Positions 1 to 46,052 of a stretch of DNA of 46,052 nucleotides are shown here, piece by piece. The DNA lies in the IMG/VR virus record IMGVR_UViG_3300017780_008441, positions 1-46,052 of that record, one strand, 5' to 3'. How positions within the stretch are numbered: the first letter of the stretch is position 1; each line of letters opens with the position of its first letter. The notes under the pieces are model-generated. The model worked only from the letters and a program-made list of their open reading frames with translations, was not told where the DNA came from and did not search any database. Made by a program: the position numbers and the translations under genes. This DNA comes from a virus. Its lineage: Duplodnaviria; Caudoviricetes.

Positions 1-105
1 AGTGATATTTCTAAAGAGTATGTGGATTACCCCTCATTGCAAGACATTAATTTCTTTATGAAAGTTGAAAAATATCTTAAAGCTGAAGGGTTCTTCGATA
101 TATGA
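1..105 (+). CDS. C-terminal fragment of a hypothetical protein (runs off the window)
   Basis: Open frame 1 from base 1: SDISKEYVDYPSLQDINFFMKVEKYLKAEGFFDI*, stop TGA at 103-105. Confidence 0.5.
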   Translation, partial: SDISKEYVDYPSLQDINFFMKVEKYLKAEGFFDI

Positions 106-172
106 TCATCTGGCAGTTGCAATGAGGTATTTATAAATTTAAAAGCCAACAAATTTTAACATAAATAAATGC

Positions 173-955
173 ATGATGGATTCACGCAGAAATATTCTCA
201 AAAAAATGATTGGCACATTGATAGCTTCATTTGCTAAACCAATACATGCTTTACCTGCAGCAAAAAGACTTTCATCTGTTGGCAGCGGATTAAAAGGTGC
301 TACAATCAACATTGGCAGATTTAAAAATGATGATTGGTATAATATTTTTTCGACTATTACCACTAGTGATAACGCAAAAATATTTGCACAAAAAGCAAAT
401 CAACAATTGAGTTCAATCAAAATAAATGATGAATTAGCAAAAGCAATTGTGAGTTATGTTGCAAAAGATGGGGATACATTTGCAGATTATGTACAAGAAA
501 CACTATTAGATAAATTTCCAAGCAATAAAAATTTTACACCAGATGATGTAGAACAGTTTATGCAGCAGCCATTGGATAAGGCCATGGAGTTTTTAAAAGA
601 TCCCAAATATCATTCAGCCGGTGACATTTATTTTAAAAACGCAATGGGTGAACCAAGAGTATTGTACCCTGCTGAAAAAATGATAGATAAAGGGTTATTT
701 CACGGTGATCGAGAAATAATAAGCACTATTGATTCAGTTATCAACGATGCAATCAAGGTTGTCAAGAGTGAAATGGGTGAAAAGAAAAAAGAAAAAGCAT
801 ATGCTAACAGCATTGAATACTCTCCAGCGGATTATCTTGGAGGTGCACCAGATGGTGGTTCTGAACAACATGGATACAAACTTGCAGTTGATCATCACAC
901 CATTGACATGAAAAATTTAATTGCACTGTATGAACAGGTGCAACAACATCATTGA
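173..955 (+). CDS. Hypothetical late protein with twin-arginine (Tat)-like N-terminus
   Basis: 260 aa ORF starting MMDSRRNILKKMIGTLIASFAKPIHA; ATAAATA late-promoter core at 161-167. Confidence 0.75.
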   Translation: MMDSRRNILKKMIGTLIASFAKPIHALPAAKRLSSVGSGLKGATINIGRFKNDDWYNIFSTITTSDNAKIFAQKANQQLSSIKINDELAKAIVSYVAKDGDTFADYVQETLLDKFPSNKNFTPDDVEQFMQQPLDKAMEFLKDPKYHSAGDIYFKNAMGEPRVLYPAEKMIDKGLFHGDREIISTIDSVINDAIKVVKSEMGEKKKEKAYANSIEYSPADYLGGAPDGGSEQHGYKLAVDHHTIDMKNLIALYEQVQQHH

Positions 956-1029
956 TGGTTGGCTGTTGCAATGAGGTACAAGCCCAACGCAATGCCAAAA
1001 ATTCCCAAAATTATAAGTAAGATGTCCAT
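949..1029 (-). CDS. Possible 26-aa single-pass membrane peptide
   Basis: MDILLIILGIFGIALGLYLIATANHQ*, strongly hydrophobic, convergent with ORF 173-955; below the ORF-track cutoff. Confidence 0.35.
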   Translation of the reverse strand: MDILLIILGIFGIALGLYLIATANHQ

Positions 1030-1162
1030 AATATCTGCATTCTCAGGACTATGGCAAAGCTTTTGCTATAGCGATGAAAATTGCAGCAATGCAAAAAAGT
1101 CCCAGAAACATGTGGAGTATTTCAAGAAAGTTCATACCATTATTTATTCATAATTAACTACA

Positions 1163-1612
1163 ATGTTTGATTCATTTTTCTGCGACCACATCAACGGGTT
1201 TGATTTGTATTCTGAAAATCCAGAAGATGATCCACTGGACTGTGGCTATAGCAATTGCGGTTCCACAACACCAAATCCTAGATACTATAATGGTGTTGAA
1301 ACAACGTATGATGTATATGGAGTGAAGCTTCAAAAGACAAAAAAAGCTACTTTGTATCAATTGGTCGTCAAAAAGAAGAAAGATGGATTCAGCTACAAAT
1401 ACGAATATGCACTGGGTCCAGAAAAATGGCTTCCCAACAGCGTTATAAGCAGCTATCACATCAGCGAGTTTGATGCAACTGATGTTGACTTTACAGATGA
1501 GTTTGCTGTAACTGGCATTGCTGATTTATGTAAAATTAGCATTCCTGGTTGGCTCAAAAGCAAAGATGAAACTCTTAAAACAGTTTTCGCAATTAAGAAC
1601 ATGAGGGGTTAG
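1163..1612 (+). CDS. Hypothetical protein
   Basis: 149 aa ORF with AT-rich leader; no recognisable motif. Confidence 0.7.
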   Translation: MFDSFFCDHINGFDLYSENPEDDPLDCGYSNCGSTTPNPRYYNGVETTYDVYGVKLQKTKKATLYQLVVKKKKDGFSYKYEYALGPEKWLPNSVISSYHISEFDATDVDFTDEFAVTGIADLCKISIPGWLKSKDETLKTVFAIKNMRG

Positions 1613-1676
1613 TATAGAAGCAATGCACTGGTTCGACACGCCAGAGAAGAAGGAGCGTTACCTTCACTCCTCACCA
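1603..1676 (+). tRNA. Atypical tRNA-Val(GAC)
   Basis: Cloverleaf: acceptor GAGGGGT/ACTCCTC-A-CCA, D stem GTAT/ATGC, anticodon stem CTGGT/GCCAG with loop TC-GAC-AC, T stem GAAGG/CCTTC with non-canonical loop AGCGTTA. Confidence 0.75.
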
Positions 1677-1761
1677 TGCAGTTCCGGAAACTTTATTTTT
1701 AGTTGCACAATTTAAAAAAGAGCGTAATGTAATGGGTAATTAAGAAAAAATACACACACAA

Positions 1762-2796
1762 ATGAATACACAAGCCATTGAACAAGTCAAAAACGTCGTT
1801 AAAAGTCATCGCATTGTTCCTTTTACAACTCGCAATGTTGAAGCGCAAGGCAACAGTCTCATCATCAACAATGAATACCGTTTCAACAAAGTTGAAGACA
1901 TCATGAATACTCTGGGTATTCGTCACAACTTGTCCAACGAAATCATGCAGAACCCAACTGAAAATTGGAATACCATTCGTCAAGCATTGGACAGCATCAG
2001 TCAGCAGAAAAAGTTTGGCTGCATTGTTCGCGCTGATAATACAGTTGCTACACTCTGCAAAGATGCTCTCACTGTTGAACAGCTCAACTTTGACAAAGAC
2101 ATTGATAAACTTGCTGATGCCATCAACAGCAGCAACAATGAATTTCACAACATTTGGTTCAATGATGGCCGCTGTCAAGTCATTGTTGAAACATCTCATG
2201 CACATGATGTGCAATTGGGCGCAGGGGATGACTGGAAGTTTGGTACCAGCATCAACATTGGTCGTTCAGCCAATCAATTCAGCAACTTCTTTTTGCGTCT
2301 CATTTGTACCAATGGCATGACCACCAAAGAAGCTGTTGGTTATCGTCTCAATACCATTGGCGATGTTGGCAAGCAATATCTCAAATTCAGTGCCAATGAT
2401 GCTTTTGCGCGTGGCATCAAGCCTCGTGTTGATGCTCTCAAAGATGCGCGCGCCAGCTTTGCTGAGTTGCAAGCTGTAGCAAATGCGTTTGGTTCACAAG
2501 AAGATACATCTCGCGGCTTCAACTTGTTGCAAGAATTTCCACAATACACTGACACTGTTGCTGATTATGCTCGCAAAGGCATCAATCTCAACAAAGGCTT
2601 CAATGCCAATCAGAAGAAACTGGTTGCTACCAACCACAATTTGTATGACATCTTCAATGCTGCTACTGCTGCTGCAACTCACAAGCGCACTGTTGTAGGT
2701 GCAGGAGCTGCAATTAAGCTCAACAAAGTTGCATCTGATATGTTTGTCAAAGGTCCAAATCTCAACTTCAACATTGTTGATATTTACAAAAACTAG
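1762..2796 (+). CDS. DUF932/DUF945-like phage protein
   Basis: 344 aa; RLICTNGM matches the RLxCxNG motif typical of this family. Confidence 0.6.
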   Translation: MNTQAIEQVKNVVKSHRIVPFTTRNVEAQGNSLIINNEYRFNKVEDIMNTLGIRHNLSNEIMQNPTENWNTIRQALDSISQQKKFGCIVRADNTVATLCKDALTVEQLNFDKDIDKLADAINSSNNEFHNIWFNDGRCQVIVETSHAHDVQLGAGDDWKFGTSINIGRSANQFSNFFLRLICTNGMTTKEAVGYRLNTIGDVGKQYLKFSANDAFARGIKPRVDALKDARASFAELQAVANAFGSQEDTSRGFNLLQEFPQYTDTVADYARKGINLNKGFNANQKKLVATNHNLYDIFNAATAAATHKRTVVGAGAAIKLNKVASDMFVKGPNLNFNIVDIYKN

Positions 2797-2848
2797 TTGC
2801 AAACATTGGCTCAGGTGTTAAGTTATTGCAGAGCAAACAAAAGCTCAT

Positions 2849-2861
2849 TGATCTTTGAAAA
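2849..2861 (+). promoter_or_regulatory. boxA-like antitermination element upstream of the ncRNA/tRNA block
   Basis: TGATCTTTGAAAA resembles rRNA-leader boxA; a weak sigma70-like TTGCAA-N16-TAAGTT lies at 2797-2824. Confidence 0.45.
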
Positions 2862-3260
2862 ATTCCGTGGTGGCAGAACAATGGACAGCCAGTCCATAAT
2901 GCACTATGCAACGTCTGTAAAGACGCCAAGTAGGTTGAGTATGTTGTGCCGGATAAAGCTGAAATAGCCAAGATTGGCCTAATCTTGGTGACGTAAGAAG
3001 ACAACAAATCGTAATCATAACTGATGGCTGTATTGTCTTGAAGGTAACCATTCCTTTGCATCATTAACAGTGAGAGTAATTGACTCACTGGATGCTGGCT
3101 GAATAATCCGACGCAATTGTAGACTTGTGAGTAGTCAGGAATCTCACCCACACTAATTTGCAATGTAAACGCGTAATATGGTAACGCGAAGATGCCTGGA
3201 CGACTAGTCATAATACCTTTGAGCAGTCTCTTCACATTGCATTAATTTCGGCCACCAATT
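2861..3260 (+). ncRNA. Large structured ncRNA, probably a compact ROOL-like RNA
   Basis: Closing helix 2868-2878/3247-3257; hairpins 2881-2897, 2912-2925 (GTAA tetraloop), 2968-2988, 2998-3039, 3068-3090, 3127-3147, 3170-3188; long-range pairs 2950-2954/3106-3110 and 3159-3166/3234-3241; crossing pairs 3041-3046/3214-3219 and 3121-3125/3225-3229; no + strand ORF. Confidence 0.75.
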
Positions 3261-3356
3261 CTGTATGCCGTTGCTGAATAGGCGTTCTAGAAAATACAGA
3301 ATACGTTTGTAGGAGTCGTCGAAACCGTCAGTCATTTTTCTCGCAAGAGATAGAAA
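3258..3356 (+). other. Structured leader (stem-loop plus GCAA-tetraloop hairpin) ahead of the 71-aa ORF
   Basis: ATTCTGTAT(3258-3266)/ATACAGAAT(3294-3302) stem; TCTC-GCAA-GAGA hairpin at 3339-3350. Confidence 0.45.
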
Positions 3357-3372
3357 GGAAACAAACACACAC

Positions 3373-3588
3373 ATGAACAAAAATGCATACGAAGTTAGAC
3401 TAGATGTTCTTGGTATGGCACATAACGCTATTATGAATCAATACCACGAAAAGATAAGCGCACATCGCGATAATGCAGTTCGTAGCAGTGAACCGTTTAA
3501 AGTTGAGCTCATCAATGAGCTCAAACCAAAAACACAAGACATCATTGCTTATGCAGACGAATTGTACGCATTCGTAGAAGGCAGATAG
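3373..3588 (+). CDS. Small conserved T4-like phage protein
   Basis: MNKNAYEVRLDVLGMA...PKTQDIIAYADELYAFV resembles the YEIRLxLLxMA...PxxxdIixxAxxLxxFV small proteins of large myoviruses (from recall). Confidence 0.75.
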   Translation: MNKNAYEVRLDVLGMAHNAIMNQYHEKISAHRDNAVRSSEPFKVELINELKPKTQDIIAYADELYAFVEGR

Positions 3589-3637
3589 AGTCAAAGTGGT
3601 GCTGGATAACCACATTAAACACCAGCAATTTTCAAAT

Positions 3638-3733
3638 GCTCCAGTAGCTCAATTGGCAGAGCGGAAAGCTTATACCTTTCGTATGGCCTAGATTGGGCCG
3701 CGGTTGTCGGTTCGAACCCGGCCTGGAGTACCA
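3638..3733 (+). tRNA. tRNA-Ile(TAT) with a long (25 nt) variable arm
   Basis: GCTCCAG/CTGGAGT-A-CCA acceptor, GCTC/GAGC D stem, GAAAG/CTTTC anticodon stem with loop CT-TAT-AC, GGCCTA-GAT-TGGGCC extra arm, GTCGG-TTCGAAC-CCGGC T arm. Confidence 0.85.
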
Positions 3734-3736
3734 AAT

Positions 3737-3809
3737 GGCCAAGTGACGGAACGGTATACGTATCGGTCTCAAAAACCGAGTTGTGTGGGTTCGAATCCCA
3801 CCTTGGCTA
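3737..3809 (+). tRNA. tRNA-Leu(CAA) with a short variable loop, no encoded CCA
   Basis: GGCCAAG/CTTGGCT-A acceptor, TCGGT/ACCGA anticodon stem with loop CT-CAA-AA, 5-nt variable loop GTTGT, GTGGG-TTCGAAT-CCCAC T arm. Confidence 0.85.
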
Positions 3810-3921
3810 GAACTAGAATGTCACAATACTTCCACGTAGTCTAGTTTGGACAACTTAATGTTGACTAAATTTGTGATAATGTTAAGATATTTTTGAGATG
3901 TTTCTATCTTAAAATATCTCT

Positions 3922-4074
3922 TTCAATTGGAGAAGTTTTCACCACATGTTAGCATTGCACAACAAGCCAGATGCACAGAAAGAGATTAGAGACATTGCTG
4001 CTACTATGCTGGATCTTGTTAAAAACATTGAAGGTAATCCCTTTGAACACACCATTACAGCCTTTGGACATTAG
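3922..4074 (+). pseudogene. thyX: C-terminal relic of flavin-dependent thymidylate synthase
   Basis: Translates FNWRSFHHMLALHNKPDAQKEIRDIAATMLDLVKNIEGNPFEHTITAFGH*, matching the ThyX tail (NxRsxxHFxxLR...HAQxEIR); in-frame TAA just upstream, and the rest of the gene is absent. Confidence 0.65.
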
Positions 4075-4134
4075 TATTTTATCAAAAGTAGTATTTTTGT
4101 GTGCGGCTGCTTTTGGCTCTGAATAAATATCCAC

Positions 4135-4476
4135 ATGGATGATAAGAATCTTTTGCGTGAATTTCTCAGTGGTGGCTGGATTGTGAGCCTCATTGGCATA
4201 TTGGGCATGACTGCGCGCATTCTCGCAAGCGGCAAAAAAATCAGCATCATTGAATTTTTCAGAAACATTGTAGCTGCATCCATATGCTCTGGTATATCTT
4301 GGTTTGTTTTGGAGCAAGTGGAGATGGCCAGCTTTACCAAAGCAATTGTATATGGTGTAGTTGGAGTAGTGAGCCCTGAACTGCTCACTGGCATTGTCAA
4401 ATTAGCCAAAGGATTTGCTAAAAATCCACAAAATTATATGCCTGGCAGTGAAAAGGATGAAACAAAAAATGATTAA
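4135..4476 (+). CDS. Putative holin (three predicted TM helices)
   Basis: 113 aa with three hydrophobic stretches and a charged C-terminus; late-promoter core ATAAATA at 4123-4129. Confidence 0.6.
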   Translation: MDDKNLLREFLSGGWIVSLIGILGMTARILASGKKISIIEFFRNIVAASICSGISWFVLEQVEMASFTKAIVYGVVGVVSPELLTGIVKLAKGFAKNPQNYMPGSEKDETKND

Positions 4477-4714
4477 TTTTGCTACATTCTTTGAAACATT
4501 TTACATGCAAGATTCAGAGTATGCGCGCAGAGGACGTGGGCCACTGTACAATCAACCACAATCCATCTCTTCCAAACCTAAAATGCCACAAGGCAGTAGA
4601 TTTCTTGGTAACAACGGTTATAATGCACCTATACAAACATCTGTAGCATGGCCAACAAAGAAAAAGAAAAAACCACGTTCAAGCTTGCGTGCATCATCAC
4701 AGGCAAAACAGTAG
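4469..4714 (+). CDS. Small basic protein, possible head-internal protein
   Basis: Likely start ATG 4469 (MINFATFFE...), K/R-rich tail, overlaps the end of the holin gene. Confidence 0.55.
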   Translation: MINFATFFETFYMQDSEYARRGRGPLYNQPQSISSKPKMPQGSRFLGNNGYNAPIQTSVAWPTKKKKKPRSSLRASSQAKQ

Positions 4715-5019
4715 TAATCAACAAAGATTATTACGAAAAGAAAGTATCAGAAGCAGGAGATGAAGCTACTTTGCATGAGACATATACATGCAAACAAGCC
4801 AAAAGCTTACTCAAACGTGGATACAGCATCAATGAGATCAGAAAACTGCTCAATGCTACTCATATTGAAACACCTGTTTCAGAATCCACCACCAGAAAAA
4901 TTTTGAGCAACAACAAAGATAGTCCCATTGATTCACTGGAAAATGTAGGTGTATTTTCTGCAATTCAAACTGATGATGATGTAAAATCATACATAAATAT
5001 GCTCAGACAGCATGAATAA
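4648..5019 (+). CDS. Hypothetical protein (CxxTGK...YxCK motif)
   Basis: 123 aa ORF with phage-like codon usage. Confidence 0.75.
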   Translation: MANKEKEKTTFKLACIITGKTVVINKDYYEKKVSEAGDEATLHETYTCKQAKSLLKRGYSINEIRKLLNATHIETPVSESTTRKILSNNKDSPIDSLENVGVFSAIQTDDDVKSYINMLRQHE

Positions 5020-5245
5020 CAAACAATACACTGCAGCTATCACTGGTAGCAACAAATTTACTGTATACAATGCACAAAGCATGGCCAGCATCACCACTGT
5101 AACATGCAAAGGTGACATAGTAGGGTCTCCCAACATCTCACAAGACATTGTAACAGTATCAATTAAAGATACTCAAGGCCGCATGCATATGTCAACATAT
5201 CGTGTTCCATCAGGTGCATTAATTTGTACAATTGCAGTAAACTAA
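5012..5245 (+). CDS. Hypothetical small beta-rich protein
   Basis: 77 aa ORF; ATAAATA at 4993-4999. Confidence 0.65.
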   Translation: MNNKQYTAAITGSNKFTVYNAQSMASITTVTCKGDIVGSPNISQDIVTVSIKDTQGRMHMSTYRVPSGALICTIAVN

Positions 5246-5280
5246 CTTGATAAACAAATTTTTCCCATTATATTTTAAAC

Positions 5281-7779
5281 ATGAGCGTAACCAAAGTCCA
5301 AAAAAGAAGCGGCAAAACAGAAGAATTTAGTGATAAGAAAGTCCTCAATTGCGCCAAGCGTGCATGCAAAGGATTGGACTTTACAGATCCAAAGCAAATT
5401 GTATACAATGCAACACTCAAATTGTATGATGGCATCAAATCCAAAGAAATTGATGAAGCACTCATCAAGTCTGCACGAGCCCTCATTGAACAAGAACCAC
5501 AATACAACTATGTAGCTGCTAGACTTTTGCTGGGCAATGTATACAAAGAAGTGTTTGGAGAAGGTGTGGATAGTGATGCATTTGAATTGCAGTATCGCAA
5601 ATCATTCATCACCAACTTGAAGAAACTGACCAAAGCAGGCATCATCAACAAAGAACTGCTCAAATATGACTTGAAAGCATTGAGCAATGCATTGCAGTTG
5701 GATAATGATTACTTGTTCCCATACAGAGGTTTGCAGACTGTCAATGACCGATATTTTTACCGCATTGATGGTGTCATTGTTGAGTCACCACAATCTTGGC
5801 TCATGCGCGTGGCCATGGGACTTGCATTGGCTGAAAAGCCAGAGGATCGCACCAAAAGCTCCATTGAGTTTTACAAAGTTTTGAGCTCATTCCGATACAT
5901 GACCAGCACACCAACATTGTTCAATGCAGGTGGAGTACGCAATCAGTTGAGCAGCTGCTTTTTGAATACATTTGAAGATTCCTTGGAAGGCATTTTTGAT
6001 GGCTTGCACCAAGAAGCTCAAAAGAGCAAATTTGCAGGTGGACTGGGCATGGACTTTACTCCATTCCGCGCAGGCAATGCTGTCATTGCTTCTACAGGAG
6101 GCAGGACTCAAGGTTCAGTTTACATTTGGAAGATGTTCAATGACATGCTGGTAGCCATCAATCAGAGCGGCAAACGTCGTGGCGCAGGATGTGGTTATCT
6201 GGAGACATGGCATTATGATGTTGAAGACTTTTTGGAGCTCAAAAAGAATACTGGTGATGAACGTCGCCGCTGCCATGACTTGAATACAGCCAACTGGATT
6301 CCAGACTTGTTTATGAATCAAGTGCGCAATGATGCGCCTTGGTATCTCATGAGCCCCGATGAAGCACCTGAGTTGCATGAGTTGTTTGGTGCAGCTTTTG
6401 AGCAAAAGTATTGGGAGTATGTTGACAAAGGCAAACGTGGAGAAATGCGCTTGTTCAAAGAAGTGTCTGCCAAAGAACTTTGGAAGAAGATGCTCAAGAT
6501 GTTGTTTGAGACTGGTCATCCTTGGATGACATGGAAAGATGCATGCAACATTCGGTACACCAATCAACATGAAGGTGTGGTTCACAGCAGCAATCTTTGC
6601 ACAGAAATTACTCTGCACAACAAACCTACACTGTTTGAAAACAACAATGACAGGCAAATCAAGACATATGGTGAAACAGCTGTATGCAACTTGGGTTCAG
6701 TCAATGTTGGCAGGCACACAAAAATTGTTGATGGCATAGTTGAAATTGACTGGCCCTTGCTTGCAGATACCATTCGTGTTGCAACTCGCATGCTTGACAA
6801 TGTCATCGACATCAATTTTTATCCTACTCAAGAAGCCAAAATTTCCAACATCAAGCATCGTCCTGTAGGACTGGGCAGCATGGGTTGGCATGACTTGTTT
6901 TATGCTCTTGACATCAACTATGACAGTGATGCAGCAGTGGACATGAGTGACAAACTGTATGAGTTCATGTCCATGCATGCCATTTGGTCCAGCTCCAAGC
7001 TGTCTCAAGAGCGTGGTGCATACAGCACTTACCAAGGTTCATTGTGGAGTCAAAACATCTTCCCTGTTGATTCATACAACAACCTTGCTGCAGCTCGCAG
7101 CAATGGTGATGCATCTATGCCATTGGGCAAAGAAACATTGCCGCAGTGGATGCAAGTTCGTGAACATGTTGCTGATCATGGCATGCGCAACAGCAACGTC
7201 ATGGCCATTGCACCCACTGCAACCATCAGCAACATTGTAGGATGCAGCAGCTGTACAGAGCCTTATTTCAGCAACATCTATGTTGGTTCATCTTTGAGTG
7301 GAGACTTTACCATCATCAATGAAGCATTTGTCAATGATCTGAAAAAGTTGGGACTCTGGAACTATGAGATGCTCAATGAAGTCAAACGTGTCAATGGTGA
7401 TGTTGCTCAGCTCACCAACATTACATTTGCAGAGAAGTTGATGTTGCAAGAAAAATACAAGACTGCATTTCAAGTGGATCAGTTCAAATTGCTGACTGCA
7501 GCTGCAATGCGTGGCAAATGGATTGATCAAGCAATGTCAGTCAACTTGTTCAATGACAAAACCAGCCTCAAACACTTGCATGATTTGTATATGCATGCAT
7601 GGGCATTGGGAATGAAAACTACATACTACCTGAGAAACAAGGGAGCCAGTGATATTGAGAAAGCTTCAGTAACCTCCAAGGCTGCTGAAACAAACATCAG
7701 CTCCATTGAGGATTTGGGAGAGACTCAAGGTCTCAAAGCTTGCATGGTCAATGATCCAACATGTGAAAGTTGCCAATGA
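5281..7779 (+). CDS. nrdA: Ribonucleotide reductase class I alpha subunit with N-terminal ATP-cone
   Basis: VQKRSG ATP-cone start, STPTLFNAG, SSCFL, SSNLCTEI, AVCNLGS, APTAT, KTTYYLR, C-terminal CESCQ. Confidence 0.97.
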   Translation: MSVTKVQKRSGKTEEFSDKKVLNCAKRACKGLDFTDPKQIVYNATLKLYDGIKSKEIDEALIKSARALIEQEPQYNYVAARLLLGNVYKEVFGEGVDSDAFELQYRKSFITNLKKLTKAGIINKELLKYDLKALSNALQLDNDYLFPYRGLQTVNDRYFYRIDGVIVESPQSWLMRVAMGLALAEKPEDRTKSSIEFYKVLSSFRYMTSTPTLFNAGGVRNQLSSCFLNTFEDSLEGIFDGLHQEAQKSKFAGGLGMDFTPFRAGNAVIASTGGRTQGSVYIWKMFNDMLVAINQSGKRRGAGCGYLETWHYDVEDFLELKKNTGDERRRCHDLNTANWIPDLFMNQVRNDAPWYLMSPDEAPELHELFGAAFEQKYWEYVDKGKRGEMRLFKEVSAKELWKKMLKMLFETGHPWMTWKDACNIRYTNQHEGVVHSSNLCTEITLHNKPTLFENNNDRQIKTYGETAVCNLGSVNVGRHTKIVDGIVEIDWPLLADTIRVATRMLDNVIDINFYPTQEAKISNIKHRPVGLGSMGWHDLFYALDINYDSDAAVDMSDKLYEFMSMHAIWSSSKLSQERGAYSTYQGSLWSQNIFPVDSYNNLAAARSNGDASMPLGKETLPQWMQVREHVADHGMRNSNVMAIAPTATISNIVGCSSCTEPYFSNIYVGSSLSGDFTIINEAFVNDLKKLGLWNYEMLNEVKRVNGDVAQLTNITFAEKLMLQEKYKTAFQVDQFKLLTAAAMRGKWIDQAMSVNLFNDKTSLKHLHDLYMHAWALGMKTTYYLRNKGASDIEKASVTSKAAETNISSIEDLGETQGLKACMVNDPTCESCQ

Positions 7780-8039
7780 AGAATCCAGCCTGGAACATGC
7801 CTCGCATGAGCAAACAGTGGATGCTGGCTCACTTGACAACAGGTGAGCAGCACCAACTTATTCACACTACCAAAGATGCAAACAGCAACATGGATTGTTT
7901 GGATGTAATTCAATGCATGGTGCCTGTGTCACTGTTGCATTTGCTGCATATCAATGCTCATAAAGTTGAACAACAATGCGCTGAAGACTTTGAAAACTTG
8001 TGCAAAAAAATAAGTAGTTTCTGCAACAACAGCATTTAG
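7770..8039 (+). CDS. Hypothetical protein between nrdA and nrdB
   Basis: About 87-89 aa ORF; the second ATG overlaps the nrdA stop (ATGA). Confidence 0.45.
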   Translation: MPMKNPAWNMPRMSKQWMLAHLTTGEQHQLIHTTKDANSNMDCLDVIQCMVPVSLLHLLHINAHKVEQQCAEDFENLCKKISSFCNNSI

Positions 8040-8062
8040 CATCTGGTAAATACAATACAAAT

Positions 8063-9058
8063 ATGAAAACAGGCGAAATCTTTGGTAAAAATTCAGAAGG
8101 GGTCAATCAAATTCTTCCACATAAAAACTTGTGGGCATGGGAATTGTACCGCAAAGGCAAAAACAATCACTGGAATCCTGAAGACATTCCAATGACCAGG
8201 GACATTATGAATTGGAAATCTGATGTATTGTCTGAAGCTGAAAAGCAAGTGGTTAAACGTTGCTTGGGGTTCTTTGCTGGTTCTGAATCATTGGTGGGCA
8301 ACAACTTGGTCACCATGTTCAAACACATTACAGATCCAGAGTGTCGTCAATACATGGCTCGTCAAATCTGGGAAGAGTGTTTGCACAATGATACAGTAGT
8401 ATACATTTGTGATAGTCTCAAACTGGACATCAATGATGTGTATGAAGCTCACAACAACATTCCCAGCATCAAAGCCAAAGATGACTTTTTAATGAGAGTA
8501 ACAAAAACCATCAACAAAGATGTTGATGCATCAACAACGCAAGGTCGCAAAGCCATTACCAAAGCTGCATTCTTGTATTGGGTTGTATGCGAAGGTACTT
8601 TCTTTTTCAGTGGCTTTGCCATGCTGTTGGCACTCAAACATAAAATTCCAGGCATTGGTGAACAAATTGAATACACTTTGCGTGATGAATCTCTGCACAT
8701 TCAGTTTGGTACAGCACTCATCAACAAAGTCAGGGAACAATATCCAGATGTATGGGATGATGAATTTGAGCAAGAGTTGACTGCTTATCTCAAAGAAGCT
8801 GTAGAACTTGAAATTGCATATGCCAAAGATGTATTGGCTCAAGGTGTATTGGGTCTCAATGCTGATATGTTCATTGAATACATGCAATACATTGGCAACA
8901 GACGTCTGGAAAATGTTGGCATGAAGTTTAGATTTGCCAATGATAAAAATCCTTTTGACTTCTTGTCTGAAGTTCAAGATCTCATCAAAGCCAAAAACTT
9001 TTTTGAGAGCAGAGTCATTGATTATCAGTCTGCAGGTGCACTGGATGATGACTTTTGA
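8063..9058 (+). CDS. nrdB: Ribonucleotide reductase beta subunit, class Ic-like (no radical Tyr)
   Basis: FFAGSESLVGNN, EECLHNDTV, EGTFFFSGF, RDESLH, NFFESRVIDYQ. Confidence 0.95.
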   Translation: MKTGEIFGKNSEGVNQILPHKNLWAWELYRKGKNNHWNPEDIPMTRDIMNWKSDVLSEAEKQVVKRCLGFFAGSESLVGNNLVTMFKHITDPECRQYMARQIWEECLHNDTVVYICDSLKLDINDVYEAHNNIPSIKAKDDFLMRVTKTINKDVDASTTQGRKAITKAAFLYWVVCEGTFFFSGFAMLLALKHKIPGIGEQIEYTLRDESLHIQFGTALINKVREQYPDVWDDEFEQELTAYLKEAVELEIAYAKDVLAQGVLGLNADMFIEYMQYIGNRRLENVGMKFRFANDKNPFDFLSEVQDLIKAKNFFESRVIDYQSAGALDDDF

Positions 9059-9092
9059 GTTGATTTCAGCAACAATTTAAATAATATAATAC

Positions 9093-9668
9093 ATGCTTAA
9101 TAATAACACACCGTTGGGCGCATCAGAAGATTCTGACAGCGAATTTCTGAGAGTGGTTGACAACAACGTTTGGTTTTACAGTGACATTGATTTTGAGCCA
9201 TGTTTGGCCCTCAATGTTGAATTGAGGAAGTTGGACAAGCAGTTGTCATCAGCACATTCTGGTGTTGGTACACCCACCATCAACTTGCGCATCAACTCCT
9301 TTGGTGGTTCAGTGCTTGCAGCATTTGCAGTCATTGATACCATCAGGGATCTCAAATGCAATGTTCACTCCATTGTAGAAGGCAGTGCAGCCAGTGCTGC
9401 AACGCTCATTTCTTGCATGTGCAAACAACGCAGCATGGGCAAATTTTCATTCATGTTGATTCATCAATTGAGTGCTGAAGCAGGTGGCAAAATGGTGGAG
9501 ATGGAAGATGACATCAAGAATGCTCGTCAGTTCATGGAAGTCATTCGCAACATCTACAAAAAATACAGCAAAATCAACACCAAGAAAATTGATGAGATTC
9601 TGAAAAGTGACATTTGGTTGAGTGCTGACCAGTGCCTGGAATATGGTTTGGTGGATGCCATCATTTAA
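9093..9668 (+). CDS. clpP: ClpP-like protease subunit
   Basis: INSFGGSV, GSAASAAT (catalytic Ser), MLIHQ (His), DIWLSADQCLEYGLVD (Asp). Confidence 0.85.
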   Translation: MLNNNTPLGASEDSDSEFLRVVDNNVWFYSDIDFEPCLALNVELRKLDKQLSSAHSGVGTPTINLRINSFGGSVLAAFAVIDTIRDLKCNVHSIVEGSAASAATLISCMCKQRSMGKFSFMLIHQLSAEAGGKMVEMEDDIKNARQFMEVIRNIYKKYSKINTKKIDEILKSDIWLSADQCLEYGLVDAII

Positions 9669-11983
9669 GCTTTGCTGCCATGCGTTGGTGCACTGGCAGC
9701 TGCTGGTACATCACCTTTGTTCAACCCAGCTGCAGCACTTCTGACTGCAGCTGGGTTGCCTACCAATGTGAGTGGCACATTGACAAATACATGGCTGTGA
9801 TCATACAGCTGAACTGCATTGGGTGTTGCACGTGCTACAACACTGCCGCCCATGGAGTCTATGCCTATAACAGTACCTGCTACCAGTTGACCAAAGCAAG
9901 TTGTCAATTGAGTTTGTTGCATTTCCAGTGGTGCTGTAATGTGATTGACAAACAGTTCACCTTCAATGTGTGCACCACCACCAACAATGAGATTGTTTTT
10001 GACGCCCATGCTGCTGCCAATGAATACTTGTTTGTTGTTGCTTTGTCTCAAAGTCAGAACACTGGCTGAAATTTCCAATGCTCCAGCTGCTGTAAGTTTC
10101 AAATCACCGCCACTGCCAATGACTGTTTGGTGAGCACCAGCAACTGTGACCATGGCTCCGCCAATGTTGCATTGCCCTGTTGTCTGCATGTTTATTCCAC
10201 CGCTCCCCACTGTTACACTGAATTGATTACCAATGGTTAGATTGTAATTGCCACAAGGGAAAGCTGATTGTATGGGCTCTGCATGTTTGTGTTGTTTGTA
10301 TCCTGCAAATGGTGCACCTGATGAAATGAGCATCTCATTTTGGCTGGCTCGTCCTGCATCATCAATGCGAACACCTGGAAAGTTGTTGAATGATTGACCA
10401 ATTACTTCTATTTTGTGTCTGGTGACTTCCACAATGTAATCTCCACCCATGCCCAATTTTTTCTCTATTTTGGCCAAGTCAGTTGCAATGTCTTTCTCCA
10501 TGTTGGATGCATTGCTGTATGCATCATTGGGCTCCCAATCACCACCTTGTGATGATGGAGATGATTCACCATTGCCACTGTAGTTGCCAGAGCCATTGAC
10601 ACCAGCAGCATTGACAATGGTTTCAGGAGTCAACTCCACTGGTTCTGGCTTGGCACCAGCAGCTGCAGCAGCAGCACCAGCAGCATAAGAGTTGTTGGTT
10701 ACATTGTTGGTGCTGTTGTTGACTACCAGAGGACCAGGAGGGGCTGCAGCACCATAGTTGAGTGCAGTGGGATTGGAACCCAAAGCAGGATATGCTGCAG
10801 CAGTTCCTTTGGCTTGTTTGTTGGAAGTGCCAGGTGTCAATGCATTGGACTGCTCAGGAGGTGTCACTCGTTGTGTGCTGAAGCCTGCACGTGCATATGC
10901 AGTTGGTGCATATTTGTCTTTCCATTCTTTGAGTGCACCAGCAACACCACTGCCCAATCCTACACGCAAATAATGTGTTTCATCCACATACAAGTTGTAG
11001 TCTTTTTTGATGCCTGTATTTTTTGCAAAGTTTATAGACTCATATTGGTCACCATTGACCAGAATTTGTTGATGTGTATTGCTGAACAAAGATGTAACAT
11101 CATTGTTGAATTCTAAAAATGAACCACCATGATGTGTGATGTTGACTTTGCGAAAATGATCTGTATCACTGATGCTGATGCTGCCTCCAGGACTAGCAAC
11201 AGTGTATCCACCACGTTTGATTTTGTCTACATCTTCTGCTTCATTGTTTTCATATGCACCAGGATAATCCACACCTGGCGTCAAACCATAATCAGTGGAT
11301 ACAGAAGACCAATCTGCAGCACCATAACTGAATGCAAAATAAACAGGTCTTTGCATGTCACCACCTTCAAAACTGCACCACACATGAGCACCTACATTGG
11401 GAACGCTCATGGTACCACCAGTAGAGTTGCCATGTGGGTTGGGATAATACATGCGACCAAATGCATTGACTTTGCGAATGGGTTGACCACGTGCTCCTTG
11501 TGCAGCTTCAAAATAGTCAACCACTTGATATTCACTGTCAGGATTTTGCTTGGCTAAAATGCTGCTGGTTTTTTGTCCTACATCATCAGCATTGGTTTTA
11601 ACATCAGATGTACTGCCTGCATCACCATATTTAGCATCATTGAACTGACCACTGGAGGTGGATGCATCATTGCTGTGTTGCAATGAACCTGCAGATCCTG
11701 GACCAATCAAAGGAGATGCTTGTTCACCCCATGGCAGTTTCTTTTTGATTTCCTCAAATTGTTCTCTGTTGATGTTGCCGCCTCCTGCAGTTGCAGGAAA
11801 ATTTACAATGATGGATTCATTCTGTGGTGATGATTTGTCAGCAAACAAGCTGTACATGTTGGGGTATGAAGCTTGTGTCAAAATTTTGACGCATCCACGA
11901 CGCTGTGGATCATTGTTTTGAACTACAACACCACGTGTCAGTCCATAGTATTTTTCTGTGTGAGGATTTTGAAGTGATTCCAT
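9665..11983 (-). CDS. gp5: Baseplate hub/spike protein, T4 gp5/VgrG-like OB fold plus beta-helix, without a lysozyme domain
   Basis: YYGLTRGVVVQNNDPQRRGCVK and PNVGAHVWCSFEGGDMQRPVYFA OB-fold motifs; VxG-type repeats; C-terminal HSH; likely start MESLQ at 11983. Confidence 0.75.
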   Translation of the reverse strand: MESLQNPHTEKYYGLTRGVVVQNNDPQRRGCVKILTQASYPNMYSLFADKSSPQNESIIVNFPATAGGGNINREQFEEIKKKLPWGEQASPLIGPGSAGSLQHSNDASTSSGQFNDAKYGDAGSTSDVKTNADDVGQKTSSILAKQNPDSEYQVVDYFEAAQGARGQPIRKVNAFGRMYYPNPHGNSTGGTMSVPNVGAHVWCSFEGGDMQRPVYFAFSYGAADWSSVSTDYGLTPGVDYPGAYENNEAEDVDKIKRGGYTVASPGGSISISDTDHFRKVNITHHGGSFLEFNNDVTSLFSNTHQQILVNGDQYESINFAKNTGIKKDYNLYVDETHYLRVGLGSGVAGALKEWKDKYAPTAYARAGFSTQRVTPPEQSNALTPGTSNKQAKGTAAAYPALGSNPTALNYGAAAPPGPLVVNNSTNNVTNNSYAAGAAAAAAGAKPEPVELTPETIVNAAGVNGSGNYSGNGESSPSSQGGDWEPNDAYSNASNMEKDIATDLAKIEKKLGMGGDYIVEVTRHKIEVIGQSFNNFPGVRIDDAGRASQNEMLISSGAPFAGYKQHKHAEPIQSAFPCGNYNLTIGNQFSVTVGSGGINMQTTGQCNIGGAMVTVAGAHQTVIGSGGDLKLTAAGALEISASVLTLRQSNNKQVFIGSSMGVKNNLIVGGGAHIEGELFVNHITAPLEMQQTQLTTCFGQLVAGTVIGIDSMGGSVVARATPNAVQLYDHSHVFVNVPLTLVGNPAAVRSAAAGLNKGDVPAAASAPTHGSKA

Positions 11984-11984
11984 G

Positions 11985-12611
11985 TTACATGTTTTGAATT
12001 GCAATTGATTTTCTAGCTTTGTCCAATGCATTGAGATTGCTGTCAATGAAGTTGGTTACAACATTGGCTTTGCTGCCAACTTGTGTTATTTTGCTGGTAA
12101 TGTTATCTGCAATGCTATTTATTTTACCTGTCACATTGTTCAACGATGTCAACTGGCTGCCAAGATTTTTTGGGCTGAGATTTGCTACACTGTTGATGAC
12201 ACAAGACAAAAGATTACCAGCTGCAAATTTGCAGTTTTCTTGATTCTTGATGTAATCCAATGCTTCAGCAGCTTTGTCATCAATGCTGGCTAAAAACTGT
12301 TTGATGTCATTGAGAGTTGCAAACAACTCCTGAATCAGCTTGAGCTGTTGATTGATGAGTGCAGCAGCTGCACCCAACACTTGATTGACTGCATCTTGAA
12401 CAGCAGACAATACCATGCCTGCCACTGCACTGGCTAGCTGAGCTGCAGCTTGTGCAGCAACCCCCAGCAAATTGGTAGTTGCAACAGTGGATGCAAAACT
12501 ACTGAACAATGAAGGAATGCACATGATGCCTTTGGCAACACTGGTGATGCGATCAAATGTGTCACTTGCTGCAGCCAGCAATCCTCCGACTTTGGTTCTA
12601 AATGGTAACAT
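11985..12611 (-). CDS. Hypothetical helical virion protein upstream of gp5
   Basis: 208 aa; late-promoter core at 12617-12623 (- strand). Confidence 0.75.
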   Translation of the reverse strand: MLPFRTKVGGLLAAASDTFDRITSVAKGIMCIPSLFSSFASTVATTNLLGVAAQAAAQLASAVAGMVLSAVQDAVNQVLGAAAALINQQLKLIQELFATLNDIKQFLASIDDKAAEALDYIKNQENCKFAAGNLLSCVINSVANLSPKNLGSQLTSLNNVTGKINSIADNITSKITQVGSKANVVTNFIDSNLNALDKARKSIAIQNM

Positions 12612-12660
12612 ATTTTTATTTATGTTGTTGAAACAATACAGAGTGGTATTATATTAGAGT

Positions 12661-13458
12661 ATGATAATCAGACGAGCTCATGAAGCACCCATAAGTCAAC
12701 TCAATGCATTGTATGAATACAATGATTATGAATATTGTTTAGTTCATTTGCTGGATCAACATCCAGAATATCTCAACTTTTTCAAAACAGCAATTGCGTG
12801 TGGCAAGGATGTTTTGTTGGACAACAGCATCTTTGAACTAGGAACTGCATACAATGCTGAGTCATTCATCAAATGGATTGAGCAACTGCAGCCAACTTAT
12901 TATGTTGTACCTGACAAGCTTGAAGAAGGATATGCTACATGCAGCATGTTTGATGACTTTTTGCAAATGATCGTGCCACCTGGTGTGCGCATTGGTGTAG
13001 TGCAGGGCAAGACATACAATGAATTGTCTGAGTGTTACAAATACATGAGCAGCAAGGCTGATTATTTAGCATTGAGCTTTGACTTGTCATACTATGAGTA
13101 CACTGGCACAGGTGCAACAAAACTTGAGAGACAGTGCACTGGACGTCAACGTCTGGTAAAACAGCTCATTGTTGATGGTTTTTGGAATCATAATAAACCT
13201 CATCATTTGTTGGGATGCTCTCTTGCCAAAGAATTTAGATTCTATGTGCAAAACAACATCAAGAGCATTTACTCTTGCGATACCAGCAATCCTGTTGTTG
13301 CAGCCATCAAAGGCTATAGATACAGTGGTGAGTTTGGACTCAACTTCAAGCCACAACAAAAGCTGCATGAGCTCATTGATTATGAAATGAGTGATGATCA
13401 GCTGGATGATATGCATTACAACATCAAACAGTTTGGCAAAATTGTTGCTGGTGAGTAA
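12661..13458 (+). CDS. TGT-fold/DpdA-like 7-deazaguanine transglycosylase family protein
   Basis: LLDNSIFE, YVVPD, IGVVQG, HHLLGC and SCDTS follow the TGT barrel motif order; clustered with queF. Confidence 0.65.
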   Translation: MIIRRAHEAPISQLNALYEYNDYEYCLVHLLDQHPEYLNFFKTAIACGKDVLLDNSIFELGTAYNAESFIKWIEQLQPTYYVVPDKLEEGYATCSMFDDFLQMIVPPGVRIGVVQGKTYNELSECYKYMSSKADYLALSFDLSYYEYTGTGATKLERQCTGRQRLVKQLIVDGFWNHNKPHHLLGCSLAKEFRFYVQNNIKSIYSCDTSNPVVAAIKGYRYSGEFGLNFKPQQKLHELIDYEMSDDQLDDMHYNIKQFGKIVAGE

Positions 13459-13472
13459 GTACCAATTACATT

Positions 13473-14105
13473 ATGAGAAACATTAATTTACCTAAAATGC
13501 GAGTATATGTCAGAGGCGATGCTTTTGGCATGAGTGAAAATGAATTTGAACCAGCATGGCTGGTATCAGTGAGAGCGCTGCGCAACAAGCCATTTTGTTT
13601 TCAGGTGTGGGTTGACAAGTATGCAGCTTGTTATGATAAAATTCCTCCTCAATGTCTGTACTGGTACAAGCCAGATGCAGATCATGATGCATTGCCTTTA
13701 CACAAAGTTCAGATGTGGGAATGTTTGTCTGGCTCAGTAGAGTTGTGGCAAAAGTCACAACTGGCTGATGTTCCTTGCATCATCAACATGGGCAAAGGTT
13801 GCAAACCTGCAGTGGGACATTATTGCTTCACTGTGGACTATTTGCCTGACCAACAAACCATTGGATACATTGACATTGGAGATGTTGAATTGATGCAAGA
13901 ACACAAAGAAGCCAACTTCATTAAACTCAGCAATGGTCAATTTGCTATTTACCCTAATAACAGAATCAAATGGCTGCCTGTATCATTGACAGGCGAAAAT
14001 GCTGCTAAAACTATTCCACCTTGGAAAGTAGCAACCAATGAACAGTGGGATGAGTGGTGGACTGATTCTGATGAGTTGCTTGGTGATGCAGAGTGGGCAT
14101 ATTAA
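13473..14105 (+). CDS. Conserved phage hypothetical protein inside the modification cluster
   Basis: 210 aa, Trp-rich, NGQFAIYPNNRIKW motif. Confidence 0.8.
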   Translation: MRNINLPKMRVYVRGDAFGMSENEFEPAWLVSVRALRNKPFCFQVWVDKYAACYDKIPPQCLYWYKPDADHDALPLHKVQMWECLSGSVELWQKSQLADVPCIINMGKGCKPAVGHYCFTVDYLPDQQTIGYIDIGDVELMQEHKEANFIKLSNGQFAIYPNNRIKWLPVSLTGENAAKTIPPWKVATNEQWDEWWTDSDELLGDAEWAY

Positions 14106-14112
14106 ACATTGA

Positions 14113-14670
14113 ATGTACGTTATGAATAAAAAACAACGCTGGGTAGCTTTATTTTCACAATCAGGCAGTGAGTTGAGAGCCATTTGTCAACAACTCAAAA
14201 GATCTCCTGACTTGATCATTACCAACAGCAGTCAAGACATTGATTTTCATCAATTTGATTGCAAGAATTATGTCAAAGCCAGAGGATTTAAAAATGATGA
14301 CAAGTTCTACAATGACATTTTGAATGCATACAGCATTGCATCTCAAGATTGCATTGTAACTTGTCATGGTTGGCTCAAAATTATTCCTGCTGCTACATGT
14401 CTCAAATATCAGATTTACAATGGGCATCCTGGTGACATTGTCAAGTATCCAGAACTCAAAGGCAAAGATCCACAACAAAAAGCATTTGACATGAAATTGA
14501 CTCATTCAGGCACTGTTATTCATCGCGTCACTGCACAAGTGGATGCAGGTCCCATTGTGTTGCATGATGCAGTTAAAATAGTTGAATGCAAAACAGTGGA
14601 TCAAGTCATTGACAAACTTAAAAAGCAATCAATAAAGCAGTGGATTACACTGCTAAATACACTACTATAA
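14113..14670 (+). CDS. PurN-like formyltransferase (candidate DpdN-type preQ1 formyltransferase)
   Basis: ALFSQSGS, CHGWLKIIP, YNGHPG, SGTVIHRVTAQVDAGPI are formyl_trans_N motifs. Confidence 0.8.
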   Translation: MYVMNKKQRWVALFSQSGSELRAICQQLKRSPDLIITNSSQDIDFHQFDCKNYVKARGFKNDDKFYNDILNAYSIASQDCIVTCHGWLKIIPAATCLKYQIYNGHPGDIVKYPELKGKDPQQKAFDMKLTHSGTVIHRVTAQVDAGPIVLHDAVKIVECKTVDQVIDKLKKQSIKQWITLLNTLL

Positions 14671-14673
14671 TTT

Positions 14674-15210
14674 ATGATCATTAGTTTTACAGGTGCACAG
14701 TCCACGGGCAAAAGTACATTGCTTGCTCAATGTCAACAACATTATGGCAAACGATTCAAATATGTAGAAGAAGTAACCAGATTAGTCAAACGCAAATACA
14801 AAGTTCCCATCAATGAATATGGCAACAATGCAACGCAGACGTTGATTGTTAATCAGCACATCATCAACTCACTCAAGTACAAGAGCAATGTCATCATGGA
14901 CAGATGCATCATTGATGGCATTGTTTATACCAGTTGGCTTGCCAGCAAAGGTCAAGTGGAGAGCTGGGTTGTGGATTATGCATTCAATGTTGGAAAAATG
15001 TTGGCATCAAAACTAGACATTATATTCCATTGCGTACCAGATTTTGAGCTGGTCAAGGATGGAGAAAGGTCTGAAGATGCAGATTTTAGAAATGAAATCT
15101 GCAACATGATGAACCATATTTTAGCTCAAGAACAATTCAAAAATAAAACTATTAAACTGCATGGCAATGTTGAGCAGCGCATGCAGATTATCCAAGATAC
15201 AATCAAATAA
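14674..15210 (+). CDS. P-loop nucleotide kinase (AAA_28/thymidylate-kinase-like)
   Basis: GAQSTGKST Walker A, IMDRCIID, DGERS lid motif. Confidence 0.8.
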   Translation: MIISFTGAQSTGKSTLLAQCQQHYGKRFKYVEEVTRLVKRKYKVPINEYGNNATQTLIVNQHIINSLKYKSNVIMDRCIIDGIVYTSWLASKGQVESWVVDYAFNVGKMLASKLDIIFHCVPDFELVKDGERSEDADFRNEICNMMNHILAQEQFKNKTIKLHGNVEQRMQIIQDTIK

Positions 15211-15213
15211 ATT

Positions 15214-16128
15214 ATGGCACTACAACAACTAGACAACAGCAACATCAACGTTCATCTGGGCAAATCCTCAGAATATAAATCACAATATGATGCATCATTA
15301 TTAGTGAGAGAACCACGCAGCAACAATCGCAAACATCTCAACATTCAAGATGATGCATTGCCATTTTATGGCAATGATACATGGAATGCTTATGAAGTAT
15401 CTGCTCTTACCAACAGTGGAGTTCCTGTTGTTGGCATTGGTAAAATTGTATATCCTTGCTCCAGCAAATACATTGTTGAATCCAAGTCATTGAAGCTCTA
15501 CTTCAACTCATTCAATATGACCAAGCTGGGTGCAACTCAGGAAGAAGTTCGTCAAAAGATTGCAGATCTTGCACAAAAAGATCTTGGTGAACTCTTGGAG
15601 ACTGAAGTGCAAGTAGCAATTCATTCCAATGCAGATGTTGTTGCAGATCAGAGCAACATTTATGATGAATATTTTGATGAAAGTACTGTTACCCTTGAAG
15701 ATGAATACAATCCAGGTAAAGTAACAGTTTATCAAGAGACGCCAGGGCTTCTTGAAGTGCAAGACATTGATGCACCAACATCATTTAAATATCATAGTGC
15801 ATTGCTCAAGAGCAATTGTCGCGTAACTTCTCAGCCAGACTGGGGTGATGTATTCATTCATTACAAAGGCAACAAAACAGCTACACCTGAATCGCTTTTG
15901 AAATACATCATCTCATTCCGTGATGAATGTCACTTTCATGAAGAAATTTGTGAAACTCTTTACAAGAGGCTCAGTGATGCTCTTGTGCCACAAGAATTGA
16001 GTGTATTTTGTTTGTATGCTCGTCGTGGTGGCATTGACATCAATCCAGAGAGAGTTTCCAGTGAGACATTGTTGCATGGTGCACTGAGCAACACTGAATA
16101 CAGTCACATCAAGATGCCCAAGCAATAG
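15214..16128 (+). CDS. queF: NADPH-dependent 7-cyano-7-deazaguanine reductase, bimodular type
   Basis: DTWNAYEVS, VESKSLKLYFNSF (QueF motif), KSNCRVTSQPDWG, FHEEICE, YARRGGIDINP. Confidence 0.93.
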   Translation: MALQQLDNSNINVHLGKSSEYKSQYDASLLVREPRSNNRKHLNIQDDALPFYGNDTWNAYEVSALTNSGVPVVGIGKIVYPCSSKYIVESKSLKLYFNSFNMTKLGATQEEVRQKIADLAQKDLGELLETEVQVAIHSNADVVADQSNIYDEYFDESTVTLEDEYNPGKVTVYQETPGLLEVQDIDAPTSFKYHSALLKSNCRVTSQPDWGDVFIHYKGNKTATPESLLKYIISFRDECHFHEEICETLYKRLSDALVPQELSVFCLYARRGGIDINPERVSSETLLHGALSNTEYSHIKMPKQ

Positions 16129-16162
16129 TTTGTTGCGCCGCTTAGCAACACAAAACCATGTT

Positions 16163-16192
16163 GGAGCCAGTAGAAATACTGGCTCCTTTTTT
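16163..16192 (+). terminator. Rho-independent terminator after queF
   Basis: GGAGCCAGTA-GAAA-TACTGGCTCC followed by TTTTTT. Confidence 0.9.
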
Positions 16193-16193
16193 G

Positions 16194-16222
16194 TTGATTG
16201 TTCATGGGAAACAATGTAATGT
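16194..16222 (+). promoter_or_regulatory. Sigma70-like promoter candidate for uvsE
   Basis: TTGATT-N17-TAATGT immediately after the terminator, 5 nt before ATG 16228. Confidence 0.4.
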
Positions 16223-16227
16223 ATTGT

Positions 16228-17160
16228 ATGATGAATTACGATTTAGGACTGTGTTGCATGTCACTGATGCTCAAAGAAAGAGACATAAATTTTCAAACTA
16301 TGACTTACACTCAGTTTGTCAAACTGCCGCGACAACAAGCCATGCAGACATTGAGCAAACGCATTCAAAACAATTTCAATGTTGTTGCTGCCACTGTGCA
16401 TCACTGTGCAGCATTGGGCATCAAAAGGTACAGACTTTCATCTGATTTGATACCAGTCATCAATCATCCTGATGTTCAACTCAGCATTGATGATTTTGCA
16501 GATGCTCAAGACATTTACAACAGCATCAATGTTGCCAAGCAAGCCATCAAAAGCACCAACATGAGGACCAGTTCACATCCTCCAGAGTTCATTTCATTGA
16601 CCAGTGACAATGAGCGAATCATTGCCAACAGCATTCGTGATTTGGAGATGCATGCACTGGTGTTCAAATTGCTGCAATTGCCTGAATCTCATGAATCACC
16701 TTTCAACATTCATGTTCGCAAACAAGGTGATGCACAACAACTTGCAGATGTATTTCTTGCCAACTTGGACAAATGTTCTGATGCTGTCAAAAAGCGACTG
16801 GTATTAGAAGTCAATGACAATAAAAATGGATTGTGGACCATCAGCAATTTATACAAATACTTTTACAAGGCTGCAAATATTCCGGTGACATATGATACTT
16901 TGCACCATACCATGATAAGAGATGCAATGCCTCATGCAGAAGCATTTGAAATGGCTCACTCAACTTGGCCATGCAGGCCTGTTTTTCATTACAGTGAAGG
17001 CATCAATGGCACCAGGTCACATGCTGATTATGCAACAGGCTTGCCAGTGGATTATGGCAAGCCTGTGGATTATGAAGTAGAATTAAAAGCCAAAGACTTG
17101 GCCATTATGCCAATGCTTAAACGTATCCAAGCAACAACAAGCGTCGGGTACGCGGACTAA
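16228..17160 (+). CDS. uvsE: UV-damage endonuclease UvsE/UVDE
   Basis: LGLCC, YRLSSDLIP, RTSSHP, NIHV, RLVLEVND, TYDTLHH, FHYSE, RSHADY, EVELKAKDLA. Confidence 0.9.
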   Translation: MMNYDLGLCCMSLMLKERDINFQTMTYTQFVKLPRQQAMQTLSKRIQNNFNVVAATVHHCAALGIKRYRLSSDLIPVINHPDVQLSIDDFADAQDIYNSINVAKQAIKSTNMRTSSHPPEFISLTSDNERIIANSIRDLEMHALVFKLLQLPESHESPFNIHVRKQGDAQQLADVFLANLDKCSDAVKKRLVLEVNDNKNGLWTISNLYKYFYKAANIPVTYDTLHHTMIRDAMPHAEAFEMAHSTWPCRPVFHYSEGINGTRSHADYATGLPVDYGKPVDYEVELKAKDLAIMPMLKRIQATTSVGYAD

Positions 17161-17509
17161 CCTCAGCATTTATGAATGTTGCAGCAGTTACATTCTGAAC
17201 AGTGGATGTACTGAATGCAGTTGTCAATGTCACTAGTGAGGTAGAACGGTCTAAATATTCAAGTGCAATTTGGCGAGTGTTATAACTGGTGCTAACTCGG
17301 ATACTGAATCCACTGCCTGCAGATAGAGTCTGTTTGCCACTGAAAGGATTTGTGAGAGTGTTATAAAGAACTGCAACTACTTGTTTGCCACCTACTGTGC
17401 CAAATGAACGGACATCAATGGAATTGTCAATTGCAGAAAGAGATGTACCCAGCAAAGATGGATTGTATGCTGTTGAATCGCGAAGTTCGTATGTAAAATT
17501 GCTTGCCAT
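17117..17509 (-). CDS. Hypothetical late (virion) protein
   Basis: 130 aa, S/T-rich; late-promoter core at 17515-17521. Confidence 0.75.
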   Translation of the reverse strand: MASNFTYELRDSTAYNPSLLGTSLSAIDNSIDVRSFGTVGGKQVVAVLYNTLTNPFSGKQTLSAGSGFSIRVSTSYNTRQIALEYLDRSTSLVTLTTAFSTSTVQNVTAATFINAEVSPRTRRLLLLGYV

Positions 17510-17548
17510 GTTATTATTTATTCAATGCATGTTGCATAATTACAAGAG

Positions 17549-17848
17549 TCACCAATTCTTGCAGGAAAAATATTTTGCAGTTCCAGGCTTGGCACTGGAG
17601 CATTTGTGACGTGCTCTAAAAGACTTTCTCTTCTTTGCATTGGATTTTTTGATTCTCAAATTGGGATCACCATAATGTACACGTTTCAGCTTGCCATCTA
17701 CACGAGCACAACGCATATATTTTTTATCGTTGCGAGTTGAAGATTGTTGGCCAGTCACTTTGGTGCACCTTGCACCTTTGCCTTCTTCAAAGATGTTTTC
17801 TGCATTGTGCATCAACTGCTCAAAAAGTGCATCGAATTGTGTAGTCAT
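17549..17848 (-). CDS. Basic Cys-containing T4-like head-associated protein
   Basis: KRVHYGDPNLRIKKSN...RKSFRARHKC...KYFSCKNW module seen in T4-like phages (recall); TAAATA at 17854-17859. Confidence 0.8.
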   Translation of the reverse strand: MTTQFDALFEQLMHNAENIFEEGKGARCTKVTGQQSSTRNDKKYMRCARVDGKLKRVHYGDPNLRIKKSNAKKRKSFRARHKCSSAKPGTAKYFSCKNW

Positions 17849-17886
17849 ATGCGTATTTAAGCATCTGCAACATAAATATAAACATT

Positions 17887-18315
17887 ATGCATTCAGTATA
17901 CAAAAAACATGCAACAACAGCACGTTCCAACAAACACAACAAAGTTGCTACAAACAAACTCAAAAAATCATCCAAAAAGATGGCCAAAGAGTCTACATTC
18001 CATGACATCTACATGGCATTGCTTGCAGAGAATGCGGAGCCCATTGTTGAAACAACCATCAATGACATTGCTGATAAAATGTCATTTGTATGTGAGCATC
18101 TAAAGGATCCTTATACTCGCGACAAAGCTATGACCATCTTACGTCACTTGGGTCGCAAGGTTGTTGAGCTCACTGAATCTAAAAAGAAAAAGGTCATGGT
18201 CAAAAAATCAGAAGAAGAAGAATTCAATGCTAAAAAAGCTGATCGCAACAAAGATGGCAAAGTTTCTGGTTGGGAGAAAAAGGTTGGTGCTAAAGTAGCT
18301 GCAGCTAAAAAATGA
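17887..18315 (+). CDS. Lys-rich hypothetical protein with a DxNxDGK motif
   Basis: 142 aa; ADRNKDGKVSGWEK; ATAAATA at 17872-17878. Confidence 0.7.
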   Translation: MHSVYKKHATTARSNKHNKVATNKLKKSSKKMAKESTFHDIYMALLAENAEPIVETTINDIADKMSFVCEHLKDPYTRDKAMTILRHLGRKVVELTESKKKKVMVKKSEEEEFNAKKADRNKDGKVSGWEKKVGAKVAAAKK

Positions 18316-18464
18316 AAACTTTTGAACAATTGTATCAACAAGTCATCTTGGAAAAGAAAGATGCTTGCTACAAGAAAGCAAAAACTAAATACAGTGTATT
18401 TCCCAGTGCATATGCCAGTGGATACATTGCACGATGCCGCAAACGCAAAGGTAAAATCAAATGA
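18312..18464 (+). CDS. 50-aa basic protein with a capsid-targeting-like N-terminus (missed by the ORF track)
   Basis: MKTFEQLYQQVILEKKDACYKKAKTKYSVFPSAYASGYIARCRKRKGKIK*; ATGA overlaps with both neighbours. Confidence 0.8.
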   Translation: MKTFEQLYQQVILEKKDACYKKAKTKYSVFPSAYASGYIARCRKRKGKIK

Positions 18465-18703
18465 AAACCTTTGAAGAATTCTTTACTGAAAATCTGCGTG
18501 ATTGGTTCAAAGGCCATCGCGATGCCAAGACTGGTAAAAAATTCAAAGGTTGGATCAACTGCAAGACTGGTGGACCATGTGGCAGAGACAACACATCCAA
18601 AGGTTCATATCCTGCATGCAGGCCCACTCATCAACAGTGCAAAAAAATCAAAACCAAAATGTATAAAAAGAAAGGGGCTGCCAGAGTGCAGTGGAAAAAA
18701 TGA
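18461..18703 (+). CDS. Basic Cys-rich protein with a T4 IP-like capsid-targeting sequence
   Basis: MKTFEEFFTE-NLRDWF...GWIN...CGR...YPACRP. Confidence 0.8.
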   Translation: MKTFEEFFTENLRDWFKGHRDAKTGKKFKGWINCKTGGPCGRDNTSKGSYPACRPTHQQCKKIKTKMYKKKGAARVQWKK

Positions 18704-19083
18704 GCAAATACGCAAGAAAAAAACCAGATGATGATGCATTGTATTACTTGCCTGAATTTGAAGTGTTGTATGTAAGTGGCAGTCCAACAATAGTATACAA
18801 GCCTCTGCAACTGAAACTCAAACCCATTTCACCTGATGAGATTGAAGATGCTTTGTATTTTTACAATGATGCAGACAATTGGATTCAAGTGGATAGCGCA
18901 CACTTGAAACAAATCAAGTCAGAGTATGGCAAAGAGATACCAGGCAACAATGCTGCTTTCTTTGCAAAATTAAGACAAGAAAATGGCATGCCGCCATACA
19001 ATGACAAGCATGCCAGAAAAACTTTTACAAGCTTTGAATCTTTTTATCAACTAGCAGCCATGCCCAGCAAGAAAATCATTTGA
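18700..19083 (+). CDS. Hypothetical protein
   Basis: Likely start ATG 18700 overlapping the previous TGA. Confidence 0.65.
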   Translation: MSKYARKKPDDDALYYLPEFEVLYVSGSPTIVYKPLQLKLKPISPDEIEDALYFYNDADNWIQVDSAHLKQIKSEYGKEIPGNNAAFFAKLRQENGMPPYNDKHARKTFTSFESFYQLAAMPSKKII

Positions 19084-19538
19084 CCAATATTTAAACTGTC
19101 TGAAACAACACCTGTCAAATGGGCTTTGGCAATTGGAGAAAGCTTCTTCGGACCAGCTCTTGTAATGATGCTGAGCAATCTTTGTATAATAGTGCTGATG
19201 TCAGTAACAGCTTTCTTGTTTTTGCTAGCATCCAAGTTAAAATAGGCAATGGTGCCACGGTATAATTTACCAATGAATTGCTTGTCTTTGGAAGAAAACG
19301 GAGAACTGATTCCAAGATAGTTGGATTCTGTTGATTGTTTCTTTTTCTTCTTGGATCCTTGCTTGCTGTATGCTTCTTTGAGTAGTTTATCAAAAACAAA
19401 GGTTTTGATTTCACGCTCTTCATACAATGCATGTACAGCATTAGAGAATGAAGAATTGCGTAATGCAATCATTTGTTCATTTGTTGGTAAAGTATTGTTA
19501 TACTTGTACTCTTCGAATATGCGTCTGAGAGATGTCAT
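19047..19538 (-). CDS. Hypothetical late protein
   Basis: Likely start MTSLRRIFEEY at 19538, behind a perfect TATAAATA at 19544-19551. Confidence 0.65.
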   Translation of the reverse strand: MTSLRRIFEEYKYNNTLPTNEQMIALRNSSFSNAVHALYEEREIKTFVFDKLLKEAYSKQGSKKKKKQSTESNYLGISSPFSSKDKQFIGKLYRGTIAYFNLDASKNKKAVTDISTIIQRLLSIITRAGPKKLSPIAKAHLTGVVSDSLNIGQMIFLLGMAAS

Positions 19539-19557
19539 ATGTTTATTTATAGTTGTA

Positions 19558-21351
19558 TCAACCAAAAGTGCTGAATTTTGTTGCTGCGCGGCGACGGCCT
19601 TTAGCAATGCTAGCGGCTCCACTGAGACTGGTACTGATGGTATCATTGATGCTGAAACAAGCATCTGCAGGCAATACACCAGGTATAACTACATTAAGAT
19701 CATCAAATGACTTGGCACCATCTCCTTTGTTGCGACTCAAGAAATTTTTGAAAGTATCTAAAGCTTTTTCTATTTCTTGTTCATCTAGTTTAGCATTGGC
19801 ATACATGCCTCTGATGAATGCACCAATTTGCGCTTCATTGCCCATTTTGAGCTGTGCAGCAGCAGACTTGAGACCGTTGTATCTCTTCTCTTCTTCCACC
19901 AAGAACCTGCTCATAAAATCACCACCTTCTGCAACGATCTTACCATTCAGTAAGCCGCCTGGATGAGCCACCTTGAGAGTGCTGCGAATCTGTCCAATGC
20001 CCTCTGATCTGAATTTAGGTAAAATTCTGCTGAGACTCATTAAATCTTTAATGCCTTCAGGTGTGTATCTTACATCTGGTCTCAAATTATACAACAGTGC
20101 ACGACCCACAAAGCTGATGTAGCTGTTGGTTGTTGAGATGTTGATGGTACCAGTTTTTGGATCTTTGGCTAAATCGTCAATGGATTGAGTTTCAGTTTTG
20201 TATGCAAGATCATCCAAATCAAACAATGCCATGTTGCGTACAAATGTAGCAAAAGCAGCACCCCATGGAATACCGCAACGTTGTGCAGCTTTTGTCTCTG
20301 TTGCCTTTAAATAAAAATCTGGATCTGGTTTCTCACCTTTTTCAACTTTCTTGTCATACATCTCGTGAATTGCTCTATAGTCTGTTGAAAACGCTACAAG
20401 TGAACGAGGTGTTACAAATGCTTGGTCTTGTGGTCCATTTGGCACTTGGTAGAATGCATTGAATCCACCACTTTCTTGTTTGCCAGTTGCATTAACTTTA
20501 ACAAAGTCAATGACATCAGGATGAACACCGTTTTGTAATGCATATTCAATCCAGGACTCTGGATCAGGGACAAATGCACCCAATGAAAATCTGTTGCGAA
20601 GAGCAGGATCAAGTTCAGTTGTACCATTAAATTCATTACCTAGGTTAGCTGCAGCAAGCATAGCAACACCTGCTGCAATAGGCTTTTCAACAATGACACG
20701 ATCCAATGTAACTTGCAACAATGCATTGAGAGTCGGTGCAATGCCACGATTCAACTCATCAAAAAACATAACACCAGCAGCATCTGGATGTGTGCACCAC
20801 GCTACCCAGCCTGGTGGCTTATATTTTAAAGATTTGGATTTGGAACGAATGTCAGGGATGCCTCGAATATCTTCTGGAAGATATTCAGATGCTCGCATAT
20901 CAAACATGACATAATATTTTTTAACATCAGGACCTGCTAGAAATTCATCAATTCTCTCAACGATGTCCTTCCATTTTATGAATGTACGATTTGGTGGTGT
21001 TGAAGCTTTAATTGCTTGTTGAATAACACCAGATTTGCCAATACCAGCATCACCATATACCAACATAGGCTGTTGAGTAATAATGCTGATATTGAGCAAT
21101 GTTACCAACATTTTTGTGTTGGAAGCAGGTATATTGTAATCCTTGAAAGGTGTAGTTACTGGTTCTTCAGTTGCAGAACTAACAAACGTTGATTTGCCAC
21201 CAACACGTTTTTGAGATGGATTCACAAATGAGCCTTGCGGAGAAAGTTGATATGGATCCATGTCTAAAAGAGATGGTTCAGGCTGTTCAGCTTCTTCTTG
21301 AGTGTATTTTTCTGCTCTTCTAAAATTTGTGTAATGCTTGTTAAAGGACAT
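19558..21351 (-). CDS. MoxR/AAA_5-like AAA+ ATPase
   Basis: GDAGIGKS Walker A, MFFDELNR Walker B, LAAAN sensor, ELDPALRNRF arginine finger. Confidence 0.88.
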   Translation of the reverse strand: MSFNKHYTNFRRAEKYTQEEAEQPEPSLLDMDPYQLSPQGSFVNPSQKRVGGKSTFVSSATEEPVTTPFKDYNIPASNTKMLVTLLNISIITQQPMLVYGDAGIGKSGVIQQAIKASTPPNRTFIKWKDIVERIDEFLAGPDVKKYYVMFDMRASEYLPEDIRGIPDIRSKSKSLKYKPPGWVAWCTHPDAAGVMFFDELNRGIAPTLNALLQVTLDRVIVEKPIAAGVAMLAAANLGNEFNGTTELDPALRNRFSLGAFVPDPESWIEYALQNGVHPDVIDFVKVNATGKQESGGFNAFYQVPNGPQDQAFVTPRSLVAFSTDYRAIHEMYDKKVEKGEKPDPDFYLKATETKAAQRCGIPWGAAFATFVRNMALFDLDDLAYKTETQSIDDLAKDPKTGTINISTTNSYISFVGRALLYNLRPDVRYTPEGIKDLMSLSRILPKFRSEGIGQIRSTLKVAHPGGLLNGKIVAEGGDFMSRFLVEEEKRYNGLKSAAAQLKMGNEAQIGAFIRGMYANAKLDEQEIEKALDTFKNFLSRNKGDGAKSFDDLNVVIPGVLPADACFSINDTISTSLSGAASIAKGRRRAATKFSTFG

Positions 21352-21377
21352 ATTGTTATTTATTTGAGGCCATCATT

Positions 21378-23219
21378 TTAGATACGGTTAATCTTAGCTG
21401 CAACAACATTATAACCAAGTCTTTTGACTGACTTGATAAAAGTTGCATTTTGGTTTTCCATTTGTTCTTTTGTTTTGGTGATGATAACAGCTTTTTTGCC
21501 TGTTGTGATCATTTGTGGATCAGTAGGATCTGCAACATCAGCATCTGTAATATAAATGACTGTATCACTTGATTTAACTTTGATGCGCTTGCCATCAACA
21601 TATCCACGTACACAAGATATGACTGTTCCACCTGTTCCTGCATTTTTAAATGCATCAAATACTTTGTTGATGGCTACTGCAGAGCTGGATGAATATTTGA
21701 TGTTGCCAGAATCAAAAGATACTTCACCGTCCCAAAATAAAATTCTGATGCTAGCATTAGGAATTTTTTTGATGAAATCAGTGATTGCACTCACCAAGCT
21801 TGGAATCTCACCATGCATTGAGCCAGAACTATCAATCAAGAAATATACAGTAGGCATATCTTGCACGTTAACAATTCTACCTACCCATGCTCCTGTACCA
21901 TATGTAGAACGTGTTGGTCTGGCTTGAGTTGTTGTATATTCAGGTGATGCAGCAACTGAATTGATGAGTCTTTTCCAATCAATGGGAGGTGGTGGATACT
22001 TTGCAAGAATTTGATCCAACATTGGATCCTTGACATTGGAAATTCTAGCAGCTTCTTTTCTAGCATCATCCACCATGCGACGAATGCGCTCAGCATGTTC
22101 CTGAGCTTCTTGCGGTGTCATTGTTCCTTCATCTTGAATATGTTGATCAATGGGTTGTGCACCAGGCTGCAATGCTTTGCCTGGTCCATGCTCTTGTCCA
22201 GGACTACCACCACCTGGTCCTTCGCCAGGTTGTTGTCCTTTGTCTTTGCCAGGTTGTTGTCCTTTGTCTTTGCCAGGTTGTTGTCCTTTGTCTTTGCCAG
22301 GTTGTTGTCCTTTGTCTTTGCCAGGATCTCTGGGCTGACTAGGAAAATCACCACCACCTTCATCGTCATCATCTTTGCCAGGAGGTGGTTGACCGCCGCC
22401 CCCACCACCGGCTTTATTCAACTCATATATAACATCATACAAGTTTTCTTGTGTCATCTTGGTTATATCAACTAAGACACGCTCAGCAGGCACTGTGCCA
22501 CCTTGTTGTCCAGCTGGAGCAGCATTAATGATGCCCTTGCTTATAGCAACATCTACAGGCATTTTGACAATCACAACTTTGGTATGTTTTTTGATGTAAT
22601 CTTTGATGGCTGATTTTGGAGCAGTATTGAGATAATCTTTAAATTTATTAACATCAATGATGAAGGTTATATCAGCAGTTGCATCACTACTATAATCTTT
22701 AGGATTTGCGAGTTCAGGTACTAATCCCATTGTTGGCAATGCAATGCCAGCACGAATCAACTCAAGATTCATGATGTAGTCAGTTGCAATGTTCCACAGT
22801 TTATGATTATCACGAGTGCCAATGCGCACCAATGATTGTGACATGATGTGATAAACTTCATGAGCAACAACACCATCAAATTCTTCTTGTGTCAACACTT
22901 TGGAACCAAAGAAAGTATTGATCATGATGGTTGTACCAGTGTAAGTTACAGCCATGGTATTGACTCCTTTGTTGTTGCCAGGTGGCAAGTATATGAAAGT
23001 GCACTTCATTGCAAACACTGCAAAGAAAGGATTTGTTCTTCTCAAAAACAAATATGTAGCAAGAAATTTATCGCGGCAGTTTTTTTCTAGTGCTGCAGCT
23101 TCTTCTGGACTAACTGGTTTACTTGCTTCATCCATGAGTGCATCATTGGATTCAAAAAGCATTTTACGAGATGCATATTTGCAGTATGCTTCATATATTT
23201 TTGACAGATCAGAAATCAT
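21378..23219 (-). CDS. DUF2201-type metallopeptidase (HExxH) plus VWA domain protein, partner of the AAA ATPase
   Basis: NTMAV, VVAHEVYH, WNIATDYIMN, IDWKRL, IDSSGSM MIDAS, GGT, IYITD. Confidence 0.88.
   Translation of the reverse strand: MISDLSKIYEAYCKYASRKMLFESNDALMDEASKPVSPEEAAALEKNCRDKFLATYLFLRRTNPFFAVFAMKCTFIYLPPGNNKGVNTMAVTYTGTTIMINTFFGSKVLTQEEFDGVVAHEVYHIMSQSLVRIGTRDNHKLWNIATDYIMNLELIRAGIALPTMGLVPELANPKDYSSDATADITFIIDVNKFKDYLNTAPKSAIKDYIKKHTKVVIVKMPVDVAISKGIINAAPAGQQGGTVPAERVLVDITKMTQENLYDVIYELNKAGGGGGGQPPPGKDDDDEGGGDFPSQPRDPGKDKGQQPGKDKGQQPGKDKGQQPGKDKGQQPGEGPGGGSPGQEHGPGKALQPGAQPIDQHIQDEGTMTPQEAQEHAERIRRMVDDARKEAARISNVKDPMLDQILAKYPPPPIDWKRLINSVAASPEYTTTQARPTRSTYGTGAWVGRIVNVQDMPTVYFLIDSSGSMHGEIPSLVSAITDFIKKIPNASIRILFWDGEVSFDSGNIKYSSSSAVAINKVFDAFKNAGTGGTVISCVRGYVDGKRIKVKSSDTVIYITDADVADPTDPQMITTGKKAVIITKTKEQMENQNATFIKSVKRLGYNVVAAKINRI
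22224..22325. repeat. 24-bp coding tandem repeat x4.25 (KDKGQQPG)
   Basis: GCCAGGTTGTTGTCCTTTGTCTTT repeated perfectly four times plus a partial copy. Confidence 0.95.
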
Positions 23220-23231
23220 AATAGTTATTTA

Positions 23232-25031
23232 TTAAAACATATCACCAATATCAGCTAGATCATCTCCAATGTCTTGTCTCAATTGCGATTTAAATTGTTT
23301 GTATTCTTCAACTGTTTGAATTATGCTGGATGGAAATAATGCATATGCAATATCATTATTTCCATATCCAATGTAATCAACTGCTAAACATATGTAATCA
23401 GAATCTGGCCAGCTGCATTGATTTTTTAACTGCAAATACATTGTAACTGCATCAGAAAGTCCGCGCATATTCTCATCACTCACTCTGCTGCTCAACATTT
23501 TATTCAAACCATTTTGTGCTATAATGATTGTTTTTTTGTCATTGATTTTTTTGAATGACGATAAAAATTTCAATTGCTGCAGCTGTGTAAAATCTTTAGT
23601 TTTAAATACAACTATATTAATTGCAGCAGCATCAGCAACAGAAGATTGTGTCAATTCACCATCAAAATTACCCAGAGTGTTGCCTATTATAGATGTTATG
23701 GAATGTGTACTTTGTTGTTTTATTTGCTGTTTTGTTTGTTGTGTAAAAATAAATGAATAGTTGTTTGTATATGTGTATGAAAAATATTCATCTGAACCAA
23801 ATTTAAACACTGCATTGGGTTGTCTGTTTTCATTGTACTCTTCACCATCAATCCACAACAATGCTTCTGCATCTGGTGCAATTCTCATGATGACACTGGG
23901 ATCTTGTTGTGTGCTTTGCAACTTTCCATGATCAAAATTGAGAATCAAGTCAGGTCCAAAAGCTTTGATGCCATGATACTGTCCAAGAAACATAGGCTGC
24001 TTGGCAATTGATTCTTTGATGAATTTGATGTATGATGCAATTGTGTCTTTGAAACGTGATGCTGCAACAGAGTAATCCACATCAACTATTTGAGACACCA
24101 TTACACGCAAATGATTTACAATGTTTTTTGAATTTAAAGTGTAAGAGTAACCAAAGAAGTGTTTGATCAATGTACCAGCCAAATTCTTATCTTGTTGAAC
24201 TCCATTTTTGTAATAATATCTAAAATTTCTGCTTGCAAATGGTTTGAATAAACTGGCACCATGACCAGCCTGTGGGCCAAGTGATGATATAGTAAATTGA
24301 TTTTGGTATTGATAAAAGACAATTGAACAGCCTTGTGATCCTGTTTTTACCATGATGTAATCTCCATATGGCTGCACTGCTGCATCAGTTGCAAGTGAGA
24401 CATCAAGCAGTGACAATGCTGCTGCATACATTGCAATATTTTTTGCAGCATATTGTTCATCAGCAACACCCACTGCATAAAATGGAAAAATCAAATTACT
24501 AGGAAAATTTACAACAAATACAGGCTGCAAACCAGATGCATTTGTTGTGATTTTATCTTTTACTCTGCTCAATGCTGCTGGACCATCTGTGTAGGTCATA
24601 TTCTTGCTGGCTTGATCCAAAGCAGTTGCAACAGCAGATATGTATGCTAAATTGTTGTCACTTATTTGTTGATGTTTTTGTGCATCAAATTTTTCTATGA
24701 TGCCTGCACTTTTGGATACAGCTTTATCCAAGATGTCTATTCTTTTGTCAACTGGCACTGCATCATCTGGCTGCATTACACGCTCCAAGTATTGGGAGGT
24801 GAATTTATATTCTTTGCCATCTCCAAAGTCTACACCAATTTTAAGACTCATGCTGTATGGATATCTGGCTATCACAGTGCCTTGCTTGCCTGCCATGCTT
24901 TGGTTCTTCTTGGGCTCATAGCCAGCAGTCGTGATGATGTTTTTTACAACTACTGTATCACCAACATCAAGTTTGAATCTTGGATTTCTGTTGGGATTGA
25001 CTGCCTCAAATAGTTGCTCAAATGTAAACAT
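23232..25031 (-). CDS. Large hypothetical late protein with an N-terminal KOW/SH3-like segment
   Basis: 599 aa; MFTFEQLFE start; LDVGDTVVVK...AGKQGTVIA; TATAAATA at 25038-25045. Confidence 0.8.
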   Translation of the reverse strand: MFTFEQLFEAVNPNRNPRFKLDVGDTVVVKNIITTAGYEPKKNQSMAGKQGTVIARYPYSMSLKIGVDFGDGKEYKFTSQYLERVMQPDDAVPVDKRIDILDKAVSKSAGIIEKFDAQKHQQISDNNLAYISAVATALDQASKNMTYTDGPAALSRVKDKITTNASGLQPVFVVNFPSNLIFPFYAVGVADEQYAAKNIAMYAAALSLLDVSLATDAAVQPYGDYIMVKTGSQGCSIVFYQYQNQFTISSLGPQAGHGASLFKPFASRNFRYYYKNGVQQDKNLAGTLIKHFFGYSYTLNSKNIVNHLRVMVSQIVDVDYSVAASRFKDTIASYIKFIKESIAKQPMFLGQYHGIKAFGPDLILNFDHGKLQSTQQDPSVIMRIAPDAEALLWIDGEEYNENRQPNAVFKFGSDEYFSYTYTNNYSFIFTQQTKQQIKQQSTHSITSIIGNTLGNFDGELTQSSVADAAAINIVVFKTKDFTQLQQLKFLSSFKKINDKKTIIIAQNGLNKMLSSRVSDENMRGLSDAVTMYLQLKNQCSWPDSDYICLAVDYIGYGNNDIAYALFPSSIIQTVEEYKQFKSQLRQDIGDDLADIGDMF

Positions 25032-25044
25032 ATGATGTATTTAT

Positions 25045-25078
25045 AAAAAAAGCGTTGAGGTAGCAATCCCTCAACGCT
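25045..25078 (-). terminator. Rho-independent terminator after the major capsid gene
   Basis: On the - strand AGCGTTGAGG-loop-CCTCAACGCT followed by a T run, which runs directly into the next late promoter. Confidence 0.9.
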
Positions 25079-25100
25079 GAATTTTCCGTTTTCCCTTCGT

Positions 25101-26543
25101 TTAGAAGTAGACGCTTTGTGATCCTGGAGTAAACGCAGTACCTAAATTCTGGATAATGATAATGTGATAGTACAAGTCAGCACCAAAGATATTGTCAACC
25201 ACACCGTAGCGAGTCAATAGACCGACGCGTGGAGCAAAATCATTGGGACCAATTGTACGCTGCACCATTACAGGGATGTAAGGGCAGTACACGATACCGC
25301 TATCATAGAATTCGCTTCCCTTGTAACCAAGCAAGGCATATTCAATGCCACCTGATGGTGGATTGCCATAACCTTGTTGTCCGTATACGCTGACATTCTG
25401 CACTTCTGTGCGAGTATCGCGGTATACATTGAATCTACCACCAAGGTTACCTACTTTGGCAACACCAGTTGGCTGGGTGTTTACGTTGCCTTGGACAGGT
25501 ACCCATTGGAATTCTGGCAGCATTTCGAGGATGGCGCAAACACGTGGGGTTGCCACGATAAAGTTTGCAGCACCACGACGAGTGCGGACAGCAATTCTGT
25601 TAGATTCAATGATCAGTCTTTGGTAGAAGTCGCGGTTGCGCTCAACGAGCCAACGGCCATCTGCTGAAGCTGGGCTCCAGAAAGAGTAGCGGCTGCCATT
25701 GAGTGCGGATTGGATCATTCTGATGATCATTTCACGGTCGATTTCAGCTTGGATTTCATATGCCATAGCATTTGTAATCTCAGCATCAATGTCGATACCG
25801 TTCATGTTCTTCAAATCTTGTTCCAATTCCACGCTCCAGCGAGCACCAAGTCTACGAGTACCAGCTTCAACAGCTGTTTTCTCGAAGCTTACCTCGACAG
25901 TTGGGATATTGCTGTTGATTTCGAAGTTCTTCAAAAGTTCAGCAACACCCTTGTCTTGGTCAGCAAAAGACCAGACGCCAGCCAAACCAGTCAGAGAGGT
26001 GGAGCTTGTACCAGTGTATCTAGTATCAAGGAATTGGTAACCCAATTCCGCGCTAGATGCACCAAACTGCGTACGGCCACTACCAGGTGTAGTACCTGCA
26101 CCATCAGTGAAGGGACTTGCTCCAAGAGGAGTATTGGTGTATTTGTAACGCAGAGCAAATGCGAGGCCCACTGGGCCACTCATTGGCTGAACTCCGACGA
26201 TCTCATTACTGATCAGTTCGGGGAAGGTACGGCGAATCATTGGAATCAAGATCTTGGGCAGACGAGCATCTCCTGCAGCATATGTATCGCCAGAGAATTG
26301 GTTTGCACTACCAACGCTACCGAATGCGGACCCACCGGTTCCACCTCCAGAAATGTTGGCTTCGCTCAAGCACCACTGTTCCTGGTTTTCCAGTAGCATA
26401 GCAGTGTTGAGACGAGTGTGTTCTTCTTCAATAGGCGCTACATTCTTGGAAGTGTAATCCAAAACTGGAGTCCACTTCTCAAGGAGAGCACGTGCACGAT
26501 CTTGACTTATATAAGCTTGTGTTGGCCTAATTTGTTGTTTCAT
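25101..26543 (-). CDS. gp23: Major capsid protein, T4 gp23 family
   Basis: LLEKWTPVLD, MLLENQE, LIPMIRR, GVQPMSGPVGLAFALR, WSVELEQDLK, EIQAEIDRE, GYKG, YCPYIP, TRYG. Confidence 0.97.
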   Translation of the reverse strand: MKQQIRPTQAYISQDRARALLEKWTPVLDYTSKNVAPIEEEHTRLNTAMLLENQEQWCLSEANISGGGTGGSAFGSVGSANQFSGDTYAAGDARLPKILIPMIRRTFPELISNEIVGVQPMSGPVGLAFALRYKYTNTPLGASPFTDGAGTTPGSGRTQFGASSAELGYQFLDTRYTGTSSTSLTGLAGVWSFADQDKGVAELLKNFEINSNIPTVEVSFEKTAVEAGTRRLGARWSVELEQDLKNMNGIDIDAEITNAMAYEIQAEIDREMIIRMIQSALNGSRYSFWSPASADGRWLVERNRDFYQRLIIESNRIAVRTRRGAANFIVATPRVCAILEMLPEFQWVPVQGNVNTQPTGVAKVGNLGGRFNVYRDTRTEVQNVSVYGQQGYGNPPSGGIEYALLGYKGSEFYDSGIVYCPYIPVMVQRTIGPNDFAPRVGLLTRYGVVDNIFGADLYYHIIIIQNLGTAFTPGSQSVYF

Positions 26544-26620
26544 CGCAGTATTTTTCCTATAATATCATGGGAAAATTTCCCATGTAACTCAGACATAATA
26601 TGTCTCATGTTAAAAATCTT

Positions 26621-27502
26621 TTAGTACTTGCGCAGTTCAGACATATAGTTGCTGACGTAAGCTTGTTCTTCGAGGATGTTGTCCTCTTCCACTTGCTCTA
26701 CAAGGGGAACTTCTTCATTTGCAACTGTGTAAAACTTTGCTTGTTCTTTGAGAACATCTACGCGTTCTTGTTCAGACTTGTCAAACAGACCAATGGTGTA
26801 ATCCAGGTTCTCAGCAATGAACTGAGCAGATTTGCCAGAAAGAACTTTGCGCGCATAAGTGCGCTTCTTATCAGACAAATGTGCTGTCTTGTGCTCGAAC
26901 ACCAACTCAGCGTTGGATCTATCAAGTCGGCGTTGCAGCTCTTGAGCTTGCACACGTAGGTTCTCAAGCTCATGATGAGCTTCATTAATTTGTTTCTTGC
27001 CATCAATAACAGCACTGCGAACAGACTCTTTCATAAGAGTTGTGTCAATGGCTAATGAATGGCGGAGATTTTCTAAAATTGTAAATGCTTGGCGATTGCG
27101 AACAGCTTCATTGATGGATTCAGATGGAATCTTGGCATCAATGTACTTTTCCATGTACATGCTGATCATTTTGACCAAGTTCTTTTCAAATCCTTTGGCC
27201 TCTGTATAAAGAGCTTTGCGGTATCTGTTAACAACCAGTGTAAGCTTTTTGGCATTGTTGTTATCAATTGCTTCAGCAATTTTGATCATTTTTTGGCTGT
27301 GATCTACATCAATGGCTTCAAGTAAATTCTTGAGCTTGGCAGCGTATTCTTCATCTTGACTGACAAGAGCTTGTTCAACGTTGAGTTGAACTTTGCTGTT
27401 GACAGCTTCATTGAAAACTTTTTCAATAGCAGAAAGTGACTCTTCAGTCAATAGACCTTGAGTTGCTTCTTTAAGAACTTGGGCGATGTTGTCTTTTGCC
27501 AT
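26621..27502 (-). CDS. gp22: Prohead core scaffold protein
   Basis: Coiled-coil and E-rich; FNEAVNSKV; ends YMSEL; directly upstream of gp23. Confidence 0.8.
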   Translation of the reverse strand: MAKDNIAQVLKEATQGLLTEESLSAIEKVFNEAVNSKVQLNVEQALVSQDEEYAAKLKNLLEAIDVDHSQKMIKIAEAIDNNNAKKLTLVVNRYRKALYTEAKGFEKNLVKMISMYMEKYIDAKIPSESINEAVRNRQAFTILENLRHSLAIDTTLMKESVRSAVIDGKKQINEAHHELENLRVQAQELQRRLDRSNAELVFEHKTAHLSDKKRTYARKVLSGKSAQFIAENLDYTIGLFDKSEQERVDVLKEQAKFYTVANEEVPLVEQVEEDNILEEQAYVSNYMSELRKY

Positions 27503-27503
27503 A

Positions 27504-27659
27504 TTATTTGAAAGGGTTGCTGTTTTTAGCTGCGTTGGAGATACGAGTGCGGAGCTTGCTCTCTACCACTGTACCCAAATATTTATTGGCCTCACTGTAA
27601 TTTTTTTGACCAAGTGAGCTAATAAATTTCAAAATGTTTTGTTTTTCAAACTTATTCAT
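27504..27659 (-). CDS. 51-aa prohead core protein, gp67-like (missed by the ORF track)
   Basis: MNKFEKQNILKFISSLGQKNYSEANKYLGTVVESKLRTRISNAAKNSNPFK* fills the gp21-gp22 gap exactly. Confidence 0.7.
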   Translation of the reverse strand: MNKFEKQNILKFISSLGQKNYSEANKYLGTVVESKLRTRISNAAKNSNPFK

Positions 27660-27664
27660 TGTTA

Positions 27665-28327
27665 TTATTTAATGCTGTTGATGAATTTAATGAACTGTTC
27701 ACGCAAGAAAACATCCATATCTTTTTTTGGCAATGTTTTAATGCTTTTTTCAAAACGATCATAACTTTCTTCAAAGGTACCATCAGCTGCTAAAACCCAC
27801 TGTTTGCTTTCCAAAATACCATTGACAAATGCTTTGGAGAAGCTGGGATCAGCAACACAGTCAATGGCTACCAATCGCATTTCTTTGACTTTGGAGTAGC
27901 CACTTTCTTCAACCAATTGACCCAATGCACGGGAGCTCATGCCAACTTTGACACCATCATTGACAAGAGAACGAACAATGAGACCACATGGTGTAGTAAG
28001 AATTTTGGATTTACCATAAAATACATTGCCATCTTGCCACATCTCTGTTACCAAATGACATGCTCTTTCCAAATTGACATCAGCTGTAGCAGGATGATTG
28101 AGCTCACCCATGGCGCGACGTTCTACAATCATTTCCTGCTTGTATCTGCCCACTTCACGTTCCATTTCATGCAAAGGATAAAAGCGCTTGTTTCTGTTGA
28201 CACCTTCTGCCATCATGTATGGACCTCTGATGAACATTGAACCAGGAGAATTGCGATCCTTTTCTTCGTAAATGATATCATATTCTTCAGTCGGAGCTGG
28301 AGTTTCAACTAGTAGTTTATAAGGCAT
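27665..28327 (-). CDS. gp21: Prohead protease
   Basis: NRNKRFYP, AMGELNHP, KILTTPCG, GMSSRALG, DCVADPS, AFVNGILE; start MPYKLL behind TATAAATA at 28333-28340. Confidence 0.95.
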   Translation of the reverse strand: MPYKLLVETPAPTEEYDIIYEEKDRNSPGSMFIRGPYMMAEGVNRNKRFYPLHEMEREVGRYKQEMIVERRAMGELNHPATADVNLERACHLVTEMWQDGNVFYGKSKILTTPCGLIVRSLVNDGVKVGMSSRALGQLVEESGYSKVKEMRLVAIDCVADPSFSKAFVNGILESKQWVLAADGTFEESYDRFEKSIKTLPKKDMDVFLREQFIKFINSIK

Positions 28328-28394
28328 GCTTTTATTTATATGTTTACTGGATATAAATCTATGACTACTATTATAGTTTATTGAATTTGTATTG

Positions 28395-29570
28395 TCATCC
28401 AACAAAGAACATAATGGGATCAGCATCACCCATGCCAGGAGAAGCACCAGTCAACATCATCTGCTCCAGTTTATCTTTCTCGGTTAAACCTTGCGTTACA
28501 ATGTCTGATGAGAAAACTTGACCACCAAACAATGGCAATGAACCATACTTGCCACGAACATAACCAACAGAAATCTTGGTGAGTGCCAATGCATATTGAT
28601 ACACCCATGGCTCTTTGACAACATCTCTCAGTGGTCTCTCAACCCAGCAAGGCAAACATCCATAGAAACTAGAACTGTTGGTAGGTTGTGGATACATGCG
28701 CAGCACTTGAGTTCTTTCGTCAAATTCAAATGCACGTTTGAGTGCCAACATTTTCTCTCTGGTATCCAACCACGTTTTGAGGGTGTACCATGATACCAGG
28801 TCAAACCCATAGTTGCCCATGGCATATGAGAAGTATGTTTGTTGTGCCAATGTTTGTTCAATGGTAAACAATGTATTGATGCCAGTGGATTCACCTTCTT
28901 CAAAATCAGTGATGGCAATGACTTTGCGATAATCCATGGTATCATAATCAAACATGTTGTTGTATATATCAACATATTGAGCATTGCTGCCTTGAATTGT
29001 AAGTGATCTCTCATTAACAGATGGCAAAAAGCGACCAGCAAAGTTGTAGCCAGATACAGATGGACTGGTCAACAAAGCTGCACTCAATTGATTGTAAGTG
29101 CTGGTGTCAAGGATTTCATTGTATTGAATGCCAGCTGCTGATGCTAAAGTTGCACTCAATGCAGACAAAGAAGAAAATACAGATGCTTCTACTGCACTTA
29201 CACAAACATATACAACAGGCATTGCTGAGATGTAAGATGATGTAGAACGAGATGGAGTTTTGTGTGCAAGTCTGTTGGCAAGTGTATCACTTGCCTTGAT
29301 GGTAAACAAGTGATCAATTCTGATGCCTTGATCTTGTGTATACAATGAAGAATCAAATACCAAATATTCTTTGGTGTATCCTGCATACTTGGTAAAAAAC
29401 TCACATGCAATGGCAATGTTTTCAAACAACTGGTCTTGATGCACTTCAATGGTAACAATGGGTGCACCCATGCTGCGTACAATTCTGTCTGCAAGACGAT
29501 TGAATGAATCAATCTTGTTGTTTAAGTTGGTGCTTTGAAAAGCTGAGACTGGTAAAATAGAGCAAGCCAT
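28395..29570 (-). CDS. gp13: Neck (head-tail adaptor) protein, T4 gp13-like, with a Ser/Ala-rich insertion
   Basis: RSMGAPIVTIEV, WVYQYALALTK...RGKY, PLFGG, C-terminal PIMFFVG. Confidence 0.85.
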   Translation of the reverse strand: MACSILPVSAFQSTNLNNKIDSFNRLADRIVRSMGAPIVTIEVHQDQLFENIAIACEFFTKYAGYTKEYLVFDSSLYTQDQGIRIDHLFTIKASDTLANRLAHKTPSRSTSSYISAMPVVYVCVSAVEASVFSSLSALSATLASAAGIQYNEILDTSTYNQLSAALLTSPSVSGYNFAGRFLPSVNERSLTIQGSNAQYVDIYNNMFDYDTMDYRKVIAITDFEEGESTGINTLFTIEQTLAQQTYFSYAMGNYGFDLVSWYTLKTWLDTREKMLALKRAFEFDERTQVLRMYPQPTNSSSFYGCLPCWVERPLRDVVKEPWVYQYALALTKISVGYVRGKYGSLPLFGGQVFSSDIVTQGLTEKDKLEQMMLTGASPGMGDADPIMFFVG

Positions 29571-29585
29571 ATAGCCTTATTTAGG

Positions 29586-31400
29586 CTATGCTGCTGGGGT
29601 TGCTGCTGGGGCTGGTGCAGGTGGTGCACCTTCTGGAGCTGGTGCAGGAGCACCAGCTGTTGCAGGCGATGCAGCTGCTCCACCAAAATCAGGTGGCAAG
29701 CCAGATATGCCTGGTGCACCAGGTGGAATGCCCAGTGAAGCTGCAGCACCAGCAGCACCTGCAGCATCTTCTGATTCTGAAGAAGCATTTTGAGCCTGTG
29801 TCTGAGCTGCTTTCCACCCTGGACCAGCTGATTCAATCTGCGCCAATTCCCATGCAAACTCTTTGTCTTTGCGCAAGAACTCTCTGTTGGCTTTGATTTC
29901 AATGTCATTCCAACCCAGCAATCTCTTTTGCATGTATGTTGGTGAGATGGTTGGATTTTGTCCTAGGCTGTTGAAATTATTCACTTTGAGTTCTAGCTTT
30001 TGTGATTCTCGCAACTCATAGAAGTTGCTTGGAGGATTCATCTTGATGATGAGATTGTATTCCTTCAAGTGCAGACGCTTCCACATCTTTTTGAGCTGCA
30101 AATGTGTGATGAAACCTTTCTTGAGACCAGCTGCAAACAATTGCTGCGTTCTCATGATGAAGCGAGCAAACTTGAGCTCTTCTCTCAAGATGTTGGCATC
30201 ACCTTGAAATGTGGATGCAGGATCCAACCTGTTGACTGGCACTTTGAGTGCTTCATACAATTTCTTGACAAAGTACATCAAGTCAGTCAGCTCACCAAGA
30301 TTAGCACCACCAGCCAATTGTGTTACACTGGTGCCTTCTGAACCTGTGCGTTTTGGAAACCAGAAGCTGTCCAACATGCTTTGTGGATTGAACTTTTGTA
30401 CAATGCTGTTTTGGTTGGGATCAAAAGTCTTGCTGTTCCAATACTGCTGCATCAACTTGCGCAAGTATGCTTCAGCTTTGGGTGGCGGCATGTTGCCTAC
30501 ATCCACATTGAACACAAGTTTCTCTGGTGCACGCACCATGCGATAAATCAAGATGCTGTCTTCTACCAGAGACAACTGTCTGTAAGCTCGGCGTGCATTT
30601 TCAATGAAAGGAAGTCTTGCAGTCTTTTGTTCATTCCAGATGCCAGAATTGACATACATGACTTGATTCTCTTGCATTGGCACAAGCTCTTCATCCATTT
30701 TTTTGCGACTGCTTTTGTCTTCAAAAATGGGCTTGCGATACAAGAAGCCTTTGATCATCATGTTTTGAATGTTGTTGTAAACAGGATCCATCAATTCAGA
30801 TGGAACGCGAACAATGCCCAGAATGCCTTCTTCTACATGATCTTTGTGAATAATGTGCTCAAAAAATAATTCTGATTCAATGAGCAAGTCTCTAAAATAA
30901 GACCATCCTCTGTGCTCCAAATCAAAGTATTGACAATACTTGCTGAACTCTTTTTCAATTTCTTGACGATCAACTGGAGTCAAATCAATGTCCTTGAAGT
31001 CAATGGTGCATACTCTGCCTTCCAAATCAGGATTGATGATTTCATCACAAACTTCATCCAGTGCATTGGATACTTCAGCAAAAGCAGCCATGATGCGGTA
31101 GTCAGAAAGACGCGGACCTTTGTCTGGCTGAATGTTGGCATACATGTAATCACTGAAGCCAACGTTGCGAATTTCACCAATGCTCTGTTTGTTGAACTCT
31201 GTATCTTGCGTGATGGAGTTGCGTGCCAGTGCTTCTGGTCTGCGAACGCCAATCTCATCAAATACTTCATATTTGGGATTTCTTCTTGCAGTTACATCCA
31301 AAACGTTGAAGCCAGAGTATGGCAGTTTAGACGCAATGTATGTCATCAAAGACCTACCAAAGGTAGATTGATTTGGAGGTTGGCTGCTGTATTTGTCCAT
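29586..31400 (-). CDS. gp20: Portal protein
   Basis: YRIMA..AEVSNAL, QLSLVEDSILIYRMVRAPEKLVFNVDVGNMP, SMLDSFWFPKR, GGANLGE, YFVKKLYEALKVP, REELKFARF; P/A/G-rich tail. Confidence 0.96.
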   Translation of the reverse strand: MDKYSSQPPNQSTFGRSLMTYIASKLPYSGFNVLDVTARRNPKYEVFDEIGVRRPEALARNSITQDTEFNKQSIGEIRNVGFSDYMYANIQPDKGPRLSDYRIMAAFAEVSNALDEVCDEIINPDLEGRVCTIDFKDIDLTPVDRQEIEKEFSKYCQYFDLEHRGWSYFRDLLIESELFFEHIIHKDHVEEGILGIVRVPSELMDPVYNNIQNMMIKGFLYRKPIFEDKSSRKKMDEELVPMQENQVMYVNSGIWNEQKTARLPFIENARRAYRQLSLVEDSILIYRMVRAPEKLVFNVDVGNMPPPKAEAYLRKLMQQYWNSKTFDPNQNSIVQKFNPQSMLDSFWFPKRTGSEGTSVTQLAGGANLGELTDLMYFVKKLYEALKVPVNRLDPASTFQGDANILREELKFARFIMRTQQLFAAGLKKGFITHLQLKKMWKRLHLKEYNLIIKMNPPSNFYELRESQKLELKVNNFNSLGQNPTISPTYMQKRLLGWNDIEIKANREFLRKDKEFAWELAQIESAGPGWKAAQTQAQNASSESEDAAGAAGAAASLGIPPGAPGISGLPPDFGGAAASPATAGAPAPAPEGAPPAPAPAATPAA

Positions 31401-31436
31401 TTACAATGTATTTAGTACCATTTGTGGCTTAAGCCA

Positions 31437-32630
31437 TTATGGAATTGTTAAAACAGTTTGATAAGCATCATATGTTGATGCCCAACCTGCGCTGTTGGTG
31501 AATACAAAAGTATAGTTGCCAGATGGCAAGTTGTTGGGCAGATTGACTGTTGCAACATTCTTGGACTGCACACTGTACAAATTGGTTGGCAAAATGTATC
31601 CTGTGATGGTAGGATAATAATCAAATGCTAAAGTTGATGCTGTATATCCAGATGGCACGCTGCTGCTGAGCAACACATTGAGTGTGTACTGAAAATTCTG
31701 ACCAATGATGGTAAAGTCCCTTGCAGAATTGGTGTTGTTGAGAGTCAAGTTGTTGAGCAATGGAACACCAATGAGTGTTGGTGATGCAGTTGTAATGGGT
31801 GTCAATGAGTTGGTGGGCACTTGCGTGTGGCCAAAAATATCTGTAATCTTTGGAGCAGCAGAAATGCTTATGACATCTGTAAAATATCCACCACTGGTAG
31901 CTTGCTTGATGGTAGTATAATCATCATAGTTGGTGTATTTGAGTTCATTGGGTCCACCAGCCAACAATCTGGTGTTGGTAAAGTTGGCATCAATGAAATA
32001 AATGTTGCTGATGGGCGGATTATCAGCAGCAGGAAACAGCCATCCTTTGATGATGAAGCCTGTGTCTGCTACAACTCTGTATTTGTCAGTGGGTGATAAA
32101 TCGCCAGGGTAGGTGAGAGTGACGCTGTTGTTCCATTCCACCTCAGAACGAATTTCATATACATTGGCCAAGTTGAATTCTTCTGGCACCTGCCAAACCA
32201 AAATGATGTAAGGGTTGGCATATGGAATAAAGTTGGATACAATTTGCTCCAAGTCAGTTTGATACTTGGCAATGATGGACAAGTTGACTGATATATTGAC
32301 AGGCACTGGCATGGGCAGCTGCTTGGTGAGTTTTGACTGTTTGGATGTAGCATTGTCAGGATAATAAAATCCATCCAGTTTATTAAACACTCTGTTGGCA
32401 TCTCTAGAGATGCTGTTGATGCTGATGGCAACAGCTGGCAGTGTCAGACTTTTGTCTTTGTTGACAATGTCATACAATACACGCTGTTTAGGTGCATATA
32501 CATATCTTACTTCAATTTGCTCTTGTGGCTCCCTTTGTCCATTGAAACGTTTAATTACGCATTCGTCAAATGCTGCAACGAACTGCGTAATTAAATCTTC
32601 TATCTCAAAGTGAAATGTTTGTTTCTTCAC
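31437..32630 (-). CDS. gp15: Tail completion/sheath stabilizer, T4 gp15-like, with a C-terminal extension
   Basis: VRYVYAPKQR, TLPAVAI, PVPVNI, QIVSNFIPYANP, FIIKGWLF; GTG start. Confidence 0.85.
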   Translation of the reverse strand: MKKQTFHFEIEDLITQFVAAFDECVIKRFNGQREPQEQIEVRYVYAPKQRVLYDIVNKDKSLTLPAVAISINSISRDANRVFNKLDGFYYPDNATSKQSKLTKQLPMPVPVNISVNLSIIAKYQTDLEQIVSNFIPYANPYIILVWQVPEEFNLANVYEIRSEVEWNNSVTLTYPGDLSPTDKYRVVADTGFIIKGWLFPAADNPPISNIYFIDANFTNTRLLAGGPNELKYTNYDDYTTIKQATSGGYFTDVISISAAPKITDIFGHTQVPTNSLTPITTASPTLIGVPLLNNLTLNNTNSARDFTIIGQNFQYTLNVLLSSSVPSGYTASTLAFDYYPTITGYILPTNLYSVQSKNVATVNLPNNLPSGNYTFVFTNSAGWASTYDAYQTVLTIP

Positions 32631-32638
32631 TTGTGTAT

Positions 32639-33877
32639 TTAGGCCAGCAAAGCAGAAACTGGCTTGCCTTTGTCAGCAAGTTTGAATGGTCTGCCTTGTG
32701 GCGAAATGACTACATCATCTACAGGCAATGCTGCAGCAGCTGCAATGGTAGCATTGAAGTCTGCAGGTGAAACAATGTTCTCTGATGCTTTCATGCCTTT
32801 GTCATCAGACTTGCCATATGCTTGACCACCCTTGATGCCAGCACCAATGAGTACACCACAAAATGCTCCAGGATGATGGTCACGTCCATCATTGATGTTG
32901 ATGTCAGGAGTACGACCAAAGTCAGTGGCAATGACAATGAGAGTCTTGTTGAGCAATCCACTGGACTGCAGATCATTGATGAGTGCATTCAATGCTTGAT
33001 CCAAAATGGTCAATTTGGTTTCAAGAGATTCAAAGTTGTTGACATGTGTATCCCAACCACCATCAGACACTTCAATGAATTTGCATGCACCTTTTTCAAT
33101 GAGACGTTTTGCTAAACAACAGCCCTGTCCAAATCTGTTGTTGCCATATTTTTCTCTGGCTGCTGCATCTTCTTTGGACAAATCAAATACATCCAATTCA
33201 TTGCTGTTGAGCAAACGAATGGTTTGATCATAAAACTCTGCATAGCTCTTTTGCAATGGGTTGATTATTTTGTTGGCATCTTTTTCAAGCTGATCAAGAA
33301 TAGATACACGCTTGGAAAATTCAGATGTATTTTTGAGCTTGGTATTATCCAATCCTTTGATGGGATCAGCAATGGGAATAGGAGAATACTTTTTAGGCAT
33401 CCAACCTGCACCAGGATGATCTGCTGCACCAGAAATCAAAACATTTTCTGGAATGACTTTTTCCTTGCCATTGTCAGTAAGCTTGCACATCCATGCTCCC
33501 AAGTTTGGATGCACAATGGTGCCAATTTTCTTGAATGATGTTCTTTGCATGTATTGTGCACCAGCATGGTCACCAGTAGTAACCATCATGCTGCGAACAA
33601 CTGCCATTTTGTCTCCATGCTTGGCAAGCTTGGGCAAGTGTTCAGAGATTTGATATCCTGCATTGGTAGTAATGGCATTGAATTTGCCTTTGACTTGAGC
33701 ATCAGTCTTGGGATCAAATGTATCCAAGTGACTCATGCCTCCATTCATAAACAAGTAGATGATGTGCTCTGCTTTGCTGGCTGTTGCAGGAGCAGCAGCA
33801 ATGTTGGGCAGAACAGTTACACCCAATCCTGCAGAAGCAAGGTTGAGCACAAAGTTGCGGCGTGTTAATGTATGCAT
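32639..33877 (-). CDS. DUF1501 family protein with a Tat signal peptide
   Basis: TRRNFV signal, IYLFMNGGMSHLDTFDPK, ISEHLPKLA, YGNNRFGQGCCLAKRLIE, GWDTH, TDFGRTP, GRDHHP, GAGIKGG. Confidence 0.92.
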   Translation of the reverse strand: MHTLTRRNFVLNLASAGLGVTVLPNIAAAPATASKAEHIIYLFMNGGMSHLDTFDPKTDAQVKGKFNAITTNAGYQISEHLPKLAKHGDKMAVVRSMMVTTGDHAGAQYMQRTSFKKIGTIVHPNLGAWMCKLTDNGKEKVIPENVLISGAADHPGAGWMPKKYSPIPIADPIKGLDNTKLKNTSEFSKRVSILDQLEKDANKIINPLQKSYAEFYDQTIRLLNSNELDVFDLSKEDAAAREKYGNNRFGQGCCLAKRLIEKGACKFIEVSDGGWDTHVNNFESLETKLTILDQALNALINDLQSSGLLNKTLIVIATDFGRTPDININDGRDHHPGAFCGVLIGAGIKGGQAYGKSDDKGMKASENIVSPADFNATIAAAAALPVDDVVISPQGRPFKLADKGKPVSALLA

Positions 33878-33881
33878 ATTG

Positions 33882-35660
33882 TTATTTATTAAATTTAAAT
33901 TCTGAACTGTTGACCAATGCCCAGATGATGTCATCATCTTGACAGCCTGTGAAGTTTGCCTTTTCAGCTATGCTGGGCTTGCGTGACAAAACTGATTTGA
34001 AAATTATGTCAATGGTTTCATTTGGCGATTTGCCAGCAACGTTTTTTGCCAATTGTGTATCTTTGTTGACTGCTATGTCTGCAAGCTGTCCATTCATGAA
34101 AGATATAACTTGTGTCACGCTGCCTTCTTGGCTGCTGGAATCAATGAGCTCTCTGTCTCCTCTGCCCAGTTGCTCCAAAATGGTGTTGACATTGCTGGCA
34201 TCATTGACTTCTGATGCACGTATTAAAGCATAGTTTTTGTATTTTGGTGCTGCATCATACTTGCTCTTGATTGTCTTTTGGTAATCATCATACTTGGTGC
34301 GAATGGTGTCCAAAGTTACATCAGCAGGCTGCACTTGCATGATGCCAGCATATGCATCATGAAATGTTAGTTTGAAGCTTTCTGGAGATGCAACAGCAAT
34401 TGCAATGACTGAATCCCAAATCTGCTCTGCACTCAATCTGTGTTTCACTGGACCAATGAATACAAACTTGGATGAATCAGCATTTGCACCATCATACAAT
34501 TGTCTTTGAAACAATTTGGTGTTGTACAATGCATACAAAAATTGTTTGCTGTCATAATTCACTTTGATCATGACATCAGCCAACACATTCAACAACTCAC
34601 TGTCCAACATTGCACTGTCATGAATGTTGTCATACTCATCAATGATGCATTTGCCAAACACCCATTTCCAATATCTGTTGACAATGTTTTTGGTGAATGT
34701 TGGATGCTGTGAATTTACCATCCATGCAACTGCATCTTTGCGCATGTCATCTTTGTTTTTGATTTGTGTTTTGCCGCTCAATACAATGGGCTCAACTGCA
34801 TCATAAGGCTTTGCATCTTTGTACTGATAGTCATGTGGCAATTTGAGTTGCTTGTTGGGCTCAATGGTTAAATCAGAACGCATGGCTCTGACGAAATTGT
34901 TGACTTGATTGTTGAGACCTCTGTTCTTCACAGGATCAGCTTTGATGAGTTCATCCACTTGTTGTCTCAGCATCTTTGATTTCTCATTGAATTCTTTGTT
35001 GTCTCTGCTGCGCAACTCCACTTGATTGAACAATGCAGCCATTCCATAAAATTGTTTTTGTGTAAAATCTTGAAATGGATCATCATGACACTGTGCGCAT
35101 CCAATATCAGTGCCCAAAAATACTTTGCTGGTGGCAATGAGATTGTCCATGGGCATTCCCAAGTCTCTGTAATAATAACCTACAGCAGGATTGGCAAAGT
35201 AGTTGCCACTGGACAACAGCAAATTAGAAACAAACTCATTGTATGGCTTGTTGGCTGCAATTTGATCCTTGATGTAATCAACATAAAGTGCCCCATGAAA
35301 ATTATTGACTTGATTGAGCTTGTCTCTGAGTCTCAATGACTCTGCCCAAAAATTGAACATGTGTGAAATGTGTCCAGGATGCTTGGTCAAATACAGAATA
35401 AGACTGCTGCGTTTGTTGGCATCAGCAACTTTGTTGAACATTTGATGCTCTTCATATGTTGGATTGCGACCAATGATGCTGAGATATGCTCTGCGTACAA
35501 ATGCATCATCATCTATTCTTGCATTGGGAGTTACTTGCAGCTGTGCATATTGTTTTTGTAAGACAGCATCAATGCTGTTGCTGAATTGGTTGAGTTGCTC
35601 AACTGTTGATCCAAAAGCAAATGAGCATACGCACAACAACATGGTGATAAATTTTTTCAT
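33882..35660 (-). CDS. DUF1549/DUF1553 (PSCyt2/PSD1) protein with a Sec signal and CxxCH
   Basis: MKKFITMLLCVCSFAFG signal; DDAFVRRAYLSIIGRNPT; FLGTDIGCAQCHDDPF; FTKNIVNRYWKWVFG; RLSAEQIWDS; DIIWALVNSSEF; TATAAATA at 35669-35676. Confidence 0.92.
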   Translation of the reverse strand: MKKFITMLLCVCSFAFGSTVEQLNQFSNSIDAVLQKQYAQLQVTPNARIDDDAFVRRAYLSIIGRNPTYEEHQMFNKVADANKRSSLILYLTKHPGHISHMFNFWAESLRLRDKLNQVNNFHGALYVDYIKDQIAANKPYNEFVSNLLLSSGNYFANPAVGYYYRDLGMPMDNLIATSKVFLGTDIGCAQCHDDPFQDFTQKQFYGMAALFNQVELRSRDNKEFNEKSKMLRQQVDELIKADPVKNRGLNNQVNNFVRAMRSDLTIEPNKQLKLPHDYQYKDAKPYDAVEPIVLSGKTQIKNKDDMRKDAVAWMVNSQHPTFTKNIVNRYWKWVFGKCIIDEYDNIHDSAMLDSELLNVLADVMIKVNYDSKQFLYALYNTKLFQRQLYDGANADSSKFVFIGPVKHRLSAEQIWDSVIAIAVASPESFKLTFHDAYAGIMQVQPADVTLDTIRTKYDDYQKTIKSKYDAAPKYKNYALIRASEVNDASNVNTILEQLGRGDRELIDSSSQEGSVTQVISFMNGQLADIAVNKDTQLAKNVAGKSPNETIDIIFKSVLSRKPSIAEKANFTGCQDDDIIWALVNSSEFKFNK

Positions 35661-35772
35661 ATCTTGTGTATTTATAATATACAGCAATTTATACCAGTGC
35701 GCCCCCTTTTTTAAATTTCAAAGAACTACTATACAATACGCTATTTAATGACCAATGCAACTAAATACAATT

Positions 35773-36129
35773 ATGAGCAAAGATTGTGATAACATTTTTT
35801 TATTGTATGAGCAAACAAAGCAACAAAGTGCATTTGCTGAATTTGCAGAAAAGCGCGGAGCAGGAGCTGCAAAGATTGCCAAGAATGCAAAAGAAAAAGG
35901 TGGTGTAGCAATGTTGACATATCATCATTTCAATGTCAAGAAGCCACATTATGACAAAGCTGCAGCTGGCAAATTTAATGTTGATGATGCAAAGAAAGAA
36001 CTCAAAAAGCTGACCAAGCATCTTGATGATGCTGTGGATGGCAAAGTAAAATTTGAGCAAATTGACTTTCAGAAAAAAGTTGGGCTCATTGAAGTATTGG
36101 GTGAGTTGCTTATAAAACTACAAGCCTAA
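35773..36129 (+). CDS. Hypothetical late protein
   Basis: Likely start MSKDCDNIFLLYEQ behind TAAATA at 35762-35767. Confidence 0.75.
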   Translation: MSKDCDNIFLLYEQTKQQSAFAEFAEKRGAGAAKIAKNAKEKGGVAMLTYHHFNVKKPHYDKAAAGKFNVDDAKKELKKLTKHLDDAVDGKVKFEQIDFQKKVGLIEVLGELLIKLQA

Positions 36130-36144
36130 CAAGGCAGCTGTGTC

Positions 36145-36585
36145 ATGGTCAAGATATTAATTTGTGGGCGCAGTGGCAGTGGCAAAAGCTTTCTTGCAAA
36201 TTACTTGAAACAGTCTTTTGAGTTTGTGCATTTCAATGGTGATGCAGTCAGAGCATCAACTGGCAACAAAGACTTTACCATGCATGGACGAATTCAACAA
36301 GCACAAGTGATGCATCAGTTGGCTGCAAATTGCAACAGCTGCATTGTTGTGTGTGATTTTATTTGTCCAACAAAACAATTGAGAAGCATCTTTGCGCCAG
36401 ACATCATAATTTATTGTGCACACAATGGCTCTGGAAAATATCAAGATACAGATTCATTGTTTCAACCAGTACAAACATCAGAAGCAGCAAATGTTTTTTT
36501 GTTTGAAAGAGGCAATGAAGAAGATTTAGTGTTAAAATTAATGCATGCCATTGCAAACAAATTAAGCCAACAACTATCTCACTAA
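36145..36585 (+). CDS. Adenylylsulfate-kinase (CysC)-like P-loop kinase
   Basis: GRSGSGKS, FNGDAVR, DFTMHGRIQQA, VVCDFICPT. Confidence 0.75.
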   Translation: MVKILICGRSGSGKSFLANYLKQSFEFVHFNGDAVRASTGNKDFTMHGRIQQAQVMHQLAANCNSCIVVCDFICPTKQLRSIFAPDIIIYCAHNGSGKYQDTDSLFQPVQTSEAANVFLFERGNEEDLVLKLMHAIANKLSQQLSH

Positions 36586-36613
36586 ACAAGTTACATAAAT
36601 ATAAATAAACAAT

Positions 36614-36940
36614 ATGCCACAACCACTTCCAAACAACAACGGTAGCACTTACTTCAACAGAAACATCTGTCGCTCGTTTAATCAACCACTTAGTACAAAT
36701 TTAGTTGCGCTATCTTCTCAAATTTGTGCAGAGTTAATCATTTACAACAAAACAGGTCAAGATGTGCAGGTGTTTGACAGCGACTATTTTAATAGCAGCA
36801 ATGCATTTGTATTGAGCAACAACGATAGTTTTGTGGTTAGAGGCATCACCAACAGTGCACAAGTGAGTGCTAAAACAACAACAGGCAGTGGTCTCATTTA
36901 CTACCGCACACAATATTTCTCAAGCAGCATTGCATTATAA
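36614..36940 (+). CDS. Hypothetical virion protein (beta-rich)
   Basis: 108 aa; TATAAATA at 36600-36607. Confidence 0.75.
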   Translation: MPQPLPNNNGSTYFNRNICRSFNQPLSTNLVALSSQICAELIIYNKTGQDVQVFDSDYFNSSNAFVLSNNDSFVVRGITNSAQVSAKTTTGSGLIYYRTQYFSSSIAL

Positions 36941-37332
36941 TGACTATTGGTGATTATGGATCTTATATTTCTACTGCAGGCTGCAGCATCGGCGGCTTTG
37001 GTGGCAGTGTAAATGGCGCTGGTGCTCCTACTTTAATCGACGCTGTATTTGCGTCAGGTGCTGGCACTGCAGAGGTAAATGGATTATATATACCTGACGG
37101 CACGACAGGAGGCAGGACGAGATACACTAATGCACTCACTGGAGTTTCATTTGCGTGGAATGGTGAAGAGTATCGAATCGGAGCTAGTGGTGGTATGGGT
37201 GATCTTTATTACGGTTCTGATAATATAGCTGGCGCGCCTAATAGTGATCCGTGGGATGGAATATATATAACTAATGGAGACGGCGCAGATCCACCTCCAA
37301 CTGTTCGCCAAGCAACAAGTGCTGACAGTTGA
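36940..37332 (+). CDS. Gly-rich hypothetical protein (possible fibre/decoration domain)
   Basis: 130 aa; SGAGTAEVNGLY segment; CpG-rich composition unlike its neighbours. Confidence 0.7.
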   Translation: MTIGDYGSYISTAGCSIGGFGGSVNGAGAPTLIDAVFASGAGTAEVNGLYIPDGTTGGRTRYTNALTGVSFAWNGEEYRIGASGGMGDLYYGSDNIAGAPNSDPWDGIYITNGDGADPPPTVRQATSADS

Positions 37333-37463
37333 TAAATCAATATCAGAATTTATTTGTTGTATAAGATTACTTCAAAGTTAATCCAGTAGCTTCACCTTCC
37401 TCACCCAAATAGCAGCTCTTAATTTCTGTTAGTGCAGAATGCAAGATGGGTCTGGTTATCTAC

Positions 37464-38720
37464 TCAAGCAATGATTTGCTCAATGGGTTGAGCTTCATAG
37501 ACAATTTCTACAGGTCGCATGTCAGGAGTCATGAGCCTTTTCCTAGGATCAATGCCCATGAGATGAAACATTGTAGCAGCCAACTGAGCTGGGGAAACTG
37601 GATCCGTTTCCGGTTCCGCTGCCAATGCATCACTGGTTCCATATGCAAAACCAGCCTTGGTTCCGCCTCCTGCCAACACAGTGGAAAACACACGTGGCCA
37701 GTGATCACGACCATTGGTGCCATTGATTTTAGGAGTTCTGCCAAATTCTGATGTAATCATAACCAATGTTGAATCCAGCAATCCTCTTTGTTTCAAATCA
37801 GTGATGAGCATTGCATATGCTTTATCAAAGTTGATCATGTTGGTTTCAAATGCGCTTTTGAGATTGCTGTGATGATCCCAACCACCATAAGTCACTGTCA
37901 CCATGCGTACACCTGCTTCCACCAGTCGGCGAGACAACAACAATCTTTGGCCAGCAGCATTTCTGCCATATGCATCACGCATCACATCAGTCTCTTTGCT
38001 CAATTCAAATGCTTCTCGTGCTTGTGTTGATGATAGCATGCTGTATGCATCATTGTAAAATGAGTCCATGGCCTTAACAGCATCCACATGTGATTCCTTG
38101 GTTTTGAAATAATCATCCACTGCTCCCAGCAATGATTTGCGGCGGCTCAACATTTCATCTGTTGAACCAGCAGGGGCGTTCAAGTCCTTTACGGAGAACG
38201 ATGGATCCTCTGGGTTTGCCCCCGTGGCAAATGGTCCGTAACGTGTTGATAGATATCCTGTGCCGTTCTCAGGAGCAAATTGATTTGGCACCAATACATA
38301 TGCTGGCAAATTGTTTCTGTTGCCCAATTGATGATTGATGACTGTACCAAAAGAAGGATATGCAAGTGCAGGAGAAGGTTTGTATCCTGTAAGCATATTA
38401 TGTACACCCCGTTCATGAGCTGCTTCACCATGAGTCATACTTCTAATGATGGTTAAATTGTCACTGATGTTGGCTGTGTTTTGCAGCAATGCACCAAAAT
38501 GTACATCAGCAATTTTGGTCTTGATGCCTGCAAATGGTCCACGATATTCAGTAGAACCATAAGGTTTGTAATCCCATGCATCTTGATGTGCAATGCCTCC
38601 AGGCAAGAAAATCTGAATTACAGAAGTTGCTTTGGCTTTTGTTGCTTGCTGACTGCGCAGCATAGTTGGCAATGAGATGCCAGCTGCTGCACCAATGCGG
38701 AGAATTTCTCTTCGGTTCAT
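37464..38720 (-). CDS. Second DUF1501 family protein with a Tat signal peptide
   Basis: MNRREILR signal, IFLPGGIAHQDAWDYKP, AHERG, YGRNAAGQRLLLSRRLVEAGVR, GWDHH, SEFGRTPKIN, GRDHWP, LAGGG. Confidence 0.92.
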   Translation of the reverse strand: MNRREILRIGAAAGISLPTMLRSQQATKAKATSVIQIFLPGGIAHQDAWDYKPYGSTEYRGPFAGIKTKIADVHFGALLQNTANISDNLTIIRSMTHGEAAHERGVHNMLTGYKPSPALAYPSFGTVINHQLGNRNNLPAYVLVPNQFAPENGTGYLSTRYGPFATGANPEDPSFSVKDLNAPAGSTDEMLSRRKSLLGAVDDYFKTKESHVDAVKAMDSFYNDAYSMLSSTQAREAFELSKETDVMRDAYGRNAAGQRLLLSRRLVEAGVRMVTVTYGGWDHHSNLKSAFETNMINFDKAYAMLITDLKQRGLLDSTLVMITSEFGRTPKINGTNGRDHWPRVFSTVLAGGGTKAGFAYGTSDALAAEPETDPVSPAQLAATMFHLMGIDPRKRLMTPDMRPVEIVYEAQPIEQIIA

Positions 38721-38746
38721 AACTGTATTTAATATACAACAGTGTT

Positions 38747-39181
38747 TTAGCTTTGCAACACTTTGATTGCATTCATCAACTCTTTGACAGATGCTTGCAA
38801 CATTTGCTGAGCCTTGATGGGTACAAACTGACCAATGAGAGACAATGCATTGAGCAAGTTTTGCATTTGTGGAGCCATTTGCTGCACCATTTGTGCATCA
38901 GAAGGAGCCAAATACAATGATGCAAATTGAGGAGAGCTGAAAATTTGATCAGCTTGTTGAAATGCTTGTGCTACTTGCGCTTGTTGTTGCTGCACTGCAG
39001 CTGCATCTGGATTTTGAGTCAAGGTATCCATGATGTTGTTCTTGCTGAAGTAGTTGATGAATGCATCAGTAGCAACCATGGCACGGTCCAATGCTGCTGT
39101 CCTTTGAGGTTCAGATGCTGCACTTTTGCGCAAATTTTGCAACACTTGCTCGTATCGTTCTATGATGTTGTAGTATCTCAT
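38747..39181 (-). CDS. Hypothetical Gln-rich helical protein
   Basis: 144 aa; ATGA overlap with the upstream gene. Confidence 0.75.
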   Translation of the reverse strand: MRYYNIIERYEQVLQNLRKSAASEPQRTAALDRAMVATDAFINYFSKNNIMDTLTQNPDAAAVQQQQAQVAQAFQQADQIFSSPQFASLYLAPSDAQMVQQMAPQMQNLLNALSLIGQFVPIKAQQMLQASVKELMNAIKVLQS

Positions 39182-39939
39182 TGCATTGTCAACGGTTTGA
39201 GTGTTGATATATTTTTGTAGTAATCTTTTCTGTAAAATGTTTCACCACCAATGTCCATGGCTGAGCCAGGAGCAGCATCATAACCACCACGCTTGACAGA
39301 TGCAGCTACAGAAGCAGAGCCAGCATCAGTAGCGCCTTTGGTAATATTGGACCCTTGCAATGCAGCATTGATGGATTGTTGCAATGCAGCTGCTCTTGTG
39401 GGTGTCATACTTCTTGCAGCTCTGTTGAATCCACCATCTGTATATGGCTGATAATATTTTGCATTGGAGATGACTTGATCTACAGACTTGCCAGTTGCTA
39501 GTGCTCTGTTGAATACTGTCTCAGCAAATGCTGCTTGAGATTGTGGATTGTTTGAACCTACTTCTGCAGCCATGAGAGTAGCAAATTTATTAGCTACAAC
39601 TGGGTTGCTCAATTCTTTTTGAAACTGTTGTCTCATTTCTCCAGCAGTTGCATTTGGTGCAAATGATGTTGATGCAGGAGATAATGTTGGAGCTGCTGCA
39701 GTGCTGCCTGATGCAGCAGGTGTTCTACCTTGAGATCTTGCAACTGCAGCAGTATCTACTCTTCCGCTAGCATCTTTAAATTGGTTTGCGCCAGGTACAT
39801 TGACATTTATTTCAGGTGCAACATCAACAACTTGCTTTTGCATTGTTGGAGTGTATACACCTGGAATAGCAGGCAATGAAACAGCTTCTGCCAGCTGCAA
39901 ATGTAGTTCTGCTTGTTGCACCAATTGTTGCCAATTCAT
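39178..39939 (-). CDS. Protein with a C-terminal SleB/Hydrolase_2-like cell-wall hydrolase domain
   Basis: LMAAEVG (catalytic Glu), QAAFAETVFNRA, SVDQVI..YYQP, NITKGAT, IGGETFY; TATAAATA at 39945-39952. Confidence 0.65.
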   Translation of the reverse strand: MNWQQLVQQAELHLQLAEAVSLPAIPGVYTPTMQKQVVDVAPEINVNVPGANQFKDASGRVDTAAVARSQGRTPAASGSTAAAPTLSPASTSFAPNATAGEMRQQFQKELSNPVVANKFATLMAAEVGSNNPQSQAAFAETVFNRALATGKSVDQVISNAKYYQPYTDGGFNRAARSMTPTRAAALQQSINAALQGSNITKGATDAGSASVAASVKRGGYDAAPGSAMDIGGETFYRKDYYKNISTLKPLTMQ

Positions 39940-39957
39940 GCTGTTATTTATAGCAGA

Positions 39958-40593
39958 TTACCTGTTGAAAAAGCCACCTTTGCTAAACAATGGCTTGATG
40001 CTTGATTTAGGCTTGTCACTTGGCAGCTGCGCGCCTGTTGAACCATATGTTCGCATTTCTCTATCTGGACTTTTGAATCTGCTGAAGAATGAACGTTTAG
40101 TTGGTTCAGCAGCAGGTGCAGAGACAGACTTGGGCATTGTGTTTACGCTGGGTTTGCTTGTTGCTGATTTAATGCGTTCAGGCCCTTTATCATCAAGAGG
40201 AGTTGGTGGAAATACATCACCATCACCAAACGCAGTTGGTATTGCACCCAACCCAGCTCCTAAAGCTCCAGCAGCAGCGATTTTTCTTAATTTTGGTAAT
40301 CTTGGAGTAATTTTTGCAGCATCAATGTCTATTACCTTTTTGGGTACAGATTTAGTTGTAGTTAATGATCTATTTGGTGGTATAATTTCATCAATTTCTG
40401 TTACTTTTCTGGTGGACGGTGTGGTCAATGATCTGCTTGGAAGTGATAATTGCTTTGTTGGTACACTTGGTGCACCACCCATTAAGCGTTTAATACCTTG
40501 TGCACCAGATACAACAAGATCACCAATGCCTTCATTTGCAATCTTTGTAGCATACTTTTCAAAAATTAATTCATTATCCTGAGAGTTGTTCAT
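39958..40593 (-). CDS. Hypothetical low-complexity late protein with a Gly/Ala hydrophobic patch
   Basis: Likely start MNNSQDNELIFEKY; KIAAAGALGAGLGAIP; ATAAATA at 40599-40605. Confidence 0.7.
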   Translation of the reverse strand: MNNSQDNELIFEKYATKIANEGIGDLVVSGAQGIKRLMGGAPSVPTKQLSLPSRSLTTPSTRKVTEIDEIIPPNRSLTTTKSVPKKVIDIDAAKITPRLPKLRKIAAAGALGAGLGAIPTAFGDGDVFPPTPLDDKGPERIKSATSKPSVNTMPKSVSAPAAEPTKRSFFSRFKSPDREMRTYGSTGAQLPSDKPKSSIKPLFSKGGFFNR

Positions 40594-40597
40594 ACGT

Positions 40598-42004
40598 TTA
40601 TTTATGCATGCTGTGATGCAAGTAGTCAATTAATGCATTGAAATTATCAGCCAACATGCCAGCAGCTTTAGCCTTTTGTTGAGCTTTTGGTGTCAATGCA
40701 GAGCCTTGTTTGGCACCAAAGTAACTTTTAGCAGCATCCCATATGGAGCTGCCTGTCTCTGCAGCTTTGACACCACTGCGTGCAATAGTTTCAACTGGAT
40801 TTACTGCAGCATCATATGCTGTTTGTGCTGCCATTTGCCCATATTTGCCTTGATCAACTAAATCAATGTCTCTTTGATTTTTTGATTGCAAGTTTTGTTT
40901 AAATGCTTTTGGGTCTTTAGAGTAATTATATGCCATCATGGCTGGTTCGATTGCTAGTGCAGCTCCACCTAATAATTTACTTCCCAATTTGCCTGCTGCA
41001 GCTGGCGCAGCTTTGCCTGCTGCTTTGTTTGCTAAACTCTGAACACCTTGTATTTGTGCTGGTACATCCATTAAACCTGCAGCAGTATTAATTCCAGCTG
41101 CAACAGGTGATGCTTGAAATTCTTGTGCAACGGTTTTTGCTGCAGGTGCAGCTGTTGCAGGTGCAGCTGTTGCAGGTGCAGCTGTTGCAGGAGCAGGTGC
41201 AGCTGTTGTACCAGCAGCTGGCTGAGCTTGTGCAGGTGCAGGTTTAGCTGCTGATGCAGGTTTATTATTCATAGCGCTGTAGATGTTTTGAGCATTGAGC
41301 GTTTTGCCTTGACTCTGTAAATCCTGAATAACCTTCATTTTGCCAGCATCCATGGTGCTGCCTGCATTGTATGCACCTGCTTTACTACCAGCCATATATT
41401 TGTTGAAAGCAGCAACAGCACCTTGATTAGGTTTATTATTAACTGTTGCTGGTGCAGCAGTTGGTGCTGGTGCAGCAGTTGGTGCTGGTGCAGCAGTTGG
41501 TGCTGGTGCAGCAGTTGGTGCTGGTGCAGCAGTTGGTGCTGGTGCACCTCTTGGCGGTGCTGCTAGTGCGCCTCTTGGTGCTGATGCAGCAGTTGGTGCT
41601 GATGCAGCAGGTGCAAGGGGAGATGCTCTGGTTATAGTAGAACTACCTGTGGCTGTATTTACAGATTTAACAGCATTTCTAGATGTAGAAGTGGATCCAG
41701 GAGCAACATTGTTTTGCTGTGTTTGTGTGTTGTTTGTATTTGTTTTATTAAATTGTGTTCTGGTTGGTGCTGGAGGGGTGGATGACCAACTAGTATCACT
41801 GATCTGCGGCTTTTGGTTTTGAAATGCTGCTTCTTCATCTGGTGTAGTTTGTTGTTGCGCATCACGCATGCGCAGAATATCTTCTCCGCGTTGCTTCAAC
41901 ATTCCTGCTTGACCAATTCCAGGTTCATTTGAATATGTAGGTCTTACAGCTTCCAAAATAGAATGTTCATACAGTGCCCAAATTTTATTACTTTCAGTCG
42001 ACAT
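40598..42004 (-). CDS. Ala/Pro-rich late protein, probable ejected/internal protein
   Basis: 468 aa; PTAAPA and PATAA repeats; GKLGSKLLGGAALAI. Confidence 0.8.
   Translation of the reverse strand: MSTESNKIWALYEHSILEAVRPTYSNEPGIGQAGMLKQRGEDILRMRDAQQQTTPDEEAAFQNQKPQISDTSWSSTPPAPTRTQFNKTNTNNTQTQQNNVAPGSTSTSRNAVKSVNTATGSSTITRASPLAPAASAPTAASAPRGALAAPPRGAPAPTAAPAPTAAPAPTAAPAPTAAPAPTAAPATVNNKPNQGAVAAFNKYMAGSKAGAYNAGSTMDAGKMKVIQDLQSQGKTLNAQNIYSAMNNKPASAAKPAPAQAQPAAGTTAAPAPATAAPATAAPATAAPAAKTVAQEFQASPVAAGINTAAGLMDVPAQIQGVQSLANKAAGKAAPAAAGKLGSKLLGGAALAIEPAMMAYNYSKDPKAFKQNLQSKNQRDIDLVDQGKYGQMAAQTAYDAAVNPVETIARSGVKAAETGSSIWDAAKSYFGAKQGSALTPKAQQKAKAAGMLADNFNALIDYLHHSMHK
41447..41546. repeat. 18-bp coding tandem repeat x5.5 (PTAAPA)
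   Basis: TGCTGGTGCAGCAGTTGG x5 plus a partial copy; a related 15-bp repeat lies at about 41140-41208. Confidence 0.9.
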
Positions 42005-42008
42005 ATGG

Positions 42009-42389
42009 TTATTTAAGTAATTGGTGCTGCAAAGAGTCGACTACATTGTTGAAATTGTCTTGCAGCGTTGTTTTTGGACGAGCTATATTGATGCATCTGT
42101 GATGTTTTTGTTGTTCTTCTTGTTCTTCTTGTTCTTGTTGCTCATCTTGCACCAGTTGTTCATCTTGTGATACAACAGATGGTGCAGGTGCAGCAGTCAT
42201 TTGTGGCTGTGCGCGGACAATGGTTTGTGGTTGTGGCATCACTTGCACATTGACTTGTGGTGCAGCTTGTGGCTTTTGAGCTGCAGCATTCAACTGTGTT
42301 GCTTTTTTGTCATTGCTGGTGGGTTGATATTGTGGAGGCTGTGCAGCAGACTGTTCATACAAAGTCCAAATTTCATTGCAATCATTCAT
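42009..42389 (-). CDS. Gln/Pro-rich late protein
   Basis: Likely start MNDCNEIWTLYEQ behind TATAAATA at 42395-42402. Confidence 0.75.
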   Translation of the reverse strand: MNDCNEIWTLYEQSAAQPPQYQPTSNDKKATQLNAAAQKPQAAPQVNVQVMPQPQTIVRAQPQMTAAPAPSVVSQDEQLVQDEQQEQEEQEEQQKHHRCINIARPKTTLQDNFNNVVDSLQHQLLK

Positions 42390-42394
42390 GTGTA

Positions 42395-42418
42395 TATTTA
42401 TACATGTGTTTATAAATA
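42395..42418. promoter_or_regulatory. Back-to-back divergent T4-type late promoters
   Basis: TATTTATA (42395-42402, - strand promoter) and TATAAATA (42411-42418, + strand). Confidence 0.8.
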
Positions 42419-42429
42419 AATGACACAGC

Positions 42430-42789
42430 ATGCATTTTACCAAACCAACTGCCAAGTCATACATTTATGATGCTCATTTGTCTCAACAAGAGATGTTGCA
42501 ACTGTTGATGCGCAACATGTCAAATGCTGTTGCAGATTTTAAACCATACAATACCAAACAATGGAACATCAACAGGTTGGAAATGGTGGAAGCTTTTCAT
42601 CGCGCCATTGCATGCATTTTTATGATGCAGCCTTTGCCTCCTGATGCTGCCAGCATGGTAGAAATGTCTTATGAGACACCTGTGTACCGGGAATTGAGTG
42701 CAACACATGGCAAAGGCAATATAATCAATCAAGTGTATATACATGATGAACATGATGAACAAATCAACAGCACACCACAACGCATATAA
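42430..42789 (+). CDS. Hypothetical protein
   Basis: 119 aa ORF behind a late promoter. Confidence 0.65.
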   Translation: MHFTKPTAKSYIYDAHLSQQEMLQLLMRNMSNAVADFKPYNTKQWNINRLEMVEAFHRAIACIFMMQPLPPDAASMVEMSYETPVYRELSATHGKGNIINQVYIHDEHDEQINSTPQRI

Positions 42790-42798
42790 ATACAACAT

Positions 42799-43101
42799 AT
42801 GACTCAAGTACCAGTTGACGAAGCTTTGCGCACCATGGTGTATGCATTCAATGATGCAGTGGAAGCTGTGTATGATGAAGCTCAGTACATGCTAGATTTT
42901 GATGCCACCATGCGTATGCAACATCACTTGGCATTGTTGGCTGGTGCATTGGAGACTGTGATACACATATTGTTGTATCCTTTGAATCCTAGATTGGACA
43001 TGAGTGATCGCAGCATGCAGCAAGCTGAAAACTACTTGGGTCAATATGATGATAGTGGCATAGCCATTGTGTACCCCAGTGGTGAAGAAATGATGTTTTG
43101 A
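42799..43101 (+). CDS. Hypothetical protein
   Basis: 100 aa ORF; TATAAATA at 42785-42792. Confidence 0.65.
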   Translation: MTQVPVDEALRTMVYAFNDAVEAVYDEAQYMLDFDATMRMQHHLALLAGALETVIHILLYPLNPRLDMSDRSMQQAENYLGQYDDSGIAIVYPSGEEMMF

Positions 43102-43105
43102 TGCA

Positions 43106-43249
43106 CTATTGCATGATGTCATCCAGCATGCTCTGAATCTCACTCAACAGTGCAGCTGTTTCTTGTTCTTGCAATTGTTCATTGGTCATGCACTCTGCAA
43201 CAGTGGTCAAGTGATCCAAACATTTTTCCAAACATGTGATGATGCTCAT
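43106..43249 (-). CDS. 47-aa acidic helical protein (missed by the ORF track)
   Basis: MSIITCLEKCLDHLTTVAECMTNEQLQEQETAALLSEIQSMLDDIMQ*; TAAATA at 43256-43261. Confidence 0.6.
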   Translation of the reverse strand: MSIITCLEKCLDHLTTVAECMTNEQLQEQETAALLSEIQSMLDDIMQ

Positions 43250-43318
43250 TGTTTGTATTTAGATCTGCATGATGATGATTTTGCAGAAAAATGCATCAAG
43301 TGTTGATCATGTGTTGCA

Positions 43319-43501
43319 TCAAAGCTCAATGTAATCAATTATGATGCGACAATATGTAACCACTCGACGCACATTGAAATCAAATGCATGTGCAGGTGCA
43401 TTCTGCTGCATGCTGTACATCAATGCAGCGCGAGCTGCAGCTGTTGCTTGTTGTGCATATGCATGCATCTGTGACTTTGGATTGTGTTTATGTTTGTTCA
43501 T
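43319..43501 (-). CDS. Short paralog-family protein
   Basis: Likely start MNKHKH (ATGA overlap); AALMYS...N...C motif. Confidence 0.5.
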   Translation of the reverse strand: MNKHKHNPKSQMHAYAQQATAAARAALMYSMQQNAPAHAFDFNVRRVVTYCRIIIDYIEL

Positions 43502-43686
43502 GGCAGCACAATACGAATCATGGCACGGCAATGCAGAATCATTAGGTTGATGCAATGCGTGAGGTTTTTTTGATTGACAGTGTTGGAGGCAGCAGATGCA
43601 TCAATTCGGCTAGCATACATGATGGCCAACTTTGCTTTGCCTAGTACAAGTTGCGCTGTCTCAGACAGCAGATGATTGATTTTCAT
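43498..43686 (-). CDS. Short paralog-family protein
   Basis: LAIMYASRI...NLTHCINL. Confidence 0.55.
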   Translation of the reverse strand: MKINHLLSETAQLVLGKAKLAIMYASRIDASAASNTVNQKNLTHCINLMILHCRAMIRIVLP

Positions 43687-43689
43687 AAT

Positions 43690-43785
43690 TCAAATGAACA
43701 TGTTGGTGAGACTGTGCCACAATGACAGTGCTGCAACATTGGTCAAGTGTTCCAAACATTTTTCCAAACATGTGATGATGCTCAT
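43690..43785 (-). CDS. 31-aa chimeric ORF (5' part from 43106-43249, 3' part from 44249-44497)
   Basis: MSIITCLEKCLEHLTNV-AALSLWHSLTNMFI*; near-identical DNA to both parents; own TAAATA at 43792-43797. Confidence 0.55.
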   Translation of the reverse strand: MSIITCLEKCLEHLTNVAALSLWHSLTNMFI

Positions 43786-43841
43786 TTGTGATATTTAGAT
43801 CCATGGTGCATTGATTTTGCATAAAATGTACAATGAACAAG

Positions 43842-44045
43842 TCATTGCATGCGCACCATGGTCTTGACCATCAGCACGCAATTGTCAATGCAATTGGAAA
43901 TGTTCAAATGAATGCTGCGATGTGTTGCATCATTGGCTGTGGATTTGAATCTCAACCTTTTGACAAAAATGTTGGCATTGTATGCTGATGTATGAGCATG
44001 TTGAACCATGGCGTTGACATCATAGAGTTTATCTGAGTTGTTCAT
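43842..44045 (-). CDS. Short paralog-family protein
   Basis: ANIFVKRL...NISNCIDN; ATGA overlap. Confidence 0.55.
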   Translation of the reverse strand: MNNSDKLYDVNAMVQHAHTSAYNANIFVKRLRFKSTANDATHRSIHLNISNCIDNCVLMVKTMVRMQ

Positions 44046-44245
44046 AGCAGTATGCGAATGATGTCATGGCTATGACGAACAATTTGGCTGATGCAAAACT
44101 TGATGTTTTTTTCACTTGCATAATTGACATCGGCATTGGATGCACCCATGCGACGCGCATAAAGAAATACTTTGATGGCATAGTCATATACGAATTGCGA
44201 TGATTCACGCAGCTCCTTCTGCATTTGTTTTTTGACGTTTTTCAT
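44042..44245 (-). CDS. Short paralog-family protein
   Basis: VFLYARRM...NIKFCISQ...DIIRILL. Confidence 0.6.
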   Translation of the reverse strand: MKNVKKQMQKELRESSQFVYDYAIKVFLYARRMGASNADVNYASEKNIKFCISQIVRHSHDIIRILL

Positions 44246-44248
44246 AAT

Positions 44249-44497
44249 TCAGATGAACATGTTGGTGAGGCTGTGCCACAATGACAGTGCTGCATCAATG
44301 GCCAGCCGACACTGACGGTAATTCCTTTGAGACACTTGTTGAGGACTCTGTGCACCTGTGGATGCAACATTGGGCTGCATGCTAAGTAGCGAATGAAGGC
44401 GATGGGCATACCATGCAGCTGTTTTAAAATTTTCAGTCATGTCTTGTGCAGCTTTGTTGAAATGTTGCAATTGTTTGTTTTGCATAAGATGGTTCAT
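44249..44497 (-). CDS. Short paralog-family protein
   Basis: KQLQHFNKAA...AAWYAHRL...NYRQCRLAIDA. Confidence 0.65.
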   Translation of the reverse strand: MNHLMQNKQLQHFNKAAQDMTENFKTAAWYAHRLHSLLSMQPNVASTGAQSPQQVSQRNYRQCRLAIDAALSLWHSLTNMFI

Positions 44498-44757
44498 AAT
44501 GATGCTGTTAATATTCTGATGATGTCCAGCAATTCATGCATTGATGCTTCAATGGTGTATTTGCATTCGCTGTAATTCCATGCAGCCAGTTTCTCTTGAG
44601 TGGAGTAGTTGCTTTGTGCAGATGATTTGAAATTGGTGTCTGCCAGTATATCATTGCCACGTTGAGCATAAAACAGTGCTGCCTTGTATATACGAGTAAT
44701 ATAGTCAGCTGCTGCATTGATGTGATTCAATTGTTTGTAATGCATCTTTTTGTTCAT
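44494..44757 (-). CDS. Short paralog-family protein
   Basis: KQLNHINAAA...ALFYAQRG...NYSECKYTIEA...DIIRIL; TAAATA at 44767-44772. Confidence 0.65.
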   Translation of the reverse strand: MNKKMHYKQLNHINAAADYITRIYKAALFYAQRGNDILADTNFKSSAQSNYSTQEKLAAWNYSECKYTIEASMHELLDIIRILTASL

Positions 44758-44868
44758 GCTTGCATGTATTTAAGCAGCAGCTGATGTATGAATTCTGCAT
44801 TTTTTGTGCAAAAAAATTTTCTCCTGGATTCAGAGGTTGTGAACCCTGTATAGGATGCTGCAATTGCG

Positions 44869-44952
44869 AAACCTATATGGAATTTGCAGTGCATGGAAAA
44901 CCTATACAACAAATTGCAGTGCATGGAAAACCTATACAACAAATTGCAGTGC
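44869..44952. repeat. Non-coding 30-bp tandem repeat (about 2.8 copies) flanked by A/T tracts
   Basis: TTGCAGTGCATGGAAAACCTATACAACAAA at 44884-44913 and 44914-44943, with partial/degenerate copies on both sides. Confidence 0.85.
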
Positions 44953-45207
44953 GAGCGCTAAAAAAATTTGGCATGCGTTTTTTTCTAACTTCTCTACGCT
45001 GTGTCTATATGGTGAAAATTCACGACAACGTCTCAATCATCTGCTGCATCAGCTGGCACCACACACTGCATCAGATGCACGCACGCCTGCACTACACTCT
45101 TGCAATGAAACTCAACCCACAGTACATTATGCCACTGATGCACACATGATGGGACATGCTTGGCGTGCCATTGCATACCATGCTCATGATGTGATGCAGT
45201 GAGCTTG

Positions 45208-45414
45208 TTATGGTTGGCTATGTGCATCATTGCTTATGATGTTGATCATCTGCTGTGCCAATGAACGGACATCTTCAATGAACCACATGGTCATGTGGGC
45301 ATTGCTGCCCACATACTTGTTACCACGTGCAGTGTCAGTGATGCCGCGAGCCAGGTACTTGGTGTGCATTGCTGCACCAGTCAGCTGTTGCACTGGTGGT
45401 GCATCATTACTCAT
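45208..45414 (-). CDS. Hypothetical protein
   Basis: 68 aa ORF co-oriented with its neighbours. Confidence 0.5.
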   Translation of the reverse strand: MSNDAPPVQQLTGAAMHTKYLARGITDTARGNKYVGSNAHMTMWFIEDVRSLAQQMINIISNDAHSQP

Positions 45415-45531
45415 TGATGAGGTCAGTCATGTTGTTGCACAGCCTCTGCATCTCAGCAATGATCCATGGCAGCGATGATGCATTGATGTGCTGGCGCACC
45501 ATGGTGGCTTGTATATGTGGCCACATCACAC

Positions 45532-46017
45532 TCATGGGCGGTGTTCTGTGCTACCATCTTCATGAGTAATGGTGACGCCAGTGATGCCTTTGCTGCTTTG
45601 GCTGTAATGACTTGGATGGCGCCACCAGTAGTCCATCTTGCCATTGGGCATCATTACAAAGATCTTGGCGCAATCTTCTGCACTCAGCTGCTCTGCTGCA
45701 TGCGCTACATCCTTGCTGGCGTACTCCACGTTGCATGCAGCTGCAATGATCACAGGCGCAACAGCCTTCATCACAGGTGCAGCAGCTTTGACAACAGCAG
45801 CAGCACCATCTTTGCTGCAGGTGCGGCACTTGAATTGCGTCAACAACACTCGCAGGCTGCCAAACGTCTGAATGCGCTTGTGCAGATTGCCATTGTCTTT
45901 GTTGCCAAACATGGTGGTTGTACCATTGCAACAGGTGCACGTCACGTGCGGATGGGTCAGCAGCTTGCCAGTGGTTTCATATGATGTGATGTTGCTGAGG
46001 ATGTCTGTTTCGTTCAT
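45532..46017 (-). CDS. Hypothetical protein with a putative Zn finger
   Basis: VTCTCCNG...FKCRTCSK; 161 aa. Confidence 0.7.
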   Translation of the reverse strand: MNETDILSNITSYETTGKLLTHPHVTCTCCNGTTTMFGNKDNGNLHKRIQTFGSLRVLLTQFKCRTCSKDGAAAVVKAAAPVMKAVAPVIIAAACNVEYASKDVAHAAEQLSAEDCAKIFVMMPNGKMDYWWRHPSHYSQSSKGITGVTITHEDGSTEHRP

Positions 46018-46052
46018 GCTATTAATATGGCGGCGTTTCGAGTGTGTGCAAC

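Follow-up and report, generated by a model that had tools for sequence, protein, structure and literature searches.

To our knowledge, the RNA-only cages formed by ROOL, GOLLD and manA RNAs were solved only in 2025-2026, and none of them has a known job. ROOL RNAs are about 581 nt long and contain six multistem junctions as well as three pseudoknots, according to the available text of PMC5737381. manA RNA forms 8-, 10- and 60-mers via the contacts L5-L7', L8-L9' and L3-L8', as given in the accessible part of a preprint (bioRxiv 10.64898/2026.07.01.735769); there, L8-L9' and L3-L8' are between-chain contacts in the cryo-EM structures, and L5-L7' is used by both structures described. For OLE and GOLLD, neighbouring loop bases that covary (GGCC to GAUC or AGCU) support intermolecular contacts, according to the available part of PMC12286853.

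The window analysed here, 46,052 nt in full, is a 46-kb piece of a T4-like phage genome with an estimated completeness of 22%. The first-pass annotation had flagged positions 2861-3260, between a 344-aa ORF (1762-2796) and a 71-aa ORF (3373-3588), as an ornate RNA of roughly 400 nt resembling a minimised ROOL RNA in a T4-like phage. The phage type is confirmed by the Gp23 capsid and Gp20 portal proteins encoded in the window, together with a prohead protease and a ribonucleotide reductase. The association with tRNAs holds as well, with two tRNA genes lying 480-660 nt downstream; at gathering scores, these two tRNAs are the only Rfam matches in the whole window. Our preferred reading, which we consider reasonably probable, is that 2867-3151 is a conserved folded ncRNA gene of large T4-like phages, an enlarged relative of manA that would form an oligomer via kissing loops, possibly a cage. 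The features of the locus are as follows.

2849-2861, + strand: boxA-like word just upstream of the RNA, with a small hairpin (2831-2846) before it
2867-3151, + strand: ncRNA gene, 285 nt (57-sequence alignment A2, pair counts, RNA contigs, same-strand tRNAs)
2867-2870/3148-3151, + strand: P1 closing helix, 77% of cells paired, poorly aligned end
2873-2902, + strand: P2, manA-type module with a GAAYA/AA internal loop and loop L2 at its tip; covariation, match to manA positions ~18-60
2888-2891, + strand: PK1, L2 strand pairing with 3025-3028; 96.5% of cells paired, two-sided change in 4/4 pairs
2904-2933, + strand: P3, variable stem with a GNRA tetraloop (2917-2920), U-GNAA-A in 54/57 homologs; stem 67.5% paired, poorly aligned
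2937-3124, + strand: P4 domain, a long helix and a junction bearing P5-P8; covariation
2967-2989, + strand: P5; palindromic loop 2976-2979 (GGCC) as a predicted symmetric kissing loop between copies
2998-3039, + strand: P6, likely counterpart of manA P8; covariation, alignment to manA
3040-3057, + strand: P7 hairpin, P9-like, with a manA-L7-like loop (AACCA/AAUCA); covariation
3058-3095, + strand: P8 with palindromic loop 3078-3081 (AAUU; elsewhere AGCU, GAUC, CAUG, ACGU), predicted second kissing loop
3127-3147, + strand: P9, terminal hairpin of manA type, whose loop 3135-3138 forms PK2 with 3021-3024; 97.8% of cells paired
3159-3241, + strand: mobile small-RNA-like insert, 83 nt, with an 8-bp terminal helix, separate from the main RNA
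3249-3337, + strand: third conserved non-coding element, ~90 nt, in the close clade only, no Rfam match
3638-3733, + strand: tRNA-Ile(UAU), same tRNA cluster, after the 71-aa ORF
3736-3810, + strand: tRNA-Leu(CAA), same tRNA cluster

The tRNA with anticodon UAU is 96 nt long, has a long variable arm and is seen again in close relatives; an isoleucine tRNA with UAU that reads AUA directly is unusual in bacteria. Other genes of the window include QueF (15214-16128), UvdE (16198-17160) and a Clp-protease-like gene (9093-9668). Two DUF1501 genes and one DUF1549/DUF1553 gene are situated amid the T4-like structural genes (32639-38720). DUF1501 and DUF1549/1553 are linked to PVC bacteria; a literature search on this link found no paper, and a PVC host, called probable in the first-pass annotation, is no more than plausible.

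In the phage collection, blastn found homologs of the RNA in 15 records of Lak megaphages and in two of 735-kb phages, and a pattern search with the central motif gave 39 viral and 78 metagenome loci. Of these 78 metagenome loci, 77 gave a profile match; one of the 77, L190, is the sequence of the window itself. An independent 3' motif yielded 22 loci, 20 of them on contigs already found, with no clearly divergent core. With eight partial matches dropped, 81 distinct full-length sequences formed 57 groups at 95% identity and 34 at 80%; the mean identity among homologs is about 64% (27-sequence subset). The 57 sequences were aligned with MAFFT (alignment A2), the window standing for its 95% neighbour L038. 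Because homologs were fetched by the central motif, its invariance is partly built in. The similarity begins near 2866 and ends near 3152, and the family members are 282-330 nt long, with a median of 290. The 400-nt stretch therefore comprises the 285-nt RNA, followed by a mobile insert and by the beginning of a third element, and the length of about 400 nt first proposed shrinks to a conserved unit at 2867-3151.

Among the matches listed for bacterial genome contigs, from 63 of 64 parts of the collection, 117 of 120 pattern matches had no significant profile match and three were real: the contig of L080 carries Gp23, the bin of L101 has Gp23 on another contig and the bin of L176 has none. These three copies are probably binned phage DNA, which is unproven for L176. 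Plasmids gave 23-nt chance matches only, and cultured phages gave no real match beyond the Lak and 735-kb records. Gp23 is present in 12 of the 21 carrier records searched and in all four near-complete carriers. The RNA family has no entry in Rfam 15, and no description of it was found in the literature searched, including the available text of PMC9964418, PMC7162821, PMC10832533 and 10.1101/2020.02.04.933952. The phage RNA catalogue PMC10690425 gives, in its available text, candidates of 29-151 nt only, and its supplementary files 1, 2 and 4 may include fragments of this RNA. The existence of a real, uncatalogued phage RNA family is well supported.

The flanks fetched with the homologs contain a tRNA or tmRNA gene at 44 of the 57 loci (within 500 nt at 38), and it lies on the strand of the RNA in all 44. 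The RNA is assigned to the + strand because of this uniform orientation. In several loci (e.g., L257, L259, L219, L199, L101), tRNA genes are located within 2-31 nt on both sides. A tmRNA begins 25 nt past the RNA in L203:981-1323, and a permuted tmRNA belongs to the same array in L257:521-785.

Seven of 16 runs listed were analysed, X1-X6 and X15. RNA contigs were found in six lake or freshwater runs (X1-X6, perhaps three campaigns), all within 2875-3149 (2875-3118, 2880-3148, 2876-3113, 2880-3112, 2882-3110 and 2970-3149) and four without mismatch; assembled contigs of this kind, which come without a same-sample DNA control, attest presence only and say nothing of ends, strand and level. X4 has the RNA as the sole piece covered across 20 kb, and the contigs of X2 and X6 also include the 71-aa ORF. 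Run X15, of unknown kind, shows patchy cover (21 of 30 bins). The insert 3159-3241 is not among the RNA contigs and none extends over 3159-3345, which is a weak hint because contigs drop parts.

Upstream of the RNA, the boxA-like pattern occurs in 13 of 55 homologs, mostly of one clade, and in 0 of 55 on the opposite strand; the word is likely an antitermination signal of the rRNA-operon type. A promoter and terminator scan around the RNA stayed at chance level, with no terminator-like site nearby. A short conserved element ending in a P7-like hairpin is found upstream of the RNA in L196, L201, L214, L221 and L021, in some of them with a GGUGGUG word like manA L5 before it. Downstream, the RNA is followed directly by the ORF in L015, directly by the third element in L012, L039, L045, L216 and L249, and by different inserts of ~80-110 nt in L017, L029, L030, L032 and L038. 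The third element is present in L012, L017, L023, L029, L030, L032, L038, L039, L045, L216 and L249; its pattern returned 10 contigs already known and one chance match, and its 5' end could pair with 3314-3318. Close relatives lack the insert of the window or have another in its place. A single further copy was found (L191:686-772, 87%, with compensatory changes), where another insert stands between it and the core, and a pattern search for the 83-nt insert gave 13 chance matches. Both copies keep the inner hairpin via compensatory changes and carry an 8-nt palindrome in the same place with different letters, possibly as another self-pairing small RNA. The inserts right after the RNA (L017, L029, L030, L032, L191, L038) feature acceptor-like terminal stems and CCA-like 3' ends; as a side reading, they may be a small-RNA cassette swapped at one tRNA-operon site.

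The element at 2867-3151 is almost certainly a structured ncRNA. The main evidence is covariation among homologs, a check proposed with the first-pass annotation, and it bears out the non-coding structured RNA that had been placed in 2861-3260. Unbiased column covariation on the MAFFT alignment recovers the helices directly. For 77 named pairs in 57 sequences, 93.3% of cells are paired and two-sided changes occur in 61 of the 77 pairs. The covariation score is 0.66 versus 0.21 in shuffled alignments and 0.10-0.14 with slid partners; the latter control is generous because pairs were chosen on the same alignment, and the tree co-change test is stricter. The MFE fold of the isolated core is nearly identical to the covariation structure. 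Folding energy alone proves little, since the minus strand of 2861-3260 is equally stable (z=-3.1 versus z=-2.9).

P1 closes a junction of P2, P3 with its GNRA loop, the P4 domain and P9, so the many hairpins and the GNRA loop described from the sequence at first stand. P2, with the covarying pairs 2873-2875/2900-2902 and 2881-2885/2893-2897, is paired in 98% of cells, and two-sided change was counted in 3/3 pairs; P1, P3 and the outer part of P4 are less well aligned (67-82% paired). Within P4, the AA/GAAUA module occurs for a second time, in inverted form (2951-2961/3096-3109). The unpaired residues of the central junction (2988-2999, 3005-3011) are invariant in 57/57 sequences, which is partly imposed by the search.

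Both long-range pairings use one 8-nt strand, 3021-3028, which is the 3' internal strand of P6. In the tree test, PK1 shows 5, 4 and 7 same-branch co-changes in three columns (null 0.3-1.4). PK2 has two-sided change in two of its four pairs, the other two being invariant, with 5 and 2 same-branch co-changes; the null means for PK1 and PK2 together span 0.1-1.5. PK1 and PK2 could form within or between chains, the covariation being compatible with either. None of the candidate partners of the P7 loop covaries with it, and pairing reaches 69% of sequences at most.

Other elements of the fold proposed at first do not survive the alignment. The helix that was to close the stretch end to end (2869-2874/3251-3256) has a 5' arm already used by P1 and P2, and a 3' arm that is part of another element and variable among close relatives. 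Two pseudoknots (AAGGTA/TACCTT and AGACT/AGTCT) had been suggested; their 3' arms (3214, 3225) sit in the separate insert, and AAGGTA is the 5' arm of the covarying hairpin 3040-3044/3053-3057. All the motifs and helix arms listed are indeed found in the window sequence. Perfect 5- and 6-bp complements commonly arise by chance, and in the 400 nt they number 94 and 27 versus shuffled means of 82 and 21. The proposed crossing helices were rejected, as was the end-to-end helix. Nor is the region free of ORFs, as had been stated, since an antisense 155-codon ORF (2768-3235) crosses it, though it is not conserved. As a gene, this ORF was rejected: the minus frame is stop-free across the RNA in 3 of 57 homologs only.

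A strict 4-nt palindrome makes up the P5 loop in 49 of the 57 sequences (GGCC 28, GUAC 12, GCGC 8, GAUC 1), against a mean of 22 and a maximum of 33 in column shuffles. Counting G-U, it is self-complementary in 56 of 57, where seven need G-U and one sequence is not self-complementary. The two adjacent middle bases co-change on 13 branches, 12 of which keep complementarity (null 2.8). The P8 loop holds a 4-nt palindrome in 55 of 57 sequences, where shuffling within the loop gives an expectation of 25.7. The tree test is less strong for this loop (3 same-branch changes, p=0.017) because the palindrome register shifts. The other five loops contain palindromes in 0-17 of 57 sequences, at or below expectation. 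Since adjacent bases cannot pair within one chain, the palindromic loops are read as copy-to-copy contacts. The RNA copies are predicted, with good probability, to self-associate as homo-oligomers; a closed cage is quite conceivable as the form of the oligomer, with our judgement leaning slightly against it. Heterotypic L5-L8 pairing was rejected, there being no co-change between the two loops.

In the comparison with ROOL (RF03087, membership cut-off 99.1 bits), the covariance model gave no match at E<=10 in the window, nor at E<=1 in 19 homolog loci or 14 carrier records. The positive control, the L. salivarius pMP118 region located from the available text of PMC5643018, scored 111.2 bits in the same scan as the homolog loci. 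In the reverse direction, model R1 of the RNA family, built from 2945-3156 only (the 3' ~215 nt of the RNA), had no match to ROOL RNA. The GOLLD model (RF02032) likewise found no match on the RNA in the window, the homolog loci or the 14 carrier records, so that of the two models suggested at first for a cmsearch, neither matches; OLE gave no match in the window or the homolog loci. Where ROOL has its six junctions and three pseudoknots, the RNA has 285 nt, two junctions and two long-range pairings. Proximity to tRNAs is common to both (44/57 loci here), but it is not diagnostic because GOLLD and manA also have it. The series of ordered ROOL-like motifs, on which the first-pass annotation had relied, has a small real basis. 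The ROOL consensus carries the AA/GAAUA internal-loop module (auaAAagcA ... UGgcuGAAUA) and the UUGAaG word, and the module probably explains the resemblance to ROOL that was proposed. Most of the motifs are unconserved within the family: five of them are kept in 0, 3, 20, 5 and 1 of 56 homologs, the last motif lies outside the core, and GUGACGUAA is present in 56/56 by construction of the homolog search. We regard membership of the RNA in ROOL as extremely improbable. Elsewhere in the record of L019, a 553-kb phage whose RNA copy groups with the Lak copies, a GOLLD-like sub-threshold match was seen away from the RNA (G006:C1:370164-370526, 67.8 bits, E=4e-18).

The manA model (RF01745, cut-off 55.2 bits) gave the single permissive-filter Rfam match in 2750-3400 (19.8 bits, E=0.0077). 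It matches 10 of 19 homolog loci, the best at 28.4 bits, below the cut-off. At E<=1 in the 14 carrier records (157-735 kb), the sole manA matches fall on this RNA in 13 of 14; none of the 14 records has a match above the cut-off, and 14 control genomes have none at all. Conversely, R1 matches the manA 3' end in 19 of 19 manA loci at 8.6-20 bits, chance loci reaching at most 7.6; these manA loci were fetched by motif, and 12 of 12 tested pass the Rfam cut-off. A manA profile detects 6 of 57 family members at E<0.05 versus 0 in each of 20 shuffled sets. The annotated manA of S-CREM1 also lies between tRNAs, and its 5' and 3' ends closely resemble those of the RNA. The manA module UGaCUGAAUAA...UAAgG and the terminal P9 hairpin are present, the module twice. 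The L8-L9 and L3-L8 complementarities of manA have counterparts in PK2 and PK1, which covary in the RNA family; among 76 manA sequences, covariation is seen at one L8-L9 pair, and the complement on the L3 side does not vary. Loops counted in the Rfam structure suggest that PK1 corresponds to L3-L8' and PK2 to L8-L9'. The manA P4 junction with L5 (GUGGUG) and L7 (ACCA) is absent, the L7-like P7 loop having no partner, and the length of 282-330 nt departs from the ~190 nt of manA.

The manA model often matches the RNA in two pieces, which, together with the duplicated 5' module and the P9-like P7, makes an internal duplication likely. Two short modules, the GAAUA loop and P9, account for most of the matching, and modules may thus be shared without common descent of the whole RNA. 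As the only manA matches in 13 of 14 carrier records fall on the RNA, always below the cut-off, the most fitting description of the RNA is an enlarged, uncatalogued relative of manA; its descent from manA is likely. It fails manA membership but, by analogy, may work like manA. The fallback offered with the ROOL proposal, a new large ncRNA class, is right in that the RNA is large, uncatalogued and may oligomerise, and wrong in that a known relative, manA, exists.

Under the preferred reading, the RNA would be made from its own promoter or a boxA-type leader, or within a tRNA operon, and could be released by the processing of flanking tRNAs. Each palindromic loop would pair with the same loop of another copy, creating two two-fold contacts, and PK1 and PK2, as counterparts of manA L3-L8' and L8-L9', may join copies head to tail. 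With up to four contacts per chain, a closed shell or a defined oligomer would be more likely than a plain dimer. More speculatively, an abundant stable particle might serve in infection as a scaffold or as a decoy for defence proteins of the host that bind or cleave RNA. A cage of new geometry, which combines manA-type head-to-tail and OLE/GOLLD-type palindromic contacts, arose by internal duplication and belongs to one manA-ROOL superfamily, is a tentative and rather doubtful extension. If true, the AA/GAAUA module would link manA (190 nt) and ROOL (580 nt) in a graded superfamily of phage cage RNAs, with Lak megaphages and the 735-kb phage among its carriers. The RNA family is found across large phages of widely differing kinds, among them every one of the 15 Lak records matched in the phage collection, and its sequences give a directly testable contact prediction: two palindrome-switching loops and two covarying kissing pairs. 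Given the same-strand tRNA and tmRNA neighbours and the RNA contigs limited to the core, the gene is read as stand-alone, which argues that manA-type RNAs are stand-alone tRNA-operon genes and not riboswitches.

The sub-threshold manA scores, and P3, P5, P8 and a central junction without manA counterparts, would also suit a ~290-nt RNA class of independent origin that has small modules in common with manA and ROOL and its own dimer or oligomer plan; the ROOL consensus has the same internal-loop module, and no L5-L7-type partner was found. We consider this origin unlikely, however, for the manA order is kept (5' module, P8-like stem with two kissing strands, P9), the two long-range pairings are the same as those inferred for manA, and the close resemblance of both ends to the verified S-CREM1 manA is joined by reciprocal model matches. 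Unpaired junction residues that never vary in the 57 sequences, the lack of a clearly divergent core among the 22 loci of the independent 3' pattern and the tRNA-operon setting could instead point to a functional RNA that works as a monomer or dimer (a ribozyme, or an RNA that binds tRNA or protein), active through the junction at 2988-2999 and 3005-3011, with palindromes that dimerise it at most. That account appears improbable: the search itself accounts for part of the junction invariance, none of the known ribozyme models of Rfam matches in the window or the homolog loci, and two palindromic loops with manA-type contacts suggest more than one interface.

manA itself was first described as a riboswitch candidate in 5' UTRs, according to the available text of PMC2864571, and in L015 the same small ORF directly follows the RNA, as would be expected of a cis-regulatory element or riboswitch for a downstream gene such as ORF 3373-3588. 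In many homologs, however, tRNA genes stand flush on both sides and leave no gene to control, and in the window two other elements lie between the RNA and the ORF, with no terminator-like site, which makes such a role highly improbable. The 400-nt minimised ROOL RNA of the first-pass annotation had in its favour the AA/GAAUA module, the UUGAAG word and the setting in a phage near tRNAs. We give it next to no credence, as no ROOL match appears where the control reaches 111 bits, ROOL RNA is not picked up by the family model, the 3' 110 nt belong to separate elements and the RNA contigs stop by 3149.

The enlarged manA relative that we favour can be placed among the described systems as follows. 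The palindrome-switching loops of OLE L9.3 and GOLLD L21a, which the available text on these RNAs presents as a sign of symmetric intermolecular kissing, resemble the loops found here; this likeness to GOLLD and OLE is limited to a possible working mode, with no model match. ROOL shares the association with phages and tRNAs, the AA/GAAUA module and RNA-only assembly, which is predicted for the present RNA, and the kissing loops predicted here recall the self-pairing loop bridge (B6) noted for ROOL in the text available. ROOL is an octameric RNA-only nanocage. The RNA described here is half as long, and the models match in neither direction. From manA, the RNA differs in its length of ~290 versus ~190 nt, in scores of at most 28 bits against the 55-bit cut-off, in the doubling of the 5' module and the presence of a P9-like P7, and in the location of the P8-like stem inside a new junction. 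The two palindromic loops are absent from manA, the GUGGUG/ACCA (L5-L7) contact occurs in manA only, and the carriers of the RNA include Lak and other non-cyanobacterial large phages. In common with manA, it has the closing helix, the 5' GAAUA/AA module with a kissing loop, the GNRA hairpin, the stem whose 3' strand gives two kissing strands, a terminal hairpin of the form UUG-stem-GUA...AAUC, and a place in a tRNA cluster of a T4-like phage, as in S-CREM1.

Follow-up and report, generated by a model that had tools for sequence, protein, structure and literature searches.

Whether a T4-like phage has taken up an enzyme module typical of PVC bacteria, and what use it might make of it, is the question raised by the 46,052-nucleotide stretch of DNA analysed here (the window). 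A 'DUF1501 + PSCyt1/PSCyt2/PSD1' module is known from Planctomycetes, Verrucomicrobia and Lentisphaerae, and the function of the family is called unknown in the available text of the papers describing it (Kamneva et al. 2012, PMC3542564; He et al. 2017, PMC5615132). The window comes from an uncultured freshwater T4-like phage in which three genes of this type are intact and strongly conserved: one PSCyt2/PSD1 (DUF1549/DUF1553) gene and two DUF1501 genes, referred to as DUF1501_A and DUF1501_B.

Three PVC-type genes in a phage genome

All three genes were found intact on the minus strand (Table 1). The initial annotation had described an intact DUF1549/1553 protein with a CAQCH motif directly followed by a DUF1501 protein, and indeed only a 4 nt gap separates the TAA stop of PSCyt2/PSD1 from the ATG of DUF1501_A. 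The second, divergent DUF1501 that it placed about 2 kb upstream is DUF1501_B, located 1.8 kb upstream of the pair and 30.4% identical to DUF1501_A. Pfam matches lie far above threshold for every family (PF07394 for DUF1501_A, E 4e-98, and for DUF1501_B, E 1.4e-108; PF07583, E 1.6e-33, and PF07587, E 2.9e-28, for PSCyt2/PSD1). The likely start of DUF1501_A is where its homologues begin, and homologues of PSCyt2/PSD1 start at MKK, supporting the ATG given for that gene. The CAQCH motif is invariant in the aligned phage-type PSCyt2/PSD1 homologues (28 of 28).

Table 1 Positions of the genes, motifs and intervening ORFs in the window
Feature	Position	Strand	Remarks
DUF1501_A	32639..33877 (likely); ORF list 32639-33937	-	ATG 33877, 412 aa, MHTLTRRNF
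Twin-arginine motif, DUF1501_A	33848-33865	-	TRRNFV
PSCyt2/PSD1 (DUF1549/DUF1553)	33882..35660 (likely); ORF 33882-35687 (TTG 35687)	-	ATG 35660, MKKF, 592 aa
CAQCH (CxxCH motif, putative haem-c type)	35085..35099	-	Translation checked; within invariant CAQCHDDPF
DUF1501_B	37464..38720	-	418 aa, MNRREIL
Twin-arginine motif, DUF1501_B	38700-38717		NRREIL; AKA just ahead of first strand
Four small ORFs between DUF1501_B and the pair	35755..37332	+	Context; membership in module not shown
Small ORF	35755/35773-36129	+	Separates DUF1501_B from pair
P-loop kinase	36145-36585	+	Weak APS-kinase-like matches
Small ORF orf36614	36614-36940	+	Separates DUF1501_B from pair
Small ORF	36940-37332	+	Separates DUF1501_B from pair
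AATAAATA	33883..33890	-	5 nt ahead of DUF1501_A ATG; overlaps PSCyt2/PSD1 stop codon
TATAAATA	35669..35676	-	8 nt ahead of PSCyt2/PSD1 ATG
ATTAAATA	38726..38733	-	5 nt ahead of DUF1501_B ATG

A family otherwise known from PVC bacteria, in a fragment rated 22% complete, might suggest bacterial DNA misjoined to a phage contig through assembly chimerism or host contamination. This reading is refuted, and we consider it practically excluded. Two phage genomes with direct terminal repeats, rated 100% complete (G006, 224,703 bp, and G007, 184,542 bp), each encode two DUF1501 proteins and a single PSD1 protein. The gp15 junction is bridged by contigs of three other metagenome runs, covering positions 30723-35558, 31114-35518 and 32479-35251, in independent assemblies with 0-4 differences. 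The low-CpG, phage-like composition noted earlier was borne out: the phage genes have a GC content of 40-45%, GC3 of 0.36-0.42 and a CpG observed/expected ratio of 0.16-0.43, versus 57-65%, 0.65-0.86 and 0.9-1.4, respectively, in cellular orthologues. Near-identity to chromosomal copies was also looked for, and no cellular copy exceeds 60% identity; the phage copies moreover form clades of their own.

Distribution and ancestry

A search of IMG/VR for both families returned relatives of PSCyt2/PSD1 in 45 loci and of DUF1501_B in 24, with an A-type DUF1501 directly downstream of PSCyt2/PSD1 in all 38 viral loci with enough DNA. None of the three proteins has a match in PHROGs, and cultured-phage records yielded one marginal match only. 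The suggestion that the system is undescribed holds insofar as our literature search found no paper reporting these genes in phages, but IMG/VR contains dozens of such contigs. Estimates of dN/dS (0.06-0.16) indicate strong purifying selection, and conservation exceeds that of portal or gp15: against two related loci (L003 and L016), dN is 0.07-0.13 for DUF1501_A and DUF1501_B, compared with 0.26 for portal and 0.40 for gp15. One relative, G008 (96% complete), has kept DUF1501_B but lost the pair, with PSD1 absent and DUF1501_A reduced to an 83-residue remnant; the PSCyt2/PSD1 and DUF1501_A pair is therefore accessory, being dispensable in this relative.

Phylogenies including cellular copies placed the phage genes in phage-specific clades divided from cellular genes by long stems. 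The DUF1501_A clade comprises 35 rows (SH-aLRT 99) and its sister clade contains Verrucomicrobiales copies, while the DUF1501_B clade comprises 28 rows (SH-aLRT 100, stem 0.37). In four Verrucomicrobiales genomes, the best matches to the pair are short PSCyt2/PSD1 (634-708 aa) and DUF1501 (431-439 aa) pairs, which share its architecture at identities of 34-38% (PSCyt2/PSD1) and 44-48% (DUF1501); gene order is invariant in the phages and the same in these cellular pairs, two of the four examined being adjoined by a PSCyt1 cytochrome-domain protein. Cellular orthologues of DUF1501_B, 49-60% identical to it, were collected from 80 loci; in a separate survey, 11 of 401 sampled genomes of the cellular relatives' phylum had one. 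In 57 of the 58 loci with room, genes for a PPC protein and then a PSCyt2/PSD1 protein come after the orthologue. By sequence comparison, DUF1501_B is identified as the orthologue of the enzyme in this cellular DUF1501, PPC and PSCyt2/PSD1 cluster, carried by phages without its partners. PPC, Big_2 and WD40 proteins were not found in the phage genomes searched, nor was PSCyt1, in a search without a positive control.

The three genes do not, as had been proposed, represent one host complex; they form two units of separate derivation, one corresponding to the cellular short pair and the other to the enzyme of the PPC-containing cluster. Phage clades and cellular orthologues do uphold the proposal of phage-borne genes of PVC-bacterial ancestry, and comparison of the sequences indicates capture long ago from Verrucomicrobia/Planctomycetes-type bacteria and conservation across a large phage clade. 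The phage set resembles the cellular module in its Pfam families, in the order PSCyt2/PSD1 to DUF1501, and in having CxxCH as well as a twin-arginine motif, the latter on DUF1501. It differs in residing in a lytic-type T4-like phage rather than in PVC genomes, in its phage-like composition and phage-specific clades, in that the partners named above were not found, and in a single copy of each gene versus 19-63 DUF1501 matches (paralogues) per bacterial genome. The PVC host suggested by the initial annotation is a tentative one, read from gene ancestry: the nearest cellular orthologues lie about 20 GC points above the phage, the phage being at 41% GC and the nearest cellular donors at 57-65%.

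Genomic surroundings and upstream motif

The genes adjoin gp15, portal, prohead protease and the major capsid protein, and share the orientation of gp15, portal and capsid, as first noted; the position of the pair varies among phage relatives. A homologue of orf36614, one of the small ORFs in between, adjoins DUF1501_B in L003, L004, L015, L016 and L018-L020. Each of the three start codons is preceded by a TAAATA core at the 5-8 nt originally reported, and TATAAATA matches the late-promoter consensus of T4 exactly. AATAAATA is kept in close relatives, and TAAATA at the position of ATTAAATA in eight of 13 relatives examined. Placement of the motif is not due to chance, since TAAATA-N5-8-ATG was observed 30 times versus 2.4 expected and TATAAATA 10 times versus 0.9. 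The motif is common to the three genes and the structural genes, whereas none occurs in the metabolic block (12661-17160). Of the claim that these are T4 late promoters, the enriched motif stands but gene-specificity does not; about 30 start codons have TAAATA at the fixed distance, so that a T4 late promoter is something we infer from it. Late expression of the three genes is plausible on the strength of this motif, whose spacing would imply nearly leaderless mRNAs.

Predicted fold, export and role

By inspection and hydropathy, a Sec-type signal is predicted for PSCyt2/PSD1, which begins with MKK and a hydrophobic stretch (12-aa hydropathy peak 2.42), and Tat signals for both DUF1501 proteins, in which h-region hydropathy is 1.70-1.76 and the RR motifs are kept across the phage clade. 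The DUF1501_B model, of moderate confidence (pTM 0.75, pLDDT 69; WDHH loop weak), appears to share the core fold of type I (S1) sulfatases and LtaS (Foldseek probability 1.00; 111 matches at E <= 0.001), at a low TM of 0.34-0.42 and 9-14% identity to solved structures. Sulfatases rank above LtaS, structures of which are at ranks 12, 19, 35, 38 and 45; a sequence-profile search against the PDB gave no significant match, LtaS being the best (E 0.03). A helix-strand region that ends in SEFGR/TDFGR lines up with the sulfatase/LtaS metal-binding strand, at an E-value that is not significant, and D50, K52, S94, H102, D282, H284, R328 and H340 are invariant across DUF1501_A, DUF1501_B and cellular homologues. 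The DUF1501 sequences lack the sulfatase C/S-x-P-x-R (formylglycine) signature and did not reveal a catalytic nucleophile, and the Pfam matches listed at E <= 0.01 do not include Sulfatase. Sulfatases and LtaS also carry a Sec or lipoprotein signal rather than a Tat motif, and DUF1501 differs from them in that its partner protein appears obligatory. The PSCyt2/PSD1 model (pLDDT 84) is all-alpha, and Foldseek found no PDB relative and no cytochrome-like structural match for it.

The envelope-remodelling, exclusion or lysis role originally envisaged was not supported here. LtaS and phosphoethanolamine transferases are alkaline-phosphatase-superfamily enzymes acting on envelope precursors, and exported DUF1501 proteins might likewise act as transferases or esterases on such periplasmic precursors, altering the cell surface late to exclude superinfecting phages or mask receptors. 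The LtaS matches in fold and sequence profile, the late timing suggested by the motif and the adjoining structural genes in the window, L003, L004, L016, L018 and L019 are consistent with this, but the fold matches are weak with sulfatases ranking higher, DUF1501 has no membrane anchor whereas LtaS and EptA are membrane-anchored, the numerous paralogues per cellular genome fit substrate-diverse catabolism better than envelope biosynthesis, and late exclusion is of little gain to a lytic T4-like phage; we consider it unlikely. Less probable still is that the exported enzymes loosen a periplasmic or outer PVC-envelope polymer and so aid virion release: despite the late-type motif and predicted periplasmic destination, no holin, endolysin or spanin was recognised nearby, G008 lacks the pair in an otherwise near-complete genome, and the pair is not fixed in position. 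Between these two in likelihood, and also doubtful, is a redox role in which the CAQCH protein, as a periplasmic c-type cytochrome, would pass electrons to or from DUF1501 or the host respiratory chain and sustain energy supply. The invariant CxxCH, PSCyt1 beside half of the cellular short pairs and the electron-transport function proposed for the module (Kamneva et al. 2012, PMC3542564, as far as its available text goes) point that way; against it are the single CxxCH in a 592-aa helical protein without cytochrome-like structure, the failure to find PSCyt1 in phages by the uncontrolled search, and the hydrolase rather than oxidoreductase fold of the DUF1501 partner.

We favour, with a probability of roughly 60%, the reading that the three phage proteins, of PVC origin and predicted to be exported, serve in the periplasm as auxiliary metal-dependent hydrolases or transferases of esters, adding to the DUF1501 systems of the host. 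Sec would carry the CAQCH protein, and Tat the two DUF1501 enzymes, into the periplasm of the infected host, where the CAQCH motif may bind haem c. PSCyt2/PSD1 and DUF1501_A would form a two-protein enzyme, and DUF1501_B could work on its own, together with the PSCyt2/PSD1 of the phage, or docked on the host PPC and PSCyt2/PSD1 proteins. Cleavage or transfer of phospho- or sulfo-esters is suggested because of the alkaline-phosphatase-superfamily fold, the conserved Asp, His, Ser and Arg residues and the missing formylglycine signature. Auxiliary metabolic genes with which phages aid the uptake of nutrients, such as cyanophage pstS and phoA, are likewise host-derived, under purifying selection, found in T4-like aquatic phages, predicted to act in the envelope or periplasm and variably present among relatives (compare the loss of the pair in G008); the set described here differs in having its own upstream motif instead of a host Pho box, no assigned substrate or pathway, and next to no counterpart in PHROGs or cultured phages. 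Although late expression fits nutrient scavenging poorly, our preferred guess is that phosphate would be scavenged from organic esters in the periplasm to supply the synthesis of phage DNA.

Three PVC-type genes in an uncultured T4-like phage

CheckV puts the completeness of the window, a 46 kb piece of the IMG/VR virus record, at 22%. The piece encodes the T4-type portal, gp15 tail-sheath stabiliser, prohead protease and major capsid protein, together with ribonucleotide reductase and further nucleotide-metabolism genes. The best cultured matches of the major capsid protein are cyanomyoviruses, and the lineage is without a cultured relative. Three genes of the window encode a PSCyt2/PSD1 (DUF1549/DUF1553) protein and two DUF1501 proteins, DUF1501_A and DUF1501_B, which share 30.4% identity. 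The family assignments of the initial annotation hold for all three, with every Pfam match far over threshold: PSCyt2 (PF07583) was found at E 1.6e-33 (116.8 bits) and PSD1 (PF07587) at E 2.9e-28 (99.3 bits), and the DUF1501 (PF07394) scores in the table stand against a cut-off of 27 bits. Only 4 nt separate the stop codon of the PSCyt2/PSD1 gene from the ATG of DUF1501_A on the same strand, and these two genes are referred to below as the pair.

The motif CAQCHDDPF of the PSCyt2/PSD1 protein is invariant in 28 of 28 aligned rows. At the level of sequence motifs its N-terminus consists of MKK followed by a hydrophobic stretch, while DUF1501_A and DUF1501_B carry the twin-arginine motifs TRRNFV and NRREIL, respectively. 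N-terminal hydropathy is 2.42 for the PSCyt2/PSD1 protein versus 1.70–1.76 for the DUF1501 proteins. A more hydrophobic N-terminus is expected of Sec signals and a less hydrophobic one of Tat signals, and the pattern is that expected if the PSCyt2/PSD1 protein bears a Sec-type and both DUF1501 proteins a Tat-type signal.

Features of the window and, in the last row, of a relative, with coordinates and strand
Feature	Position	Strand	Description
tRNA-Ile (anticodon TAT)	3638-3733	+	96 nt by ARAGORN, 93 nt by Rfam; unusually long
tRNA-Leu (CAA)	3736-3810	+	adjoins tRNA-Ile
TAAATA sites, examples of 30	25029-25043, 31398-31414, 42002-42015		
Major capsid protein	25101-26543	-	32-34% identical to any cultured T4-like phage
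DUF1501_A	ATG 33877	-	412 aa; Pfam PF07394, E 4e-98, 329.5 bits
PSCyt2+PSD1 (DUF1549/DUF1553)	ORF 33882-35687, likely ATG 35660	-	592 aa; Pfam
CAQCH	35085-35099	-	CxxCH motif of the PSCyt domain, in the PSCyt2/PSD1 gene
Four small ORFs between DUF1501_B and the pair	35755-37332	+	from the ORF list
P-loop kinase	36145-36585	+	146 aa; weak partial adenylyl-sulfate-kinase matches
DUF1501_B	37464-38720	-	418 aa; Pfam PF07394, E 1.4e-108, 364 bits
Orphan ORFs, neighbours of the 468-aa ORF	38747-40629		also preceded by TAAATA motifs
468-aa ORF	40598-42004	-	long Ala/Pro/Thr-rich repeats (APAPTAAP runs); no family match
C-terminal DUF1501_A remnant in phage relative G008	28162-28410 of G008		profile positions 307-389 in a 136-aa frame

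None of the three proteins matched a PHROGs or NCBIfam family, and a search of the INPHARED cultured-phage records with DUF1501_B returned one marginal match (33% coverage, 33.6% identity). Earlier work describes the module from PVC bacteria, with its function given as unknown (PMC3542564, PMC5615132). In the published articles searched, we found no report of a DUF1501 and DUF1549/DUF1553 module in phages; one article lists a 61-aa Pseudomonas phage protein with a weak CDD match to DUF1501 (PMC5418858). The phage genes have the DUF1501 family, the adjacent partner, the CxxCH motif, the twin-arginine motif and a signal-like N-terminus on the partner in common with the PVC module, which resides in PVC bacterial genomes whereas the phage copies reside in T4-like phage genomes. 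A further difference is PSCyt1, present in many, though not all, cellular loci of the module. Pfam gave no PSCyt1 domain in the PSCyt2/PSD1 protein of the window, and a search run without a positive control did not find PSCyt1 (PF07635) in records G000, G006, G007 and G008.

In several relatives a homologue of the P-loop kinase is found close to the module, and in four viral loci (L018, L019, L127 and L138) it comes immediately after DUF1501_A. Its best matches (Pfam 25.4 bits over residues 3–81; PDB 2yvu, E 0.012) are only partial and weak, and an identification as APS kinase was rejected.

Residence in phage genomes and expression

The initial annotation had named a coverage or assembly break and near-identity to chromosomal copies with host codon usage among its refuting signs, and neither was seen. 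Contigs from three other freshwater metagenome runs cover 30723–35558 (no differences), 31114–35518 (four differences) and 32479–35251 (no differences), and since they span these coordinates the gp15/DUF1501_A junction is crossed in independent assemblies. The three genes (GC 0.40–0.45, GC3 0.36–0.42, CpG observed/expected 0.16–0.43) are alike in composition to the window overall (GC 0.41, CpG 0.37), compared with GC 0.57–0.65, GC3 0.65–0.86 and CpG 0.9–1.4 in six cellular orthologues. No cellular copy of DUF1501_B exceeded 60% identity among the best 80 loci of a scan with one genome per species. Of 401 genomes sampled from the phylum to which genome G001 belongs, 11 had an orthologue, defined by E <= 1e-100, again with none above 60% identity. 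Two relatives, G006 (224,703 bp) and G007 (184,542 bp), have direct terminal repeats and are rated 100% complete; in each, two DUF1501 matches and a single PSD1 match are found and no others. Assembly chimera or host contamination is ruled out by these complete relatives, the bridging contigs and the phage composition.

A separate observation concerns 32479–32513 within the gp15 gene. In all four runs, more abundant extra contigs match only these 35 nt and diverge on both sides, and depth reaches up to 50 in the bin that holds them. This is probably an exactly conserved stretch common to related phages of the same lakes.

The distribution of the genes among phages was examined by scans of IMG/VR, in which many contigs with both families were found. 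The DUF1501_B scan gave 24 loci (55–96% identity), and within the fetched DNA a PSCyt2/PSD1 gene was present in 17 and an A-type DUF1501 in 13 of them. The PSCyt2/PSD1 alignment scan gave 45 loci (32–96% identity); seven end too soon to judge, and all 38 with room have, on the same strand, an A-type DUF1501 no more than 400 nt downstream of it. In a collection of 5.8 billion proteins, the best 120 PSCyt2/PSD1 matches were 40–95% identical, about 590 aa long and all unnamed, on contigs of up to 210 kb. The placement of the pair relative to DUF1501_B and gp15 varies among relatives.

Estimates of dN/dS against three viral loci (L003, L016 and L018) were 0.06–0.16, ratios that are rough because dS is saturated. 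DUF1501_A and DUF1501_B have a dN of 0.07–0.13 against L003 and L016, and the portal (0.26) and gp15 (0.40) have higher values in the same genomes. G008, the record of locus L015 (203,774 bp, 96% complete), has kept DUF1501_B, lacks a PSD1 gene and retains only a C-terminal remnant of DUF1501_A; here the pair beside gp15 has been deleted naturally, and it is thus dispensable. Taken at the level of sequence, the genes appear as phage auxiliary metabolic genes, since they derive from a host, are carried by a genuine phage genome, are under selection and do not belong to the core.

The motif TAAATA-N5-8-ATG occurs 30 times in the window against 2.4 expected, with a maximum of six in 100 shuffles, and the full TATAAATA ten times against 0.9 expected. 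The three genes have one exact TATAAATA 8-mer and two variants, 5–8 nt before the ATG. TAAATA precedes the ATG of most structural and unclassified genes, including all three genes and the block 38720–42800, and is absent from the metabolic block 12661–17160. Closer relatives retain the motif ahead of all three genes, but the group of viral loci L021, L022 and L025 does not. The T4-type late promoter has TATAAATA at -10 and is read by a gp55-type sigma factor. The enrichment of the motif fits the suggestion of T4 late promoters, but the spacing to the ATG is only 5–8 nt. The motif can reasonably be read as a late promoter under phage control, and the fixed short spacing would place the start of transcription at or next to the ATG, so that the late mRNAs may be leaderless or nearly so. 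Alternatively, TAAATA may double as a translation-start context. No RNA run was among the sequencing runs listed with this sequence.

Two cellular counterparts and the ancestry of the genes

The three genes had been taken as one host complex, and this did not stand, as they correspond to two separate cellular orthogroups, a short pair and the DUF1501 of a multi-gene cluster. In four Verrucomicrobiales genomes the best PSCyt2/PSD1 matches (34–38% identity) adjoin the best DUF1501_A matches. Pfam gives these loci a PSCyt2+PSD1 protein of 634–708 aa followed by a DUF1501 protein of 431–439 aa, an architecture that is, as judged from domain content, the same as that of the phage pair. PSCyt1 is absent from the partner protein at all four loci and is encoded as a separate downstream protein at two of them; no other consistent neighbour or functional context was found at the four short pairs.

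DUF1501_B has a different setting in cells. Of 58 cellular loci where 5.2 kb or more of DNA follows the DUF1501_B orthologue, 57 have a PSCyt2/PSD1 gene 3.0–5.2 kb downstream of it on the same strand. In the two cellular loci L082 and L030 the intervening gene encodes a PPC-domain protein of 772–821 aa, and the third gene a PSCyt2+PSD1 protein of 808–836 aa, with Big_2 in L030. This arrangement matches the most complex cluster of Kamneva et al. 2012 (PMC3542564), made up of a DUF1501 protein, a PPC-domain protein and a Big_2/PSCyt2/PSD1 protein, and DUF1501_B is the orthologue of the DUF1501 of this cluster. Whereas the cluster has all its genes together, the phages hold only the DUF1501 orthologue: with the queries used, neither the PPC protein nor PF04151 was found in the window or in records G000, G006, G007 and G008, three near-complete relatives among them, and G006 and G007 have one PSD1 gene each, of the short-pair type, with no second. 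As the phages are without the PPC protein or a second PSD1 gene, DUF1501_B is predicted to be an orphan catalytic subunit. New here are the assignment of the three genes to two cellular orthogroups, the status of DUF1501_B as a predicted orphan, the natural loss of the pair from G008, the bridging of the gp15 junction in independent assemblies and the genome-wide pattern of the upstream motif.

Phylogenies against host paralogs, as the initial annotation had proposed, recovered phage-specific clades for both DUF1501 proteins. In a quick maximum likelihood tree of DUF1501_B (108 rows, LG+G4, SH-aLRT only), 22 viral loci group with six unnamed proteins in a single clade of 28 (support 100, stem 0.37). 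This clade falls together with Verrucomicrobiota and Phycisphaerae-type sequences in a group whose branching order is not resolved. Verrucomicrobiaceae (Prosthecobacter, Phragmitibacter and MAGs) are the first cellular sequences with a name among the matches of DUF1501_B, at 57–59% identity, and among genomes identities are 55–60% in Verrucomicrobiales and 49–55% in Planctomycetota. A quick tree of DUF1501_A (50 rows) has a clade of 35 rows (support 99) made up of the window sequence, the majority of the viral loci and proteins without a name, some of them from ocean surveys. The Verrucomicrobiales copies, a Phycisphaeraceae MAG and one group of viral loci (L157, L159 and L161) fall in its sister clade (support 96). 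Named matches of DUF1501_A are Planctomycetaceae and Phycisphaeraceae MAGs (47–48%), compared with 44–48% in the four Verrucomicrobiales genomes and 35% in an Aeoliella genome. The separation of the phage clades from cellular copies points to a single ancient entry of each gene into this phage lineage from a PVC bacterium, with Verrucomicrobiota as the better, though unproven, candidate donor.

Viral contigs L024 and L157–L163 carry DUF1501 genes that branch among cellular sequences, with L024 grouping with Chthoniobacteraceae outside the main phage clade and L157, L159 and L161 inside a Verrucomicrobiales-type clade. Either the genes were captured separately or the contigs may be misclassified.

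Predicted chemistry and possible role

A structural model of DUF1501_B (mean pLDDT 69, pTM 0.75) gave 111 Foldseek matches at E <= 0.001 and probability 1.00, to type I sulfatases and LtaS, at TM 0.34–0.42 and 9–14% identity, and with a model pLDDT of only 69. Against the PDB, the DUF1501_B homologue profile aligns with sulfatase/LtaS only over a helix-strand region ending in SEFGR (best E 0.03, not significant), and by sequence nothing significant was found there for DUF1501_B, PSCyt2/PSD1 or the A1 profile. By Foldseek probability the fold is shared with type I sulfatases, but the sulfatase C/S-x-P-x-R signature is not present in DUF1501_B, DUF1501_A has only the near-match CLAKR (Ala for Pro), and no Pfam Sulfatase family matched these proteins at E <= 0.01. 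Because the signature is absent, membership of the type I formylglycine sulfatases was rejected. Polar residues including D50, K52, S94, H102, T111, D282, H284, R328 and H340 are invariant across DUF1501_B, DUF1501_A and cellular homologues, and E/D325 and D339 are conserved, not invariant. Both proteins are predicted to be alkaline-phosphatase-superfamily enzymes with an active-site make-up of their own. The 592-aa PSCyt2/PSD1 model (pLDDT 84, pTM 0.85) is all-helical, with no Foldseek PDB match at E <= 0.001 and none that is cytochrome-like. An ESM Atlas feature search excluding the query protein's own families gave uninformative scores of 0.76–0.77.

We propose that the three products are auxiliary, host-derived and exported. 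Putative export of the CAQCH protein by Sec would suit haem attachment in the periplasm, and that of both DUF1501 enzymes by Tat would suit metal-loaded folding in the cytoplasm. The invariant adjacency of the pair in phages and cells suggests that PSCyt2/PSD1 and DUF1501_A may form a two-protein periplasmic enzyme, while DUF1501_B may act alone, with the phage PSCyt2/PSD1 protein or on host partners. The fold points to cleavage or transfer of phosphate or sulfate esters as the candidate chemistry. The role we favour, at a probability of about one in three, is phosphate scavenging for phage DNA synthesis; its rivals are envelope modification by the exported enzymes, a redox role and a role in egress. 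A broader and rather doubtful reading joins subunit substitution by DUF1501_B, the pair as a minimal haem-metalloenzyme and the family as a modular periplasmic ester-processing system. Phage-made DUF1501_B would then dock as catalytic subunit onto a host scaffold of PPC and PSCyt2/PSD1 proteins, and the PSCyt2/PSD1 and DUF1501_A pair would be self-contained.

In Planctomycetes and Verrucomicrobia, the DUF1501 and PSCyt/PSD1 proteins belong to the largest gene families, with 19–63 DUF1501 matches per genome in the genomes examined, and no function is known to have been assigned to them since their description (Kamneva et al. 2012, PMC3542564). The phage versions are single-copy, minimal (592 aa and ~415 aa) and strongly conserved, and therefore mark the key residues and the pairing; as small constructs they suit structural studies, expression and the analysis of haem and metal. 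They also hint at the host of a deep and uncultured clade, that of 185–225 kb freshwater T4-like phages. If the joint reading were true, a family regarded as planctomycete-specific would be phosphate or sulfate acquisition machinery, a system kept by phages through long divergence in both lakes and oceans.
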